From an uncultured Gammaproteobacteria bacterium (lineage in GTDB: Bacteria > Patescibacteriota > Microgenomatia > Levybacterales > UBA12049): a DNA stretch of 64,000 nt. This document shows, one piece after another, positions 1 to 64,000 of the stretch. Location of the stretch: NCBI GenBank assembly GCA_964564035.1, contig CAZLZN010000001.1:14845-78844 (forward strand), given 5' to 3'. The position numbers were made by a program, and so were the translations under genes. Within the stretch, counting starts at the first letter, position 1. Every line of letters starts with the position of its first letter. The notes beneath the pieces are model-generated. The model ran no database searches, was not told the origin of the DNA, and worked only from the letters and a program-made list of their open reading frames with translations.

Positions 1-565
1 AATTGAATACGCTCTTGTTTGCATTTACCATCAAGGTATCGCCTACGCTTAGAGTATGCAGATTGGCAAATATAGTTTTGTAATTACTCGGGTCAAAAAG
101 AGGCGGGAGAGTTGAATGCCCGAATACCGCGGCGTTTCCGCGAGCCGGAGGCACAGCCGTTCCCGGAAAGTTAACCAGATGCCTCGACAGATCAGTGTCA
201 ATTGTCGTGACCACTGCATTTTCAATTTTTAACTTAGGTATAGATAAAAAATAATATGTAAGCTGGGAGTCAACATGACTTGCGCTAAAAGGAGATGCCG
301 GGATCCATTCCGAGCTATTTTGATTTGTGATTTGCTGAATTGAGCGCGCGGTGCTCAGCCAAAGACCTTGAATATAATCACTTGTGATAATCGTCGTCTG
401 CGGAATTGGCGCTGTGACCATTTGCGAAGCAAATACCGGCTCTAGATACATTTTCCAGGAAATGAATGGAAAGAAAAAGTACCCCCCAAGCAGAATGCCC
501 GTTAAAAACAGCCCCAAACCCGAAAATCTTACGACCTTCCGGGTTTTACCGGTATTTTTCTTCAC
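1..565 (-). CDS. Sortase-family protein, N-terminal part; the gene runs off the window start. Putative GTG start at 565, with an alternative ATG at 451.
   Basis: Manual minus-strand translation gives (M)KKNTGKTRKVVRFSGLGLFLTGILLGGYFFFPF..., a basic N-terminus followed by a TM helix. Further on is ...GNAAVFGHSTL..., which resembles the sortase His motif (xLAGH). The Cys (TLxTC) region would lie beyond the window. Confidence 0.4.
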   Translation of the reverse strand, partial: MKKNTGKTRKVVRFSGLGLFLTGILLGGYFFFPFISWKMYLEPVFASQMVTAPIPQTTIITSDYIQGLWLSTARSIQQITNQNSSEWIPASPFSASHVDSQLTYYFLSIPKLKIENAVVTTIDTDLSRHLVNFPGTAVPPARGNAAVFGHSTLPPLFDPSNYKTIFANLHTLSVGDTLMVNANKSVFN

Positions 566-578
566 ATAATACCGTTTA

Positions 579-2873
579 TTAATCAGATGCAAGCGTGACA
601 GTAACATTTTTAGGCAGGAACGGGAAAATATCCGCTACAAACGGAACACCCGGTTTATAAACTATTGATGTGTGGTCTACTTGCGGAAGCTTGGAAATCG
701 CAGACTTAAACTCTTCTTTGGATTTTCCTCCCAGCTCTTTAGCTAAGCCGGCAGAATCGATTTTTGGCAGAAGTGATCCGCTGATCACGACAGTCGCGGA
801 TACTCTTGCATCACTTATCTTCTCGACATCCTTGATCTCTGCGCTTATGTCCTCCTCCCGGATGTCTTTATCACCGGAATTTTCCTTCTCCAGCATCTTT
901 TTAGCAAAATCATTAAGTCTTTCCTTATCATAAGACAAACCCGTAAATTGCAGACTCGCTTCAACATTTACTTTTTTCGCTTCGTCTCCTTCTTTTTTGT
1001 CATATTTCGCGGTCTGAATTTTTGTACTTAAAAGTACCGGCAACACACTTTCGTCTTTTTGAGTTTTGGCCCCGAGAACACTCTCTGCTTCCTTCTCAAG
1101 ACTCGCTGTTAGACTCGAATTAAGTTTATCCAAATCCTTTTTAGACACAACTGTGATTTTTTTTGAAGACCCGCCTGAAAAGGCCTTATCGTTTTTAGCG
1201 GCAAGAGAGCTATTCCCATCAACGCTGAACTTCATACCCGATGGTAAATTATAATCCGATCCGATCTCCTCTGCGGTCACCTCAACATCAGCAGTACCGG
1301 GTTTTGTACCGGAAAATATATCTCCTGAAGCAGAAGCCACCTTGATATCCTTGTCTGTCACAAAATCCAAGTCTCCGCTTGTTGAAAGAACAGCGCCTTT
1401 TGGCAAATTTACAGACGATGAAGTATTATTGTTATAAACAGTAACAGTGCCGCGGGCTTTTTCTCCGACTTCTTTTTCTCCTGTTGCGTCAACTGTTTCC
1501 TCTCCGCTGATCGTATCTTCGATCTCACTTGCCTTTAGAATATTCTCATCAAAATCGTTCTCGGAGTCTGTCGCAAAAACTATCTCCTCTGTTTTCACTT
1601 TATTTTCCGGAGCAAGCGCTACCACAACCGACGCGCTCATAACATATGTATAAAAATAATAAATTCCCCCTGCTATGACAGCGAGAAGAACCGCGGGTAT
1701 CAAAATAAGCTTGAACCGCCCGATAGAAACCGAAGGCATCTCCGGAAGTCCGCTCCGGATTTTTTCTGTAACAATCTGAACAAAACCTGTCTTATTTCTC
1801 CCGACATCATCACTGTCTTCTGCGCCTAGATCCGGCTCGCTATCATAACTTTCTTGTAAGACTTGCGTTTCTTCTGCTGATTTATGCGCCCTGGTTGATT
1901 GATCATCGGATTCCAAATGCTCATCTTTTATTATTTTTTCTTCAACATCCTGATCTATAACAAAACCGAAATTATCCCCGTGTACGCTCTTATCCATAGA
2001 TACTTCGTCTTTTTGCAATGCACCCAAACTATCCTCCTCGGCAACAGCACTGCTAACAACATGATCATGTTTATCTGTTTCATAATTTTTTATATGATCT
2101 ATTATCCCGCTCGGAACTTCAAAACCCATTTGCTGTGCCGCCCCGAACGAAACAGCCCTGCTGTTAAAATCGGCAGACAGCATACTGATCTGAGGCATAT
2201 GCAAAAAAGGCAAACTCTTACTCCAGTGAAACGCTGCCAGCTTCTGTGCCAGATTCTCACCGTTGTCATTGCCGTACAATACAATTCTGGCCGGAAGTGC
2301 GTCAGCGGTAAACCCCTTCATTAATCCGTCAATTGTATGAGGTATATTTTCTTTTATTTCACCCGTCACGCGCTGGATGCTCTTGCCTCCCCGTAAAAGA
2401 GTTAATGAAACGCTTGTCCTACCTATTTCCGCGAGAATCGCGGACAATGGAGCGCCCTCTTCGCTTTGTATCAAATTAGCAATCGCCTCAGTCATCACCA
2501 TAAACCCAATAGGCGTCAGGCTCAACTTCTCGCATACTTCTTTCAGCTTTTTCAAATATTCTTTCTTGATTTTCTTGCTTTCCTGATCGACCCACTCGTC
2601 AGCTACTCCGAACACCGTTTCTCGAATTTCAACATCCGGCGGCAAAACCTCCTCAAGCGGAGTTATAGCACTGTCAACTGTCTCAATAACATCCTCAAGA
2701 GACAACTCATCAAAGCTACCGCTGAAAAATTTTTCGTCCCTGTTGACGAGCCTTATTTTTTTAACATATTCTTCAAACACGACAGAGCTTACCTTTTCGG
2801 GAGTAATTATCAACCCGAGGTAATAAATAGGAGCTTCTTTTTTCGATTTAAAAAATGGAAACTGCAGCTTCAT
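579..2873 (-). CDS. Large fusion protein. An N-terminal actin-fold, PilM/FtsA-like cytoplasmic domain is followed by a single TM helix and a Ser/Thr/Asp/Lys-rich extracytoplasmic domain. Possible PilM-PilN(-PilO)-type pilus-assembly or FtsA-like anchoring protein.
   Basis: 764-aa ORF. The N-terminal roughly 260 aa (LGLIITPEKVSSVVFEE ... IGRTSVSLTLLRGG ... IVLYGNDNGENLAQKL) is PilM/FtsA-like in pattern. A hydrophobic segment follows (FKLILIPAVLLAVIAGGIYYFYTYV), then a low-complexity extracellular region. Confidence 0.35.
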   Translation of the reverse strand: MKLQFPFFKSKKEAPIYYLGLIITPEKVSSVVFEEYVKKIRLVNRDEKFFSGSFDELSLEDVIETVDSAITPLEEVLPPDVEIRETVFGVADEWVDQESKKIKKEYLKKLKEVCEKLSLTPIGFMVMTEAIANLIQSEEGAPLSAILAEIGRTSVSLTLLRGGKSIQRVTGEIKENIPHTIDGLMKGFTADALPARIVLYGNDNGENLAQKLAAFHWSKSLPFLHMPQISMLSADFNSRAVSFGAAQQMGFEVPSGIIDHIKNYETDKHDHVVSSAVAEEDSLGALQKDEVSMDKSVHGDNFGFVIDQDVEEKIIKDEHLESDDQSTRAHKSAEETQVLQESYDSEPDLGAEDSDDVGRNKTGFVQIVTEKIRSGLPEMPSVSIGRFKLILIPAVLLAVIAGGIYYFYTYVMSASVVVALAPENKVKTEEIVFATDSENDFDENILKASEIEDTISGEETVDATGEKEVGEKARGTVTVYNNNTSSSVNLPKGAVLSTSGDLDFVTDKDIKVASASGDIFSGTKPGTADVEVTAEEIGSDYNLPSGMKFSVDGNSSLAAKNDKAFSGGSSKKITVVSKKDLDKLNSSLTASLEKEAESVLGAKTQKDESVLPVLLSTKIQTAKYDKKEGDEAKKVNVEASLQFTGLSYDKERLNDFAKKMLEKENSGDKDIREEDISAEIKDVEKISDARVSATVVISGSLLPKIDSAGLAKELGGKSKEEFKSAISKLPQVDHTSIVYKPGVPFVADIFPFLPKNVTVTLASD

Positions 2874-2941
2874 AAAATAATTCTCAATTTAAAATTTTTA
2901 ATTTAAAAATCAAATTTCAATTTATAAAATTTTGAAAATTC

Positions 2942-2955
2942 ATTGAAAATTGAAA
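2942..2955. repeat. Heptamer tandem repeat (ATTGAAA)x2, within an AT-rich spacer that also holds an inverted TTTCAAT / ATTGAAA arrangement.
   Basis: Read directly from the sequence at 2871-2963, between the alaS stop and the start of the downstream gene. Confidence 0.6.
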
Positions 2956-2963
2956 ATTTTTAA

Positions 2964-4811
2964 TTACCCAACAACTGCGTAAATTCTTCTCTGCTTATTC
3001 CCTATATTTTCCTGCTTTATTATCTTAAATGATTTTACTTTGGAAGTAAAATCAACATGCGGTCCTCCGCAAAATTCTATCGAATAAGACTTGTCCGGAC
3101 TCTTTGAATCTCCTCCGATAAAATATATTTTCGATTTTTCGCCGTATGTATCCATAAAAAGTCCGATAGCGCCCATATTCTTCGCTTCTTTTGTCGGAAT
3201 AAGCTCAAAATGCACCTGAATATTTTCCTTGATCTTGTTATTTATCTCTCTCTCAAGCTGAGAGATTTCTTCATCGCTTAGCTTCCTGTCAAAATTAAAA
3301 TCAAACCTCACCCTCTCGGTCGTGATGTTCGATCCTGTTTGATGAAGCTGCTTCCCGAACATATCACGAAGCGCCTGGTGCAATAGATGCGTTGCGGTAT
3401 GCCCCATTATTGTTCTCTCCTGATGATCTGCAAGTCCACCCCGGAATTTTTTCTCGGCTCCTGCCTTTGAAAGCTTTTGGTGCGCTTCCATTTTTTCCGC
3501 AAATGCTTTTTTATCAAAAACATAACCCAGACTGGTTATTTGTGTTGGCGAAAGACCATGCGAAGCGTACAAATAAAACGCGTCGTCCGCTGTAATTTCT
3601 TTATTTCCCATCAGCTCATCCCCGGTTTTAGTACCCAGTCCGTACTTTTTCTCTATATAATGACGGGCGCGTCCAAGTGCGTTGCTATATTTATCTATCT
3701 CTTCAACTATAGTTAGCTTTATACTCTCAAATTTATCAATTAAATACGCATCTGTATCCTTATACTGCTCAATAATTTGTTCAATTATCGGACTTATATC
3801 ATTGCCCCCGAGCTTTGAAAAATGATCGTACCCCCTCCTTATCAATCTACGCAGAATATAACCTTGTTCCGTATTGGAAGGCGTAACTCCTTCTGAAATT
3901 ATGAAACTTCCCGCGACCATATGATCCGTGATTATCCTCATATCCTTATCATTATTCGAGTATTCTTGATTAGTAGTTTTTTCGATTGACCGGATGATCG
4001 GATAAAAAAGCGAAGTCCTGAATACGTCAGGCTGATTTTCTATAGCCAAAAGCATTCTTTCAAGACCTCCCCCGAAATCAACATTGGGCTTCGGAAGGAG
4101 CGTAAGCGAACCATCGGGCATTTTTTTATACTGCATGAATACGCTGTTGGCAATCTCGATAAATCTTCCGCAGTCGCAATTTACATGACAATGACTATCC
4201 TTATACGGACTTTTTTCATGAATTTTGTGTTCTGCTCCGAAATCATAAAACACTTCGCTATCCGGCCCCCCCGGCTCACCCGGCGGCATATTGTTCGGCG
4301 GTCCGCTTCTGGACCACCAGTTTTTATCAACTCCGTATTCCAAAATCCTATTCTCGGGATCAATACCGCTTTTAGCAAATAACTCTTTCCAGATCTCGAT
4401 CGATTCCTTATCTTTACCCACATTTTCGGTACCTTTAAAGACCGTAGCATAAAGCTTCTTCGGATCAAGCTTCAGATTATGCGTCAAAAATTCCCAGATC
4501 CACGGCAATTGTTCCCGCTTGAAATAATCCCCGAGACTCCAGTTCCCAAGCATCCTGAAAAAAGTCGTGTGCCTGTTGTCGCCTATTTCATCTATATCGA
4601 CAGCCCTGAATGAATTCTGGACATTTACAAGCCTTGTTCCCTGCGGGTGTGTCTCACCGAGAAGATACGGAACAAGCGGCTGCATACCCGAACTTGTAAA
4701 GAGTGTAGTCGGATCATTTTGCGGAACAAGCGGAGAATTAGCAATCTGATTATGCCCTCTTTTCTTATAATATTCTATAAAAGATTTCAAAATCTCATGC
4801 GCCTTCATCAC
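2964..4811 (-). CDS. alaS: Alanyl-tRNA synthetase, short form: catalytic, tRNA-recognition and editing domains only, with no C-terminal C-Ala domain.
   Basis: N-terminus ...FIEYYKKRGHNQIANSPLVPQNDPTTLFTSSGMQPLVPYLLG...FRMLGNWSLGDYFK is a class II AlaRS core. Editing-domain motifs HTATHLLHQALR and CGGPHV are present. The protein is 615 aa versus about 870 aa typical. Confidence 0.9.
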   Translation of the reverse strand: MMKAHEILKSFIEYYKKRGHNQIANSPLVPQNDPTTLFTSSGMQPLVPYLLGETHPQGTRLVNVQNSFRAVDIDEIGDNRHTTFFRMLGNWSLGDYFKREQLPWIWEFLTHNLKLDPKKLYATVFKGTENVGKDKESIEIWKELFAKSGIDPENRILEYGVDKNWWSRSGPPNNMPPGEPGGPDSEVFYDFGAEHKIHEKSPYKDSHCHVNCDCGRFIEIANSVFMQYKKMPDGSLTLLPKPNVDFGGGLERMLLAIENQPDVFRTSLFYPIIRSIEKTTNQEYSNNDKDMRIITDHMVAGSFIISEGVTPSNTEQGYILRRLIRRGYDHFSKLGGNDISPIIEQIIEQYKDTDAYLIDKFESIKLTIVEEIDKYSNALGRARHYIEKKYGLGTKTGDELMGNKEITADDAFYLYASHGLSPTQITSLGYVFDKKAFAEKMEAHQKLSKAGAEKKFRGGLADHQERTIMGHTATHLLHQALRDMFGKQLHQTGSNITTERVRFDFNFDRKLSDEEISQLEREINNKIKENIQVHFELIPTKEAKNMGAIGLFMDTYGEKSKIYFIGGDSKSPDKSYSIEFCGGPHVDFTSKVKSFKIIKQENIGNKQRRIYAVVG

Positions 4812-4985
4812 CTAATATTATACCATGCCGGAATTAATCCAACTTGATAGGTTTTCGAACTATTATATTGATGATTAAAGCAATCTGGAATATACTATTT
4901 ACATATTTAAATCAATAAAAACTCAATTTATTTATATTTAAAAAGCTAATACTGTGAAATTAACCTAAATCTACCTAACTTTAAA

Positions 4986-6752
4986 ATGAACAAAAATGTC
5001 AAAAAATATTTCACCCGGTTATTCAAATACATAATTGCAATATTTATCTTTACCTTATCTGCAATTTATATTACCTACCCTCTTGCGCCCCATATAGCGG
5101 ACCGGGTTACAGGATTCGGTGACGAACTTGTTATAAGTTGGATACAAAATTGGGTAATTCATTCACTATTTACTGATCCCCTGAATATCTTCAATGCAAA
5201 TATTTACTATCCTTACAACAACACCCTAGCTTTTTCTGACCCTTTTATCCTCACCGGAATTATGGCTATTCCGATTAAATTTATTACAGGCGAAGCAATC
5301 TCTGTTTTCAACTTTACTTTGATAAGCTCCTTACTTCTGCTTGGCTTTTCAATTTTTACACTGATTTATTATCTTACGAAAAACTATCTATTATCAGTTT
5401 TTTGCGGATTACTTATTAATTTTTCACCTGCCGTTCTTGATTACTCTGTTCACGTTCAAGTTCTTGCGGTTTGGAGTGTCCCGCTGTCGACTCTTTTCTT
5501 TCTGCGCTTTCTGGAGACTGCAAAAACACGTTTTTTGGCAGTTAGTCTAATAATCTTATTAATACAAATATACAACAGCGTATTACCCGGTTATTTTATT
5601 GTTTTTTCATTTTGCGTAATTTTATTATTTTATTTTTCCAAAAAATCCGCTTCGTACAATAGATTTATTAATTTAAAAAATATATTAACCATAGCGCTTT
5701 TTGCATTTGCCATTATTCCCATCGGTAATGCTTATTTTTCGGTCTCAAAAGAATTCAACTATGTGAGAGATATAAGAGATGCAGTTCACTTCGCCTTCCA
5801 GCCTGAAGACTTTTTATTTCCCGGTGTAAGAACCAAATTACACGGATTCCTATACGAAGCAATTCCGAGTAACAAATTTTCCCAAAACAACGAATTCAAA
5901 CCCGGCTATTTAGGCTTGATATTCAGCGCGCTGGTCATATTAGCAATTCTATATATTATTAAAAATTTCAAAAGAATCAGTATTGATATAAAAACATTTT
6001 TCACAATATCCATGCTTGGATTTATCCTAAGCCTAGGTCCTGTTTTGCATCTTGGCAGACAAACAATACATGAACCGTTTATGATCCCTCTGCCTTACGC
6101 GCTATTTTACTACATTATTCCCGGCTTTCAGGGACTGCGCAATTCCGGCCGTTGGAACATGCTGTTTATGATCGCGGTAGTTATCGTAATTGGACTTATT
6201 TTGAATAAATTATTATCCAGGTTATCTCTTAAAAAACAAATAATCATATATGCGTCATTATTGTTTTTAGTAATTTCAGAACTTAGTCCCATCACGCTGT
6301 ATCCGGTCACGCAAAAAAAAGATTTCCCCCCTGTATATTCTTGGCTAAACACAACTCCTCGCGATACGGTTATCATCGAATTGCCGATTTATAATTGGAA
6401 CAATGAACGATTTACCGGTCGCGAAATTTGGCGCCAATATTACGGTACGGAACACTTTCGAAGAACTTCCAACGGTTATACCGGATTTTCACCGCCCCCA
6501 TGGCAAAAATTTGTCACAAGAACAACTTTAAACTTTCCTGATAATAAAACACTGAATGAACTAAAATCTATGGGGATTAACATTATTATAGTGCACAAAA
6601 AAGAATTCGACGCCATAAGTAAATCCAATATTTTCGCCGATCAAAAAACAAGGCCGGGTAGCGAGGTGGTTACTCTATTAAATAACTCAAAATCAGTTAA
6701 ACACCTCAAATATTTCCCCGACACCAACACGCATGTATACAAATTGCTATAA
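4986..6752 (+). CDS. Polytopic integral membrane protein, about 14 TM helices; possibly a GT-C-type glycosyl/mannosyltransferase.
   Basis: 588 aa, strongly hydrophobic periodic segments; N-terminal motif YPLAPHIADRVTGFGDELVISW. No catalytic family could be assigned with confidence. Confidence 0.5.
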   Translation: MNKNVKKYFTRLFKYIIAIFIFTLSAIYITYPLAPHIADRVTGFGDELVISWIQNWVIHSLFTDPLNIFNANIYYPYNNTLAFSDPFILTGIMAIPIKFITGEAISVFNFTLISSLLLLGFSIFTLIYYLTKNYLLSVFCGLLINFSPAVLDYSVHVQVLAVWSVPLSTLFFLRFLETAKTRFLAVSLIILLIQIYNSVLPGYFIVFSFCVILLFYFSKKSASYNRFINLKNILTIALFAFAIIPIGNAYFSVSKEFNYVRDIRDAVHFAFQPEDFLFPGVRTKLHGFLYEAIPSNKFSQNNEFKPGYLGLIFSALVILAILYIIKNFKRISIDIKTFFTISMLGFILSLGPVLHLGRQTIHEPFMIPLPYALFYYIIPGFQGLRNSGRWNMLFMIAVVIVIGLILNKLLSRLSLKKQIIIYASLLFLVISELSPITLYPVTQKKDFPPVYSWLNTTPRDTVIIELPIYNWNNERFTGREIWRQYYGTEHFRRTSNGYTGFSPPPWQKFVTRTTLNFPDNKTLNELKSMGINIIIVHKKEFDAISKSNIFADQKTRPGSEVVTLLNNSKSVKHLKYFPDTNTHVYKLL

Positions 6753-6789
6753 CCCCTGCGCCTCCAGACACAATTCCATTATACCTAAG

Positions 6790-6821
6790 TCCAATACACC
6801 TAAGGGGTGTCTTAGGTTGGA
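6790..6821. terminator. Hairpin between convergent genes; putative bidirectional terminator.
   Basis: TCCAA-taca-CCTAAG-gggtgt-CTTAGG-TTGGA forms an 11-bp stem with a 4-nt bulge and a 6-nt loop. It lies between the stop of the 4986..6752 gene and the stop of the SRAP gene. There is no strong U-tract. Confidence 0.4.
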
Positions 6822-6824
6822 CAC

Positions 6825-7505
6825 CTAGGGAATTTTATCAATGCTTCTAATCAACCTTTCATCATCTCTCCCCGGAACATTGACAGCCGTAGATACTCCG
6901 TAAGACACCATTTCCGCGTCAGGATATGGCGATAAAAGCGGAAGTAGTATGTCCGGCTCTGTAGTATCCGGGTTAAGCCACGCGTCCTCAGCGTCCCTCC
7001 GAAGTATCACGGGCATTCTGGGATGAACCTGGCCCACCACCCCGTTTGCCTGTGTGGTAATTATTGTGTAGCTTGTAACCTCGTGTCCGTCTTTCGGATT
7101 CACCCACACATCATATAGCCCCGCGAACGCGAACATCCCTTCATTTTTCAATCTGAAATAATACGGTTGACTCGGTTTCTGTTTTTTATCCCATTCATAA
7201 AAACCCGTAGCCGGCACCAGGCACCTCTGCATTCTGAACGGCTTTCTATATGCAGGTTTATTTTCAATCCCCTCGGCCCTTGCATTGATCGTCTTAAATT
7301 TGAAACTGTCATCCTTGGCCCATGCCGGAATAAGCCCCCAAAACATAAGACCGATCTGATTCGGACTATGCCTGGTGACAACCGGATTCATCTGACCCGG
7401 CGCGATATTATAACGCGGGGACAAATCTTTCAGAGTATTAATCGTTCCAAACCTATCCCGCAACTCCCTCGCTTCCTTTACTACAAGTCCATATCTGCCG
7501 CACAT
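6825..7505 (-). CDS. yedK: SOS-response-associated peptidase (SRAP/YedK/HMCES family); abasic-site DNA-protein crosslinking protein.
   Basis: The protein begins MCGRY... (catalytic Cys2). It carries RYNIAPGQ, FYEW and HPRMPVIL motifs typical of SRAP. It is divergent from lexA. Confidence 0.85.
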   Translation of the reverse strand: MCGRYGLVVKEARELRDRFGTINTLKDLSPRYNIAPGQMNPVVTRHSPNQIGLMFWGLIPAWAKDDSFKFKTINARAEGIENKPAYRKPFRMQRCLVPATGFYEWDKKQKPSQPYYFRLKNEGMFAFAGLYDVWVNPKDGHEVTSYTIITTQANGVVGQVHPRMPVILRRDAEDAWLNPDTTEPDILLPLLSPYPDAEMVSYGVSTAVNVPGRDDERLIRSIDKIP

Positions 7506-7577
7506 AGCAAGAGAATTTTAGATCTTATGTAAAAGAAATAGGTAATAATTTTGCTATACGCACACACCCAAGACACC

Positions 7578-7609
7578 CAAACCCGGTTCGTTTTATGTAG
7601 ACAAACAAG
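7578..7609 (+). repeat. REP-like element copy A (aaacccggttcgttttatgtagacaaacaagg).
   Basis: About 80% identical to the two REP copies flanking the RAYT gene at 10032-10064 and 10769-10800. It contains the GTTTnnnnnnnnnCAAAC hairpin core and sits in the SRAP/lexA divergent intergenic region. Confidence 0.7.
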
Positions 7610-7678
7610 GTGATTTTCAAATAAAGGGCTGATATTAAATTTTAAATATTAAAATTTGGTAATAAATTAAAAATCCCC

Positions 7679-7713
7679 TTGACAGGAAACGATCGTTTCC
7701 TATATATTATACT
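7679..7713 (+). promoter_or_regulatory. lexA promoter with embedded operator: -35 TTGACA (7679-7684), perfect 16-bp palindrome GGAAACGATCGTTTCC (7685-7700) filling the spacer, and a -10 TATATA/TATTAT (7701-7710).
   Basis: Read directly. The palindrome GAAAC-GATC-GTTTC resembles the Gram-positive Cheo/LexA box (GAAC-N4-GTTC). The ATG of lexA lies only about 5-10 nt past the -10, so the mRNA is likely leaderless. Confidence 0.6.
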
Positions 7714-7715
7714 CA

Positions 7716-8284
7716 TGACTATTGATGAAGCAGCCAAAAGAATAAAAAAATTTTATCTGCTCAACAGACGGATGCCGTCATACAAAGAGCTATGCATTGA
7801 GCTGGATCTCTCCTCCAAAAAAAACAGTTTCAAATGGGCAAAAAAACTTATAGAGACGGGCCTGCTTGGGAAAGACAAACAGGGTAAACTCTTTCCCAAG
7901 TCCCTGTTCGCGATTCCCGATTTCGGCATCATCAAGGCGGGATATGCTGCGCCGGCGCACCAGACAGAAAATAATAGCCTGGATTTATATAAATTTATAC
8001 TCGATCTTCCGAATGGAGTTTTCTCTTTAACTATACACGGAGACTCAATGATCGACGCGTCGATCCGGGAAGGAGACATCGCTCTTATTGATCCGAACAA
8101 ACAGCCTCTCCACGGAGATATCGTCGCCGCTTTGGTGGATGGCGAGTGTACTCTCAAATATTTTTACAAAGATCACCGGGGCGTACGCCTTGTACCCGGC
8201 AATCCCGAATATCCCATTATCTATCCGCAAAACGAACTCGTCGTACAGGGAGTATTAATCCATTTAATAAGGAAGTTCAGATGA
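7716..8284 (+). CDS. lexA: LexA repressor (wHTH plus S24 peptidase).
   Basis: Ala-Gly cleavage site (IIKAG-YAAP), GDSM catalytic Ser and a downstream Lys (TLKYF). The ATG at 7716 is preferred over the TTG at 7679, which would read through the promoter. Confidence 0.85.
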
Positions 8285-8412
8285 GGATATTATGTGCTTC
8301 TTTTTGAAATTTAAAAATATTAATTTAATATGTTAAATCAAAACTCAAAAACCATAGGAACAAGCGTCTTAACCATAAAAGGCAAAATGGATCTTTAAGC
8401 CTTGATCTAGGT

Positions 8413-8440
8413 TTTGATCTTTGAGATTTGATTTTTGATC
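8413..8440. repeat. Heptamer tandem repeat (TTTGATC)-like x4: TTTGATC TTTGAGA TTTGATT TTTGATC.
   Basis: Read directly; intergenic, upstream of the small-ORF/polymerase operon. The same unit recurs at 15042-15062. Confidence 0.65.
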
Positions 8441-8526
8441 TAATTTAGCTTGACACGCCTGTTCGTCATCTCGCTCATACTAAATGATGTAAATTAATTT
8501 TCTTAGATAAGCTCTGAAGGGGAGGT

Positions 8527-8787
8527 ATGTTAGAAAAAATACATGAAAAAATTGATGTCATTACTATTTACAAGAAATATCCGGCACGGGTCATTCCATA
8601 TAAAATCAGATGGAACGGTAGAGATCATATTATTACGAAAATCGGGTATCATCACAAAATTCGTAAAGGCCATACGTTCTTTCATATCTTTTCTGTCTGC
8701 TCCGATACCTTAGCGTTCCGCCTTCGCTTTGACACAGAAACTATGTACTGGACGCTGGAGGAAGTATCAGATGGATTTACCGATTAG
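8527..8787 (+). CDS. Small hypothetical protein (86 aa) immediately upstream of, and overlapping, the Y-family polymerase gene; possible accessory subunit.
   Basis: ORF with the purine-rich AAGGGGAGG just upstream of the ATG. The 3' end overlaps the polymerase start by 17 nt. No recognised family. Confidence 0.4.
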   Translation: MLEKIHEKIDVITIYKKYPARVIPYKIRWNGRDHIITKIGYHHKIRKGHTFFHIFSVCSDTLAFRLRFDTETMYWTLEEVSDGFTD

Positions 8788-10015
8788 CAAAAATAAACCC
8801 CAAATTATGCATATTGATCTCGATTCTTGCTTCGCAACAATCGAACAACAGGCAAATCCACTCCTCCGGGGGAAGCCCATCGTTGTCGCCGCACACAATG
8901 CTCCCAATGGATGCATTCTGGCATCGTCTATTGAGGCTAAAAGGATGGGAATAAAAACCGGAATGAGAATTAAAGAGTCGCGCTTAATCTATCCCTATAT
9001 AATAATCCGCACGCCTGACCCGGCAAAGTATCGTGACGTTCATGTCAAATTCAAAAAAATTTTTTCGGATTATTCAAACAAGGTTATTCCTAAGTCAATT
9101 GATGAAGCGATAATAGATCTACATGATATAGAACGACTTAACCTTGACTTGGTTAAAATCGGCCGGGAAATAAAACAGCGAATGAAGACGGAAATAGGAG
9201 AATGGATAAGCTGCAGTATAGGAATCTCTACAAATCGATTTCTCGCTAAGCTTGCCGCAACTATCCATAAGCCGGACGGCCTCGATGTTATAACACACAA
9301 AAATCTGGTTGATATCTACAGCAGGATAGAACTTCTGGACCTACACGGAATCAATGTGCGGTACCAGGCGAGACTCAACGCATACGGAATATTCACGCCG
9401 ATGGATTTCCTGCGGGCAGCCTGTGAAACTCTCGAAAAAAAAGTTTTCTTAAGCATCTGCGGCCGGCAGTGGTATGAAAGAATACGTGGATACGAGACTG
9501 ATGACATCGAATTCAAGACCAAAAGCATCGGTCAACAATACGCGCTAAAAAAGCCGACGGCAAATCCTGCGGAACTCGGCCCCATGATGATGAAACTATG
9601 TGAAAAAATGGGAAGAAGACTGCGTCACAAAGGCTATACCGCGCATGGCATCCACGTGAGAATTAATTATAAAGACGGGACGACTTGGCATAGAGGTCGC
9701 ATGACGAATAGTGAGCTGTACACTACAATGGAACTATATAAAGTGGCGCTTCTTATTTTTAACCAGCAACCGGAAATTAAGCAAGCCACACTTCTTGCAG
9801 TAAGCTGTTACAAGCTGGAAGCAAACGTAAAATCCCAAATGTCTTTATTTGACGCTGATCACACAAAACATAGAAAAATGTCTGATGCTATGGATGAGAT
9901 AAATGACCGCTGGGGAGAATTTACCGTAACACCAGGCCTAATGCTCGGGACAGAGAATATTATTCCTGACAGCATTGCCTTCGGTCGCGTTAAAGAACTT
10001 GAAAACTTAGAATAA
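8771..10015 (+). CDS. dinB: Y-family translesion DNA polymerase (DinB/Pol IV-like).
   Basis: MHIDLDSCFATIEQ... matches the Y-family N-terminal DxD motif, and SIDEAIIDL supplies the catalytic D/E. A strong SD (GGAGGAA) sits 7 nt before the ATG at 8771, with an alternative ATG at 8807. Confidence 0.85.
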   Translation: MDLPISKNKPQIMHIDLDSCFATIEQQANPLLRGKPIVVAAHNAPNGCILASSIEAKRMGIKTGMRIKESRLIYPYIIIRTPDPAKYRDVHVKFKKIFSDYSNKVIPKSIDEAIIDLHDIERLNLDLVKIGREIKQRMKTEIGEWISCSIGISTNRFLAKLAATIHKPDGLDVITHKNLVDIYSRIELLDLHGINVRYQARLNAYGIFTPMDFLRAACETLEKKVFLSICGRQWYERIRGYETDDIEFKTKSIGQQYALKKPTANPAELGPMMMKLCEKMGRRLRHKGYTAHGIHVRINYKDGTTWHRGRMTNSELYTTMELYKVALLIFNQQPEIKQATLLAVSCYKLEANVKSQMSLFDADHTKHRKMSDAMDEINDRWGEFTVTPGLMLGTENIIPDSIAFGRVKELENLE

Positions 10016-10031
10016 TTTTTCCACAAATGCA

Positions 10032-10064
10032 CGAACCTGGTTTGTTTTATATTGACAAACAAGG
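10032..10064 (+). repeat. REP-like element copy B (left flank of the RAYT).
   Basis: cgaacctggtttgttttatattgacaaacaagg; an inverted partner lies at 10769-10800. Confidence 0.7.
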
Positions 10065-10096
10065 ACAGAGTGCGTAATACTAAATTATCGCTTAGT

Positions 10097-10768
10097 ATGC
10101 CATATAGAAAAATTCCACTTGTAAAAAATGAAATTTATCATATCTTCAACCGAAGCATTGCAAGACAGCCTATTTTTAAAACACAAATAGATCACAAACG
10201 AATTCTTGAGATTATAAACTTTTATAGACATGATACCAGACCCCTACGATTTTCACATTTTAAAAGGTTACCAATTGACCAAAAAAAAGATATCTTAGAG
10301 GAATATGCAAAGAATCAAAAATATCTCGTAGAAATATATGCATACTGCGTAATGCCAAATCATTTCCACTTCTTATTAAAAGCAACTCAAGACTCCGGAA
10401 TTTCAATTTTCATGAGAAACCTGCAACATAGTTATTCTAATTATTTTAATATAAAAAACAACAGGACAGGATCATTATTTCAGTCCATGTTTAAAGCAAT
10501 CAGAATAGAAACTGACGAGCAGCTTTTCCATGTTTCAAGATATATTCATTTAAATCCGGCAACTTCATTTATCATACCTATTGAAGCTCTTGAAACATAT
10601 CAATGGTCTTCATTTAAAGATTTTATAAACAAAGCAACTGAAAGCATGATCAATAAGCAGTATATTTATGAGAATTTTAAAAGCGTAGGAGAATACAAAA
10701 AGTTTGTGTATGATCAAGCTGATTATCAGCGCGAGTTAGATAAAATAAAGCACCTTATCTTCAAATAA
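10097..10768 (+). CDS. REP-associated tyrosine transposase (RAYT; IS200/IS605-like HUH Y1 transposase).
   Basis: HUH motif YCVMPNHFHFLL and catalytic Tyr motif RYIHLNP. Flanked by inverted REP copies, one of which abuts the stop codon. The ATG at 10097 is preferred over the TTG at 10052, which lies inside REP B. Confidence 0.75.
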   Translation: MPYRKIPLVKNEIYHIFNRSIARQPIFKTQIDHKRILEIINFYRHDTRPLRFSHFKRLPIDQKKDILEEYAKNQKYLVEIYAYCVMPNHFHFLLKATQDSGISIFMRNLQHSYSNYFNIKNNRTGSLFQSMFKAIRIETDEQLFHVSRYIHLNPATSFIIPIEALETYQWSSFKDFINKATESMINKQYIYENFKSVGEYKKFVYDQADYQRELDKIKHLIFK

Positions 10769-10800
10769 CCTTGTTTGTCTACCTAAATCAAACCGGGTTC
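10769..10800 (-). repeat. REP-like element copy C (right flank of the RAYT, inverted orientation).
   Basis: ccttgtttgtctacctaaatcaaaccgggttc is the reverse complement of the copy A/B consensus. It contains the GTTTG-N11-CAAAC hairpin. Confidence 0.7.
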
Positions 10801-10875
10801 AGTTAACATATTAACATCGCAATACAACGAGACCTCTTGACCTTGCCCGCTGAATTATTTTATATTTAAATAAGA

Positions 10876-11088
10876 ATGAAAAAAGAAACAATACTCTGGC
10901 AAATAATTGTAGTTATCCTCGGTCTACTCCTGATATTGACTCTAAACTATTATCTGCAGGAAAATAACAAAATAAAAGCCCTCTCGGAAACGGCAAAATG
11001 CATATCCGATATGAAAAACGCGTTTCCCGATGGAAGCAGATCCGATGTATGCGAAGACATCCTGAACTTCAAAAATAAATCCCTCTAA
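10876..11088 (+). CDS. Small hypothetical membrane-anchored or secreted protein (70 aa).
   Basis: N-terminal TM/signal-like segment ILWQIIVVILGLLLILTL. Confidence 0.35.
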   Translation: MKKETILWQIIVVILGLLLILTLNYYLQENNKIKALSETAKCISDMKNAFPDGSRSDVCEDILNFKNKSL

Positions 11089-11100
11089 ACCAGATCTTAA

Positions 11101-11409
11101 TCAACTCACTCGCCACAAAGACTTACTCAGATCTACTTTATCGCCCTCAAAAAAAACACCCTCTTCCTCTAGCATTTTTTTCTTGGAGCTTATACCGTCA
11201 CCGGCCGAATACCCGGTAAGCTTTCCGTCGGACGCGACTACCCTGTGACACGGAGTATTCGGAATATCGGGATTATTCCTCATACACATCCCGACAGCGC
11301 GGGCCGCCCGCGGACTTCCGGCGAGCACCGCGATCTGCCCGTAAGTTGCAACCTTACCCCTGGGAATTTTTCTAACCTCTTCATACACTCTAAATCCAAA
11401 CTTTCTCAT
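11101..11409 (-). CDS. ogt: Methylated-DNA-protein-cysteine methyltransferase, a short form with the DNA-binding/active-site domain only.
   Basis: Active-site motif PCHRVV and the upstream YGQIA...G motif. Confidence 0.8.
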   Translation of the reverse strand: MRKFGFRVYEEVRKIPRGKVATYGQIAVLAGSPRAARAVGMCMRNNPDIPNTPCHRVVASDGKLTGYSAGDGISSKKKMLEEEGVFFEGDKVDLSKSLWRVS

Positions 11410-11417
11410 ACTTCCCC

Positions 11418-11438
11418 TTAATACTTAATACTTAATAC
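11418..11438. repeat. Heptamer tandem repeat (TTAATAC)x3.
   Basis: Read directly; lies between the MGMT start and the dnaJ stop. The same unit recurs at 56942-56955. Confidence 0.7.
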
Positions 11439-11442
11439 TATC

Positions 11443-12318
11443 TTAAAACCATCCCTTTTTCCCCTGCAATTCTTCCTTCCTGAATTCCTCCAAAAGCTCT
11501 TTTTGTTTCTTATTCAGTTTTTTCGGAACACTGACTTTGATTCTCACATAATGATTCCCGCGCCCACTGCCGCGAAGATGCGGCATGCCCCGGCCGTTAA
11601 GGCGTATCAATATTCCGGGCTGTGTCCCCTCCGGAATTTTTATTTTTAGAGGACCGTCAATCGTCTCAACTTCAACCTCATCTCCCAGCGCGGCCTGAGC
11701 GATCGAAACTTCTTTCTCTGAAATGATCTCCGACCCTTCTCTTTCAAATCTCGGATCGGACGCTACATCGAGCACTATATCATATTTCTCAAATCTGATT
11801 CTCGAACCGCTGTCAACGCCAGCCGGTATTTTTATTTTCTGCTTCTCTCCGTTTACTACCACTTCTTTTTCAGTGCCTTTCGCCGCTTCCATAAAAGTAA
11901 TTCTGGCCGAATAAACAGGCCTTCTCTGCCGGCCGCCAAACGGACTGCCGCCGCCGAAAAATTGCTCAAAAATCTCAAAAGGATCGGAATAGCCTCCGAA
12001 ATTAAAATCAAAACCGCCTCCATTATTGGAATAAGTGTAATTAAAAGGCCCGTATTGTCCGCCCTGACCTCCATAAGGATTTTGTCCCGCGCCCTGTTCA
12101 TACGCCGAATGTCCGACCTGATCATACATCTTCCTTTTTTCATCATTCGCCAATACTTCGTAAGCTTTAGTTACCTCTTTGAACTTCGCCTCAGCATCCT
12201 TGGATTTATTTCTATCAGGATGATATTCCAAAGCAAGCTTACGGTAAGCCTTCTTGATCTCATCAAGACTCGCTGTTTTATTGACCCCCAATATTGAATA
12301 ATAATCTCCGCTCGCCAT
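11443..12318 (-). CDS. dnaJ: DnaJ-class co-chaperone without a Zn-finger (CbpA-type).
   Basis: J domain (YYSILGV...HPDRN) and a G/F-rich region, but no CxxCxGxG repeats. Confidence 0.85.
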
Positions 12319-12406
12319 ATTACTACCTGTTATTTACCAAAAAAGCGCCTTACTGCGCTCAATTATTTCAAATTTCTAATTTATAATTTGAAATTAATTT
12401 TCAATG

Positions 12407-12427
12407 TTTTAAATTTTAAATTTTAAA
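12407..12427. repeat. Heptamer tandem repeat (TTTTAAA)x3.
   Basis: Read directly, in the dnaK-dnaJ spacer. Confidence 0.7.
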
Positions 12428-12439
12428 CATTTATGTTTG

Positions 12440-12474
12440 ATTGAAAATTGAAAATTGAAAATTTCAAATTGAAA
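12440..12474. repeat. Heptamer tandem repeat (ATTGAAA)x3, followed by ATTTCAA and ATTGAAA.
   Basis: Read directly, in the dnaK-dnaJ spacer, ending 1 nt before the dnaK stop. Confidence 0.75.
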
Positions 12475-12475
12475 A

Positions 12476-14398
12476 CTATTCTACCACTTCTCCCTCAACC
12501 GGCTCATCTTTGTCTTTTTTCTTTTTATCTTCTTTTTTCTCGCCCTCAGCATTCTCAGCCTGACCCTCGGCGCCTTGATCCTGAGCCTGATCTCCGGTTG
12601 CGCCGGCTGCACTGTACATGCTCTGACCAATCTTTTGCAGATGATCCGAAAGTTCCTGAGTTTTTGCCTTAATATCTTCTTTGGAACCGCTATCGAGTAT
12701 ATCTTTTAGCGCCTTTACCTTTTCCTCAACTTCTTTCCTCAGATCCTCGCTGATCTTGTCTTTATCTTCACGTAATGCCTTCTCTGCTGTAAATATCAAA
12801 GCATCTGCCTGATTCCTGACTTCAACTTTTTCTTTCTTTTCTTCATCTTCTTTCGCGTGCAATTCAGCCTCTTTGGTCATTTTCTCAACTTCTTCTTTCG
12901 ATAAACCTGTCGATCCGGTTATTTTGATGCTTTGCGCTTTGCCTGTTGCCTTATCTTTCGCGGTAACATTCAGAAGTCCGTTCGCGTCAATATCAAAAGT
13001 AACCTCAATCTGCGGTACGCCTCTCGGCGCCGGCGGAATTCCGTCCAAAATAAATCTCCCCAGTGATTTATTATCGTTCGCCATCGGCCGCTCTCCCTGT
13101 AAAATATTTATTTCTACCTGCGTCTGATTATCGCCTGCTGTAGAAAATACCTGCGATTTTGAAGTAGGAATAGTTGTATTTCTTGTAATAAGCGGCGTAG
13201 ATACTGCCCCCATCGTCTCAATACCCAGAGTCAGTGGCGTAACGTCAAGAAGCAATACGTCCTTAACTTCTCCGCCGAGAACTCCGGCCTGCACGGCCGC
13301 GCCGACTGCGACTACTTCATCCGGATTGACCGATCTATTGGCTTCTTTCCCGAAAAACCGCGTTACAACCTCAACCACTTTAGGCATCCTCGTCATACCT
13401 CCGACCAAAATTACTTCGTTTATATCTTTCTCAGTCATTCCGGCATCTTTTAGAGCCTTCTTGACCGGCTCAAGCGTTTTTTCAACTAATTCACCGACAA
13501 CCATCTCAAGCTTTGATCGTGTCAAAGTCATTGTCAGATGCAGCGGTCCGTCTTTGCCTTGAGTTATAAACGGCTGATTTATTTGCGCTTCCTGACTGCT
13601 GGACAGCTCTATCTTTGCCTTCTCCGCCGACTCTTTCAGCCTCTGAAGGGCTTGCGAATCTTTGCGTAGATCAATACTGTTTTCTTTCTGGAACTCCTCG
13701 GCTATATATTCTATTATTTTCTGATCAAAATCGTCTCCACCGAGATGCGTATCGCCATTCGTGGATTTGACGTGGTATACGCCTTCTCCAAGCTCAAGAA
13801 TTGAGATATCAAAGGTTCCGCCTCCCAAATCATAAACCGCAATCGTGTGTGTATTTTTCTTATCGAGCCCGTATGCCAAAGCTGCAGCTGTCGGTTCATT
13901 AATAATACGAAGTACCTCAAGTCCGGCTATCTCACCGGCCTGTTTGGTAGCCTGTCTCTGACTGTCATCAAAATACGCCGGAACCGTAATGACCGCCTGT
14001 GTTACTTTACTTCCCAAATACGCTTCGGCATCTGCCTTAATTTTCTGAAGAATCATCGCGGAAACTTCCTGCGGAGTAAATGTTTTACCCTCAACCTCAA
14101 CGACTGCCATATCATCACGACCTGCCTTGACTGTATATGGAAGCCATTTTGTATCAAACTGGACAGACTTATCATGGAACTTCTTTCCCATGAGTCTCTT
14201 AATTGAAAAGATTGTCCTCTTTGGCTTAAGCACCATTTGCCTCTTCGCGACGTCTCCGACCACGTGCGAGATTGGATCGACTACAGACGGTATAACATTG
14301 CGTCCTTCTGCGGAATGGATCACTTTTGGCGATCCGCCCTCCATTACAGCGACACACGAATTTGTTGTTCCTAAATCAATTCCTATTATTTTTCCCAT
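12476..14398 (-). CDS. dnaK: Chaperone DnaK (Hsp70).
   Basis: [18 protein letters not shown]..., DLGGGTFD and the full Hsp70 architecture. Confidence 0.95.
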
Positions 14399-14526
14399 AA
14401 TTTCCTTTCGTTAATAAACTACTTGTCAAAATTTATACCTCCCCAAGCTTTCTGATTCGAACTTATCATCAGTGTTCTGCTCTGCAGAACTTCTTCAGCG
14501 CTCTGCTCTGCAGAAATTACAATATC

Positions 14527-15033
14527 TTATTCTTCAGTGTCCTGCTTTGCTGAACCTACTATCACCTGTGCAGGTCTCAAAACCTTATCATTTATTATAT
14601 ACCCGGTTCTCAAAACTTCAAGCACTTTGTTTTCTTCTCCTTCCGCAACTTTTATACATTCCATCAGATTTGGATCAAACTCTTTACCCTGCGCTTCGAT
14701 CTGAGTTACCCCTTCGGCTTTCAGTGCGTCCAGAAACTGATCAATGCTTACTTTCAAACCTTCATTGTTTATGTGCTGATTTGCCAGTAATAGTGTATCC
14801 AAAACAGGCAATAATCGCAATAGCAATTCTCTGTTTGCCGACCTTATTAAATTTAACCTTTCATCTGCCGTCCGTTTCTGTAAATTTTGATAATCGGCAA
14901 GCGCCCTCTTATACTTACTCTCATTTTCCTCAACCTGAGCTTTCAATTTTTCCAGTTCCTGTTCATCCTCAGGTTTCTTCAGCTCTTTTTCTTCTACATC
15001 TTCCTTTTTATTTTTATTATCATCACTCTTCAT
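14527..15033 (-). CDS. grpE: Nucleotide exchange factor GrpE.
   Basis: Coiled-coil N-terminus and GrpE C-terminal motifs; syntenic position hrcA-grpE-dnaK-dnaJ. Confidence 0.9.
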   Translation of the reverse strand: MKSDDNKNKKEDVEEKELKKPEDEQELEKLKAQVEENESKYKRALADYQNLQKRTADERLNLIRSANRELLLRLLPVLDTLLLANQHINNEGLKVSIDQFLDALKAEGVTQIEAQGKEFDPNLMECIKVAEGEENKVLEVLRTGYIINDKVLRPAQVIVGSAKQDTEE

Positions 15034-15041
15034 CTTTAATT

Positions 15042-15062
15042 TTTGATCTTTGATCTTTGATT
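15042..15062. repeat. Heptamer tandem repeat (TTTGATC)x2 plus TTTGATT.
   Basis: Read directly, in the hrcA-grpE spacer. Confidence 0.7.
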
Positions 15063-15068
15063 TTATCT

Positions 15069-15803
15069 CTACCAGCCCGATGCGCTCGACTCAATCAAAT
15101 TCCCAAAATACCTGACTGTCGGTATAATAGATGTATATCTGAGCCTGACCGGACCTACCACTCCAATTTTACCCGTAATATTCCTTGGTGTCTTAAAATC
15201 TGTAAATATAAATCCATAAGGCCCATGCAGACTGTCTCCCAACTCATCCTCGATCAACACATGAATATCCTCAGACTCATTATTGGTATGAGCAAATATC
15301 CCTCTGATCAGATCATATTCATCAATAGCAGTCAGCAAATTTTTAGTAACGTCTATATCGTAAAACTCCGGCATATCCAAAATATTTGCGTACCCCGAGC
15401 AGTACAGGTTCTCATTGTCTATAGTCGCGATTGCCAAAGTGTTGGTTTTCTCCGCAAGAGATTTTGTAACTTCCTTCAAAAACCTCTGCATCTTATCTCT
15501 ATAGTCCCAAACTTTCTCCTTTAGCGCGACCTCTTCGACGATCGACAGCTCTTTTTCCTTCATCAACTCCCTGACATAAAACTTAATTCCTTTAGAAGTA
15601 GGTATGCGCCCGGCCGAAGAATGCGGCTTTTTCAGATATCCCTGCTCAGAGAGCTGCACCATCTCATTTCGTATCGTAGCAGGAGATGCGCTTATGTTCC
15701 TCTTCTTCTCAATCGTCTCGGAACCGACCGGCTCCGCTGTCTCAATATATTCCTCGACAATACTCTTGAGTATTTCAATTTGCCTTTGCGTTAAGTTATG
15801 CAT
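15069..15803 (-). CDS. hrcA: Heat-inducible transcription repressor HrcA, a compact 244-aa form.
   Basis: N-terminal wHTH (QRQIEILKSIVEEYIETAEPVGS) and its position at the head of the grpE-dnaK-dnaJ operon. Confidence 0.85.
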   Translation of the reverse strand: MHNLTQRQIEILKSIVEEYIETAEPVGSETIEKKRNISASPATIRNEMVQLSEQGYLKKPHSSAGRIPTSKGIKFYVRELMKEKELSIVEEVALKEKVWDYRDKMQRFLKEVTKSLAEKTNTLAIATIDNENLYCSGYANILDMPEFYDIDVTKNLLTAIDEYDLIRGIFAHTNNESEDIHVLIEDELGDSLHGPYGFIFTDFKTPRNITGKIGVVGPVRLRYTSIIPTVRYFGNLIESSASGW

Positions 15804-15812
15804 ATTACTAAT

Positions 15813-15839
15813 TTAGCAATAATATAACATGAGTGCCAA
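15813..15839. promoter_or_regulatory. Degenerate CIRCE-like inverted repeat (TTAGCAATA-N9-GAGTGCCAA) immediately upstream of hrcA.
   Basis: Compared by eye with the CIRCE consensus TTAGCACTC-N9-GAGTGCTAA. The right half matches 8/9 and the left half 6/9. It lies about 10 nt upstream of the hrcA ATG. Confidence 0.4.
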
Positions 15840-15884
15840 TTCATGTCAAGAGATAAAAATCCCGCAACTTAACGCTCGGGAAAT

Positions 15885-16075
15885 CATATACTGCGCTTTG
15901 TAGGGAGTGACCTGCCTTGCAGCCGTGTCTGCCTGCAGGCAGGAAATCCCGTCCGATACGAAAAACCTCTTCGCTCTCATCCTACAGCTTATGGTACGAC
16001 TACGCTCGCTATCCTGAGCATGCCGAAGGACGCTCGAATTTTTCCGCGAAGGGGGATAACATTCAGTATTAATTA
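15885..16075. ncRNA. GC-rich structured element; candidate small RNA of unknown class.
   Basis: An island of about 190 nt with visibly higher GC than its flanks. It contains an 11-bp hairpin (CCTGCC-t-TGCAG...CTGCA-GGCAGG). It lies between the hrcA promoter region and yidD. The only ORF here (89 aa, minus strand) has an implausible composition. It does not match RNase P, tmRNA or SRP RNA by eye. Confidence 0.25.
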
Positions 16076-16098
16076 TCATTATTCTGTATAATAACTGT

Positions 16099-16329
16099 AT
16101 GAATGGGCTATTCATTTATACAATACGTGTTTATCAAAAACTTTTCTCCCCCCTCCTGAGTTCTGCCGGGATCCAGTGTATATACAAAAAATCTTGCTCC
16201 GATTACTGTGTGGATCAGCTTAAAAAACACAATTTCATAAAAGCCTTGATTCTATGCGCTCTCAGGATCCTAAGCTGTAATCCTGTAAACTCTTATCTGA
16301 AAAATAAAAAATTACGCCGTACTCAATAA
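16099..16329 (+). CDS. yidD: Membrane protein insertion efficiency factor YidD.
   Basis: Pattern YQKLFSPLL...CIYKKSCSDYCVDQLKKHNFIKALILCALRILSCNP, with the conserved Cys spacing of YidD. Confidence 0.75.
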   Translation: MNGLFIYTIRVYQKLFSPLLSSAGIQCIYKKSCSDYCVDQLKKHNFIKALILCALRILSCNPVNSYLKNKKLRRTQ

Positions 16330-16380
16330 ATCCGCCTTTCATTGCGATAGTATTTAAAATATAATAAAAACAACACACCT

Positions 16381-16788
16381 ATGCCTGCATTTATACCATT
16401 TAAATCTTTCAATAAAAAAAATTTTATACTCAACTTTCTTTTCGGCATTATATTCCTGATAGCCTCGGCCGCAACAATCATTTTTTTCCCGCCCGGCCAT
16501 AATTTTAATCTATATGGCATAAACATAGCGGCCACTTCTGTTTTTTATACCTTATTATTCTTAACTGTTTATTTCCTGGTAAATTCGTTCCTCCCCAACA
16601 AAAAACACGGTATACTGATCGCATTATTTACTGTCATTTACCTGATTTTCCGCCAATACAACCTGCGCAATCCATTATTTCTCCTTCTATTACTTGCACT
16701 TTTTCTGACCTTCGAATTCCTCTTCTCAGGCTCTCGGACAAAATCACGCGGGGTAAAAAGCCTGGACAGCGGCTCCGATAATAATTAA
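16381..16788 (+). CDS. Hypothetical small integral membrane protein (4 TM).
   Basis: Hydrophobic 135-aa ORF. Confidence 0.5.
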   Translation: MPAFIPFKSFNKKNFILNFLFGIIFLIASAATIIFFPPGHNFNLYGINIAATSVFYTLLFLTVYFLVNSFLPNKKHGILIALFTVIYLIFRQYNLRNPLFLLLLLALFLTFEFLFSGSRTKSRGVKSLDSGSDNN

Positions 16789-16842
16789 TTACATTGTCAA
16801 GCTTGTACAAACAATAACGCTCTGATACAATTTTTTTATCAA

Positions 16843-18288
16843 ATGAATAAATTCTACATAACAAATGCGATCCCCTATGTTAACGCCCGACCCCATATTG
16901 GTCACGCGCTGGAATTTATTCAATCAGATGTTTACGCGCGCTTTCACCGTCTGCTTGGCCGCGATGTAATGCTTTTATGCGGCTCCGACGAAAACTCCCT
17001 CAAGAACGTCCAAGCTTCGGAAAAACTTGACCTCCCCATCCAGGAATTCGTGGATCGTTATAGCAAATACTTTGAAGAATTAGCCGGCAAACTGCATGTT
17101 AAATTTGACGTTTTCCAAAAAGGCTCAAATCCGCTCCACCACAAATCATCGCAAAAATTATGGGAATTATGCCGGGAGAAAGATGATATTTATAAAAAAA
17201 AATATACCGGCCTCTACTGCGTAGGCTGTGAAATGTTTTATACGCGCGATGAGCTAAACGAAAACGGCGAATGCTTTGAGCACCCGGGCACCAAGCTGGA
17301 AGAGATAGAGGAAGAAAACTATTTTTTCAAATTAAGTAAATACCAAAAAGAACTAAAAATATTGATCGAAAACGACACTCTAAAAATCACGCCTCTATAC
17401 CGCAAAAATGAGATACTTGCCTTTATAGATAGCGGCCTCGAAGACATAAGTATTTCCAGATCAAATCAGCGTGCCAAAAACTGGGGCGTATCAGTCCCGG
17501 GTGACAACAGTCAAAAAATGTATGTTTGGTTTGATGCCCTGAATATTTACCAAAGTGGAATCGGGTTTGGAGATGACGACCAAAAATACCGCAAGTGGTG
17601 GCCTGCGGACTTGCACGTGATCGGCAAAGGAATTATACGTTTTCATGCCGTATACTGGCCGGCTTTTCTGATCTCGGCAGGATTGCCTTTGCCGAAACAG
17701 CTTTTTGTCCACGAATATATCACTCTCAATGGACAGAAAATCTCAAAAACTCTCGGCAACATCATTGACCCGAACGACATTATTGATAAGTATGGAAGCG
17801 ATGCTCTCCGATACTATCTCCTGGCCAAAATATCGCCATTTCAGGATGGTGATTTTTCAGACATTAAATTTACACAAGCCTACAATGCGGATCTCGCGAA
17901 TGGTCTGGGCAATCTCATCGCGCGCGTTGCCAAAATCTGCGAAACAATCGAGTATCAGCAAATGGGAACCGCAAGCCGCGCGACCGAACACATTATTCAG
18001 GACAGCGAATATATGAAAACAATTGAAGAATTCAAATTCAATGAAGCTCTAAACTTTATCTGGAAAAAAATATCGGCACTCGATGTATATATAAATCAGG
18101 AAAAGCCTTGGACCTTGATCAAAACCAACAGTCAAAAACTCCAATCGATATTGGCTCACTGCGTAGACCAGATCCAGGAAATTGGACTCCTGCTGGATCC
18201 TTTTATGCCCGAAACATCTGCCAAAATTCTTGAGCAATTCAAAGGCCCCCAAATAAAATCAGACAAATCTCTATTCCCCAGAATTTAA
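16843..18288 (+). CDS. metG: Methionyl-tRNA synthetase, minimal form.
   Basis: HIGH motif (PHIGHAL), Zn knuckle (YCVGCEMFY...ECFEHPG), KISKT (KMSKS-like). Confidence 0.9.
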   Translation: MNKFYITNAIPYVNARPHIGHALEFIQSDVYARFHRLLGRDVMLLCGSDENSLKNVQASEKLDLPIQEFVDRYSKYFEELAGKLHVKFDVFQKGSNPLHHKSSQKLWELCREKDDIYKKKYTGLYCVGCEMFYTRDELNENGECFEHPGTKLEEIEEENYFFKLSKYQKELKILIENDTLKITPLYRKNEILAFIDSGLEDISISRSNQRAKNWGVSVPGDNSQKMYVWFDALNIYQSGIGFGDDDQKYRKWWPADLHVIGKGIIRFHAVYWPAFLISAGLPLPKQLFVHEYITLNGQKISKTLGNIIDPNDIIDKYGSDALRYYLLAKISPFQDGDFSDIKFTQAYNADLANGLGNLIARVAKICETIEYQQMGTASRATEHIIQDSEYMKTIEEFKFNEALNFIWKKISALDVYINQEKPWTLIKTNSQKLQSILAHCVDQIQEIGLLLDPFMPETSAKILEQFKGPQIKSDKSLFPRI

Positions 18289-18316
18289 ACTACATCATAT
18301 TCTAGGTTAGCTAAAA

Positions 18317-18337
18317 CCTAACACCTAAGCCCTAATC
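18317..18337. repeat. Heptamer repeat (CCTAACA CCTAAGC CCTAATC), adjacent to a TAGGTT-agctaa-AACCTA hairpin at 18303-18320.
   Basis: Read directly; lies at the convergent junction of metG and the sortase, overlapping the sortase stop codon. Confidence 0.5.
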
Positions 18338-18955
18338 ACTATGCGTTAACTCCGAAAAAACAACCGTTCTATGCGAATAATTTTCAGTATTTTCATTCCA
18401 TTCACCCCTGCATGTAATTAAATTAAGACGCGGCACATCAGACGCCCCGAATACCTCCTCAATCGGAAAATCATCATAAGGAAAATCTTGAATATTTGTA
18501 ACCAGAAACACAAACTCCTGACCCCTTTCATCCTCGATAACAATCTCATCGCCTTTTTCAAGCTTTGATAAATCCCAAAAAACAGCAGGTGACCCGTCCT
18601 CTCTATCATAATGCCCGGCAAGCACCGCGTTACCTTTGGTACCCGGTTTAAATCCCGGACCAAACCACGATGTATTTCCTGCGTCTTTCGGCACATCCAT
18701 TCTACCCTCACTGTCTACTCCTACGCGCTCAACTTGCGTATCTACATTTATAGTAGGTATGCGGACTTTGACAGGCGTAGAGGGCTCGTTCTCGACAGCC
18801 TGTTTACTAGAACTAATAATAGGACTTATCTCGTTTTTGGTATTAGATTTATCTCTCTGAGATTGTGCCTGTAAAAAATTAAAATTATTTACCAGTGCAA
18901 CACTTATAAATACCAACCCGATTAGTCCTATTATTAAAGCTATTCTCATATACAT
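18332..18955 (-). CDS. Sortase-family transpeptidase.
   Basis: N-terminal TM anchor; His motif VLAGHYDR and Cys motif NLITCRGEW. Confidence 0.8.
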   Translation of the reverse strand: MYMRIALIIGLIGLVFISVALVNNFNFLQAQSQRDKSNTKNEISPIISSSKQAVENEPSTPVKVRIPTINVDTQVERVGVDSEGRMDVPKDAGNTSWFGPGFKPGTKGNAVLAGHYDREDGSPAVFWDLSKLEKGDEIVIEDERGQEFVFLVTNIQDFPYDDFPIEEVFGASDVPRLNLITCRGEWNENTENYSHRTVVFSELTHSD

Positions 18956-18965
18956 GATGCTGCCT

Positions 18966-19145
18966 TTACTGCGCTCTTCCTGTCGCCGGTGCGCTATCCG
19001 GCATGGTTACCGATGGCGAAGTAGCTGGCGATACGGTAGGTGTAGTAGTTGGCCTTTGCGTTGGGCTTTGAGCCAATACTACGGTAGCCGCCGCTAGAAT
19101 TGAAAAAGCTATTACTCCTGTTGATAATGCTGCTCTTCTTATCAT
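18966..19145 (-). CDS. Small secreted protein (59 aa: signal peptide plus a Pro/Thr/Ala/Ser-rich region), immediately upstream of the sortase. It is below the ORF-track size cutoff.
   Basis: Manual translation gives MIRRAALSTGVIAFSILAAATVVLAQSPTQRPTTTPTVSPATSPSVTMPDSAPATGRAQ. A strong SD (GGAGGTG) lies 10 nt upstream of the ATG. Confidence 0.35.
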   Translation of the reverse strand: MIRRAALSTGVIAFSILAAATVVLAQSPTQRPTTTPTVSPATSPSVTMPDSAPATGRAQ

Positions 19146-19257
19146 AATTATTTATCACCTCCTTTATTATTTACTGATCTTCAATGATTAAAATACTAAC
19201 TTCTCAGGGTTTAAATCCAATAAGAATAATTTAATAACTAAGTAAGAAGAGCGAATT

Positions 19258-20748
19258 TCACCACAGCATCACCCAAAACTCCTGCATGACCAAAATTTGC
19301 ATAGCCTGAAAAAATAAGAATACGCAAAATTGGATTCTTGTAAATCTCAGGCTTTTTGTCAAAAAACCGGCTCCGATCAACGCCATAAACGGCATGAATA
19401 CAACCAGTATCCGTCCGCCCTCACCTCTTATCGAACCGGAAAAATTAACAATAATTAGCATCATTAAAAAAGCAATAAAAACAAAATCTAATTTCCTGAT
19501 ATTTTTTAAAAAATTTCTGCCAAAAACATTCAGGCAGAAAAATTTTGTTTCCCGAATGAATTTATAAAAAAATACCATACTCAATGGAATTCCCGCGAAT
19601 ATAAAAAAATCAACCGCGTTATACCAGAGCCACAAACTGTAAGATCTTGAATTAACATGTGTTACTGTCGTCATAATTATTCGCGTCATTTCATAAAAAT
19701 TAAAATTAAAAAACACCAATAATAAAATTGGCAAAAGCAAAAATCCACCCGCAAATACGGAAGAATCAATAAGCAATCTCATCGGCTTCAATTTTAATCC
19801 CAAAAAATTCAGCAAATAAAATATCATGAATAAAACACCGATCGTAAGAAGTGATAAATTAAAAAATACACCAACAAAAAGAGTTAAGCCCGACAAAAAT
19901 AAATAATATTTTTTATTTTCTTTTATACCTTTATAAAAAAACAAAAATGAAGTAATAGAAAAAATCGGCAAAAATGAATCGTTAATTGGAATAAAAAGCA
20001 CGGCGCTTGGGATAAAAATATATATAAAAATTGTTCTCAAAGCGATCTTTACCCCGTATAATGCGCTAGCCGCAAAATATAGAGGAACGACTGTGAAAGA
20101 CGCTAGCATAGGTATAAAAAAAGCAGAAAAAACAGCTCCCGCTTTTTGAGCAGCTTCGAGTGTAACCCAAATAAGCCTTACGTCCGGACGGCTGGGAGAT
20201 AGTTTATCCACATAATCGATAAACGCCGGAAACATCGAAGCGAATAAATTATTAAAATAAAAAAACAATATAGCCCCCGGCGGATGAGACGCCGCGTGAT
20301 AAACAAAGCTAAGAACATTTTCGTTGTATGTGCTTACAAATTCATAAACGTTTTTTATATTCAGTGACGCGGTAAAATACCCGTTCAATTCCGGATTAAT
20401 AATCCTGTGGATCAACACACCTATTCCGGCTCTGCTGAAGTACAAAACTCCCATCTGAAACATATAAGAAATTAGTGCGGCGCAAATTAAAAAAACATAA
20501 ATATGTTTGACGGCAAATTTCTGATGCCGCTCAACAAATAAATACATTCCGAAAATAATAATAGTCACTAAAAGCGGCGCCCATAATTTATTTAATGTAT
20601 TTACAAATAAATAATCCCATTGCCATTCCGGCGGATATGGCGCCGGCCCCCTCAAAAGCGGAAATATATCCCAAGAGACTGATGCAAAAAACCCCGCCGT
20701 CACGACGCTTACCAAAACCAAAAATCTATTTTTAAACCCCTCTGACAT
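19258..20748 (-). CDS. Polytopic integral membrane protein (hypothetical).
   Basis: 496 aa, more than 10 predicted TM segments; no motif assigned. Confidence 0.55.
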   Translation of the reverse strand: MSEGFKNRFLVLVSVVTAGFFASVSWDIFPLLRGPAPYPPEWQWDYLFVNTLNKLWAPLLVTIIIFGMYLFVERHQKFAVKHIYVFLICAALISYMFQMGVLYFSRAGIGVLIHRIINPELNGYFTASLNIKNVYEFVSTYNENVLSFVYHAASHPPGAILFFYFNNLFASMFPAFIDYVDKLSPSRPDVRLIWVTLEAAQKAGAVFSAFFIPMLASFTVVPLYFAASALYGVKIALRTIFIYIFIPSAVLFIPINDSFLPIFSITSFLFFYKGIKENKKYYLFLSGLTLFVGVFFNLSLLTIGVLFMIFYLLNFLGLKLKPMRLLIDSSVFAGGFLLLPILLLVFFNFNFYEMTRIIMTTVTHVNSRSYSLWLWYNAVDFFIFAGIPLSMVFFYKFIRETKFFCLNVFGRNFLKNIRKLDFVFIAFLMMLIIVNFSGSIRGEGGRILVVFMPFMALIGAGFLTKSLRFTRIQFCVFLFFQAMQILVMQEFWVMLW

Positions 20749-20787
20749 TTAAAACAATTATACAAATATTATTGCTATAATGTAATC

Positions 20788-21615
20788 ATGATCGATGCCC
20801 ATTGTCATTTGAATTTCAGTGCTTTCGAAAAAGATTTTGATGAAGTAATCAAAAACGCACAAAAAGAAGGCGTACATACTATTATTAATGCAGGAACGCA
20901 AATAAGCTCTTCGAAATGGGCCGTCGAACTGGCCGGCAAATTCCCGAACCTCTATGCTGTTATCGCAGTGCATCCTCATCACGCTGACAAACTTGATTCA
21001 AATGACAACACAAAATGGAGCGAAGAACTTGAAGCTTTAGGCAAACACCCCAAAGTAGTTGGAATAGGCGAATTTGGACTGGACTATTACAATTACAAAT
21101 CAAACGGAATTGTTGACCCCGAGCTCCAAAAAAAAGTATTTTTAACTCAACTGGAAATAGCACATGCTTTGAAACTGCCGCTCCAGATCCACACCAGAGA
21201 CGACCGGGCACGTACAGAACTTGTTAAATTACTGAAAAATAATAAAAGCCTGCTTCTAGATCCGCCCGGGATGTTCCATTGCTTTGCCGGCAGTATGGAA
21301 TCAATGAATTCGGTTTTAGATCTTGGATTTTATTTGGGCTTTGATGGAAATATCACATACGGCGGTACGCCGCCGGGTGAACCGCTGCCTCTTGCGGATT
21401 TAGTAAAATCTGCTCCTCTTGAGCGGATCATGATCGAAACGGACAGCCCGTATCTGACGCCCATGCCGTTGCGCGGCAGGAGAAATGAGCCGAAATATGC
21501 TATAATTACTGGCAAGTTCATCTCAAAAATCAAAAATATTTCATTCGAAGAAGTGGAACACCAGACAGAACAAAACGTATATACCGTTTTCAAAAAAATA
21601 TCCCGGTCAATATGA
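20788..21615 (+). CDS. tatD: TatD-family metal-dependent DNase/hydrolase.
   Basis: MIDAHCHLNF... and the conserved TatD His/Asp/Glu pattern. Confidence 0.9.
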   Translation: MIDAHCHLNFSAFEKDFDEVIKNAQKEGVHTIINAGTQISSSKWAVELAGKFPNLYAVIAVHPHHADKLDSNDNTKWSEELEALGKHPKVVGIGEFGLDYYNYKSNGIVDPELQKKVFLTQLEIAHALKLPLQIHTRDDRARTELVKLLKNNKSLLLDPPGMFHCFAGSMESMNSVLDLGFYLGFDGNITYGGTPPGEPLPLADLVKSAPLERIMIETDSPYLTPMPLRGRRNEPKYAIITGKFISKIKNISFEEVEHQTEQNVYTVFKKISRSI

Positions 21616-23105
21616 CAGACTTTTTTTCCAAAATATTCGCGCGCTATCCCGTCAAATCCCGCAGGATTTTAGAAATTTTCCCGGGATTTGTAGTCTGGAC
21701 ATTGATCACTCTTCCGGTTTGGGGATCTTTCCTGATACCTACAGTTGTCGCGTATTTCATTTTGTTTTTTGATATATTTTTCTTCTACAAATCTTTTGCC
21801 CTGGCCGTTACATCAACAATCGCATCAAAAAAAATCAGAGAGACTGAAAAAAAAGACTGGTATGAAATTGCCAAAAAGCTACCCAATTACAGACCTGTCG
21901 ATCACGTGCTTGTTATTACAAATTACCAGGAAAAAACAGAAAAGCTCCGTCTCACACTTGAAGCATTAGCAAATCAATCCTACCCGTCATCAAATCTGCA
22001 CGTCGTACTTGCTATGGAAGAGCGTGAAAAAGAAGCAAAAGAAAGAGCGCGAATTCTCATCAAAGAATTCAAACATGTCTTCGGAAATATTTTTGCCACA
22101 TTCCACCCGGATTTGCCGAATGAAGTAAAAGGGAAATCTTCCAATGAATCATACGCCGGCAAAGAGGCTTACAAAATTTTATTTGAAAAAGGCAAATTAA
22201 ATATAGATTTCGCGACAGCATCCTCAGTAGACGCTGACAGTATTTTCCACAAAGAATTCTTCGCTCATCTTACATACAAATTCCTTACCGATCCGGCCCC
22301 GTACAACAAATTCTGGCAATCCGCGACAGTTTACCACAACAATATCTGGAAAGTTCCGGCTCCGACCAGAATTATTTCATTTTTCGGCAGTCTTTGGAGA
22401 ACAGGCCTCCTGGTCCAGGGAGACAGGCTTATTACAAACGCCACATATACTCTGTCATTCAAAATGCTCAAAAAAATCGGCTTCTGGGATGTCGATGTGA
22501 TACCCGAAGACTATAGAGTTTTCTTCAAAGCCTTTTATGCTCTAAAAGGTCAAGTGTGGGTAGAACCGGTATTTTTAAAAACATCGATGGACGCGCCCCA
22601 TTCAATCGGCTATGTTAATAGCCTCAAAAACAAATACAATCAGGAACGCAGATGGGCATGGGGTGTGTCAGATGATCCGCTGTTTATTGAATGGTGGCTC
22701 ACTGTTCCGGGAGTTCCTTTCTTCCGCAAAACTTTCCTGCTATACCACGTACTGCTTGATCATATCCTATGGCCTACAAATTGGTTTATTGTTACAATTG
22801 CCGCCAACGTCATGGCCGTTCTGAATCCGGTTTATTCCCGCACCTCTCTTGGATACTATCTTCCGCAACTTGCAGGCATACTTTTAAACACCTGTCTAAT
22901 TGCTTTAATTGTGATGATGTATATAGACTACAAAAACCGCCCGGATCATGCCCGCATGTCTCTCAAAAGAAAACTGCTTTTCCCGTTCGAATTTATTTTA
23001 ATGCCTCTGGTTGGTTTTTTCTTGTCTTCATTGCCGGCGCTCATTTCCCATACACAGCTGATGCTCGGCAAAAGAATGGAATACAAAGTAACGGAAAAAA
23101 TCTGA
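21612..23105 (+). CDS. Membrane-embedded GT-A (family 2-like) glycosyltransferase.
   Basis: N-terminal TM helices, then HVLVITNYQE... in a GT2-like layout, with C-terminal TM helices. Confidence 0.5.
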   Translation: MTDFFSKIFARYPVKSRRILEIFPGFVVWTLITLPVWGSFLIPTVVAYFILFFDIFFFYKSFALAVTSTIASKKIRETEKKDWYEIAKKLPNYRPVDHVLVITNYQEKTEKLRLTLEALANQSYPSSNLHVVLAMEEREKEAKERARILIKEFKHVFGNIFATFHPDLPNEVKGKSSNESYAGKEAYKILFEKGKLNIDFATASSVDADSIFHKEFFAHLTYKFLTDPAPYNKFWQSATVYHNNIWKVPAPTRIISFFGSLWRTGLLVQGDRLITNATYTLSFKMLKKIGFWDVDVIPEDYRVFFKAFYALKGQVWVEPVFLKTSMDAPHSIGYVNSLKNKYNQERRWAWGVSDDPLFIEWWLTVPGVPFFRKTFLLYHVLLDHILWPTNWFIVTIAANVMAVLNPVYSRTSLGYYLPQLAGILLNTCLIALIVMMYIDYKNRPDHARMSLKRKLLFPFEFILMPLVGFFLSSLPALISHTQLMLGKRMEYKVTEKI

Positions 23106-23384
23106 TTATTTTTTGTGGCGCTTAGTAAATTCTTTATATATTTCTTCAATACTTATTCCCAAAGTCGAAAGCATAACTAGGCTATGGAACCATAGATCAG
23201 CGGTTTCCGAAATTACCTCTTTTTTGTTTTTATTTTTTGCGGCAATAACCGCCTCAACCGCCTCTTCGCCTACTTTTTGAATGATCCTGTCATCTCCGGA
23301 CTTAAAAAGCTCCGCGACATAAGAATTTTTAGGCATTCTCTTTTTTCTGTCCTCGATTATTTTATAAACTTCATCAATGTTCAT
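23106..23384 (-). CDS. hisE: Phosphoribosyl-ATP pyrophosphohydrolase.
   Basis: 92 aa; ...SYVAELF...GxxxIxxKVGEEAxE... HisE (MazG-like) pattern. Confidence 0.85.
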   Translation of the reverse strand: MNIDEVYKIIEDRKKRMPKNSYVAELFKSGDDRIIQKVGEEAVEAVIAAKNKNKKEVISETADLWFHSLVMLSTLGISIEEIYKEFTKRHKK

Positions 23385-23401
23385 GATTTTGTTTAATACT
23401 A

Positions 23402-23746
23402 TTATATAACTGTTTTTTTGTCCGTTTTTACTTTGCTAAAAAAACAGCTTAGACTGCCGGTATGACACACATTTTTACCTATCAGTGTAACTTTTATCAA
23501 AAGCGTATCCAAATCGCAATCCCTTAATATTTGATTAACCTTCAGCATATTTCCCGACTCCTCCCCTTTCATCCATAATTTCTTACGTTTTCTGCTCCAA
23601 AAATGCACATATCCTGATTCCATAGTTTTGGTCAGCGCTCTATCATTCATATATCCAAGCATATATACCTGATTTGATTCAGAGTCTTGAATTATTGCCG
23701 GCACCAGCCCGCTATTTTTCTCAAAATTTATTAATTTATGTTCCAT
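23402..23746 (-). CDS. hisI: Phosphoribosyl-AMP cyclohydrolase.
   Basis: 114 aa; ...GLVPAIIQD...YMNDRALTKT...HFWSRKR...KGEESG...DCD HisI motifs. Confidence 0.85.
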   Translation of the reverse strand: MEHKLINFEKNSGLVPAIIQDSESNQVYMLGYMNDRALTKTMESGYVHFWSRKRKKLWMKGEESGNMLKVNQILRDCDLDTLLIKVTLIGKNVCHTGSLSCFFSKVKTDKKTVI

Positions 23747-23807
23747 AATTCATATTTGTAATTTATAATTTGCATAAAAATTTAAAATTATAAATTGAAA
23801 ATTGCCA

Positions 23808-24563
23808 TTAAATCCTCATCTCTATTTTATTCTTTCTTAGATTATTCTTTACTTCTTTAATCCTAAGCTCTCCAAAATGAAAAAGTGATGCCGCTAGAGC
23901 GGCGTCCGCTTTGCCTGTTGTAAAAACATCCCGAAAATCCGAAAGACTCCCCGCACCACCTGACGCAATTACCGGCACATTCACACGGGATGAAACACTG
24001 GCAGTCAAGCCCAGGTCAAAACCTATTTTTGTACCGTCCCGATCCATACTTGTCAAAAGTATCTCTCCGGCGCCTAGTTTGACAGCATCCCGCGCCCATT
24101 TAACCGCGTCTTTTCCGGCAGAGATACGTCCGCCGTTTACAAACACATCCCACCCGGATCCGGCTTTTTTAGCATCAATCGCGAGTACAACACATTGATT
24201 TCCGAAAATATTTGCCAATTCCGATATGATCCTTGGATTTTTGACAGCAGCCGAATTCACCGCTATCTTATCCGCGCCGTTTTTCAATATACTTCTCGCG
24301 TCATTGACATTGTTTATCCCCCCTCCGACAGTAAACGGGATAAATATTTTTGCCGCAATTTGCTTTACAATATCCAGCATAATATCCCGCCGCTCATGTG
24401 TCGCGGTTATATCCAAAAAAGTAAGCTCATCTGCTCCTTCATTATTATATATCTCGGCAAGCCGCACAGGATCTCCCGCGTCTTTTATATTTACGAAATT
24501 AACCCCTTTGACAACCCTTCCGTCTTTTATATCCAGACATGAAATTATTCTTTTAGCTATCAT
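23808..24563 (-). CDS. hisF: Imidazole glycerol phosphate synthase, cyclase subunit.
   Basis: [20 protein letters not shown]...; ATG at 24563, 2 nt after the hisA stop. Confidence 0.9.
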
Positions 24564-24565
24564 AA

Positions 24566-25273
24566 TCAACTTCTTATCATCTCTTTAATTGAAATCTTAT
24601 TTTCATACAAAGCCTTACCGACTATTACGCCTTCGACTCCTATTGCATCTAACTTTTTTATAGCACTTATACTAGATATTCCGCCCGCTGCAATAATAGG
24701 CACATTTAAATTATCAATAAGTTTTTTAACCTCTTTATAATTCGGAACAGTCAGTGTGCCATCCCTCGTTACATCTGTATAAATAAAACGCATAACGCCG
24801 CTTTCCTCAAGCTCCCGCGCTTTCTTTAACGCGCCGGTATCTGCCTCTTCCTGCCATCCTTTAATAGCTAATTTTCCGTTTTTCGCATCAATCGATACTA
24901 TTATATTGTCCCGATATTTAATTAAAAGTTTTTCAAAAATCGGCTTTTCTATAACCGCCATAGTGCCGATAATTATTCTTTCTATTCCAATTGCGATCAG
25001 CTTATCGGCTGTCTGAATATTATTGATACCGCCCCCGACTTGAATCGGAATTTTGACGGCGTTACGAATTTTTTTAATAACGTCAAAATTTTTAAGAGTG
25101 CTTTTTTCCGCTCCGTCTAAATCAACGATGTGTAAATATTTTGCGCCTTCACTTTCCCATCGCAGGGCAAACTCAACCGGATCATCGCTATACACTTTTA
25201 CATCACTAAATCTACCCTGCGTAAGCCGCACGCATTTACCGTTTTGGATATCTATTGCCGGAAAAATTATCAC
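24566..25273 (-). CDS. hisA: ProFAR isomerase.
   Basis: [17 protein letters not shown]...; 4-nt overlap with hisH. Confidence 0.9.
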
Positions 25274-25908
25274 AATAAATTCTCCTTTCGCTCGACTGCT
25301 ATATCATAAAAATTATTCAACAATTTTAAACCCGTTTCTCCACTTTTTTCAGGATGAAACTGTACTCCATATATATTTTCATACGCGAAGGCACTGCAGA
25401 ATTTTTTCCCATATCTCGTAACTCCGGCAACAACTGCATCGTCAGCCGGCGCGCAGTAATAACTATTCACAAAATAAAAGTGACTATTATTCTCTATATT
25501 TTTAAATAAATTCTGAATTCTGAATTCTGAATTCTGAATTCCGACTTTATTCCATCCAATTTGCGGCACTTTAAATTTTGTTCTAAATTTCTTTACGTTT
25601 CCCTTTATCAAATCCAGACATTCGGTTTCTCCCTCTTCGCTAAATGACATCATAATCTGCATTCCAAGACAGATACCGAGAATTGGAGTTCCGCTCATCA
25701 CTTTCTCGATTATGACTTGGTCCATACCCGTAGACTTCAAATTTTTCATACCGGTACCCGCTGACCCTACGCCGGGCAATATCAGCGCTTCAGACTTTTG
25801 TAATTCTGAAATGCTGTCTGCAATCAAATAAGGTATCCTCAATTTTTTCAGCGCGTTTGCAACACTGGCCAAATTCCCAAGTCCGTAATCAATTATTGTT
25901 AATTTCAT
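25270..25908 (-). CDS. hisH: Imidazole glycerol phosphate synthase, glutaminase subunit.
   Basis: GxGNLxS, GVG and HPEKS motifs. It carries a 28-nt heptamer array in a loop (see the repeat at 25511-25538). Confidence 0.9.
   Translation of the reverse strand: MKLTIIDYGLGNLASVANALKKLRIPYLIADSISELQKSEALILPGVGSAGTGMKNLKSTGMDQVIIEKVMSGTPILGICLGMQIMMSFSEEGETECLDLIKGNVKKFRTKFKVPQIGWNKVGIQNSEFRIQNLFKNIENNSHFYFVNSYYCAPADDAVVAGVTRYGKKFCSAFAYENIYGVQFHPEKSGETGLKLLNNFYDIAVERKENLL
25511..25538. repeat. Intragenic heptamer tandem array (TTCTGAA)x4 inside hisH; it encodes ...IQNSEFRIQN....
   Basis: Four perfect 7-nt units, read directly. They lie in a loop that is about 4 aa longer than in E. coli HisH, by memory alignment. 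Confidence 0.8.
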
Positions 25909-25913
25909 ATAAT

Positions 25914-26789
25914 TTAAATTATCATTTTTTCAATTGGCAACACTATTATCCCTGTCGCGCCGTACTTCTTTAACTTCTCGATCGTTTCCCAAAAAAACTC
26001 TTCTTTGACAACAGTTTGCACAGAAACCCAATCCCGATCGGCAAGCGTTGAAATAGTCGGAGACCTAAGGCCCGGCACTACTCTTTTTATTTTATCTATA
26101 GCATTTTTGGGCACATTCATCATGATATATTTATAATCCCGCGCGCTCAAAACAGCATTAAAACGCATCAATAACCCGTCAAGAATTTTTTTCCTGCCGT
26201 TTACAAAAGAATCTTTATTCGCGATCAAAACCGCCTCGGAATCGTAAACTTTCTCCAATATCCTCAGGTCATTAAGCGCCAAAGTGCTCCCCGTAGAAAC
26301 CAGATCAACAATTGCGTCGGCGATTCCCAGGGCAGGAGTAATCTCCAGAGAACCGCTTATCGCAACTATCTCCACGTCAATTTTATTTTTCTTAAAAAAA
26401 CTTTTTGCGGACACAGGATATGATGTCGCGATTCTTTTCTTATCCAAATCGATAATGCTTTTGTACTTGGACTCTTTCGGAACAGCGGCATACAGTGAGC
26501 AATAACCATAATTTAAATTAAAGATCTTTCTTACATCCGGCCGCTCTTCATTCAAAATGTTTTGTCCGACAATTCCCAGATCAACGGTTCCGGTCGCGAC
26601 ATAATTCGGAATATCATCGTCTCTGACATACAATATTTCAAGCGGAAAATTCCTGCACTTCGAAAATAATTTTTGCTTATAGCTTGTAAATTCGAGCCCT
26701 GATCTTCGCAAAAATTCAAGAGTCTCCTCCGTCAGTCTGCCGCTTTTTTGCACAGCTAATTTTAAATTTTTATTGTTTAAATTTGCCAT
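25914..26789 (-). CDS. hisG: ATP phosphoribosyltransferase, long form.
   Basis: MANLNNKNLKLAVQKSGRL... The ATG at 26789 sits directly after the T-box terminator U-tract. Confidence 0.9.
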   Translation of the reverse strand: MANLNNKNLKLAVQKSGRLTEETLEFLRRSGLEFTSYKQKLFSKCRNFPLEILYVRDDDIPNYVATGTVDLGIVGQNILNEERPDVRKIFNLNYGYCSLYAAVPKESKYKSIIDLDKKRIATSYPVSAKSFFKKNKIDVEIVAISGSLEITPALGIADAIVDLVSTGSTLALNDLRILEKVYDSEAVLIANKDSFVNGRKKILDGLLMRFNAVLSARDYKYIMMNVPKNAIDKIKRVVPGLRSPTISTLADRDWVSVQTVVKEEFFWETIEKLKKYGATGIIVLPIEKMII

Positions 26790-26995
26790 AAAAAAACTCC
26801 CGTCCTTTACAACCAATATCTTTGGTTATAAGGAACGAGAGGTCAAACATTTCTCCCGCGGTCCCATCCTCATTCCCCGATTCCTGTATCTATATCGGGG
26901 CGCTCTATACCGACTCCGCATCTTGTGCGACATCGTCTACCCAATTTTACGGCTGGATTTCCGTGGAGTATTTCGCTCCCAACGCTCTCTTTATT
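26790..26995 (-). promoter_or_regulatory. T-box riboswitch leader of the his operon, probable tRNA-His specifier.
   Basis: On the minus strand: AAGAGAGCG... stem I start; GAGGATGGGACCGCGGGAG matches the T-box sequence AGGGUGGNACCGCG; a CAC is present in the candidate specifier region. A terminator hairpin (CTCGTTCCTT...AAGGACGGGAG) plus U7 directly abuts the hisG ATG. Confidence 0.55.
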
Positions 26996-27142
26996 TTTAA
27001 TGAATAGAATTCCGGATCGTGACTCCGGTCAGACGTTTTATAATAAAATTATTATATAAATATAATGCATGCGTGTCAATTGCGAACTCATTTGCTTTCA
27101 GCTATTTCAAAAACTATAATAAATCAAACGATCTTAGCAATG

Positions 27143-28636
27143 AACAAAATAAATTTAAAATCAATAAAAACCGAATTATTATTTTTGGCAGGCATTATAA
27201 TTGTTTTCATTTTATTACGCATCCCTTCCTTAATTGAGCCGCTCTGGTACGGCGATGAAGCAATCTACCAAGTCGTTGGCGATGCGCTCAATTCCGGCAG
27301 ATCAATCTACTCTGAAATCTGGGACAACAAGCCTCCGCTTCTCTATTATATATATGCCCTAGCAAATAGCGACATGTTTACTGTAAAATTCCTATCGCTG
27401 ATTTTCGGAACTTTGTCTATCATTCCTTTTTACTTTTTATCAAAAAAATTATTCGCAAACAAGCTGACATATTTAACTACCGGGATTTATTCATTATTTT
27501 TTGCCCTACCGCTTTTAGAAGGCAACATCGCTAATGCTGAAAACTTTATGCTCTTACCTGTCATAACTGCCGGATTCTTGATTTACACAACTGCTGTGAC
27601 AAAAAAAACAAAAATAATAAATCTAAAATATTTTACAGCCGGACTTTTACTTGGCATAAGCTTCTTATTCAAAATAGTTGCAGTGTTTGATTTGATCGCA
27701 TTTTTGTTTTTCCTGATATTTTTTATATATAAAAATCAAATCCTGAATAAAAATATATATCCAAAACTCAAAAAAATAATAAAATATACATTAATAATTA
27801 AATCCGGTTTTCTTTTACCTGTATTACTGGTGTCTGTTTTTTATATCATCAGCGGCAACTTTACAGCGTTTATCCAATCGGCATTTTTTGAAAATGTTGG
27901 TTACGTAGAGTACGCTAACGAATTGATAATCCCTCAAGGATTACTGATCTTGAAATTTTTAATCCTCATCATATCGCTGATTGTAATAATGCGCTTCAGT
28001 AAATCAATGTCTTCGCCCGTTTTATTTATATTCCTCTGGTTTATTTTTGCTCTCTGGAATTCTCTCTTCTCCGGACGAATATGGACTCATTATTTATTAA
28101 CAGTCTTGCCTGCTTTTGCGCTCATTAACGGACTGCTTTTCAACAAGTCCAAACCGATCAGATTAGTTTCCCTTCTCGCTATTGCTGTTCTGATTTACTT
28201 TTCAAATACTCATTTTAAACTATCAGATAAAAGCATCATTGGCACTGCACAATATTACACAAACTTTATAAACTATACAGCAGGAGCATCATCTCTTGAT
28301 GAATACAGAATGTCTTTCGACTCCGATGTGCCCCGGGATTACGCTGTTGCGAAATACCTGAAATCAAATACTGCCAAAACTGACAATATTTTTATCTGGG
28401 GCAACAACCCCCAAATATATCATCTCACAAACAAACTTCCGCCGGGCAGATATACTGTGGCATATCACATTATTCAAAATCCCGGTGCGATAAATGAAAC
28501 AAAAAAAGTCTTGCAAAAATCGCGCCCGAAATATATCGTCCTACTCGATTCCGATCCGGAATATCCTTTTTCTTTAAATAATTACAGATATGTATATAAT
28601 ATAAAGGGAGCGCGTATTTATGAAAAATCTGATTAA
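27143..28636 (+). CDS. GT-C fold glycosyltransferase of the ArnT/PMT (GT39/GT83) family.
   Basis: LWYGDEAIYQVVGDALNSGRSIYSEIWDNKPPLLYY, the DE...KPPL signature of ArnT/PMT-type enzymes; polytopic. Alternative upstream start at 27065. Confidence 0.7.
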   Translation, partial: NKINLKSIKTELLFLAGIIIVFILLRIPSLIEPLWYGDEAIYQVVGDALNSGRSIYSEIWDNKPPLLYYIYALANSDMFTVKFLSLIFGTLSIIPFYFLSKKLFANKLTYLTTGIYSLFFALPLLEGNIANAENFMLLPVITAGFLIYTTAVTKKTKIINLKYFTAGLLLGISFLFKIVAVFDLIAFLFFLIFFIYKNQILNKNIYPKLKKIIKYTLIIKSGFLLPVLLVSVFYIISGNFTAFIQSAFFENVGYVEYANELIIPQGLLILKFLILIISLIVIMRFSKSMSSPVLFIFLWFIFALWNSLFSGRIWTHYLLTVLPAFALINGLLFNKSKPIRLVSLLAIAVLIYFSNTHFKLSDKSIIGTAQYYTNFINYTAGASSLDEYRMSFDSDVPRDYAVAKYLKSNTAKTDNIFIWGNNPQIYHLTNKLPPGRYTVAYHIIQNPGAINETKKVLQKSRPKYIVLLDSDPEYPFSLNNYRYVYNIKGARIYEKSD

Positions 28637-28973
28637 CAAAATAAAATTAGACAAAATTATCAAACTGGGAACATATCTTTCACTGAGTTTAATTTTTTTG
28701 CACTTGATAATAATTGCGGGTTTTTACGTGATCCTCCCGCCATATATACCCTTATACAACCAGATGTCCTGGGGCAATGATCAGATTGCGTCCAAAATGG
28801 AGATCTTTATACCTATTTTTATTACATCTGTTTTTTTTATAATGAATTTATTTATCGGATTAAAAATTTATGAAAAAATGCCGCTCCTTTCAAGAATACT
28901 TAGCATAACAGCATTGCTTCTGTGCATACTTTCAATTATATTTATAATACGGATAATTAGTCTCGCGCTATAA
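28620..28973 (+). CDS. Small integral membrane protein (hypothetical).
   Basis: 117 aa, 3-4 TM. Confidence 0.5.
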   Translation: MKNLINKIKLDKIIKLGTYLSLSLIFLHLIIIAGFYVILPPYIPLYNQMSWGNDQIASKMEIFIPIFITSVFFIMNLFIGLKIYEKMPLLSRILSITALLLCILSIIFIIRIISLAL

Positions 28974-28974
28974 T

Positions 28975-30069
28975 ATGTCATTCTTACCCTCTTTAGTTTA
29001 TATCCCGTTTATTGCGGCTTTTTTAGCAACAGTTATACTCACGCCTCTGTGTATCCGTCTTATTAAAAAAGCAGGACTTATTGACCACCCGAAGCTTCAC
29101 ATTCATCCGGCAATAATCCACAAAAAACCAACGCCGCGGGGAGGCAGTATTTCGATATTTCTTGGTGCCGCGATTGCCGGACTCCTTGTTCTCCCTATTA
29201 ACAATATCACACTAAGTATTTATTTAGCGGCATTTATAGCGTTGGTAGTCGGCATTGTCGATGACTGGTTAAATGCCAAATCCAAAGACGTCCCCCCGTC
29301 GCTTAGATTTTTAGCCAACATTCTCACCGCTGTAATAGTTGTCGCGAGCGGTGTCAGTATAAAATTTATTACAAACCCCTTCGGTGGAATTTTGTATCTC
29401 GATATTATCAAAATACCGTTATTCATCCTCCCGTATAGTATTTTATTATCAGATCTTGTTTCGATCTTATGGCTTGTTTGGGTAATGAATATGCTTAACT
29501 GGAGCAAAGGGATCGATGGTCAAATGCCGGGCATCGTTGCAATCTCCGCGATCATAATCGGAATTTTAAGTCTTAGGTTTATTCCGTCCGGAGATTTAGC
29601 ATATATCGATGTCAAGCTTTCATTCATAATCGCGGGGGCATCATTAGCATTTTTAATATATAATTTTTATCCCGCAAAAATATTTCCGGGTTATGGCGCT
29701 ACTTCTCTTTATCTTCTGCTGGGTGTTGTTTCAATTTTATCGGGCGCTAAACTGGCAACTGCAATTTTAGTAATGGGCATCCCGACTGTTGATGCATTAT
29801 TTACAATCGGCAGAAGAATTTATCAAAGACACCACCCCTTCAAAGGCGACAAAAAACATCTTCACCATATTCTTTTACAATTCGGTTTTTCTCAAAGACA
29901 AATTGCATTGTTTTATTGGATAATCTCTGTTATATTAGGTATAGTTTCTTTGACATTACAAAGCGCAAATAAACTATTTGCAATTATAATGTTAATAGTC
30001 ATTACAATAGGTGCGTTATTTTATTTGCATCTCATTGCAAAAAATGAAACAGAGAAAACTCATTCGTGA
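28975..30069 (+). CDS. Polyprenyl-phosphate N-acetylhexosamine-1-phosphate transferase (WecA/TagO/MraY family).
   Basis: VGIVDDWL (DD motif) and an MraY/WecA-like TM topology. Confidence 0.8.
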   Translation: MSFLPSLVYIPFIAAFLATVILTPLCIRLIKKAGLIDHPKLHIHPAIIHKKPTPRGGSISIFLGAAIAGLLVLPINNITLSIYLAAFIALVVGIVDDWLNAKSKDVPPSLRFLANILTAVIVVASGVSIKFITNPFGGILYLDIIKIPLFILPYSILLSDLVSILWLVWVMNMLNWSKGIDGQMPGIVAISAIIIGILSLRFIPSGDLAYIDVKLSFIIAGASLAFLIYNFYPAKIFPGYGATSLYLLLGVVSILSGAKLATAILVMGIPTVDALFTIGRRIYQRHHPFKGDKKHLHHILLQFGFSQRQIALFYWIISVILGIVSLTLQSANKLFAIIMLIVITIGALFYLHLIAKNETEKTHS

Positions 30070-30982
30070 TTATCTAAGACTTCTTCGTCCGCGGCAGTGG
30101 ACAAAAAACCTGGCTGTTTATGCGGCTATCCTTTTCACCGGTCAACTTTTCTATTATCCTCTTTTCGAAAAAGTTTCCTACGGCTTTCTGATTTTTTGCG
30201 CGATTTCTTCGGCAATCTATATAATTAACGATATTTTTGACATCCAAAAAGATAAACTTCATCCGTTTAAAAAATACCGCCCCCTGGCACATGGGGATAT
30301 CTCCAAAAAATCCGCGATTATATTAGCAGTTACCCTCGCATCAATTTCGCTTATAGGCAGCTACCTTATCGCTCCGCCTTTTTTCCTGATTACCCTGAGT
30401 TATTTAATTCTGCAATTATCATATACAACTGTATTCAAGCATCTCATGATCCTGGACATTTTGGCACTCGCCGGAGGATACATACTCAGAGTATATGCCG
30501 GTGAAGTAGTAAGCGGCGCTCATATTTCTGCCTGGCTACTATTAACAACAATTTCACTCTCGCTATTCTTGGTTATAGGAAAAAGAAAATCCGAACTAAC
30601 CCTTCTGCGATCTCATGTTGGCGCTCAAGTAGCCGCGACCCGAAAAACACTCTCTCATTATTCCGAAGACCTGCTAAGCGTATACGCGTCAATATTTGCT
30701 ACATCAACGTTCATATCGTATGCGCTTTTTACATTTCTGGAAACCCCTCAGGGACCCCCGCTCGCGGGATTCCTGTTCCCGCACGCTTTCAGTATATTCA
30801 TCCAAAAAAAATGGCTAATGCTGACAATCATTCCGGTCGTATATGGCCTAATGCGGTATTTACAAGATATTTACGAAAAACATGAAGGAGAAAGTCCTGA
30901 AAGAGTAATCTTCTCTGATAAACAGCTTTTATCAGCGCTTATAATCTGGGCAGTATTAGTGATAGTTATAATCTACTCCTGA
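30044..30982 (+). CDS. UbiA-family prenyl-phosphate phosphoribosyltransferase (decaprenyl-phosphate 5-phosphoribosyltransferase-like).
   Basis: LRPRQWTKNL motif and Asp-rich NDIFDIQKD (NDxxDxxxD); polytopic. Alternative GTG start at 30011. Confidence 0.65.
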   Translation: MKQRKLIRDYLRLLRPRQWTKNLAVYAAILFTGQLFYYPLFEKVSYGFLIFCAISSAIYIINDIFDIQKDKLHPFKKYRPLAHGDISKKSAIILAVTLASISLIGSYLIAPPFFLITLSYLILQLSYTTVFKHLMILDILALAGGYILRVYAGEVVSGAHISAWLLLTTISLSLFLVIGKRKSELTLLRSHVGAQVAATRKTLSHYSEDLLSVYASIFATSTFISYALFTFLETPQGPPLAGFLFPHAFSIFIQKKWLMLTIIPVVYGLMRYLQDIYEKHEGESPERVIFSDKQLLSALIIWAVLVIVIIYS

Positions 30983-31029
30983 TTCCTATTGCCTTTAGAT
31001 ATATATTAATAGTACAATATCTTTAGTGT

Positions 31030-32067
31030 ATGAAAAAGATCCTTATAACAGGCGGAACAGGTTTTCTAGGCGTACATCTTGCAAGAAAATTTTTAAAAGA
31101 CAAGCACAAAGTCACCCTTTTTGATATGGCTGATCTGGACGCGCGTGATCTTTTTGGCAAAGTAACAGTCATAAAAGGAGATATTCGAAATAAATCAGCA
31201 GTCGACAAAGCCCTGAAGGGACAGGAGTATGTCGTGCACGCCGCCGCCGCTCTCCCTATCCAATTGACCCAAAAAAGTATCTACAGCGTAAATATTGACG
31301 GCACGCGCAATGTACTACAATCATGTCTGAAACACAAAATTAAAAAAGTAGTATTTATATCATCAACCGCCGTTTACGGTATTCCCAGAGACTTACCCGA
31401 AAAAGAAACCAGCCCGATTGACCCGATCGGTTATTACGGGGAATCAAAAATAGCCGGTGAAAATCTATGCAGAGAATTCGGTAAAAAAGGACTCAAAATA
31501 AATATAATTCGTCCGAAAACTTTCTTGGGAATTGAAAGACTGGGCGTATTTGAATTATGGTTTGAGGCAATTTATTCGGGCAAAAGAGTATATGTCTTGG
31601 GCAATGGCAATAACTTATATCAGCTCCTTGCAGTCACCGATGTCGTGAGCGCGATAGAAAAAGCACTATTCAGCAGGATTAGCGGCGAAACCTTCAATAT
31701 AGGAGCAAAAGAATTCGGTTCATGGCGGGAAGACTTGGGCTATGTCATTTCTAAAACAGGTTCAAAATCACGTATCACCGGCTTGCCTACAATTCCTTCC
31801 CAACTAGCTTTGTCTGTACTTGAAAAACTAAATCTGTCCCCGATAGCCGCGTGGCATTACAAAACAATGCCCGTTGATTCTTATGTTTCTATCGAAAAAG
31901 CCGAAAAACTCCTCGATTGGCATCCCAAAAAATCAAACAAAGAGCTTTTCCTGGAAAGTTATTTATGGTATAAAAAAAACAGGGACAAAGTTATAAACCG
32001 CGTCGGCAACACACACCGGGTCGGTTGGAACTTCAAAATACTTAACCTGATTTCAAAATTAGGTTAA
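31030..32067 (+). CDS. NAD-dependent epimerase/dehydratase (extended SDR).
   Basis: MKKILITGGTGFLGVHL... Rossmann motif, and catalytic Y in the context AVYGI...YGESK. Confidence 0.85.
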   Translation: MKKILITGGTGFLGVHLARKFLKDKHKVTLFDMADLDARDLFGKVTVIKGDIRNKSAVDKALKGQEYVVHAAAALPIQLTQKSIYSVNIDGTRNVLQSCLKHKIKKVVFISSTAVYGIPRDLPEKETSPIDPIGYYGESKIAGENLCREFGKKGLKINIIRPKTFLGIERLGVFELWFEAIYSGKRVYVLGNGNNLYQLLAVTDVVSAIEKALFSRISGETFNIGAKEFGSWREDLGYVISKTGSKSRITGLPTIPSQLALSVLEKLNLSPIAAWHYKTMPVDSYVSIEKAEKLLDWHPKKSNKELFLESYLWYKKNRDKVINRVGNTHRVGWNFKILNLISKLG

Positions 32068-32095
32068 TTTGGACCATTAATTTTTTTATTTACCT

Positions 32096-32644
32096 ATGAA
32101 CATCGGCTTCGATTTGGATAAAATATTTATTGATACACCTCCGCTTATACCCAAAAAAATAATTGAAAAACTATACAAAAAAAAAGATAATGGAATACTC
32201 TTATACAGAATACCAAGCAAAACAGAACAACTTTTTAGAATGCTGACTCACTGGGATATACTTCGCCAACCCTTGAAAGAAAACTTGGAATTTCTTCACA
32301 GTCTCCCAAAAGACAACAACAGATTTTACCTCATATCAAGCCGCTTCAAATTTCTCGAAAAAAAAACGCAAAACTTAATTAAAAAATACCGTTTCGAAAA
32401 AATATTCAGCGGTATGTATTTTAATTTCAAAAACGATCAGCCGCATCTTTTTAAAAACAAAATAATATCCGATCTCAAACTTGACCTGTACATTGACGAC
32501 GACTTGTCTCTACTCGAATTTGTAGCAAAACACAATCCCAAAACCAAATTTTTCTGGCTCGACACAAATAAAGATAGAACAATTAAGGCGCAGAACATTA
32601 AAAACATCAAAAACTTAACCGAAATTATTCATTTAATCAAATAA
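32096..32644 (+). CDS. HAD-superfamily phosphatase-like protein.
   Basis: N-terminal FDLDK (DxD) and C-terminal YIDDD motifs. Confidence 0.5.
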   Translation: MNIGFDLDKIFIDTPPLIPKKIIEKLYKKKDNGILLYRIPSKTEQLFRMLTHWDILRQPLKENLEFLHSLPKDNNRFYLISSRFKFLEKKTQNLIKKYRFEKIFSGMYFNFKNDQPHLFKNKIISDLKLDLYIDDDLSLLEFVAKHNPKTKFFWLDTNKDRTIKAQNIKNIKNLTEIIHLIK

Positions 32645-32648
32645 TATT

Positions 32649-34850
32649 ATGACGACATATGATATTATCTCAGTATTTCAGTGGTGGCTCGTGATCCTTT
32701 TTATCGGTATAATTTATCTCCCTCTTGCCTCAGTGATATTTTCCCGCTTTTTTGATAAGGGCTATATATTCTCCAAGCTAATAGGAATAGCACTTGCTAC
32801 ATATACGGTATTTCTGTTCGGTATTCTCAAAATAATACCGTTCGGTCAAAATTCTTCAATCTTTATAACTCTACTGCTCGCCATAACTATATTCTTTTTA
32901 TTACCCGCGAAATTCAATATTATTTCTTTCTTCAAAGAAAATTGGAAAATATTCCTGCTGGAAGAAATTATCTTTTTATCGGCTCTTTTCTTCTGGAGTT
33001 ATATCCACGGCTTCAATCCCGACATTCATGGACTTGAAAAATACATGGACTACGGCTTTATAAATTCTATCCTGCGCTCGGATTATTTCCCGCCTCTGGA
33101 CATGTGGTTTCCCCCTGAGCCTATTAATTATTATTATTTTGGCCACTTGATCACAGCATTTTTAACCAAAATATCATCCGTCCCGCCGGCTCTGACTTTC
33201 AACATCATGCTTTCAACCCTGTTTGCTTTTTGCTTAGCTCAAACTTTTTCAATCGGAGCAAACCTGTTTTATTTCTCACGCGAAAAAATCGACAGCAAAA
33301 AATTAAAAATTAAACTTTTTATCGCGGGTATGCTGACCGCTATGTTGACAACACTGGGAGGAAATCTGCACATTATTTATGCTTTTTTTGAGCCTTACAA
33401 AGTAGATGACCCGAAACCGGTCTGGGAGCTTGCTTTTAATCCTTTAAATTTTCCCAACTCCTATTGGTATCCAAACGCCACGCGCTATATCTACAATACT
33501 ATTCATGAATTCCCCGCGTACTCCTGGGTCGTTGCCGACGTTCACGGCCATGTTTTGGATATTCCGTTTGTCCTGCTGCTCATTGCGCTGCTGCTGAGTA
33601 TTTTCATAAAATCCGATCAAACAGACAACAAAAATAATACTACTACAAAATTCGGACTTTTATTACAAAACGCCAGAATAAAACAATTCACGAAGCTCTT
33701 TCTCCTTCATCCATTTTGGATTGTACTCTTAGGATTTATATTGGCTATCATGTATATGACTAATGCCTGGGATGGAGCGATATATCTGCTTTTAACGGCG
33801 CTGGTTATTTTGTATCTAATTTATGAGAAACAGAAAAAATTATCCATACCGGTTTTCCTGATACGCGCGGTTGTACCGGTCATACTTATCGCGTCATCTT
33901 TCCTGCTTTTTACACTTCCTTATAATTTATTTTTCAAACCCTTTGCGTCCGGTATTGGGATTTTATGCAGTCCTGAATTCCTGACGAAAATCGGTAAATT
34001 TGGTCCATTTTTATTCGAAAAAGATCATTGTCAGCATTCTTATCTCTGGGAGCTGTTGATGCTTTATGGATTCTTTTATTTTTTTGTAATACTATTTATA
34101 ATCTACCTGAATTTTACCAAAAAAATCCGCCGGATAGATTCTTTCGTACTAATACTCATTGCGCTTTCGACCCTGCTCATTATTTTACCCGAATTTATTT
34201 ATGTCAAAGATATATATCCGGGGCACTACCGCGCGAATACCATGTTCAAACTCGTCTTCCAAGCCTTCATCATGCTCTCAATATCAAGCGTTTATATTAT
34301 TTCGGTACTTTCTCAAACGAAATATAAAATTCCTTTCTTATTCTCCTCGATCATTCTGATCGCGCTTGTTATGACTTATCCGTATCTCGCTATTCCTTCA
34401 TATTACGGAGATTTCAAAAATTATAAAGGTCTAAATGGCACTACCTATCTGAATAATTTGTATCCGGACGACTACGCCGCGATACTATGGCTCAACGCGT
34501 ACATTGATGGCCAGCCTGTTATTCTGGAAGCGCAAGGCGATTCATATACCGACTATGCCAGAGTTTCCGCGAACACCGGACTGCCGACAGTACTCGGATG
34601 GACCGTTCACGAATGGCTATGGCGCGGAGATTATAGCGTGCCTGCTCCGAGAATTACCGACGTAGCAACGCTTTATGAAACACAAGATCTCAAAAAAACA
34701 CAAGAGCTTCTCGAAAAATATAAGGTCGAATATGTTTTTATCGGTAATTTGGAAAAAGAAAAATATCCGAATCTTTTTGAAGACAAATTCAGCTCGCTTG
34801 GCAAAATAGTATATCAGCGAAATAATACCAAGATCTACAAAGTTTTATAA
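32649..34850 (+). CDS. Large polytopic membrane protein with a YYYFGH motif; probable GT-C glycosyltransferase (Chlor_Arch_YYY-like).
   Basis: 733 aa, many TM helices; PPEPINYYYFGHLITAF. Confidence 0.5.
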   Translation: MTTYDIISVFQWWLVILFIGIIYLPLASVIFSRFFDKGYIFSKLIGIALATYTVFLFGILKIIPFGQNSSIFITLLLAITIFFLLPAKFNIISFFKENWKIFLLEEIIFLSALFFWSYIHGFNPDIHGLEKYMDYGFINSILRSDYFPPLDMWFPPEPINYYYFGHLITAFLTKISSVPPALTFNIMLSTLFAFCLAQTFSIGANLFYFSREKIDSKKLKIKLFIAGMLTAMLTTLGGNLHIIYAFFEPYKVDDPKPVWELAFNPLNFPNSYWYPNATRYIYNTIHEFPAYSWVVADVHGHVLDIPFVLLLIALLLSIFIKSDQTDNKNNTTTKFGLLLQNARIKQFTKLFLLHPFWIVLLGFILAIMYMTNAWDGAIYLLLTALVILYLIYEKQKKLSIPVFLIRAVVPVILIASSFLLFTLPYNLFFKPFASGIGILCSPEFLTKIGKFGPFLFEKDHCQHSYLWELLMLYGFFYFFVILFIIYLNFTKKIRRIDSFVLILIALSTLLIILPEFIYVKDIYPGHYRANTMFKLVFQAFIMLSISSVYIISVLSQTKYKIPFLFSSIILIALVMTYPYLAIPSYYGDFKNYKGLNGTTYLNNLYPDDYAAILWLNAYIDGQPVILEAQGDSYTDYARVSANTGLPTVLGWTVHEWLWRGDYSVPAPRITDVATLYETQDLKKTQELLEKYKVEYVFIGNLEKEKYPNLFEDKFSSLGKIVYQRNNTKIYKVL

Positions 34851-35990
34851 ACTGGGCTTTGGGGTTACAGTCGGAGCTGTTGAACAATTTCCCCGCTCTA
34901 TCTCACACTTCACATACTCCCGAATATCCGAATAATCTCCGTTTCCCGCTTTCGGGATAAGTATCCACTGATTTCTGTACTCGGCGCCGGTCGGAGGATT
35001 GATGAGTAACCCTTCACGTTCGGAAGCATAGTCGCCTGTATCTATAATGGCACTGCGTATTTCCGACTTCTGGAATTTCTGAGCAAGTCTGACAAAATCA
35101 TCATATTCTTCCTCCTTGATATCGGTAGCGATACTGTCCTTGATTACGTCAATTATATCCATGACATTAACCGGATTAAGCAGTAGATTTAATGAAAAAA
35201 CCTTATCTTTTATAGCCGAAATTACCCGCTCTTGCCTTTTTGACCTCGCGAAATCCGACCCCTCGGGTCCGAGCGCATGCCTTGACCTCACATACTTCAG
35301 CGCTGTTTCCCCATCCATTTGCACAATGCCCTGATCAAAATGCAGATGCTCATACCGGCACGGAAATGATTCCGATTCTGTAGCGCTCCCGGTCGCGATC
35401 TGCGCGGAAAGAGACGCGATTATCGTCTCGTCAAAACCGCAGGATTCATCTTCTTTTCCGGTAATAGGATATGCATAATCATCAAAAGATCTTTCAACAT
35501 TTACATCCAGACCCCCCATTTTATCAATTGCCTTAACAAACCCATCAAAATCAATTTTAACCGCGTAATCAATATCTTGTCCCAAAATTCTGGAAACCAT
35601 TGCCTTGGCAAGCACTAACCCGCCGCCCTTATCTTTCTCTTCGCCATAAACATATGCTGTATTAATTTTCGCGGAAATCTCAGGCACCCACATATCACGC
35701 GGCAGAGAAACAAGAACAGCCTCCTGTTTTTTGGGGTCAATTGTCGCAAATATTATTGTATCTGTCAGATCAGGCCCTTCATGTACGCCTCCCCCCACAC
35801 CCAAGAGCAATACATTGATTCTCTTTTCCTCAGCCTGCTTCAGTTCGATCTTATCATTTGTAACCACTTGGACACCGATAGTCAGATATTTCCACAACCT
35901 GACTCCCGCAACGGCTCCGATTATAATTATAAATATTACGAGTACCAGTAGTACTTTTTTCAAACTCTTGCTCTCTTTTTGGGTAGGCAT
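34845..35990 (-). CDS. LytR-CpsA-Psr (LCP) family glycopolymer-peptidoglycan ligase.
   Basis: N-terminal TM anchor; NVLLLGVGGG...DTIIFATIDPKKQEAVLVSLPRDMWVP LCP core. Confidence 0.85.
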   Translation of the reverse strand: MPTQKESKSLKKVLLVLVIFIIIIGAVAGVRLWKYLTIGVQVVTNDKIELKQAEEKRINVLLLGVGGGVHEGPDLTDTIIFATIDPKKQEAVLVSLPRDMWVPEISAKINTAYVYGEEKDKGGGLVLAKAMVSRILGQDIDYAVKIDFDGFVKAIDKMGGLDVNVERSFDDYAYPITGKEDESCGFDETIIASLSAQIATGSATESESFPCRYEHLHFDQGIVQMDGETALKYVRSRHALGPEGSDFARSKRQERVISAIKDKVFSLNLLLNPVNVMDIIDVIKDSIATDIKEEEYDDFVRLAQKFQKSEIRSAIIDTGDYASEREGLLINPPTGAEYRNQWILIPKAGNGDYSDIREYVKCEIERGNCSTAPTVTPKPSL

Positions 35991-35994
35991 AAAA

Positions 35995-36711
35995 TTAAAA
36001 TGAAGCTTCTTTTACTAGTGCTGCAAACTTGACCGGATCCAAACTGGCACCTCCGACCAAAACGCCGCTGATCGTATCTTTTTGAATATAACTCTGAATT
36101 ATCTCCGAATTAACACTGCCGCCATAAACTACATCTTCAATAGCTGCATGTTTACTCTTTACTAATCCGGCTACTCTATGCGCGTTATCCGGCGTATCCG
36201 GATTACCTGTTCCGATAGCGCTCGGCGGCTCATATGCAACCAGTTTTACGCCATTTGGTATTTGCGTATTTTCGTCCTGAATACAGTATATCGGAGTCAG
36301 ACCGTTCTTAAGTGCTTGCTCTGTTTTCTTGAAAATCAGATCATCACTTTCCCCCAAATTCCGCCGCCTTTCAGAATGTCCGATTATTACATAATCTCCG
36401 AACTCTTTAATTTGTCGGGCATTTATCTCGCCGGTATAAGCACCCGCTTCAAATGGAGAAATATCCTGCGCGCCAATCTTAAACGGAAGCTTTTTATCTT
36501 CGATCAATTTTTTAAGCGTGGAAAAGAGAGTAAACGGCGGACAAATTATAACTTCTTTTTCACTAACCTCGTCCGATTGCCCGATCTTATCTTTTAGGAG
36601 AAGCGCGTTGTTGATAAAGACCTCAATATTTGATTCCTCATCAAACCATCTGTTGGTTTCCTCAACTGTCATGTTTGATTTCCAGTTTGCGATGATAAAC
36701 ACCTTCTTCAT
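35995..36711 (-). CDS. tpiA: Triosephosphate isomerase.
   Basis: IGHSERR and VYGGSV motifs. Confidence 0.9.
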   Translation of the reverse strand: MKKVFIIANWKSNMTVEETNRWFDEESNIEVFINNALLLKDKIGQSDEVSEKEVIICPPFTLFSTLKKLIEDKKLPFKIGAQDISPFEAGAYTGEINARQIKEFGDYVIIGHSERRRNLGESDDLIFKKTEQALKNGLTPIYCIQDENTQIPNGVKLVAYEPPSAIGTGNPDTPDNAHRVAGLVKSKHAAIEDVVYGGSVNSEIIQSYIQKDTISGVLVGGASLDPVKFAALVKEASF

Positions 36712-36753
36712 GTGGTAAAATTTTATGTACTCTCTGTTCCATTATTATACTCT

Positions 36754-38640
36754 ATGAAAGATATATTACTCAAGGAATTAAACCCCATGCAAAAAGAAGC
36801 AGTTACCCACACTGATGGCCCGACCATTATCCTGGCAGGTGCGGGAAGCGGCAAGACACGAGTTCTTACCTATAAAATCGCGTATTTACTCCTCGAAAAA
36901 AATATCCCCGCGGAATCAATTCTCGCAGTCACATTCACCAATAAAGCCGCGAACGAAATGAAAGAACGAATAAAAAAAACTATTCATTCATTTCCTGAAT
37001 ACAAAAAATATATTGGCAACCCGTGGATTTCGACTTTTCATTCGCTCTGCGCCAAAATACTGCGCCTGAACGGTCAATACATCGGATACTCTCCTAAATT
37101 CGCGATATACGACAGCCACGATCAGCTGGAAGTTGTAAAAACCGCCATGAATAAATTATTCATTTCTGTCAGAGACTTCAAACCTGCCTCCATTCATGCA
37201 GTTATTTCTCAAATAAAAAATGAACTTATCACGCCTGAAGAATATCCTTCTTTTGCTAGGGGCTATTTCCAGGAAGCTGTCGCCAAAATATATCCTCTAT
37301 ACCAGAAAATTCTGAAAGAAAGCGACGCACTCGATTTTGACGACTTGATCATGCAAACCATAAAGCTCTTCAAAGAAAACGAAGCTGTCTTAAACAAATA
37401 TCAAACTATGTTTCAATATATTCTGATCGACGAATACCAGGACACAAACAGAGCGCAGTACTTGCTGACTCGTCTTTTAAGCGCCAAATATCAAAATATA
37501 TGCGTTGTCGGTGATTTTAGCCAAAGCATATACAGTTGGCGAGGCGCTGATTACCGCAATCTGATCAAATTCAAAGATGATTTTAAAAATACCCGCACTT
37601 TCACACTTGAACAAAATTATAGATCCACCCAAACAATACTTGATTGTGCCTCGGCTGTCGTTTCCAAAAATACATCTCACCCCGTTCTCAAGCTTTGGAC
37701 CGAGAATCCCGGAGGAGAAGAAATTGAAATTTATGAAGCCGACAACGAAGAAGATGAAGCGCTTTTTATAATACGCAAAATAATTGAATTAAACATCAAA
37801 AATCTGCACGAAGTCGCTGTTCTTTACCGCACAAATGCTCAGTCACGCGTCTTGGAAGAAGCACTTCTGCATCATTCCGTTCCCTACGTACTAGTAGGCG
37901 GTACGCGCTTTTATGAACGCCGTGAAATCAAAGATATACTTGCCTATCTCCGCCTTATAGAAAATCCCAAAGACGTGATATCATACCGCCGCGCGGAAAA
38001 ACTCGGCAAAGGAAGGCTCGCTAAATTCCTGGAATTTCAATCAGCCGTCACACCTCAGTTAATAAATGCTCAGGGCGCGAACGAAATCCAAAAACAACAG
38101 GAAAAACCGAAAACAATCGATATCCTGGATGGCGTACTTAGAGCTACAAAATATTTGGATCTTTACGACGAAAAAATAGAAGAAGACAGGATGCGCCTCG
38201 AAAATATCAAAGAGCTCAGATCTGTCGCGATCAGGTTTCCGGATCTTACTGATTTTCTGGAAAACGTCGCTCTTGTCGAGCAGGAATATTCTTCAAATCG
38301 GACAAAATCGGATCAGGACCCCAAATCGGACTATGACAAAAAAAACGCTATTACACTGATGACTCTTCACGCCGCCAAAGGACTCGAGTTTCCATATGTA
38401 TTCATGATCGGTATGGAAGAAGGATTGTTTCCGCACAGCAGAAGCATCAATGACCGCCTGGAGATGGAAGAGGAAAGAAGACTCTGCTATGTCGGTATGA
38501 CCCGGGCCAAGGATAAGCTTTTTCTGACACATGCCAGACGGAGATTATTTTTCGGAAGCAGAACCATGAACACCATCTCCCGATTCATCTTCGACCTCCC
38601 GGAAGATCTAATAATCAAAAAAGAAGCCTTTGACTTCTAA
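36754..38640 (+). CDS. pcrA: UvrD/PcrA-type ATP-dependent DNA helicase.
   Basis: Walker A AGAGSGKT plus helicase motifs. The C-terminus ...RFIFDLPEDLIIKKEAFDF is duplicated downstream. Alternative start at 36712. Confidence 0.9.
   Translation: MKDILLKELNPMQKEAVTHTDGPTIILAGAGSGKTRVLTYKIAYLLLEKNIPAESILAVTFTNKAANEMKERIKKTIHSFPEYKKYIGNPWISTFHSLCAKILRLNGQYIGYSPKFAIYDSHDQLEVVKTAMNKLFISVRDFKPASIHAVISQIKNELITPEEYPSFARGYFQEAVAKIYPLYQKILKESDALDFDDLIMQTIKLFKENEAVLNKYQTMFQYILIDEYQDTNRAQYLLTRLLSAKYQNICVVGDFSQSIYSWRGADYRNLIKFKDDFKNTRTFTLEQNYRSTQTILDCASAVVSKNTSHPVLKLWTENPGGEEIEIYEADNEEDEALFIIRKIIELNIKNLHEVAVLYRTNAQSRVLEEALLHHSVPYVLVGGTRFYERREIKDILAYLRLIENPKDVISYRRAEKLGKGRLAKFLEFQSAVTPQLINAQGANEIQKQQEKPKTIDILDGVLRATKYLDLYDEKIEEDRMRLENIKELRSVAIRFPDLTDFLENVALVEQEYSSNRTKSDQDPKSDYDKKNAITLMTLHAAKGLEFPYVFMIGMEEGLFPHSRSINDRLEMEEERRLCYVGMTRAKDKLFLTHARRRLFFGSRTMNTISRFIFDLPEDLIIKKEAFDF
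38570..38640 (+). repeat. Direct repeat copy 1 (intact 3' end of uvrD/pcrA, about 70 bp).
   Basis: acaccatctcccgattcatcttcgacctcccggaagatctaataatcaaaaaagaagcctttgacttctaa. It is near-identical to 40509-40580, which carries a 2-nt CG insertion and a TAG in place of the TAA. Confidence 0.85.
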
Positions 38641-40433
38641 ATCTTCTCAAATATCACTAACTCTACGCCTCCAAGCGGATTATTAATAAAGGTACTTTTT
38701 AATTTGATATTCCTCAATTCGTCTTGAGAATATTTGCCTACAGCAAGCCCTTCAATTAAGCCTTGACTTTTATCTGTAACACTTACCGCAACAGCATCGT
38801 TTTTTTTAATTGCCGCAACCAAGTCGCTATCTTCATTTAGCCTAAATGCTGTTACCCTTTTCCTATATCCGGTAAGATAATTTATAAATCCGTCCTCCAA
38901 TGAATCCGATATGCCGATAGACTTATTGTCAGTACTGCTTAAATACTTTCCCGCAGAAATAGTTTTGCCGTGATTAAACTTATAGTTATACAAGTAAAAA
39001 TTCGGCTGAATATCTCTCTGATTAAAATACAAATGCCAATTCCAGAAACAAACCACTATAACAGGTATCACCAGAAGAGTAACCATTTCGGTTTTTAGTT
39101 TCATCTCCCATCTGCAATACGCCCAATGCATTGCGGCTGTTGCAGCAAATAGTATCAAAAGAATGAACCCGGACACCCTTAGCGCATTAGGATGACCTAA
39201 TCCATAATAATGGAAATCCGGAATTACCTCCGAGGAGAATATGTCGCTAACAATCGGCGGAATAAAAAGTATCGCCATTAGCAAAAATATTTTGCGCTTA
39301 TAAAAAAAGAGATAAATAAAACCGAAAATCGCAGTTATCATAGTAATGATATCAAAAACAGGAGCCGCGGCGGGATTCTTTCCTGGATTGGGGTCTCCGC
39401 TCGCGGGAGGAGCATCGGGATCAGGGTTAGGTAACTGAAAAAAAGTATACACAACAGTCCTGCTGAAATTTCCCCAAATTTCCTTTCTAAATTCCTCTGC
39501 TGTATAATTTCGGTTAAAAATCGAGATCTCGTTTGTTCTGCCCCAGAATCCGGCCGGATCCAAAATCCAGCTTGTTATCAAAGGCATTATTGATATCAAA
39601 AATACCGTAACAAAAAAAACAGCGCTTCTGATAAATTTCTCTCGATTTGAATAAAAAATGAATAACATAGTAAATAAAAAAATTACAACGGCAAAAGGTC
39701 TGAAATTCAAATAGGTATATAATCCTCCTCCCAAAGACAACGCAATTCCAGCCAAATTATAAATATTTTTATTCTTGATATATAAAAATATAAAGAGCAA
39801 GGTTAGAATCTGAAAAAATAGAGATGGAATAGGCTCATAAGCTAATCTTGACAGAACTATATGCGTATATTGGAATATCATCATGCTTGCTCCGAGCACT
39901 GCGATTACGGGATTAAAAAATAGCCTTAAAAATATATAGAATACGGCAACCGAAAATGCACCGAACAATATGCTGGGAAACCTTATTGCTGTTAAAGTAT
40001 TACCAATAATATTGATGCTATGAGCTGTCATATACATAAGCGGTGTCGGATGAAAATAATAATGAGGATATGTACCGTCATAAGGTATCCACTCCGGATA
40101 TTTCAATAAATCCAGGCTGAATACTGCTACAGTCAACTCATCCCCATACATCCCGGGCGTAATTTCTTCAACCTGAAACATCCTGATCATAAAAGCAAGT
40201 GTAAATAATAAAAATATTATTAATAACTCTTTATATTTTGACTTTATAATCCTGAGTAAATGCAGTTTTTGAAATATCATTAACCACAGCAAGGCTACAG
40301 TAGTAATATGCAGGGACATAATAAGAGGCGGGTATTTTCTAAATGTGACAAAATACGCAAAAATTATTAAATTTATGGAAATAAATGCAATTATAATATT
40401 CTGCAGTCTGATAAATTTTTCTAAAAAAAACAT
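38637..40433 (-). CDS. GT-C fold membrane glycosyltransferase (PMT/ArnT-like), located between the 70-bp direct repeats.
   Basis: 598 aa, polytopic; GMYGDELTVAV... (DE motif region). The stop codon overlaps the uvrD stop. Confidence 0.6.
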   Translation of the reverse strand: MFFLEKFIRLQNIIIAFISINLIIFAYFVTFRKYPPLIMSLHITTVALLWLMIFQKLHLLRIIKSKYKELLIIFLLFTLAFMIRMFQVEEITPGMYGDELTVAVFSLDLLKYPEWIPYDGTYPHYYFHPTPLMYMTAHSINIIGNTLTAIRFPSILFGAFSVAVFYIFLRLFFNPVIAVLGASMMIFQYTHIVLSRLAYEPIPSLFFQILTLLFIFLYIKNKNIYNLAGIALSLGGGLYTYLNFRPFAVVIFLFTMLFIFYSNREKFIRSAVFFVTVFLISIMPLITSWILDPAGFWGRTNEISIFNRNYTAEEFRKEIWGNFSRTVVYTFFQLPNPDPDAPPASGDPNPGKNPAAAPVFDIITMITAIFGFIYLFFYKRKIFLLMAILFIPPIVSDIFSSEVIPDFHYYGLGHPNALRVSGFILLILFAATAAMHWAYCRWEMKLKTEMVTLLVIPVIVVCFWNWHLYFNQRDIQPNFYLYNYKFNHGKTISAGKYLSSTDNKSIGISDSLEDGFINYLTGYRKRVTAFRLNEDSDLVAAIKKNDAVAVSVTDKSQGLIEGLAVGKYSQDELRNIKLKSTFINNPLGGVELVIFEKI

Positions 40434-40508
40434 ATCTCCAAAATACTTACCAATTTATCATTTCATAATTAGACATGCAGTTCAATATCATAAAAAGAAT
40501 CTACATAT

Positions 40509-40580
40509 ACACCATCTCCCGATTCATCTTCGACCTCCCGCGGAAGATCTAATAATCAAAAAAGAAGCCTTTGACTTCTA
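40509..40580 (+). repeat. Direct repeat copy 2 (degenerate duplicate of the uvrD 3' end).
   Basis: See 38570-38640. The frame is broken by the CG insertion. It is followed by a GC-richer non-coding relic (40582-40640) that reads HPEPYTDLDQIARSFHYEP* in the same frame. Confidence 0.85.
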
Positions 40581-40811
40581 GCATCCTGAGCCCTACACCG
40601 ACCTCGACCAAATCGCCCGGTCCTTCCACTACGAACCATAATTCAACACCTCAATCCCCCATCTCGCAAACTTGCGCTATTCAGGCTATAATAATCATCA
40701 GTGATAAATGTATATACCAATTAACAGAGACCTAACTTTGCAAAAAAACACGATACATTTCACACCTGAATCAATAATGCTAATAATTAAAACTTGAAAT
40801 AAAATCAAAAT

Positions 40812-41948
40812 ATGGAAATACGCGAAATTGCTGAGAAAGAAAAAATTGAATTTAACAGAGTCGTCACTCACCCTCTCCAATCCTACGAATGGGGCGAGTT
40901 TCGGCAGGCAACAGGTATCAAAGTAATACGCCGCGGCTTTTATAAAAATAATAAACTTATCAAAGCTTTTACTCTCACAATTCACAAAATCCCCCATACT
41001 CCGTCTACAATCGGCTATTTCCCCAAAGGCGATTTACCCGATACGGATGTAATTCACGAATTAATTAAGATAGGAAAAACGGAAAAATGCATCTTCATCC
41101 AACTCGAACCAAATATCATTAAAAAAAACGTGTCAAAAACTAATATTGTAAATTATGAAAATGAAAATTTAAATTTCATTGAAAATTGTAAATTGAAAAT
41201 TGAAAATTTAACAATTACACCTGCTGCCCATCCCCTCTTTACCAAATATACTTTTGTTCTGGATCTTACAAAAACAGAAGAAGAACTCCTCAAAAATATG
41301 CATTCCAAGGCGCGCTACAACATCAAAGTTGCCAAAAAACACGGCGTCGAGGTTACTGAGAATAACTCAGATAAAGCATTTGAAAACTACCTGAAGCTAA
41401 TGAGTGAAACAACCGCACGCCAAAAATTTTACGCACATACCGAAAATTATCACCGAGTTTTATGGAAAACTTTAAAATGTCATCCCGAATTTATTTCGGG
41501 ATCTTCTAATGACAAGATGCTGAAACAAGTTCAGCATGACAAAACTGGCAAGGAAACCAATAAATTAACAACCCATCTTCTCACTGCCAAATATCAAGAC
41601 AAGATATTAACCGCCTGGATGCTATTTGTTTTTAAAGATTCGCTATATTATCCATATGGCGCCTCAAGCAGTGAAAACCGTGAAGTAATGTCAAGCAGTC
41701 TGATGATGTGGGAAGCAATCAGATTCGGCAAAAAATTAGGACTTAAAAAATTCGACATGTGGGGCGCGCTCGGCCCTGATCCCGACCCCAAAGATCCCTG
41801 GTTTGGCTTTCACAATTTTAAACAAAAATACAGCCCGGACCATGTCGAATTTATCGGAAGCTATGATCTGATCATAAATCCGGCTTTATATCAACTTTAC
41901 AAATTAACCGATAAACTGAGATGGATATATCTAAAATTTAGAAAATAA
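40812..41948 (+). CDS. FemAB-family peptidoglycan aminoacyltransferase (Lipid II / tRNA-dependent cross-bridge formation), by inference.
   Basis: HPLQSYEWGEF..., KARYNIKVAKKHGV and a C-terminal coiled region typical of FemAB/FemX. It carries an in-frame AT-rich heptamer insertion at 41179-41206. Confidence 0.6.
   Translation: MEIREIAEKEKIEFNRVVTHPLQSYEWGEFRQATGIKVIRRGFYKNNKLIKAFTLTIHKIPHTPSTIGYFPKGDLPDTDVIHELIKIGKTEKCIFIQLEPNIIKKNVSKTNIVNYENENLNFIENCKLKIENLTITPAAHPLFTKYTFVLDLTKTEEELLKNMHSKARYNIKVAKKHGVEVTENNSDKAFENYLKLMSETTARQKFYAHTENYHRVLWKTLKCHPEFISGSSNDKMLKQVQHDKTGKETNKLTTHLLTAKYQDKILTAWMLFVFKDSLYYPYGASSSENREVMSSSLMMWEAIRFGKKLGLKKFDMWGALGPDPDPKDPWFGFHNFKQKYSPDHVEFIGSYDLIINPALYQLYKLTDKLRWIYLKFRK
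41179..41206. repeat. Intragenic heptamer tandem array (ATTGAAA ATTGTAA ATTGAAA ATTGAAA) inside the FemAB-like gene; it encodes ...IENCKLKIENL....
   Basis: Read directly. This is the same unit as the intergenic arrays at 2942 and 12440. Confidence 0.75.
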
Positions 41949-42037
41949 ATAATTTTTTATTTATATATATTTTTTGCCTGCCCCGTAGACTCGCTCCTCC
42001 GAGGCATGGACGCAGGCCTTGCGAGGAGGTAAGAGCT

Positions 42038-42610
42038 CTATGGGGAATTTTTATTTATAGTTTTGATCTTTGCACTTTGATCTTTGATCTTTTCTGGTAC
42101 TTCGTACATATAAAACTCGTTCTTCAAATCCTGCTTCACAATCGGCAGATCAATTTTATATACAAAAGTCACAATCTTCGTACCCGGTTTCAGCTCTTTA
42201 AGAAGTTTCGGCTTCAACTTCGCAAGAGTTTTAGGAATAAGATACATAAATACAACTGTCGCATCTCCGATCTCCGACTGGAAAAAATTCTGCCTTTTGA
42301 TCTTTACCTTGTATCCAACGTTATTAATAAATACCATCAATTTTGAAATAAAGTACCTCAGAGGATCAATTTCAATTCCCACCGCTCGCGCGCCGAATTT
42401 CTTCGCAGCCGTAATCAATAGAGTGGAATCCCCGGATCCCAGATCATATATGACATCTTTTTTGGAGATATTTACAAACTTACAAATCAACCGGCTTCGA
42501 GCCCCATTGGTTCTCCACCAGGGAGACCATGGGCTATCAGGCGGCCATACCATTGAGAGCAGGAACAGAAGCAGAGTGACTGTAACTAATATCAGAACCG
42601 ACTCGACCAT
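42038..42610 (-). CDS. Class I SAM-dependent methyltransferase with an N-terminal TM anchor.
   Basis: VIYDLGSGDSTLLI (motif I) and the context AVGIEIDP; it overlaps sodX by 19 nt. Confidence 0.6.
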   Translation of the reverse strand: MVESVLILVTVTLLLFLLSMVWPPDSPWSPWWRTNGARSRLICKFVNISKKDVIYDLGSGDSTLLITAAKKFGARAVGIEIDPLRYFISKLMVFINNVGYKVKIKRQNFFQSEIGDATVVFMYLIPKTLAKLKPKLLKELKPGTKIVTFVYKIDLPIVKQDLKNEFYMYEVPEKIKDQSAKIKTINKNSP

Positions 42611-43014
42611 ATTACTTTTCCTATTATACTCCCTCTGTCGAGATAACCAAAGTACCTGCTGTCGGTACTCATATTTTTATTATCCCCCTCAACAAAATAT
42701 TTACTGCTTTCAATTCCGGTAATTCTTTTAATAAGCACCCTCCCGCCCCTCGGATCTCTAACTGCAACTATATCGCCCTGCTCAGGCTTATCAAAAATAT
42801 ATACTATTCTGCTCACTATAAGCAGATCGCCTTGATTAATAATAGGCTTCATGCTATTGCCATGGATTTTGAAAAATAAAATTGGTGAAAATTTATTAAA
42901 TAACTGAATTAAAGAAGAATATATTTTGAATTTTGAGCTGTAGTTTTGACTGTTGACTTTTGAATTTTTACTTTCTTTATTACTTCGCGGCTTTCGTTGC
43001 TTTAAAAATTTCAT
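42592..43014 (-). CDS. sodX: S26-family signal-peptidase-like protease; predicted NiSOD maturation peptidase SodX.
   Basis: GNSMKP (catalytic Ser) and GDNKNMSTDSRYFG (S26 box E-like). It lies immediately downstream of, and overlapping, sodN. Confidence 0.7.
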   Translation of the reverse strand: MKFLKQRKPRSNKESKNSKVNSQNYSSKFKIYSSLIQLFNKFSPILFFKIHGNSMKPIINQGDLLIVSRIVYIFDKPEQGDIVAVRDPRGGRVLIKRITGIESSKYFVEGDNKNMSTDSRYFGYLDRGSIIGKVIWSSRF

Positions 43015-43393
43015 CGATCTCCTGAATTAATTTCAATAATTCCTCTGCATCCGCCGGGTTTGTTGATTTCTTAGTTTGTCCTGCCGCTTTTGTCGCCTTC
43101 CAAAAAAGATCATGCAGATTTGGATATTTCTCTAAATGCTCAGCCTTGAAATAATCGGTCCACAAAACCCACAAATGATGTTTACAAAGCTCTGCCCGTT
43201 CTTCTTTGATAATAATTGCCCGAGTCTTGAAATGCACATCATCGGATTCATTATATTTTTTTATCGTGTTAAGAATACTTTGTGCTTCAATTCGAGCCTG
43301 GACCGGATCATAAACCCCGCATGGGAGATCGCAGTGTGCATAAGCTGCTTGGACAGGGAGTAGCTGAAATAATTTCTTGATCAAAACTTTCAT
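42980..43393 (-). CDS. sodN: Nickel-containing superoxide dismutase precursor (NiSOD).
   Basis: Leader MKVLIKKLFQLLPVQAAYA, followed by the Ni-hook HCDLPCGVYDP that defines mature NiSOD. The ATG at 43393 is preferred over the longer TTG-containing ORF, and gives a precursor of about 137 aa. Confidence 0.85.
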   Translation of the reverse strand: MKVLIKKLFQLLPVQAAYAHCDLPCGVYDPVQARIEAQSILNTIKKYNESDDVHFKTRAIIIKEERAELCKHHLWVLWTDYFKAEHLEKYPNLHDLFWKATKAAGQTKKSTNPADAEELLKLIQEIDEIFKATKAAK

Positions 43394-43508
43394 CTCATTA
43401 ATGATAGTATCCGTACGCAAAAAAATCAAGATAGGAATCAGTAAGAAAAGCCTTCTTCTTACAGCAATATTACTAAATATCCTAAAACCGTCGGGTATAA
43501 TTAACGTT

Positions 43509-43901
43509 ATGGAAATGCATCTGAAGATAGCGTCAGTTATCGCCAATCTCCTGGACAACAGTTTTGAGATTTTCGGCAGACGCTTCGGGATAAACGGCCT
43601 GCTCGGATTACTGCCCGGCTTAGGAGACCTGATTCCCGCCCTGTTATCACTTTACCTGGTCTGGGTCGGAACCAAAATGAATCTCCCCAAAACCGAAATA
43701 GCCCGCATGCTTGGCAATATTGGATTTAATTTCTTCGTCGGCCTGATTCCGCTGGTCGGAGATTACATCGATTTTTTCAATCACGCTAATATGAAAAACC
43801 TGGCGATACTGCGCAAATATTCTCAAGATAAAATTATAGACGGGGAAATAATTGAGTCTGAGAATTTGACAAATAAATCAAATAATATTACTGTCAAATA
43901 G
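43509..43901 (+). CDS. Small membrane protein, DUF4112-like.
   Basis: FGINGLLGLLPGLGDLIPALLSLYLV pattern. The internal start at 43509 is preferred, because the ORF's 43377 start would overlap the sodN 5' end. Confidence 0.45.
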   Translation: MEMHLKIASVIANLLDNSFEIFGRRFGINGLLGLLPGLGDLIPALLSLYLVWVGTKMNLPKTEIARMLGNIGFNFFVGLIPLVGDYIDFFNHANMKNLAILRKYSQDKIIDGEIIESENLTNKSNNITVK

Positions 43902-44620
43902 TGAAGTATATCAACCAATTACTCCTCTTAATTATAGTCTCGCTGATCACTGCTATCTCTTACATAGGAATTTCCGGAACATGGTCATACATATTTACCG
44001 TACCGCTTATAATAATAGTTGGCTTTATTGTATTTTATCTTTATAAGCAATTCGAATCTGATGAAAAGGACAGAAAACAGAAGGCGCTCAAACTGGCAAT
44101 AGAAGACGAAGAAGCAGGAAAATGGATTAAAGACTCGTTTTTACCTCAAGCAATCGGCTTCGGCCTGCAAAACCGCAAAACACTTTTAATTTACTTTTTT
44201 ATCTTTATTATCAGCATTTACTTCTTATGGCATTTTATTTCATATGGGTTTGAAAATGCAATCTATAGCACGCTTACCGGCGCGGCTTTTTTATTACTGT
44301 TTATGATCTATGTCTTCATTATGTCATCAATAACCGCAAAAATGATCAAATTCATACCTGAAAATCTGCGCAAAATTGTCTCAAGTGACTGGATACGCGC
44401 GTATATTTATCTTCTTCCGGTTGCATTTATTGCTTACCTCTTTAATCCAACCGATACCTCTGCACCTGACTTTAATAACAAATTATTTTCAGTCCCGCTG
44501 TTTATTTTAATTTACACCTTTTTATTCCTCGGCATATACTCCATCTTTTACCTTTATTCAGAAATCAATAAGGACGCTGAAATCAAACCTAAAAACGAAT
44601 TTGAGGATATTCGGATTTAA
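43901..44620 (+). CDS. Hypothetical integral membrane protein.
   Basis: 239 aa, about 6 TM. Confidence 0.5.
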   Translation: MKYINQLLLLIIVSLITAISYIGISGTWSYIFTVPLIIIVGFIVFYLYKQFESDEKDRKQKALKLAIEDEEAGKWIKDSFLPQAIGFGLQNRKTLLIYFFIFIISIYFLWHFISYGFENAIYSTLTGAAFLLLFMIYVFIMSSITAKMIKFIPENLRKIVSSDWIRAYIYLLPVAFIAYLFNPTDTSAPDFNNKLFSVPLFILIYTFLFLGIYSIFYLYSEINKDAEIKPKNEFEDIRI

Positions 44621-45303
44621 TCTTTTTTATAAGCCGCGAGGTTATTAGCAAGTGCGTCAGCTCTTTCATTATTCAAATCTCCCGAGTGCCCCAGAACTTT
44701 TTCATACCGTACATGCAAATTATTTTTCGCTATCAAATCTTCTATTTTCTCAAAAATCTCCCGATTCATTTTCACCATATGCGAACGTTTTTTTAAGTTG
44801 TGTAGTGATATCTGGCTATCCGTAAAAATCTTAATTTTCCTGATATTCATCTCAGCCGATTTTTCAATTGCCTTAAGAATTGCAGTACCCTCAGCGACAT
44901 TATTGGTCTGCTTAGATCCTGTTATAAGACCCGAGCCTTCAATTACTTCCGGATTATTTGCGCGCCGGATCACATAAGCCCAGGCGGCGCGGGCGTTTGG
45001 TTGCCCGTTAAATACACAAGCTCCGTCCGTCCAAATCTCCGCATCAAAGCTATTGTCCTTCAATTCTCTTTCTCCTCCGAACAAATTATTATTCACAACC
45101 TTAAATTTATCATCATGATAAATTTTCCGGCATCCGGCACAGTAATAATAAGCCGTATAATAATAAGCCTTTTTTAGCTGTTCGGATTTCTTCTGCGTCT
45201 GACGGATTATTAATTTATCTCCGCAACTGCGGCAAATTTCAGTATTTGTCATTCTTTTTGTTATTTTATCATCTTGTCCTAAAAATTTCTTACTGCGCTG
45301 CAT
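44617..45303 (-). CDS. rnhA: Ribonuclease HI with an N-terminal zinc-ribbon (CxxC...CxxC) domain.
   Basis: WTDGAC, NNVAEGTAI, IFTDSQ and NERADALA motifs (the DEDD set of RNase HI). N-terminal CRSCGDK...CAGCRK. Confidence 0.8.
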   Translation of the reverse strand: MQRSKKFLGQDDKITKRMTNTEICRSCGDKLIIRQTQKKSEQLKKAYYYTAYYYCAGCRKIYHDDKFKVVNNNLFGGERELKDNSFDAEIWTDGACVFNGQPNARAAWAYVIRRANNPEVIEGSGLITGSKQTNNVAEGTAILKAIEKSAEMNIRKIKIFTDSQISLHNLKKRSHMVKMNREIFEKIEDLIAKNNLHVRYEKVLGHSGDLNNERADALANNLAAYKKD

Positions 45304-45447
45304 AACTGCTTAAAAGAGTCTGCTTTATATTTTTGTATTCCTGAACTAATTATTATATATAGAGCTTAGATAAAAGAACAGATAAACTTCTTCTGCGGAG
45401 TAAAGCCTAACCTTGGACGTTAAATGGGTTTACAAATAAACAAATTT

Positions 45448-46218
45448 TTAATATTTCGGCATCTCCACCTCAAGCCACGGAGCGTTTTCTTTTTTAATTC
45501 TGTCAAATATTTCTTGTGCTTTTGTGGGATCTTTTCCAAAAATTTGAACCGCCCTAAATACTTCTGAAACCCTATTCAAATTTGAAATATTTTGTTCTCT
45601 TAATACCTGTTGCCAATTCCCACTTTCATTTTTCGACAAATAACCAAGATCACCAATTATAAAGTTATAACTTCCATCCGGTTTAATTACCGCAAACCAT
45701 GCATCGGTAGGGATTAATAAATCAGCATTTGCGGCCTTCATAGCTAATTTTTGAATAATTTCTTTTTCCAGCTCCGAATCCATGGGTACAGCGTTTGCGA
45801 AATTATCCATTAGTTCCCGATTTTCGGCATAAATACTACTCATTGTTTTTCTGTCATATAACAAATCCGTTTCCGAAAATACTATATTTATCCCATTTTC
45901 TGACAAATCGCTTATAAGCAGATCCCTACCGTCTTCGGTAGATCTGAATGTTGTAGGAACAGGTAAGCCTGCCTTTTTAGCATTATTATAATTTTCTAAT
46001 TCATACCTATTCCCCAGTTGCTCTGACCGCCTGGCTCGATAAACAAAATTAAGCATCCGGCTCCGCTGATTTTTACTCCATCTAATAGTAGCGCCAAATA
46101 TTTCAGCCTCTGCACCTTCACCAATTTTATCTCTTAATTTAATTTCTAATTGTTTCCCTGATTTAGTGAATAATATGGGAGGATTTTTTATTTCTGACCT
46201 ATCTTCTAAAAGAGGCAT
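45448..46218 (-). CDS. Protein-kinase-like fold protein (atypical; RIO/Bud32/Kdo-kinase-like).
   Basis: Gly-rich loop IGEGAEAEIF, catalytic-loop-like LISDLSENGINIV, and the DFG-like IIGDLGY. Confidence 0.45.
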   Translation of the reverse strand: MPLLEDRSEIKNPPILFTKSGKQLEIKLRDKIGEGAEAEIFGATIRWSKNQRSRMLNFVYRARRSEQLGNRYELENYNNAKKAGLPVPTTFRSTEDGRDLLISDLSENGINIVFSETDLLYDRKTMSSIYAENRELMDNFANAVPMDSELEKEIIQKLAMKAANADLLIPTDAWFAVIKPDGSYNFIIGDLGYLSKNESGNWQQVLREQNISNLNRVSEVFRAVQIFGKDPTKAQEIFDRIKKENAPWLEVEMPKY

Positions 46219-46285
46219 ATGGATATATTATACCAACATTAAATTTTTATAAATATTTTTAACTGCTTGGCTGTTTTTCAAAGCA

Positions 46286-48421
46286 TCAAAAAATTAGTTT
46301 TCCGGATTTGACCTTCGGTTCAATAGTATCTCCCGCCTTAATACTCCCTTCAATTATCCTCGTCGCGATTTCATCGACCAGCTTTTCCTCTATCGCACGC
46401 CTCAAAGGCCTCGCGCCAAACAGCGGATCATAACCGGTTTCCGCGAAATACATTGCAACATCATCCGTTATTTTCAGATCAATATTATTCTCGCTCATCC
46501 TGACCCGAACTTGATCAAGCTGTTGTTTTGCAATCTCAATAATATCTTTGGCAGACAAAGGATTATATATAACAACACTATCTAATCTGTTAAGAAATTC
46601 CGGTTTAAAACTCCGGTGTAAAAGATCCCAAACTTTAGTTTTAATTTTCTTGGCATCTTTTTCCTCCTGTATCAGCTCTCCGCCCAAATTACTGGTCATT
46701 ATCAAAATCGCATTTGTAAAATCAACCGTCACGCCCTTGCTGTCGGTCAGTCTGCCTTCGTCAAATATTTGCAGGAACAAATTAAACACCTGAGGATGCG
46801 CTTTTTCAATCTCGTCAAGCAAAATCACCGAATACGGTTTTCTCCGAACTGCCTCCGTTAGCTGACCGCCCTCTTCATAACCGACATATCCGGGCGGCGC
46901 CCCGATAAGCCTCGCCACCGAATGAGACTCCATATATTCACTCATATCAATTCTGGTCATCGCGTGTTCATCGCTGAATAAAATCCTTGCAAGCGCCTTG
47001 GCAGTCTCAGTCTTGCCCACACCTGTCGGTCCCAAAAAAAGAAACGATCCGATCGGCCTGTTTTTCGCGCCAAGCCCCGATCGACTGCGTCTAATAGCTC
47101 TTGCGACAACATTCACAGCCTCGTCCTGCCCGACCACCTGCTTCTTCATTTCTTCATCCAAATGAAGAAGTTTCTCCGATTCGGTAGATAGCATTCTTGT
47201 AACCGGTATTCCCGTCCATCTGGAAACTACCTTTGCAATATCCTCCTCATCAACCTCTTCGCGCAACACTCTCTCGTCTCGCGGTATTTTATTCCACTCC
47301 TCCGAAAGCATATTTAATTGCTTTTCGATCTCCGGCATCTTCCCGTATTTCAGCTCCGCGGCTTTTTGCAGATCAACATCACGCTCCGCTTGATCAAGCT
47401 CTATCTTCAAAGCGTCGATTTTCGCCCGCGCATCCTGGATCTTTTGAATGGTCTCTTTCTGCTTTAACCATCTATCCTCAATTGTTGACGCCTGTTTTTT
47501 GAGCAACTCTAATTCTTGCTCCCGCTGAACTTTTCGGCTCTTCGCGATATCATTTTTATCTTTACGCAAAGCAGCCAGCTCAATTTCAATCTGCGTAATT
47601 TTTCTCTTGAGACCATCCAGCTCCGCCGGCATACTCTCGGTTTCTATCTTGATAGCGGAAGCCGCCTCGTCAACCAAATCAATCGCCTTATCGGGTAAAA
47701 ATCTTTGCGGAATATATTGAGCCGAAAGCTTTGCCGCGGCAATAATCGCGTTATCCGTAATTCTGATACCGTGATGAACTTCATACTTCTGCTTAATCCC
47801 CCTGAGAATTGATATTGTATCCTCAATCGTCGGCTCATCAATAAGAACCGGCTGGAAACGTCTCGCAAGCGCCGGATCTTTTTCAATATATTTCCTGTAT
47901 TCGGCAACTGTAGTTGCCCCGATCATACGAAGTGTACCGCGTGCAAGCGCGGGCTTAAGCATATTTGCCGCGTCAACCGACCCCTCAGCCGCACCGCCTC
48001 CGACCAATGTATGAAGTTCGTCAATAAATATAATATATTTACCGTCTGAATCTTCGATCGCTTTTATAACCGCTTTCAGTCTTTCTTCAAATTCCCCCCT
48101 GAATTTTGCACCTGCCAGAAGTTGTGCAAAATCAAGTACCATCACTTCTTTGTCGCGAAGGGTAGTCGGTACGGATTTTTCAACGATCTTCTGCGCCAGC
48201 CCTTCGACGATTGCGGTTTTCCCGACACCCGGATCGCCGATCAAAATCGGATTATTTTTCGTCCGCCTGGAGAGTATCTCCATAACCCGTCTGATTTCAA
48301 TCTCGCGTCCGATTACAGGGTCAATTTTCCCTGCCTTCGCCTGTGAAGTCAGATTGATCGTAAACTTTTTTATCGCCTCCTCCGGCGTAACCGGTTTTAA
48401 TAAATCTTGCATATTATCCAT
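46286..48421 (-). CDS. clpB: ClpB disaggregase lacking the N-terminal domain.
   Basis: The protein starts directly at ...LTSQAKAGKIDPVIGREIEIRR, with two AAA+ modules and a middle coiled-coil. The ATG at 48421 is preferred over the TTG at 48445, which lies inside the CIRCE. Confidence 0.9.
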   Translation of the reverse strand: MDNMQDLLKPVTPEEAIKKFTINLTSQAKAGKIDPVIGREIEIRRVMEILSRRTKNNPILIGDPGVGKTAIVEGLAQKIVEKSVPTTLRDKEVMVLDFAQLLAGAKFRGEFEERLKAVIKAIEDSDGKYIIFIDELHTLVGGGAAEGSVDAANMLKPALARGTLRMIGATTVAEYRKYIEKDPALARRFQPVLIDEPTIEDTISILRGIKQKYEVHHGIRITDNAIIAAAKLSAQYIPQRFLPDKAIDLVDEAASAIKIETESMPAELDGLKRKITQIEIELAALRKDKNDIAKSRKVQREQELELLKKQASTIEDRWLKQKETIQKIQDARAKIDALKIELDQAERDVDLQKAAELKYGKMPEIEKQLNMLSEEWNKIPRDERVLREEVDEEDIAKVVSRWTGIPVTRMLSTESEKLLHLDEEMKKQVVGQDEAVNVVARAIRRSRSGLGAKNRPIGSFLFLGPTGVGKTETAKALARILFSDEHAMTRIDMSEYMESHSVARLIGAPPGYVGYEEGGQLTEAVRRKPYSVILLDEIEKAHPQVFNLFLQIFDEGRLTDSKGVTVDFTNAILIMTSNLGGELIQEEKDAKKIKTKVWDLLHRSFKPEFLNRLDSVVIYNPLSAKDIIEIAKQQLDQVRVRMSENNIDLKITDDVAMYFAETGYDPLFGARPLRRAIEEKLVDEIATRIIEGSIKAGDTIEPKVKSGKLIF

Positions 48422-48438
48422 ATGCCAATATTTTAAAA

Positions 48439-48465
48439 TTAGCAATCAAATTTGTCAAGTGCTAA
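48439..48465. promoter_or_regulatory. CIRCE operator (TTAGCAATC-N9-AAGTGCTAA) upstream of clpB.
   Basis: Matches the HrcA CIRCE consensus at 8/9 plus 8/9 with an exact 9-nt spacer. It lies 18 nt upstream of the clpB ATG. Confidence 0.6.
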
Positions 48466-48474
48466 TATCATAGT

Positions 48475-50790
48475 TTGACATATATAAAACATTTATGTTA
48501 TCAAATATATAGAGTGGAAAATAATACTCAAAACAAAGACAAACAACCGTCAGTCATATCTACCTCCGGATCGCGCAAAAAACTATTTATTTTAGCAGGA
48601 CTTGTTGTAATTATATTAATAATTTTAGGTTTTGTTTTCTTTAGCAATACCGGTATAAATAATAACAGCGCTAAAAACCAAGCCCAAAACTCCCCCTCAA
48701 ATACGATAGAACAAAACCGGACCAACAACAACACCAATACCCAGGTAAACAATCAAAATAAATTAATACCCGATCTGATCTATGGTGTATGGAGCGGAGA
48801 AAATTCAGTTATCAAAAGCTACAATTTCGCGTCGGGAGATACCCGTATACTGGCAAACCTGCCTCAGGATATTAAAAAAGTGAGCATTTTATCACCAAGC
48901 TCACTCATATATATAGATAAAACCAACGACCGCGATCATGGCTCCACAATATCAATGTACAATACGCAGACCAAACAAAGCCGTATCATATATACTGCTT
49001 CAGCCGGATATGGAATTGATGATTATGTTCTCTCACAAAATAAAAAATATATTTCTACCTGGGAAGTTGCGTTTGCCCCGAACTCGTCAGTTATGGCCGG
49101 CGGCAAATCTAGACTATTTGTCATAAATATAGATCAGCCGGACATAAAAAATATGCTTTACGACGAAACAGCAGACAAACCGGTACATTACCCGAGGATG
49201 GTTATGAATAATGGAAATGTTCTCGCGGATACATTCATGCCCAATGATCCTATCGGTGGAACAGGATGGGCATACGGCATGAGTCTTGCAAGTTTTGACG
49301 GTAAACAAAAAAAAGACCTTGATACCATGAAAGCCGGAACATACGGCACCCAGCCTGAACCGACTCTTGACGGTAATTATCTGGTTTTTGCGGGATATGA
49401 CGGCAAAAACGGCCCTGGAGAAGCTGTCGTAAATGGATTCAGACAATCGATCCTGACGCCGAACACAATAGAGCTTCTTGATACTAAGACATTTACCCGC
49501 AGTAAAATAGCGCTATTTAACAATGAAGACATTTATAGTACAGCCGGTGTGGATAAAGCTTCAGGACAAATTTTGGTTACTGCTATTTCAAAAAATCTAA
49601 ACGATATGGGCCTGTACCGTTATGACCTATCTAAACAAACCAAAACCAAAGTTGACTTGGATGCGACCAATATTACCGGACTCACGCTGGTTTCCCTCAT
49701 ACCGGACAATCAACTACTCTTGGCAAGCACTCAGGATTCAAATGTATCAATCAGTAATCTTGGTGAAAACTATGCACCAAACCTTTTACAACTTTATAAA
49801 TTTGCAGATGGCAAAACGGAAGTACTCAAACTTCCCGATACCATTATGCAATTTATAACATTTTTACCTATCGATAATGATCTCGTACTGGGGAGTAACG
49901 ACCGGAAAGTATTATCGGAGACTGCAGCTCCAACAAGTATTATTTATTTTGATGAAAAATCAAACAAAAATAAAGAAAGCCTTCAGCTTCACAGTTTCTT
50001 TGTAAAATTAAATCTTGGCCAAAGCAGACTAAGTCAGCAATCGGATAATACTGAAGTGGATGAAGCAACTAGAAAATTATTCGGTGATGACCGGCAAACC
50101 GGAACCAGATGCAGAGACTTAGCGGCCGCCCAATGTTCATCACAAGGATACCAGCCGGACACGACGGAATTCAAGCAATGCCAAATTAGAACCATGGTAA
50201 CAATTAAAACATCGTCGATGAACAATGGCGGAGGTTCATCTGCTGTTTGCTACGACTCACCCCTGTATCTATATGGACCCAAAGGACAACAGGTGCAAGT
50301 AAACATCAATACTCCTGTTTATAATAGCTTCCCTGAATACAAAAACGGTTACAATATAACTTTAGACAACAACAACTTACAAATAAATGGTAAATCATAC
50401 GAAAGTATAAAATATGATTATATTCCGCAAACCTTGGTTAAGCCTGATATGTCATCCGGAAGAATAGTTACCGCTGAGAAAGTAAAAGATGTGCTCGAAG
50501 ATTATTCAAACAAACTAGGATTAAATGAAAAAGAGACCCAGGATCTATTATTTTATGCGGCACAAAAAATCACCAAACCCTTCGTCTTCGTATCCTTCTA
50601 TCCTCATGAAATATCATCCAAAATTCTTCCTATTTCTTTCATGCCGCAACCCGACAATTACCTGAACATTATTTTCTACTTCAAGCAGTTCGATAAATAT
50701 CCGTTTATAAGCGTATCTGATCCGGTATTCCCGCCGCCTCTGGACCGCACCGGCTTCACCGCCGTTGAAATTAGTGGAGTTGTTGAATAA
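48475..50790 (+). CDS. Large membrane-anchored or secreted protein, possibly beta-propeller-like (hypothetical).
   Basis: N-terminal TM/signal anchor, an Asn/Thr/Gln-rich linker, and a long beta-rich body. Confidence 0.5.
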   Translation: MTYIKHLCYQIYRVENNTQNKDKQPSVISTSGSRKKLFILAGLVVIILIILGFVFFSNTGINNNSAKNQAQNSPSNTIEQNRTNNNTNTQVNNQNKLIPDLIYGVWSGENSVIKSYNFASGDTRILANLPQDIKKVSILSPSSLIYIDKTNDRDHGSTISMYNTQTKQSRIIYTASAGYGIDDYVLSQNKKYISTWEVAFAPNSSVMAGGKSRLFVINIDQPDIKNMLYDETADKPVHYPRMVMNNGNVLADTFMPNDPIGGTGWAYGMSLASFDGKQKKDLDTMKAGTYGTQPEPTLDGNYLVFAGYDGKNGPGEAVVNGFRQSILTPNTIELLDTKTFTRSKIALFNNEDIYSTAGVDKASGQILVTAISKNLNDMGLYRYDLSKQTKTKVDLDATNITGLTLVSLIPDNQLLLASTQDSNVSISNLGENYAPNLLQLYKFADGKTEVLKLPDTIMQFITFLPIDNDLVLGSNDRKVLSETAAPTSIIYFDEKSNKNKESLQLHSFFVKLNLGQSRLSQQSDNTEVDEATRKLFGDDRQTGTRCRDLAAAQCSSQGYQPDTTEFKQCQIRTMVTIKTSSMNNGGGSSAVCYDSPLYLYGPKGQQVQVNINTPVYNSFPEYKNGYNITLDNNNLQINGKSYESIKYDYIPQTLVKPDMSSGRIVTAEKVKDVLEDYSNKLGLNEKETQDLLFYAAQKITKPFVFVSFYPHEISSKILPISFMPQPDNYLNIIFYFKQFDKYPFISVSDPVFPPPLDRTGFTAVEISGVVE

Positions 50791-50915
50791 GCATTATAAA
50801 CCTCGAATATATTGACTCTACAAAACAAACTGTTACTGCAGCTCATGACCCGTTGGAGAAATGTTGGTATTGTCAAATACCGACAACAAGAGTATAATCT
50901 GATCTCTTTATATTT

Positions 50916-51749
50916 ATGAGCAAAGAACGTAGCTTACCCGTACCCCACAATCCTGATTGGGGCATGCAACGAGCCCCACTGCTTGAAAGAGATAGTGACT
51001 TCAATAACGCATACTTTAAATATTTAAGAAACACCAGTGAATCCCATGTTCACAATAGAAACCCACAGGAGCCTCGTGCCCTTATGTGCATGGACGAAGG
51101 CATTACACCGCCTGCGCAATCAACAATTCGTGTAGCCGGACCTGTTCCGTTTTTTACGAGAACCAAGGAGACTTTATTGGAAGCGGTTGTTCAAGGCAAA
51201 GTGGTAATTAGTACAATATATAGCCATGATCACTGCGGAGCAATGGGATACAATATGAAAGCCCTTGATCAAGAAGATTACAATCCGAATATCGTTGGGA
51301 AAGCTATGGCGAGATATTTTCAAGACAGAATTAGAAAAGCTCTTTACAGAGAACAGTCCAGTAGCGCTCAGGAAAATGAGCTTGCGTATGGAGGACATCT
51401 TCCGATCACAAGAAGGCCAAGAAACAAACACACTGGTCAGATAATATACTTTGATAACCGAATAAACGGTCTTGACCCGGCCCTTATACCCGGATTGCGC
51501 CCTGGCTTTACAATTAGTCGACGAATTGTCGGCGAGCACGCATCGTATGAATATGCAACAGTTGCACTTGATATTGCATTCAACGCCCAACATTTAGGAA
51601 ATGAACTGGACGAGAAACATCCATTTTATCTTGTAGGATTAGCTCAAGACGAAAGAGATACAAAAAAAATAAAGGGTGAACTTGATGACATAAGGCGCTC
51701 ACATCTCAACGATAAGGACAGGATGCAGGTCAAAATCATTACCGTCTAA
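50916..51749 (+). CDS. Hypothetical protein with a beta-carbonic-anhydrase-like metal-site pattern, divergent.
   Basis: CMDEG ... SHDHCGAMG resembles beta-CA CxDxR ... GHxxCGA, but lacks the Arg of the Asp-Arg dyad. The local GC content looks higher than the surroundings. Confidence 0.3.
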   Translation: MSKERSLPVPHNPDWGMQRAPLLERDSDFNNAYFKYLRNTSESHVHNRNPQEPRALMCMDEGITPPAQSTIRVAGPVPFFTRTKETLLEAVVQGKVVISTIYSHDHCGAMGYNMKALDQEDYNPNIVGKAMARYFQDRIRKALYREQSSSAQENELAYGGHLPITRRPRNKHTGQIIYFDNRINGLDPALIPGLRPGFTISRRIVGEHASYEYATVALDIAFNAQHLGNELDEKHPFYLVGLAQDERDTKKIKGELDDIRRSHLNDKDRMQVKIITV

Positions 51750-51752
51750 AAT

Positions 51753-52763
51753 CTACAGCTTCCTGATCTCCTCCTCCACGAAACCATCCAACTCGCCGCC
51801 CAAAACACCCTCCGTATCTGACGACTCAAATCCCGTCCTCAGATCCTTGACCATTCTGTACGGATGCAAAACATATGACCTGATCTGATTTCCCCAGCCC
51901 GGAGTTTTATATGCACCCTTCAGCTTCGCTTCCTGTTTTCGTCTCTCTTCCTCCTGCAGGAGCCAAAGCTTAGCGCTAAGCAGCTTCATAGCAAACTCCC
52001 TGTTCTGCGCCTGAAATCTCTGCGTCTGTGCAGTTACCACGATGCCTGTCGGCATATGCTTGAGCCTTACCGCGGTCGACACCTTATTCACATTCTGCCC
52101 CCCATGTCCGCCGCTTCTAAACGCCTCAAATTCAATATCATCCTCCTTTATCACAACCCCTGTACTCTGATCAATATCAGGCAGTACCTCAACCAAAGCA
52201 AAAGACGTTTGTCTCAGGCTATCGGCGTTGTAAGGCGACAGCCTCACAAGCCGGTGTACTCCTGCCTCATGCTTCAAATGCCCATACGCATAATTCCCCT
52301 TTATCTCAATAACTATGCTCTTGAGCCCTGCCTCGTCTCCCGGCGTTTGCTCGACAATTTCATACTTCCAGCCTTTTCTCTCACAATACCTCGTATACAT
52401 CCGAAAAAGCATCTCCGCCCAGTCCATGGCCTCGGTCCCACCCTGACCGGAATGAATTGACAATATAACCCCGTCCTTGTCGTGGACAGACGAAAAATAA
52501 AGCAGTGTCTCAAGCTTCTTAAGCAGACTCTCCGCCTCCTTATACTCCCCCTCATCGATCCACAACTGCAAAAGCTCTATCTCCTCAACTTCTTTTTGGA
52601 GATCAGACATCTCTTTCATCTTGCGCGCGGCTGTCTGGTGATCCTGCCAGAAATTAACATGCATACTCTCCGCCTCAAGCTCGCGGATCTTTTTACGCTT
52701 GCCGTCAGCATCAACAACCTCAATCAGCTTACGGCATCGGTCTACCAAAACATCTTTTTCCAT
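51753..52763 (-). CDS. prfB: Peptide chain release factor 2, with no programmed frameshift.
   Basis: SPY (SPF-type) and GGQ motifs. A TATAAT-like -10 sits directly upstream of the ATG; no in-frame CUU-UGA site was seen. Confidence 0.85.
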
Positions 52764-52822
52764 AATATTTACATTATACCCTAGAAAAGATTTGTTTTCT
52801 TATTGAAGAGAAGCGGTAAAAA

Positions 52823-53167
52823 TTACTTATTATTTAAAAATCCCTCAGCTTGAGCTTTTATATACTCCTGAAATCCCCTGAAGTCCTCGGCTATTTTTTG
52901 CCCGCGGTTTACAATATTTACAAGATCCGATACTTTCAAATTCAACGCTTCACCCTGAACTTTTTTAACACCTTCATCAATATCGGATTTGATCTGCCCG
53001 GTCACATCCTGTGCTTTTTCGGTACCAATTCCTTTTACATCCGGAAGCGACTTATTTTGCGGTAAATAAGTTAGAATATTATTTCGAATCGCAGGCTGAT
53101 TATAAAGAAGTATCCCCCCGCCGATGACAATAAAAAGTAAACACAGAGATATAAACTTGAGCAGCAT
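52823..53167 (-). CDS. Hypothetical membrane-anchored protein.
   Basis: Signal/TM N-terminus, 114 aa. Confidence 0.45.
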   Translation of the reverse strand: MLLKFISLCLLFIVIGGGILLYNQPAIRNNILTYLPQNKSLPDVKGIGTEKAQDVTGQIKSDIDEGVKKVQGEALNLKVSDLVNIVNRGQKIAEDFRGFQEYIKAQAEGFLNNK

Positions 53168-53174
53168 AACTTTT

Positions 53175-55022
53175 TTACTTAATCAACTTTTTCACTCTCT
53201 TAACAATATGTTTCGCGCTTATACCGGCGTTATCCAGAAGCTCATCTGCTGTGCCGGACGTTGAGATTTCCTTGACCGCCATTTTCACGACCTGCGCCCC
53301 GCTTCCCGATACCCCGTCCAGTACAAAATCCCCAAGCCCACCGTGTTCAAAATGATCCTCGACTGTCAAAATTATTTTCTTTTTCGTCTCACCCACTGCT
53401 TTTGTTAGCGTTTTCGCGTCGATCGGCTTTATACTGTAGCAATCGATTATCCTAACATTAATCCCTTCTTTTTCAAGCTCTTCATATGCTTTTAACGCCT
53501 CAAATACAGTTATACCTGCGCATGCAATCGTCAACAGGTCCTTTCCGGACCTTCTCAGAACTTTGGATCCTCCTATTTCAAACTTATCATTTTTATCATA
53601 AACGATAGGTGTTTTTGGTCTAAGTGTTCTCAGATATGAGATGCCATTATGCTGTGTTAGGAGAGGCATTAATTTTGCCGTAGACTCCCCATCGCTCGGA
53701 TGAAGAACAATCGACCCGGGAATGGCGCCAAATATCGCGAAATCCTCAAGCGCCATTTGTGACGGCCCGTCCTCGCCAATAGATACACCCGCGTGCGAAC
53801 CGCATATTTTCAAGTTAGCTCCTCCTATTGCAGCGACTCTGATCTGGTCAGTTGCTCTCGTCAAAAAAGCCCCGAACGAAGAAATGAAAGGAATCTTTCC
53901 CAGTCTCTGTAATCCGACTCCGATGCCGATCATGTTTTGCTCTGCTATAAAACACTCGACAAATCTGTCCGGATAAACTTTCAAAAATTCCTGAGAATAT
54001 GTAGAATTCTTGACTTCCGCATCAAGCGCGAAAACATTACTGTTAGCTTCTCCGATTTTTACCAGCACTTGCCCATAAACTTCCCGCGTAGCATAATTTT
54101 TGGATTTATCAAGCTCCGGCAATTTGACTTTGCCTTCTGCACCGGACTGTTTCACCGCAACGGTTTTAACAGGCTTTTTAAGTGTAAACTTCAAATTTTC
54201 ATCAACATCTCCCAATTCTTTCAAAGCAGTCTCAAGCTCATCTTTCTTGAGCGGCTTACCATGCCAACCCGATTTATCCTGAAGAAACGATATTCCGCTT
54301 CCTTTAAAAGTTTTCGCGACAATCACAAAAGGCTTGCCGCTTTTGTTGCTGACAGCCAGCTTAAATGCACGATCTGCTTCATATAAATTATTCCCGTCTA
54401 TTGCGATTACCTCAAACCCGAAAGCCCTGAATCTGTTAATATACTCATCAACCTGATGTCCGAACATAGCCTCCTGACTTTGCCCCAGCCTGTTTATGTC
54501 AGCAATTGCGATCAGATTATCAAGCTTATTAAAGCTCGCGAAATTACAAGCCTCCCAAATTTGACCCTCCGCAAGCTCTCCGTCTCCGAGAAATACATAA
54601 GTATTAAAGGGCAAACCCTCACGTTTCGCGAGTAAGGCCATTCCCGCTCCGACTGACAATCCCTGCCCGAGCGATCCTGTCGCTGCCTCGGCATAAGGAT
54701 AAAGCCTTGTATTAGGATGCCCCTCATATATACTGCCGAGTTTGCGAAGCGTCATCAGATCCCGAAGCGGATAAGCGCCTGCCATACCAAAAAGCGTATA
54801 TAGAAGCGGAGCCGCATGTCCCTTGGACAAAACGATTCGATCGTTATAAATATTTAATGGATTTTTTACATCGTATGTAAAATATCTATCGAATAATACG
54901 GTTCCCAAATCGGCCGCGGAAAGACACGAAGTGGGATGACCCGAACCTGCTTCGGTTGTAGATACCAAACACCATTTCCTGACCAATTTTGCTTTATCTG
55001 CCAGATCGCCCAAACTCTTCAT
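53175..55022 (-). CDS. tkt: Transketolase.
   Basis: TPP-binding GSGHPTS...GDG motifs; full length at 615 aa. Confidence 0.9.
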   Translation of the reverse strand: MKSLGDLADKAKLVRKWCLVSTTEAGSGHPTSCLSAADLGTVLFDRYFTYDVKNPLNIYNDRIVLSKGHAAPLLYTLFGMAGAYPLRDLMTLRKLGSIYEGHPNTRLYPYAEAATGSLGQGLSVGAGMALLAKREGLPFNTYVFLGDGELAEGQIWEACNFASFNKLDNLIAIADINRLGQSQEAMFGHQVDEYINRFRAFGFEVIAIDGNNLYEADRAFKLAVSNKSGKPFVIVAKTFKGSGISFLQDKSGWHGKPLKKDELETALKELGDVDENLKFTLKKPVKTVAVKQSGAEGKVKLPELDKSKNYATREVYGQVLVKIGEANSNVFALDAEVKNSTYSQEFLKVYPDRFVECFIAEQNMIGIGVGLQRLGKIPFISSFGAFLTRATDQIRVAAIGGANLKICGSHAGVSIGEDGPSQMALEDFAIFGAIPGSIVLHPSDGESTAKLMPLLTQHNGISYLRTLRPKTPIVYDKNDKFEIGGSKVLRRSGKDLLTIACAGITVFEALKAYEELEKEGINVRIIDCYSIKPIDAKTLTKAVGETKKKIILTVEDHFEHGGLGDFVLDGVSGSGAQVVKMAVKEISTSGTADELLDNAGISAKHIVKRVKKLIK

Positions 55023-55106
55023 GAAGGAACTTTACTATAGACCAAGATATAAAGTCAAGTATCTCCTGAATTTGTTTTTTACACAAAATTCTGATATACA
55101 AATAAT

Positions 55107-56072
55107 GTGGAAAATTCGATGATTATAATCGACAGAATATACGGAAAGTACAAAATCGATAACCCCCTGTTGATTGACCTTATAAATTCGGCACCGGTTC
55201 AGAGATTGAAAAAAATTGCTCAATACGGCATACCCGACAAATACTACCACCTCACAAACTATTACCGCTTTGAACACAGTATTGGAGTCATGATACTTCT
55301 CAAAAGACTTGGCGCCGGAATTGAAGAACAGGCCGCGGGGCTCCTTCACGATGTCTCTCATACTGCCTTTTCTCATTTGATCGATTGGGTCGTCGGGGAC
55401 GGTACCAAAGAAGACTTTCAGGATGATCAGCACGAAAAATTTTTCTCTAATTCGATTTTGCCGGGTATTATCAAAAAACATGGGTTTGACCCGCAAAAAA
55501 TCTCAAACTACAAAAACTTTACGCTCTTAGAGCAGGAAATACCGGATCTTTGTGCTGACCGCGTCGATTATTCACTGCGCGAGTTCAATCCTGAACTGGT
55601 AAAACAAATACTCCCCGCGTTAAGCGCGTACAAAGGCAAAATAGTATTTACCAATCCCAAACCCGCGTCCCTATTTGCATATTCATTTTTGGAAAAACAG
55701 GAGAGCCACTGGGGAGGATTCGAGGCTGTAACCAGGTACAAATATTTTTCAAAACTTCTCAAAACTGCTTTGGCGGAAAAAGTAATTACCGAACAAGACT
55801 TTTGGCAAACAGACACCCTGATAATTAACAAACTGGAAAAATCCAAAAACACAAATATCCGCGAGCTTTTAAGATCCATGTCGAATAAATCTCTTGAAAA
55901 ATTTCCGCTTAGCGGAAAAATATTTCACAAAAAATTCAGACACACCGATCCGCGCGTACTCATAAACGGCAAACTGAAAAAACTAAGTACGATCGATAAA
56001 AACTTCTCCAACCTGCTGTCAACCGCCAAAAAACACAACAAAGACGGCATCCAAATCCCGATTTTGCCCTAA
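55107..56072 (+). CDS. HD-domain metal-dependent phosphohydrolase.
   Basis: H...HD...H...D pattern (HSIGV...LLHDVSHTAFSH...CADRVDY). Confidence 0.7.
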   Translation: MENSMIIIDRIYGKYKIDNPLLIDLINSAPVQRLKKIAQYGIPDKYYHLTNYYRFEHSIGVMILLKRLGAGIEEQAAGLLHDVSHTAFSHLIDWVVGDGTKEDFQDDQHEKFFSNSILPGIIKKHGFDPQKISNYKNFTLLEQEIPDLCADRVDYSLREFNPELVKQILPALSAYKGKIVFTNPKPASLFAYSFLEKQESHWGGFEAVTRYKYFSKLLKTALAEKVITEQDFWQTDTLIINKLEKSKNTNIRELLRSMSNKSLEKFPLSGKIFHKKFRHTDPRVLINGKLKKLSTIDKNFSNLLSTAKKHNKDGIQIPILP

Positions 56073-56087
56073 AAAAAGCATCACCAT

Positions 56088-56294
56088 CTACACGTTTTTC
56101 TCCCATGCGGCAATCGATGAATGGGCCTCATCCGGAGTCAAGATCTTGACGATTATTCCCATTTGCACCATCACATAATCTCCGACGCTTACAGGATCGG
56201 CGCCGATGAGAGCCTTCCTGCTCTCCGTGCCGTACTGAACCAGCGCTGTCCTTCCATCAACTTTTATGACTTTACCCGGTGCCGCAATACACAT
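56088..56294 (-). CDS. hypC: [NiFe]-hydrogenase maturation chaperone HypC.
   Basis: The MCIAAPGKV N-terminus (MC(L/I)A(I/A)P signature); 68 aa. Confidence 0.8.
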   Translation of the reverse strand: MCIAAPGKVIKVDGRTALVQYGTESRKALIGADPVSVGDYVMVQMGIIVKILTPDEAHSSIAAWEKNV

Positions 56295-56301
56295 AAAATA
56301 A

Positions 56302-56336
56302 TTCAGAATTTAAAATTCAGAATTCAGAATTTCTCA
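56302..56336. repeat. Heptamer-phased array TTCAGAA TTTAAAA TTCAGAA TTCAGAA TTTCTCA.
   Basis: Read directly; lies in the hypC / hydrogenase divergent intergenic region. The unit is the reverse complement of the hisH intragenic unit. An (ATTCTAA)x2 follows at 56361-56374. Confidence 0.7.
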
Positions 56337-56411
56337 ACTTTTGATATTCTTAATTATTGAATTCTAAATTCTAAAATTTTGTAAAATATGTTATGATTAT
56401 ATCATCTTTGT

Positions 56412-56918
56412 ATGGATCAGCAGACAGCTCAAAATAAAAAACTCGTTATCGGTTGGTTCTCGTTTACCTGCTGTGAAGACAGTACAATTCTCCTCACCGA
56501 ACTCCTCAATGACAATTTACTCGAATGGAAAAAACTGGTCGAGTTTAGACACCTCAAAGCACTCAAAACAAAAAACTCAATGGAAGGACTTGATGTCGCT
56601 TTTATCGAAGGCGCGGTTTCATCAGATTCCCAGGCGGAAGAGGTCAAAAAAATCAGAAACAATGCCAAATATGTAGTCGCGATCGGCTCCTGTGCCTGCA
56701 CAGGGATGCCCTCAGCGTCCAGAAACGCCTTTGTCAGCGAGCAAATAAACGACAAAATCAAATGGTATATGAGCCAGTTCAGCTATAGCGACAAAGTCCG
56801 CAAGCTCGAAGAGGTCATAACTGTCGACGACAAAGTCCAGGGCTGCCCCATGAGCGCATCATCTTTTATCGAAACTTTGACGAAATACTTAAAGCAATTT
56901 AATATAATAGCGGTTTAA
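56412..56918 (+). CDS. [NiFe]-hydrogenase small subunit, proximal-cluster-only, group-3-like.
   Basis: FTCCEDS, GSCACTG and QGCP cysteine motifs; 168 aa. Confidence 0.75.
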   Translation: MDQQTAQNKKLVIGWFSFTCCEDSTILLTELLNDNLLEWKKLVEFRHLKALKTKNSMEGLDVAFIEGAVSSDSQAEEVKKIRNNAKYVVAIGSCACTGMPSASRNAFVSEQINDKIKWYMSQFSYSDKVRKLEEVITVDDKVQGCPMSASSFIETLTKYLKQFNIIAV

Positions 56919-56941
56919 CAAAAATAAAAAAACCTTTATAC

Positions 56942-56955
56942 TTAATACTTAATAC
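56942..56955. repeat. Heptamer tandem repeat (TTAATAC)x2, just upstream of the hydrogenase large-subunit start.
   Basis: Read directly; the same unit as at 11418-11438. Confidence 0.65.
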
Positions 56956-56960
56956 AAATT

Positions 56961-58265
56961 ATGCACAGCGCCGATATAACAATCGAAAATATAACCAAAA
57001 TAGAAGGTAACGCCAGCTTGAAAGTAACGATCGAAAACGATTCTGTAAAACAACTTCAGTTTATAATCTCGGACTACCGCCGCTTCTACACAACAGCAGT
57101 CAAAGGCAAACCATTCATGACAGTCCCTTCATTCCTGTCCAGAATCTGCGGCACCTGCTCGGTAGCGCATTTATTTGCCTCAATAAAAGCTATAGAGCGG
57201 TCTCAGGGCATCGAAGTCTCCGAACAGACCAAGCTTCTCCGCGCCTTAGCGTATGACGGCCTTATGATCCGCGATCATGCACTGCATTTATACTTCTTCG
57301 TTTTACCCGATATTCTCGGAATTGATTCAATCCTCGACATTCCGGACGATGACAACAATCCCGGCCATATTCTTCTTCACGATTCCTTTGACATAAAACG
57401 CCTTGGCACAGATATCACAAACGTGATTATAGGAGCCGCGATCCACGCGCCCTTCCCGACGATCGGAGGATTCCTCAAAAACCCCGATCCATCCAAATTC
57501 CCCGAACTGATCCAAAGACTTGAAGCCATCCGGCCGCAGGTACTTCGCGGCATTAAAACCTTCTATGACTGGAACGCGTCATTGATTCGCAATTCCAACT
57601 ACTTAGGGCTTCGCAGTGAAAAAAAATTCGACTTTCTGGAAGGCGACGTATTCAATTCCAACGGCAGACTTATCGCGCAAAATGATTTCAAGAATTATCT
57701 CAGGTACGTCCAAATTCCCTATTCACAAGCTGAGGGTTATGAATTCTCCGACACACAAAAAGACTACCTTGCCGGCTCATTAGCGAGAATAAACCTCAAT
57801 AAAGACCTCCTTCACGAACGTACCAAAAAAGATGCAGCCGAGTATATCGCGGCTTTCCCCTCTAACAATATCTATCACAATAATCTCGCACAGGCAATAG
57901 AAATACTTCACTGCGTAGATGAAGCAATAGATATCTTGAAAACGATCCAAATATCACCCGATGAAAAACCCGTTCGCAAACCTCCTCAGGCAGGCGTTGG
58001 CGTCGGACTTGTCGAAGCTCCAAGAGGCATACTATATCATATGGCCAAAGTAAACGACAAAGGACTGATCGAAGACTACGACGTGATCGTACCTACAGCC
58101 CAAAACCAAATTCAAATAGAAAACGATCTCAAAGAATATTTCAACAGAAATTTAAATAAACCGGAAGAAGAACTCAGACTGGATGCTGAGAAAATTATCA
58201 GAGCCTACGACCCCTGCATGTCCTGCGCCACCAATTTCCTCAAAATCGACTGGATACGCAAATAA
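56961..58265 (+). CDS. [NiFe]-hydrogenase large subunit (group 3 type).
   Basis: L1 RICGTCSVAH and L2 DPCMSCATN motifs; 434 aa. Confidence 0.85.
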   Translation: MHSADITIENITKIEGNASLKVTIENDSVKQLQFIISDYRRFYTTAVKGKPFMTVPSFLSRICGTCSVAHLFASIKAIERSQGIEVSEQTKLLRALAYDGLMIRDHALHLYFFVLPDILGIDSILDIPDDDNNPGHILLHDSFDIKRLGTDITNVIIGAAIHAPFPTIGGFLKNPDPSKFPELIQRLEAIRPQVLRGIKTFYDWNASLIRNSNYLGLRSEKKFDFLEGDVFNSNGRLIAQNDFKNYLRYVQIPYSQAEGYEFSDTQKDYLAGSLARINLNKDLLHERTKKDAAEYIAAFPSNNIYHNNLAQAIEILHCVDEAIDILKTIQISPDEKPVRKPPQAGVGVGLVEAPRGILYHMAKVNDKGLIEDYDVIVPTAQNQIQIENDLKEYFNRNLNKPEEELRLDAEKIIRAYDPCMSCATNFLKIDWIRK

Positions 58266-58606
58266 TCCGCGCCTGTCCCCATCGGAATCCCGATAAGCGT
58301 TATCTTCCCGAGTTTACCGAGTTTTTTTAAATATTTTAATTGAAAACCCAGATCAAAATCATGAACCGATCCCCGGGGATTGTCGGTTAATTTTCCGGGA
58401 TCAAAATCATCAAATAATTCTACGCTCTCAAGCCCCTGAACGTTGTCCAGAATGACAACCCGGCTTTCACCGACAAACGGCAAATCTTCGTTTGGCTTTA
58501 CAAAAACAAAATCACACTCGCTCATAGTTTTTTTTAATTCCAATGCTGCTTTTATGGCGCCGCTGTCAATCGCCTCATCTTCATTCCCGAAAACATACAC
58601 TTTCAT
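58205..58606 (-). CDS. Hydrogenase maturation endopeptidase (HycI/HyaD family).
   Basis: VFGNEDEAIDSGAIKAA (GNxxxxDDGxG-like) and GSVHDF motifs; convergent with the large subunit, overlapping it by 61 nt. Confidence 0.7.
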   Translation of the reverse strand: MKVYVFGNEDEAIDSGAIKAALELKKTMSECDFVFVKPNEDLPFVGESRVVILDNVQGLESVELFDDFDPGKLTDNPRGSVHDFDLGFQLKYLKKLGKLGKITLIGIPMGTGADYLRIQSILRKLVAQDMQGS

Positions 58607-58667
58607 ACTTGCACCATTTTACCAAAGTTGTAAATGCAAAATCGCTTAAAATGCGGTTATCCCAAAG

Positions 58668-59273
58668 TTATTTTATTTTATAAACCAAAGCGGCAAGTGC
58701 GGATCCCAAAAACGGACCTATCAGATAAATAAACAAGTTATTCAGATTCTGAGACAAATTCGCGCTGTCATACAAAATAGGCCCGATAGCAACAGCCGGA
58801 TTAAATGCCCCTCCCGATATCGGCCCTACAGAATAAGCGCCTGCCAAGACCGTGATACCAATAGCAAGACCGAAGTAATTATTGCCTTTTGTTTTATCGG
58901 CAACAGCTACATGAAGTACTACACTGCAAAGTAAAAAAGTATACAAAACCTCAAGTAATATCGCGGTATTTATCGGCGTAGTCGGAGCCGGAGCCGGAAC
59001 AAAATTATTCAAACTCACCAAGCCGAACACAACAGCCGCCGCGAGACCTCCCAATATTTGAGAAATCATATAAAGCATCGATGTTTGCGGTTTAATGCCT
59101 TTATTTAACATCACGGCAAGCGTAACAGCCGGATTGTAATGCGCCCCGGATATATATCCGCCCATATACACAAGTGCCGCGAGCACCAAGCCGATAGCCA
59201 GAGGATTGCCGGAAAACGCTATCGTCAAAACCAGAAAAAAAGTCCCGATAAATTCAATAATATAGCTTCTCAT
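58668..59273 (-). CDS. Aquaporin/MIP-family channel.
   Basis: Two NPA boxes (HYNPAVT, AFNPAVA). Confidence 0.85.
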   Translation of the reverse strand: MRSYIIEFIGTFFLVLTIAFSGNPLAIGLVLAALVYMGGYISGAHYNPAVTLAVMLNKGIKPQTSMLYMISQILGGLAAAVVFGLVSLNNFVPAPAPTTPINTAILLEVLYTFLLCSVVLHVAVADKTKGNNYFGLAIGITVLAGAYSVGPISGGAFNPAVAIGPILYDSANLSQNLNNLFIYLIGPFLGSALAALVYKIK

Positions 59274-59343
59274 AAAACTTACTCATCTATTATTATTGCA
59301 CATCAAACCCAAAATGCAATAAGTACTTTCATAACCAAAATAC

Positions 59344-59364
59344 CCCTAAGCCCTAAGCCCTAAA
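59344..59364. repeat. Heptamer tandem repeat (CCCTAAG)x2 plus CCCTAAA.
   Basis: Read directly; intergenic. Confidence 0.7.
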
Positions 59365-59394
59365 ACCTGATACAATATTATATAATTACTTCAA

Positions 59395-60108
59395 ATGGAC
59401 AAAAAAGCACTAATTCTCGAATCACGATTCTCCCTCCCTCCAAATTTTCTCGGATACTGCGGCCAAAAAACAGCACACGAGAATTTCAAAAAGTGCATAA
59501 CTGCAGGCGACTGCACGGGCGTCCCCCGGGAGGTCACCAAATTCATCGTGTTATATCCTTATCTGAAAACTTTATCCTCTGTAACCGGACTATCTGAATT
59601 ATCCTATCCCGTAGTAGAAAGTTACTGGTTCGGAAACGATAAGCTCAGTCTTGCCAAAAACGAACACTACGATCTGCTCCTCGACAACTTTCTCCGGCAA
59701 GGCGTGCCCGATTTTTTCGTGGAAGAATTACGAGCTAAAAAACCGACAGTATTTATACCAAGCCACCTGTTCCACGTACTCCATATCGGAGTAGGCCGCG
59801 CAAGTGGTGCTGTACCCTTCAACATGGACTCAATAAACAACTGCATGATCCGCTGGGGCAAAATTATTGAAATTACAAACAACTCCGCTCTTGTTGATCT
59901 CCATTCGCTAAAAACAAACAAAACCGGCTATGTTCTCTTTAAGCACAAAGAAGTAATACCTATCGATCACGAATTAACTCCCGGACTCAAACAAAACCAA
60001 ACTGTTGCTGTTCACTGGAAATTAATTGTCAAAAAATTGACATCCGAGGAAACTGAAAAATTGGACTATTGGACTAAAAAAGTCATTAGTATTATCAAAC
60101 CCGCATGA
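59395..60108 (+). CDS. Hypothetical protein (Cys-containing N-terminus).
   Basis: 237-aa ORF; no family recognised. Confidence 0.45.
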   Translation: MDKKALILESRFSLPPNFLGYCGQKTAHENFKKCITAGDCTGVPREVTKFIVLYPYLKTLSSVTGLSELSYPVVESYWFGNDKLSLAKNEHYDLLLDNFLRQGVPDFFVEELRAKKPTVFIPSHLFHVLHIGVGRASGAVPFNMDSINNCMIRWGKIIEITNNSALVDLHSLKTNKTGYVLFKHKEVIPIDHELTPGLKQNQTVAVHWKLIVKKLTSEETEKLDYWTKKVISIIKPA

Positions 60109-60116
60109 TCTATAAT

Positions 60117-61049
60117 TTATGCCGCTTGAGCTATGCGCTCTTGTTTGACAGTGCGGATTGCCGAATACCCGAATAGTGCGGCTCCGGCTATTATCAGAAC
60201 AGCTTGAATTCCAAGCTCAGCCGGCCACTTTTGAGTAACAAATACTGCTGACAGTGCGTTTGTCACAAGAGTAGATGATACCAAAATCGACGTGACGAGT
60301 GTAGCAGGCGCAAATCTCAGCGCCCTATACCATGTCATGACATAACCGAGAAGCGTTACCATAGTAATTATCATCCACATAATTTGTGAATTTTCCAAAC
60401 TGAACACGCTCCCCAATGCCGCAGGCGCCACCATGAAAGACGCCCCAAGCAGAATCAGGGATCCAAAGCCCATCCTCGCAGCGGTAACAATATCCGGATC
60501 AACTGTCGGCAGAATTTTTTTAGCAAGCACATTCTCAACCGCCCAAAATATTGTCGCTATCAATACCAAAAACTCTCCCTCCATAAGCGTAAATCCCTGA
60601 AAACCTCCTACAAAAACATTCGCGCCAAACAGTATTAGAACAGCCAGGATCTGCAGCTTGCTAAGCCTCTCCTTAAGAAGCGGGATCGCCATGATCGCAA
60701 CCCAAATAATAAGGGTTTTATGGATAATCGCGGCGTTTATCGCCGGAATTTGAGTAAGACCGGTAAAATAAAGATAAAACGGTATCGTGCCTCCGATTAT
60801 CCCTATCAGCGCCAAATAAACTATTTCCCTTTTATTTAATTTTCCGAACAGCTTCCACTTTCGGCTCGCGAGAATTACTGCGGCTATCAAAAGCCCTACG
60901 CCGAGATTTTTCACCGTAGTAAAAACCAAGGGAGGCTGTATCGCCGTTACTGCAAATTTATTCACAAAAATTGCAACACCTGAAATAACAGACGTCATGA
61001 GGGAAAAATAAATACCTTTTTTAATATTGGACATATAATTAATGCTCAA
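60117..61049 (-). CDS. EamA/DMT-family transporter (10 TM).
   Basis: Duplicated EamA-like hydrophobic halves. Confidence 0.7.
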   Translation of the reverse strand: MSINYMSNIKKGIYFSLMTSVISGVAIFVNKFAVTAIQPPLVFTTVKNLGVGLLIAAVILASRKWKLFGKLNKREIVYLALIGIIGGTIPFYLYFTGLTQIPAINAAIIHKTLIIWVAIMAIPLLKERLSKLQILAVLILFGANVFVGGFQGFTLMEGEFLVLIATIFWAVENVLAKKILPTVDPDIVTAARMGFGSLILLGASFMVAPAALGSVFSLENSQIMWMIITMVTLLGYVMTWYRALRFAPATLVTSILVSSTLVTNALSAVFVTQKWPAELGIQAVLIIAGAALFGYSAIRTVKQERIAQAA

Positions 61050-61140
61050 TTCCCAACTATTTCTCTTTAAGTATACAGAACATACATCTACAAAATCAAT
61101 ACAGCTATTGACATAAATTTTTATTTAATATAAAGTTATT

Positions 61141-61286
61141 ACTAATCAAGAGTGATGGGGAGAGAATTGGCTCAACGATCCATCCGGCAACCCCGCTAAG
61201 CGGGGTGCCAAACCCAAACCCGTGAGGGAAGGATTAGCTCCGATTATTTCGGGGAAACATCTTACCCCGCTCGGCGGGGTTTTTTT
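61141..61286 (+). promoter_or_regulatory. SAM-I (S-box) riboswitch with an intrinsic terminator.
   Basis: cTAATCAAGAG...GGGGAGAG...GGCAACC...GGTGCCAAACCC...GGATTAG matches SAM-I conserved blocks (AUCAAGAG, GGCAACC, GGUGCUAAAUCC, P1 closure). A terminator CCCCGC-tcg-GCGGGG plus U7 ends 1 nt before the metF ATG. A TTGACA -35 lies at 61108. Confidence 0.8.
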
Positions 61287-62240
61287 ATGGACAAATCAAA
61301 TTCATTATCTTTTAAAATAAGAAACAAGCGCCCATGCGTCTTGTTTGAACTGGTTCCTCCGCCGGCAGAATACAAAAAAAACATAATCAATGAGTCTCTC
61401 GCGTCTCTCACCCAAATTTTGACCCGCACATCAGTCGACGGCATAAATATTCCGGAAGTAATTGATGAACATCGAAACGGTGAGAGGGTGAATAAAATTC
61501 CCGACAAGCTCGAGCCTCGAATATTAGCAAAGTATCTGCACGGCCTGGGCTTAGACAATATAATAATTAACCGGCCCGTAGTTTATTCCCCCTGGGATCT
61601 TCAAATGAAATGGCTCAAAGAAACATATTCCAAATTCAAAATTAAAAACTTTGTTCTGGTAGGCGGCGAATCATCCGGCACCGAATATCCCGGATATTCG
61701 GTAAACAAAACAGCGCTGGAAATTTCCGTGTCCCAAAAAGATCTCTTTCCTGACATTCTTCTTGGCGGCATTACGATACCGGGTAGAAAAAATGAAGCTG
61801 ACAGATTATATAAAAAAACACAAAACGGAATTAACTTTTTCACGACGCAAATAATTTATGATTCAAGATCCATAACAAAACTGCTCGCCGCTTACTGGAA
61901 AATATGCATTGCAAAAAAAGAAAAACCCAAAATGATATTTCTCAGCTTCGCGCCTGTAATCACAAAAAAAGACATTGAGCTTCTGCTATGGTTGGGAGTT
62001 AAAATTCCGCAATCCACTTTGAAACAGCTGAAAAATGGCTGGCTCGGCGTCGGACACAGATCAACCAAAATCTGCATAGATATTCTAAAAGATATCTTTT
62101 CGTTTATAAAAAAATATGATATAAGTATACCTGTCGGCCTGAATATAGGTTATGTCAACAGAAATAACTTTGAATTTTCACTTGAATTTCTGGATAAATT
62201 AAGTCAGGTCTATCTGAAAGAAATAAAAAATAATAAATAA
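61287..62240 (+). CDS. metF: Methylenetetrahydrofolate reductase-like protein.
   Basis: MTHFR-family pattern (VLFELVPPP...). It is under a SAM riboswitch and upstream of metE. Confidence 0.65.
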   Translation: MDKSNSLSFKIRNKRPCVLFELVPPPAEYKKNIINESLASLTQILTRTSVDGINIPEVIDEHRNGERVNKIPDKLEPRILAKYLHGLGLDNIIINRPVVYSPWDLQMKWLKETYSKFKIKNFVLVGGESSGTEYPGYSVNKTALEISVSQKDLFPDILLGGITIPGRKNEADRLYKKTQNGINFFTTQIIYDSRSITKLLAAYWKICIAKKEKPKMIFLSFAPVITKKDIELLLWLGVKIPQSTLKQLKNGWLGVGHRSTKICIDILKDIFSFIKKYDISIPVGLNIGYVNRNNFEFSLEFLDKLSQVYLKEIKNNK

Positions 62241-62243
62241 AAT

Positions 62244-63200
62244 ATGGCAACCGTAAAAACATACATACATGGCATTTACCCGCGCTCAAATGACCTGATC
62301 CAGACTAGCAGAGAACTGATCCGCAAAAAGAAAAAAGAATCGGATTATCTGTCTCAGCTAAAAAAAGATTTTTTAAATTTGCAGCAAATTCAAAAATCTA
62401 ATAATTTCGATTACATAGAAGACGGAAAATTGAATTGGCACGACATATTCCGGCCTATCGTCGAATCAGCTTCAGGTTTCAAAATCGGCGCGCTGACCAG
62501 ATGGTTTGACAACAATTGTTTTTTCAGGCAACCCGTCGCGGCAGGCAAATTAAAACTCGACAAAAATAAACTGGATAAATTATTTCCAAGAATTACGCCT
62601 GAAAAAAAATGGAAAGTTACGCTTCCTTCCCCTTTTACTTTCGCGCGCCTAACCCTGAACGAAACTGGTACTTCATTTGAAAATCTGCTTGATCAAATTA
62701 CTGAAATAATCTCGGAAATTATCAGCTACCTTGATAAAAAAGGGGTAAATTTTGTACAGCTGAATGAACCCTTCCTGCCCTATCAAGGTGTGAGCAATCA
62801 GGATATTACTTTATTCAACAAAATGATCAAAAAACTTGAATCAAAAAAAGGCAAACTCGCAATCGCTTTGCATCTATACTTTGGTGATGCCGGACCTGTT
62901 TTAAAAAAACTCGACAAAAATAAATTCATAGATATCATCGGGATAGATTTTTACAAAACAGCCCTCACCTCTATCCCCAAAAATTTTGACTATGCACTGG
63001 CCGCGGGCATAGTCGACGGCAGGAACTCACTTATCGAAGACCAAAAAACGCTGAAAAAATTTATAAACGACGCGGTAGAGCACCTCAAGCTCGAGGAGAT
63101 TTATATTACAAACAACTCCGACTTGGACTTGTTGCCCGAAACGATAGCATCCAAAAAAATTGAAATACTCTCAGGTATAAAAAACTTATACAATAAATAA
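62244..63200 (+). CDS. MetE N-terminal-like (non-catalytic UroD/MetE-fold) domain protein.
   Basis: Degenerate MetE-like blocks (VQLNEPFLPY compared with IQIDEPA). Adjacent to the catalytic metE domain gene. Confidence 0.45.
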   Translation: MATVKTYIHGIYPRSNDLIQTSRELIRKKKKESDYLSQLKKDFLNLQQIQKSNNFDYIEDGKLNWHDIFRPIVESASGFKIGALTRWFDNNCFFRQPVAAGKLKLDKNKLDKLFPRITPEKKWKVTLPSPFTFARLTLNETGTSFENLLDQITEIISEIISYLDKKGVNFVQLNEPFLPYQGVSNQDITLFNKMIKKLESKKGKLAIALHLYFGDAGPVLKKLDKNKFIDIIGIDFYKTALTSIPKNFDYALAAGIVDGRNSLIEDQKTLKKFINDAVEHLKLEEIYITNNSDLDLLPETIASKKIEILSGIKNLYNK

Positions 63201-63201
63201 T

Positions 63202-64000
63202 ATGAAACAATTTATAACTCATGAAATAGGAAGCCTTGCCAAAGTCGAATGGCTCCGCAAGCTCAACATGAATAATCCGATAGACTCCAAAGATATCGAA
63301 TGGGCTGAAAACTGGGGCAAAAGACTATCCCTGCGCTACAAGCCTCTCCTCGCGATTCTCGCCAAGAAAAAATATTCGGAAACAGACAAAAACGAGCTTC
63401 GCAAATGGGCATCAATTTACGGCGTAGGCATTTTGGACAAAGCAGGGATCGATGTTGTTTATGACGGAGAACAGCAAAGAAGCGAAATGTACCAATATCC
63501 TGTTAATAAATCTACAGGATTCTTATTCCGCGGCTGGGTCAAATCCTTCGACAACAGATACTACCGCAAGGCATCCTGCGTCGCCCGCCCCAAAGTCAAA
63601 GAGCCGTGGCACACGCAAGAATATGAATTACTAACTTCGATCACAAACAAAAGGATCAAAATTCCTGTCACCGGCGCATACACACTGGCGGCCTGGTCAT
63701 TTGATGAATACTACGGCAAAAATGCCCAAGCTCTCGGAAGTATTAGTAGTCTGAAGGACAAACAAAAAGCCCGCCGCGAATTCATATTAGATATTGCCAG
63801 AAATCTCGTCAGGCCCAATCTCAAAATGCTTCTCGACGCCGGCGCGGATTGGATTCAGATAGACGAACCGGCAGCGACAACTGTCCCCGGCGAAACCGAT
63901 CTGTTTGTCGAATCATTCAACGAATCCGTCAAAGGCCTCAAGGGTGAATTCAGCGTCCATATCTGCTTCTCGGATTACCGCCTGCTGTTCCCTCACATTC
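63202..64000 (+). CDS. metE: Cobalamin-independent methionine synthase catalytic domain, a stand-alone short MetE; partial, runs off the window.
   Basis: Manual translation gives YDGEQQRSEMYQY, GWVKSFDNRYYRKASCVARPKV, WSFDE, IQIDEPAATT and HICFSDY, which are canonical MetE C-domain motifs. Confidence 0.8.
   Translation, partial: MKQFITHEIGSLAKVEWLRKLNMNNPIDSKDIEWAENWGKRLSLRYKPLLAILAKKKYSETDKNELRKWASIYGVGILDKAGIDVVYDGEQQRSEMYQYPVNKSTGFLFRGWVKSFDNRYYRKASCVARPKVKEPWHTQEYELLTSITNKRIKIPVTGAYTLAAWSFDEYYGKNAQALGSISSLKDKQKARREFILDIARNLVRPNLKMLLDAGADWIQIDEPAATTVPGETDLFVESFNESVKGLKGEFSVHICFSDYRLLFPHI

Follow-up and report, generated by a model that had tools for sequence, protein, structure and literature searches.

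Nickel superoxide dismutase (NiSOD) has been described as a cytoplasmic enzyme, and a survey of 15,899 isolate genomes found its gene, sodN, in eight phyla, among which the CPR does not appear; published NiSOD phylogenies infer horizontal transfers of the gene (PMC8346466). We found little literature on NiSOD in CPR bacteria: sodN is named in it only among the SOD genes that were screened for groundwater Patescibacteria, in a study which reported that SOD genes, sodN counted among these, are commoner in Patescibacteria MAGs from oxic wells. (Several of the related contigs used in the present analysis come from the site of that groundwater study.) We found no paper that links sodX, the gene of the NiSOD maturation protease, with a methyltransferase gene. 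Here we describe a locus in which sodN and sodX are followed by such a gene, and we ask how the three are related.

The locus lies in a 64-kb stretch of DNA, the whole of which is called the window below. Its DnaK has relatives that are 80–100% identical, and the named ones among them are mostly Candidatus Levybacteria, Levyibacteriota or "Patescibacteria group"; the window also encodes a sortase, a FemAB-family protein, LytR, PMT-type glycosyltransferases and group-3b-like [NiFe] hydrogenase subunits, a gene set in keeping with a CPR member of the Microgenomates. An earlier note on this DNA had called the organism CPR-like, and the DnaK relatives and the synteny with a Levyibacteriota genome (below) bear this out; judged by these sequence relationships it is a Levybacteria-like CPR bacterium.

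The list of open reading frames and their translations places three overlapping genes on the minus strand in the order sodN, sodX, methyltransferase gene (Table 1). The sodX gene shares 35 nt with the 3′ end of sodN and 19 nt with the methyltransferase gene, and these overlaps suggest translational coupling within a single transcription unit. A DUF4112 membrane-protein gene lies upstream and is divergent from sodN, and the FemAB-family gene lies downstream and is convergent with the methyltransferase gene. Between these two convergent genes is a GC-rich hairpin that covers the methyltransferase stop codon and is the only one of its kind in the 64-kb window; it probably marks where the transcription unit ends. 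No canonical U-tract was found 3′ of the hairpin, so its role as a terminator is one that we infer. At the other end of the operon, a weak sigma-70-like match (TTGATT, 17-nt spacer, TATCAT) stops 8 nt ahead of the sodN ATG; it is listed as a candidate promoter, since a scan of the region returned such matches in the number expected by chance.

Table 1. Features of the NiSOD operon and of other parts of the window that are discussed in the text (positions are those of the window).
Feature	Positions	Strand	Basis
FemAB-family gene	40812..41948		
GC-rich hairpin, probable end of the transcription unit	41981..42045	-	MFE -31.3 kcal/mol, z-score -3.1 vs shuffles
aKMT-like seven-beta-strand SAM methyltransferase, 190 aa	42038..42610	-	PDB, NCBIfam, AlphaFold, Foldseek
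sodX, S26-family NiSOD maturation protease, 140 aa	42592..43014	-	TIGR02754, Peptidase_S26
sodN, NiSOD precursor, 137 aa	42980..43393	-	profile matches, structure-sequence alignment
Ni-hook HCDLPCGVY (sodN codons 20-28)	43310..43336	-	
Leader (sodN codons 1-19)	43337..43393	-	
Weak sigma-70-like promoter match, candidate	43401..43429	-	TTGATT, 17-nt spacer, TATCAT
Group-3b-like [NiFe] hydrogenase subunit genes	56412..58265		

The sodN product scores 149.8 bits against Pfam Sod_Ni (PF09055; cut-off 25) and 153.8 bits against TIGR02753 (cut-off 90). It begins with a 19-residue leader, MKVLIKKLFQLLPVQAAYA, and continues with HCDLPCGVYDP, as the earlier note had read from the letters. That note had also called for an alignment to Streptomyces SodN as a check on the spacing of His1, Cys2 and Cys6 after removal of the leader, and the spacing is right: residues 20–136 align with residues 1–117 of mature Streptomyces NiSOD (1Q0D) with zero gaps (E 1.6e-39, 57% identity), and the Ni-hook pattern His1-Cys2-x-x-Pro5-Cys6-Gly7-x-Tyr9 is found at residues 20–28, which correspond to 1Q0D residues 1–9. 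Because this gap-free alignment puts residue 20 on mature residue 1, the leader is exactly 19 residues long. It ends in Ala-Tyr-Ala, with Ala at −3 and at −1; among 135 SodN relatives position −1 is Ala except in four type B sequences (below), and Ala, Val or Ile occupies position −3. By family and by Ni-hook, the protein is a genuine NiSOD precursor.

The overlapping S26-type gene had been assigned as sodX and paired with sodN, and the profiles agree. Its product scores 78.1 bits against Pfam Peptidase_S26 and 73.7 bits against TIGR02754 (sod_Ni_protease; cut-off 63.25), with profile positions 2–90 of 90 matched. The sequence contains GNSMKP and GDNKNMSTDSRYFG, and its Ser motif (GNSMKP), its Lys motif (IKRITG) and GDNKNMSTDSR line up with the signal peptidase 4ME8, so that the motifs of the Ser/Lys catalytic dyad of S26 peptidases are present. 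The protein also passes TIGR02227, the general model for signal peptidase I, with 80.8 bits, slightly above the 73.7 bits of TIGR02754; in spite of this, SodX is set apart from a housekeeping signal peptidase because it has no membrane anchor of the LepB type (its highest 19-residue hydropathy is 0.98), and its gene adjoins and overlaps sodN. SodX carries an N-terminal extension of 48 residues that is of low complexity and rich in Lys, Ser and Asn; no other canonical start codon was found further downstream in the ORF. By family it is the NiSOD leader protease, and SodN is its putative substrate.

Could the leader be a Sec signal peptide, SodX a signal peptidase and the NiSOD an exported enzyme? 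The basic N-terminus of the leader, its A-x-A site and the 80.8 bits of SodX on the signal peptidase I model are what such an arrangement would predict. The maximum hydropathy of the leader is however 0.94, well under transmembrane or signal grade, SodX has no membrane anchor and matches the 90-residue SodX model end to end, and NiSOD is described as cytoplasmic (PMC8346466). SodN as a whole also has no hydrophobic segment of transmembrane grade by hydropathy. We consider export extremely improbable, and it was ruled out on hydropathy.

The third gene was described earlier as encoding a membrane-anchored SAM methyltransferase that is outside the known sodN/sodX system, and this description stands. 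The N-terminus of the protein has one strongly hydrophobic segment (Kyte-Doolittle 19-residue mean 2.56), predicted as a transmembrane helix at residues 2–21, and this is followed by an invariant motif, WPPDSPWSPWWRT, and by the SAM-binding motif DLGSGD, which is close to invariant across the alignment of homologues. Among solved structures the nearest are 5FA8, which is aKMT, a lysine methyltransferase of archaea (E 5.3e-23), and 5BXY, a protein of Salinibacter from structural genomics. An AlphaFold model built with 25 homologues (pLDDT 86.9) consists of a helix at residues 2–21, an ill-defined linker and a seven-beta-strand domain, and Foldseek searches with this model returned 5BXY and aKMT (5FAD) with target-normalised TM-scores of 0.81–0.89. 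The score against the aKMT equivalog model NF041081 is 91.9 bits, under its cut-off of 200 bits, and the protein is for this reason an aKMT homologue and not an aKMT equivalog. PrmA, the L11 methyltransferase, was also considered as the identity of the third gene and rejected (25–28 bits against cut-offs above 180). A mitochondrial relative of aKMT, FAM173B/ATPSc-KMT, has been described as having a membrane segment, a conserved stretch ahead of the methyltransferase domain and the methyltransferase domain itself (PMC9006661), and the layout of the present protein, compared by that literature description only, resembles it. From the sequence and the model, the third gene encodes a homologue of aKMT-like protein-lysine methyltransferases that is predicted to be membrane-anchored.

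Is the arrangement of these three genes peculiar to this contig? We fished for related loci in metagenome contigs with the methyltransferase sequence alone, which gave methyltransferases of 46–72% identity and 71 loci that are informative in having enough upstream DNA. In 64 of the 71, sodN and sodX lie directly upstream of the methyltransferase gene, on the same strand and in the same slot, and the FemAB gene is convergent downstream of the methyltransferase gene in 64 of 80 loci. The gap between sodX and the methyltransferase gene is mostly −72 to +100 nt across the fished loci. The order sodN-sodX-methyltransferase is kept in both of two SodN subtypes (below) and down to 46% methyltransferase identity; it is the same as in the window in the Levyibacteriota locus L010 and in L012, and the exact SodN of the window recurs on 14 assembled contigs, where its neighbours are the same too. 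The operon is fixed between an RNase H gene and the FemAB gene. Since 64 of 71 loci keep sodN-sodX at one position, we regard the operon as a regular part of the genome in a large CPR lineage, and the linkage of the methyltransferase gene to sodN-sodX is tight and appears to be previously undescribed.

There are exceptions to the arrangement. Seven loci (L088, L107, L109, L113, L114, L141 and L158) have the methyltransferase and FemAB genes with other genes upstream in place of sodN-sodX; each has at least 900 nt of upstream DNA, and the absence is an absence at the locus. Inserted genes on the opposite strand separate sodX from the methyltransferase gene in L100 and L103, and sodN from sodX in L010. 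These inserts were considered as nickel-related accessory genes and proved to be unrelated opposite-strand genes. The sodN loci of Saccharibacteria, Actinomycetota and Chloroflexia are without the methyltransferase gene.

The constancy of the order raises the question of whether the methyltransferase is a third component of the NiSOD system, an enzyme at the membrane whose methylation of SodN, SodX or a partner in nickel delivery would tune maturation, stability or localisation. Junctions that overlap or nearly abut in a fixed order in 64 of 71 loci, with both SodN subtypes and over the whole 46–72% range of methyltransferase identity, would be explained by such a role, as would the 19-nt overlap of the methyltransferase gene with sodX in the window, and protein lysines are the substrates of aKMT-type enzymes. 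It sits poorly, however, with the seven loci that keep the methyltransferase without sodN-sodX, with the NiSOD operons of Saccharibacteria, Actinomycetota and Chloroflexia that lack it, and with the interruption of the operon by unrelated genes in L010, L100 and L103. SodN and SodX are moreover soluble, whereas the methyltransferase is membrane-anchored. We screened the SodN alignment for a lysine restricted to the methyltransferase-linked proteins, and none is conserved; the conserved lysines, at mature positions 44, 64, 83 and 115, are universal across SodNs. Adjacency is itself a weak sign of function in this lineage, because synteny is just as strong for the convergent FemAB gene. We judge a role as third component unlikely, and the methyltransferase is, on these comparisons, probably a co-transcribed, conserved operon neighbour rather than an obligatory NiSOD maturation factor.

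The SodN proteins that fill this one slot are of two subtypes. Type A has the hook HCDLPCGVYDP and includes the window protein, every Actinomycetota match and every Saccharibacteria match; type B, whose hook is HCD[IV]PCGIYDP, has many members with an insertion inside the protein and an extended C-terminus. Both pass TIGR02753. In neighbour-joining trees, which for these short proteins were built from 90–150 columns with midpoint rooting and no support values, the SodNs split into two deep clades, one for each type. The SodX proteins do not follow this division: those of type A and type B loci cluster together, away from actinobacterial SodX, and the methyltransferase-linked SodX proteins form a clade of their own (also by neighbour-joining of a short protein, with no support values). 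A leader motif, LPxQxAYA, is likewise common to the methyltransferase-linked SodNs and absent from actinobacterial and Saccharibacteria SodNs. The mature SodN of the window is 75–78% identical to the SodN of Acidimicrobiales and Actinomarina, but against the type B proteins of close relatives the identity is only 42–49%; in the comparison with the type B locus L087, for example, the methyltransferase is 72%, RNase H 60% and SodN 42% identical.

These values could mean that the mature domain of SodN came in by horizontal transfer and that a type A like that of Actinomycetota and Saccharibacteria replaced a resident type B in situ. (The leader, sodX and the methyltransferase gene would in that case be the local ones, retained.) The contrast between the 75–78% and 42–49% identities, the two deep SodN clades with SodX of both types together and apart from the actinobacterial one, and the confinement of type A loci almost wholly to a single methyltransferase subclade are all in keeping with such an exchange. 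Type A is on the other hand slow-evolving everywhere, with 57–78% identity across phyla, so that constraint may explain the high type A identity and type B may be a fast derivative. The common leader motif fits vertical descent equally well, SodN sequences like that of L090 look intermediate between the subtypes, there is no compositional signal, and the trees are midpoint-rooted without support values. Both an in-situ exchange and a fast-evolving type B derived from a constrained type A may account for the pattern; the sodN mature domain may have been exchanged at an older date, and we hold the replacement of a resident type B to be rather less likely than not.

Recent horizontal acquisition of the whole cassette into this genome is another matter. 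The earlier note had raised it, NiSOD is patchy across phyla, and the closest of the best 80 species-representative SodN matches mix Actinomycetota and Patescibacteria. Set against this, one insertion site, gene order and set of flanks is found across dozens of diverged relatives, the GC content of the operon region is 0.39 and that of the window about 0.40, which is no anomaly, and no mobile-element genes were found in the flanks. The SodX clade and the leader are also lineage-specific. With flanks that are syntenic, no deviation in GC, and a leader motif and SodX particular to the lineage, recent import is very unlikely.

The earlier note had also found NiSOD unexpected in such an organism, a view that the database matches do not sustain. 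More than 8000 SodN homologues were returned, and close ones are named from Saccharimonadales and Patescibacteria. The best 80 species-representative matches come from Acidimicrobiales, Actinomarina, Saccharimonadales, Levyibacteriota, Spechtbacterales and other Patescibacteria; 16 of these 80 have Patescibacteria labels, and three oddly labelled ones (two Gammaproteobacteria and one Chlamydiae) cluster with Patescibacteria. Together with the 64 of 71 loci above, these matches make the gene an ordinary one for such bacteria. One public annotation among the close matches reads [quoted passage not shown]. NiSOD in the CPR is no discovery in itself, since the gene is already annotated in public MAGs; the present loci refine the published distribution by adding the CPR to the eight-phyla picture of PMC8346466.

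Oxygen exposure of the organism, which the earlier note had proposed, is a reasonable conjecture. The window contains no nickel importer or Ni-responsive regulator that could be recognised with Pfam and NCBIfam among its ~55 ORFs; the uptake system that the earlier note had suggested looking for was thus not found within these 64 kb. Because the [NiFe] hydrogenase genes are present (Table 1), the cell must acquire nickel anyway. The occurrence of NiSOD and of an oxygen-sensitive [NiFe] hydrogenase on one contig fits oxygen-tolerating fermentative CPR cells, and it also fits a single imported metal that serves both enzymes.

Taken together, we think it fairly likely that the locus encodes a canonical cytoplasmic NiSOD system that is old and largely vertical in its descent, with the methyltransferase as a neighbour. 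The mechanism would be that of the Streptomyces system, from which it is inferred: pre-SodN would be made with its 19-residue leader, and the soluble S26-type SodX, coupled to it in translation via the 35-nt overlap, would cut SodN after Ala-Tyr-Ala. This cleavage would free His1, whose amine would form the Ni-hook with Cys2 and Cys6, and the mature SodN, a four-helix protein of 117–118 residues, would dismutate superoxide. The NiSOD could serve as a small defence that needs no iron when the cell is exposed to oxygen, and its nickel would be the metal that the organism already needs for its [NiFe] hydrogenase. The operon would have been inherited mostly vertically within the lineage at its fixed site for a long time, with no recent import. 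The methyltransferase would be co-transcribed and anchored in the membrane, its catalytic domain facing the cytoplasm, and its likeliest role would be to methylate some membrane-proximal or general cytoplasmic protein. On this evidence the Levybacteria-like bacterium has a complete and apparently functional NiSOD system. A more elaborate scheme seems to us unlikely: Microgenomates-type CPR bacteria would have a three-component NiSOD, in which the membrane-anchored, aKMT/FAM173-like lysine methyltransferase would modify SodN, SodX or a partner that handles nickel and so tie NiSOD maturation or placement to the membrane, and they would in addition have swapped SodN mature domains between the two subtypes within the fixed operon. 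The methyltransferase neighbour and the slot shared by two subtypes are modest leads, and the recurring sodN-sodX-methyltransferase order is a lead to a substrate for bacterial aKMT/FAM173 methyltransferases of a branch as yet uncharacterised.

How does this locus compare with the known systems? It resembles the NiSOD of Streptomyces coelicolor and S. seoulensis (1Q0D/1T6U) in its His1, Cys2, Cys6, Tyr9 hook, its equal mature length (at the 57% identity given above), a cleavable leader that ends in small residue-x-Ala, and an S26 protease gene as partner. It differs from Streptomyces NiSOD in its LPxQxAYA leader, in the methyltransferase gene that follows sodX, and in that no Nur-type regulator was seen in the 64-kb window; and in the retrieved loci of Actinomycetota a sodX homologue is found immediately upstream of sodN on the other strand, whereas here sodX is downstream, co-directional and overlapping. 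Saccharibacteria and other Patescibacteria MAGs share with the window the co-directional order of sodN then sodX and have SodNs of 66–72% identity, but they have no methyltransferase gene within 5 kb, a shorter leader (…FIKPVYA) and SodX proteins of a separate clade. (In NCBI and JGI the sodN genes of these MAGs carry the annotation "superoxide dismutase, Ni".) The methyltransferase shares with Sulfolobus islandicus aKMT (5FA8/5FAD) its small seven-beta-strand SAM fold (E 5.3e-23, target-normalised TM-score 0.81), and differs from it in having a membrane anchor, which aKMT does not have, and in its score of 91.9 bits against the equivalog value of 200. Among the eukaryotic aKMT relatives, FAM173B/ATPSc-KMT and FAM173A/ANT-KMT, it is FAM173B whose layout, as described in PMC9006661, the window protein resembles.

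In related CPR contigs, a single syntenic slot holds either of two NiSOD subtypes (metagenome loci L087–L166 compared with the window gene at 42980–43393), which are told apart by the Ni-hook: HCDLPCGVYDP in type A and HCD[IV]PCGIYDP in type B, with many type B sequences also having extra residues inserted and a C-terminus longer by ~25 aa. The leader motif LPxQxAYA is common to type A and type B SodN of this slot, and the SodX proteins, the NiSOD maturation proteases, of both kinds of locus form one clade. The window SodN is 75–78% identical to Acidimicrobiales SodN, whereas its identity to SodN of L087, a close relative, is 42%.

Three other sodN-bearing records, the GTDB contigs L007 (CAZJRC010000131.1) and L012 (CAZJVI010000007.1) and the contig L080 (CAJCIR010000046.1), have among their titles "uncultured Gammaproteobacteria" and "Chlamydiae bacterium". 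The sodN-sodX-methyltransferase trio is present in L007 and L012, the latter additionally with the CPR-type neighbours ClpB, RNase H and FemAB, and the sodN-sodX pair of L080 is Saccharibacteria-like; these look like cases of wrong taxon labels or binning.

As called, the divergent DUF4112 gene begins a few bases from the sodN ATG, with no intergenic room left for a promoter; an alternative later start (MEMHLK…, about 43509) would give a gap of ~115 nt. This adjacency is restricted to near-identical contigs. The contig also encodes a second nickel enzyme, an oxygen-sensitive, group-3b-like [NiFe] hydrogenase.

Features of the window outside the sodN-sodX-methyltransferase trio
Feature	Position	Strand	Remark
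Long ORF	4986–6752	+
Damage-response cluster: SRAP peptidase, S24 LexA-like protein, Y-family polymerase (IMS); then Y1 transposase homologue	6825–10768
Long ORF	19258–20748	-
HisF-HisA-HisH-HisG cluster	23808–26816	-
DUF4112 gene, as called	43377–43901	+	Divergent from sodN (start 43393, -)
Long ORF	45448–46218	-
Long ORF	48475–50790	+
[NiFe] hydrogenase small subunit, group-3b-like	56412–56918	+	Best models of subunit pair: sulfhydrogenase delta and alpha
[NiFe] hydrogenase large subunit, group-3b-like	56961–58265	+	As for small subunit
SAM riboswitch	61140–61239	+	55.2 bits
MetF/homocysteine-methyltransferase-like ORF	61287–62240		Weak match; 3' of riboswitch
Cobalamin-independent methionine-synthase-like ORF	62244–63200		Short; 3' of riboswitch and MetF-like ORF

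Pfam and NCBIfam gave no convincing family for the four long ORFs (256–771 aa); for that at 48475–50790 NCBIfam returned two matches only, both sub-threshold. The 256-aa ORF adjoins ClpB, an arrangement conserved in near-identical contigs carrying the same SodN. The transposase homologue that comes after the SRAP, LexA-like and IMS genes is of the IS200-like Y1 kind. The HisF-HisA-HisH-HisG cluster places histidine biosynthesis genes within a CPR-type genome, and genomes of this type are usually described as biosynthetically poor.
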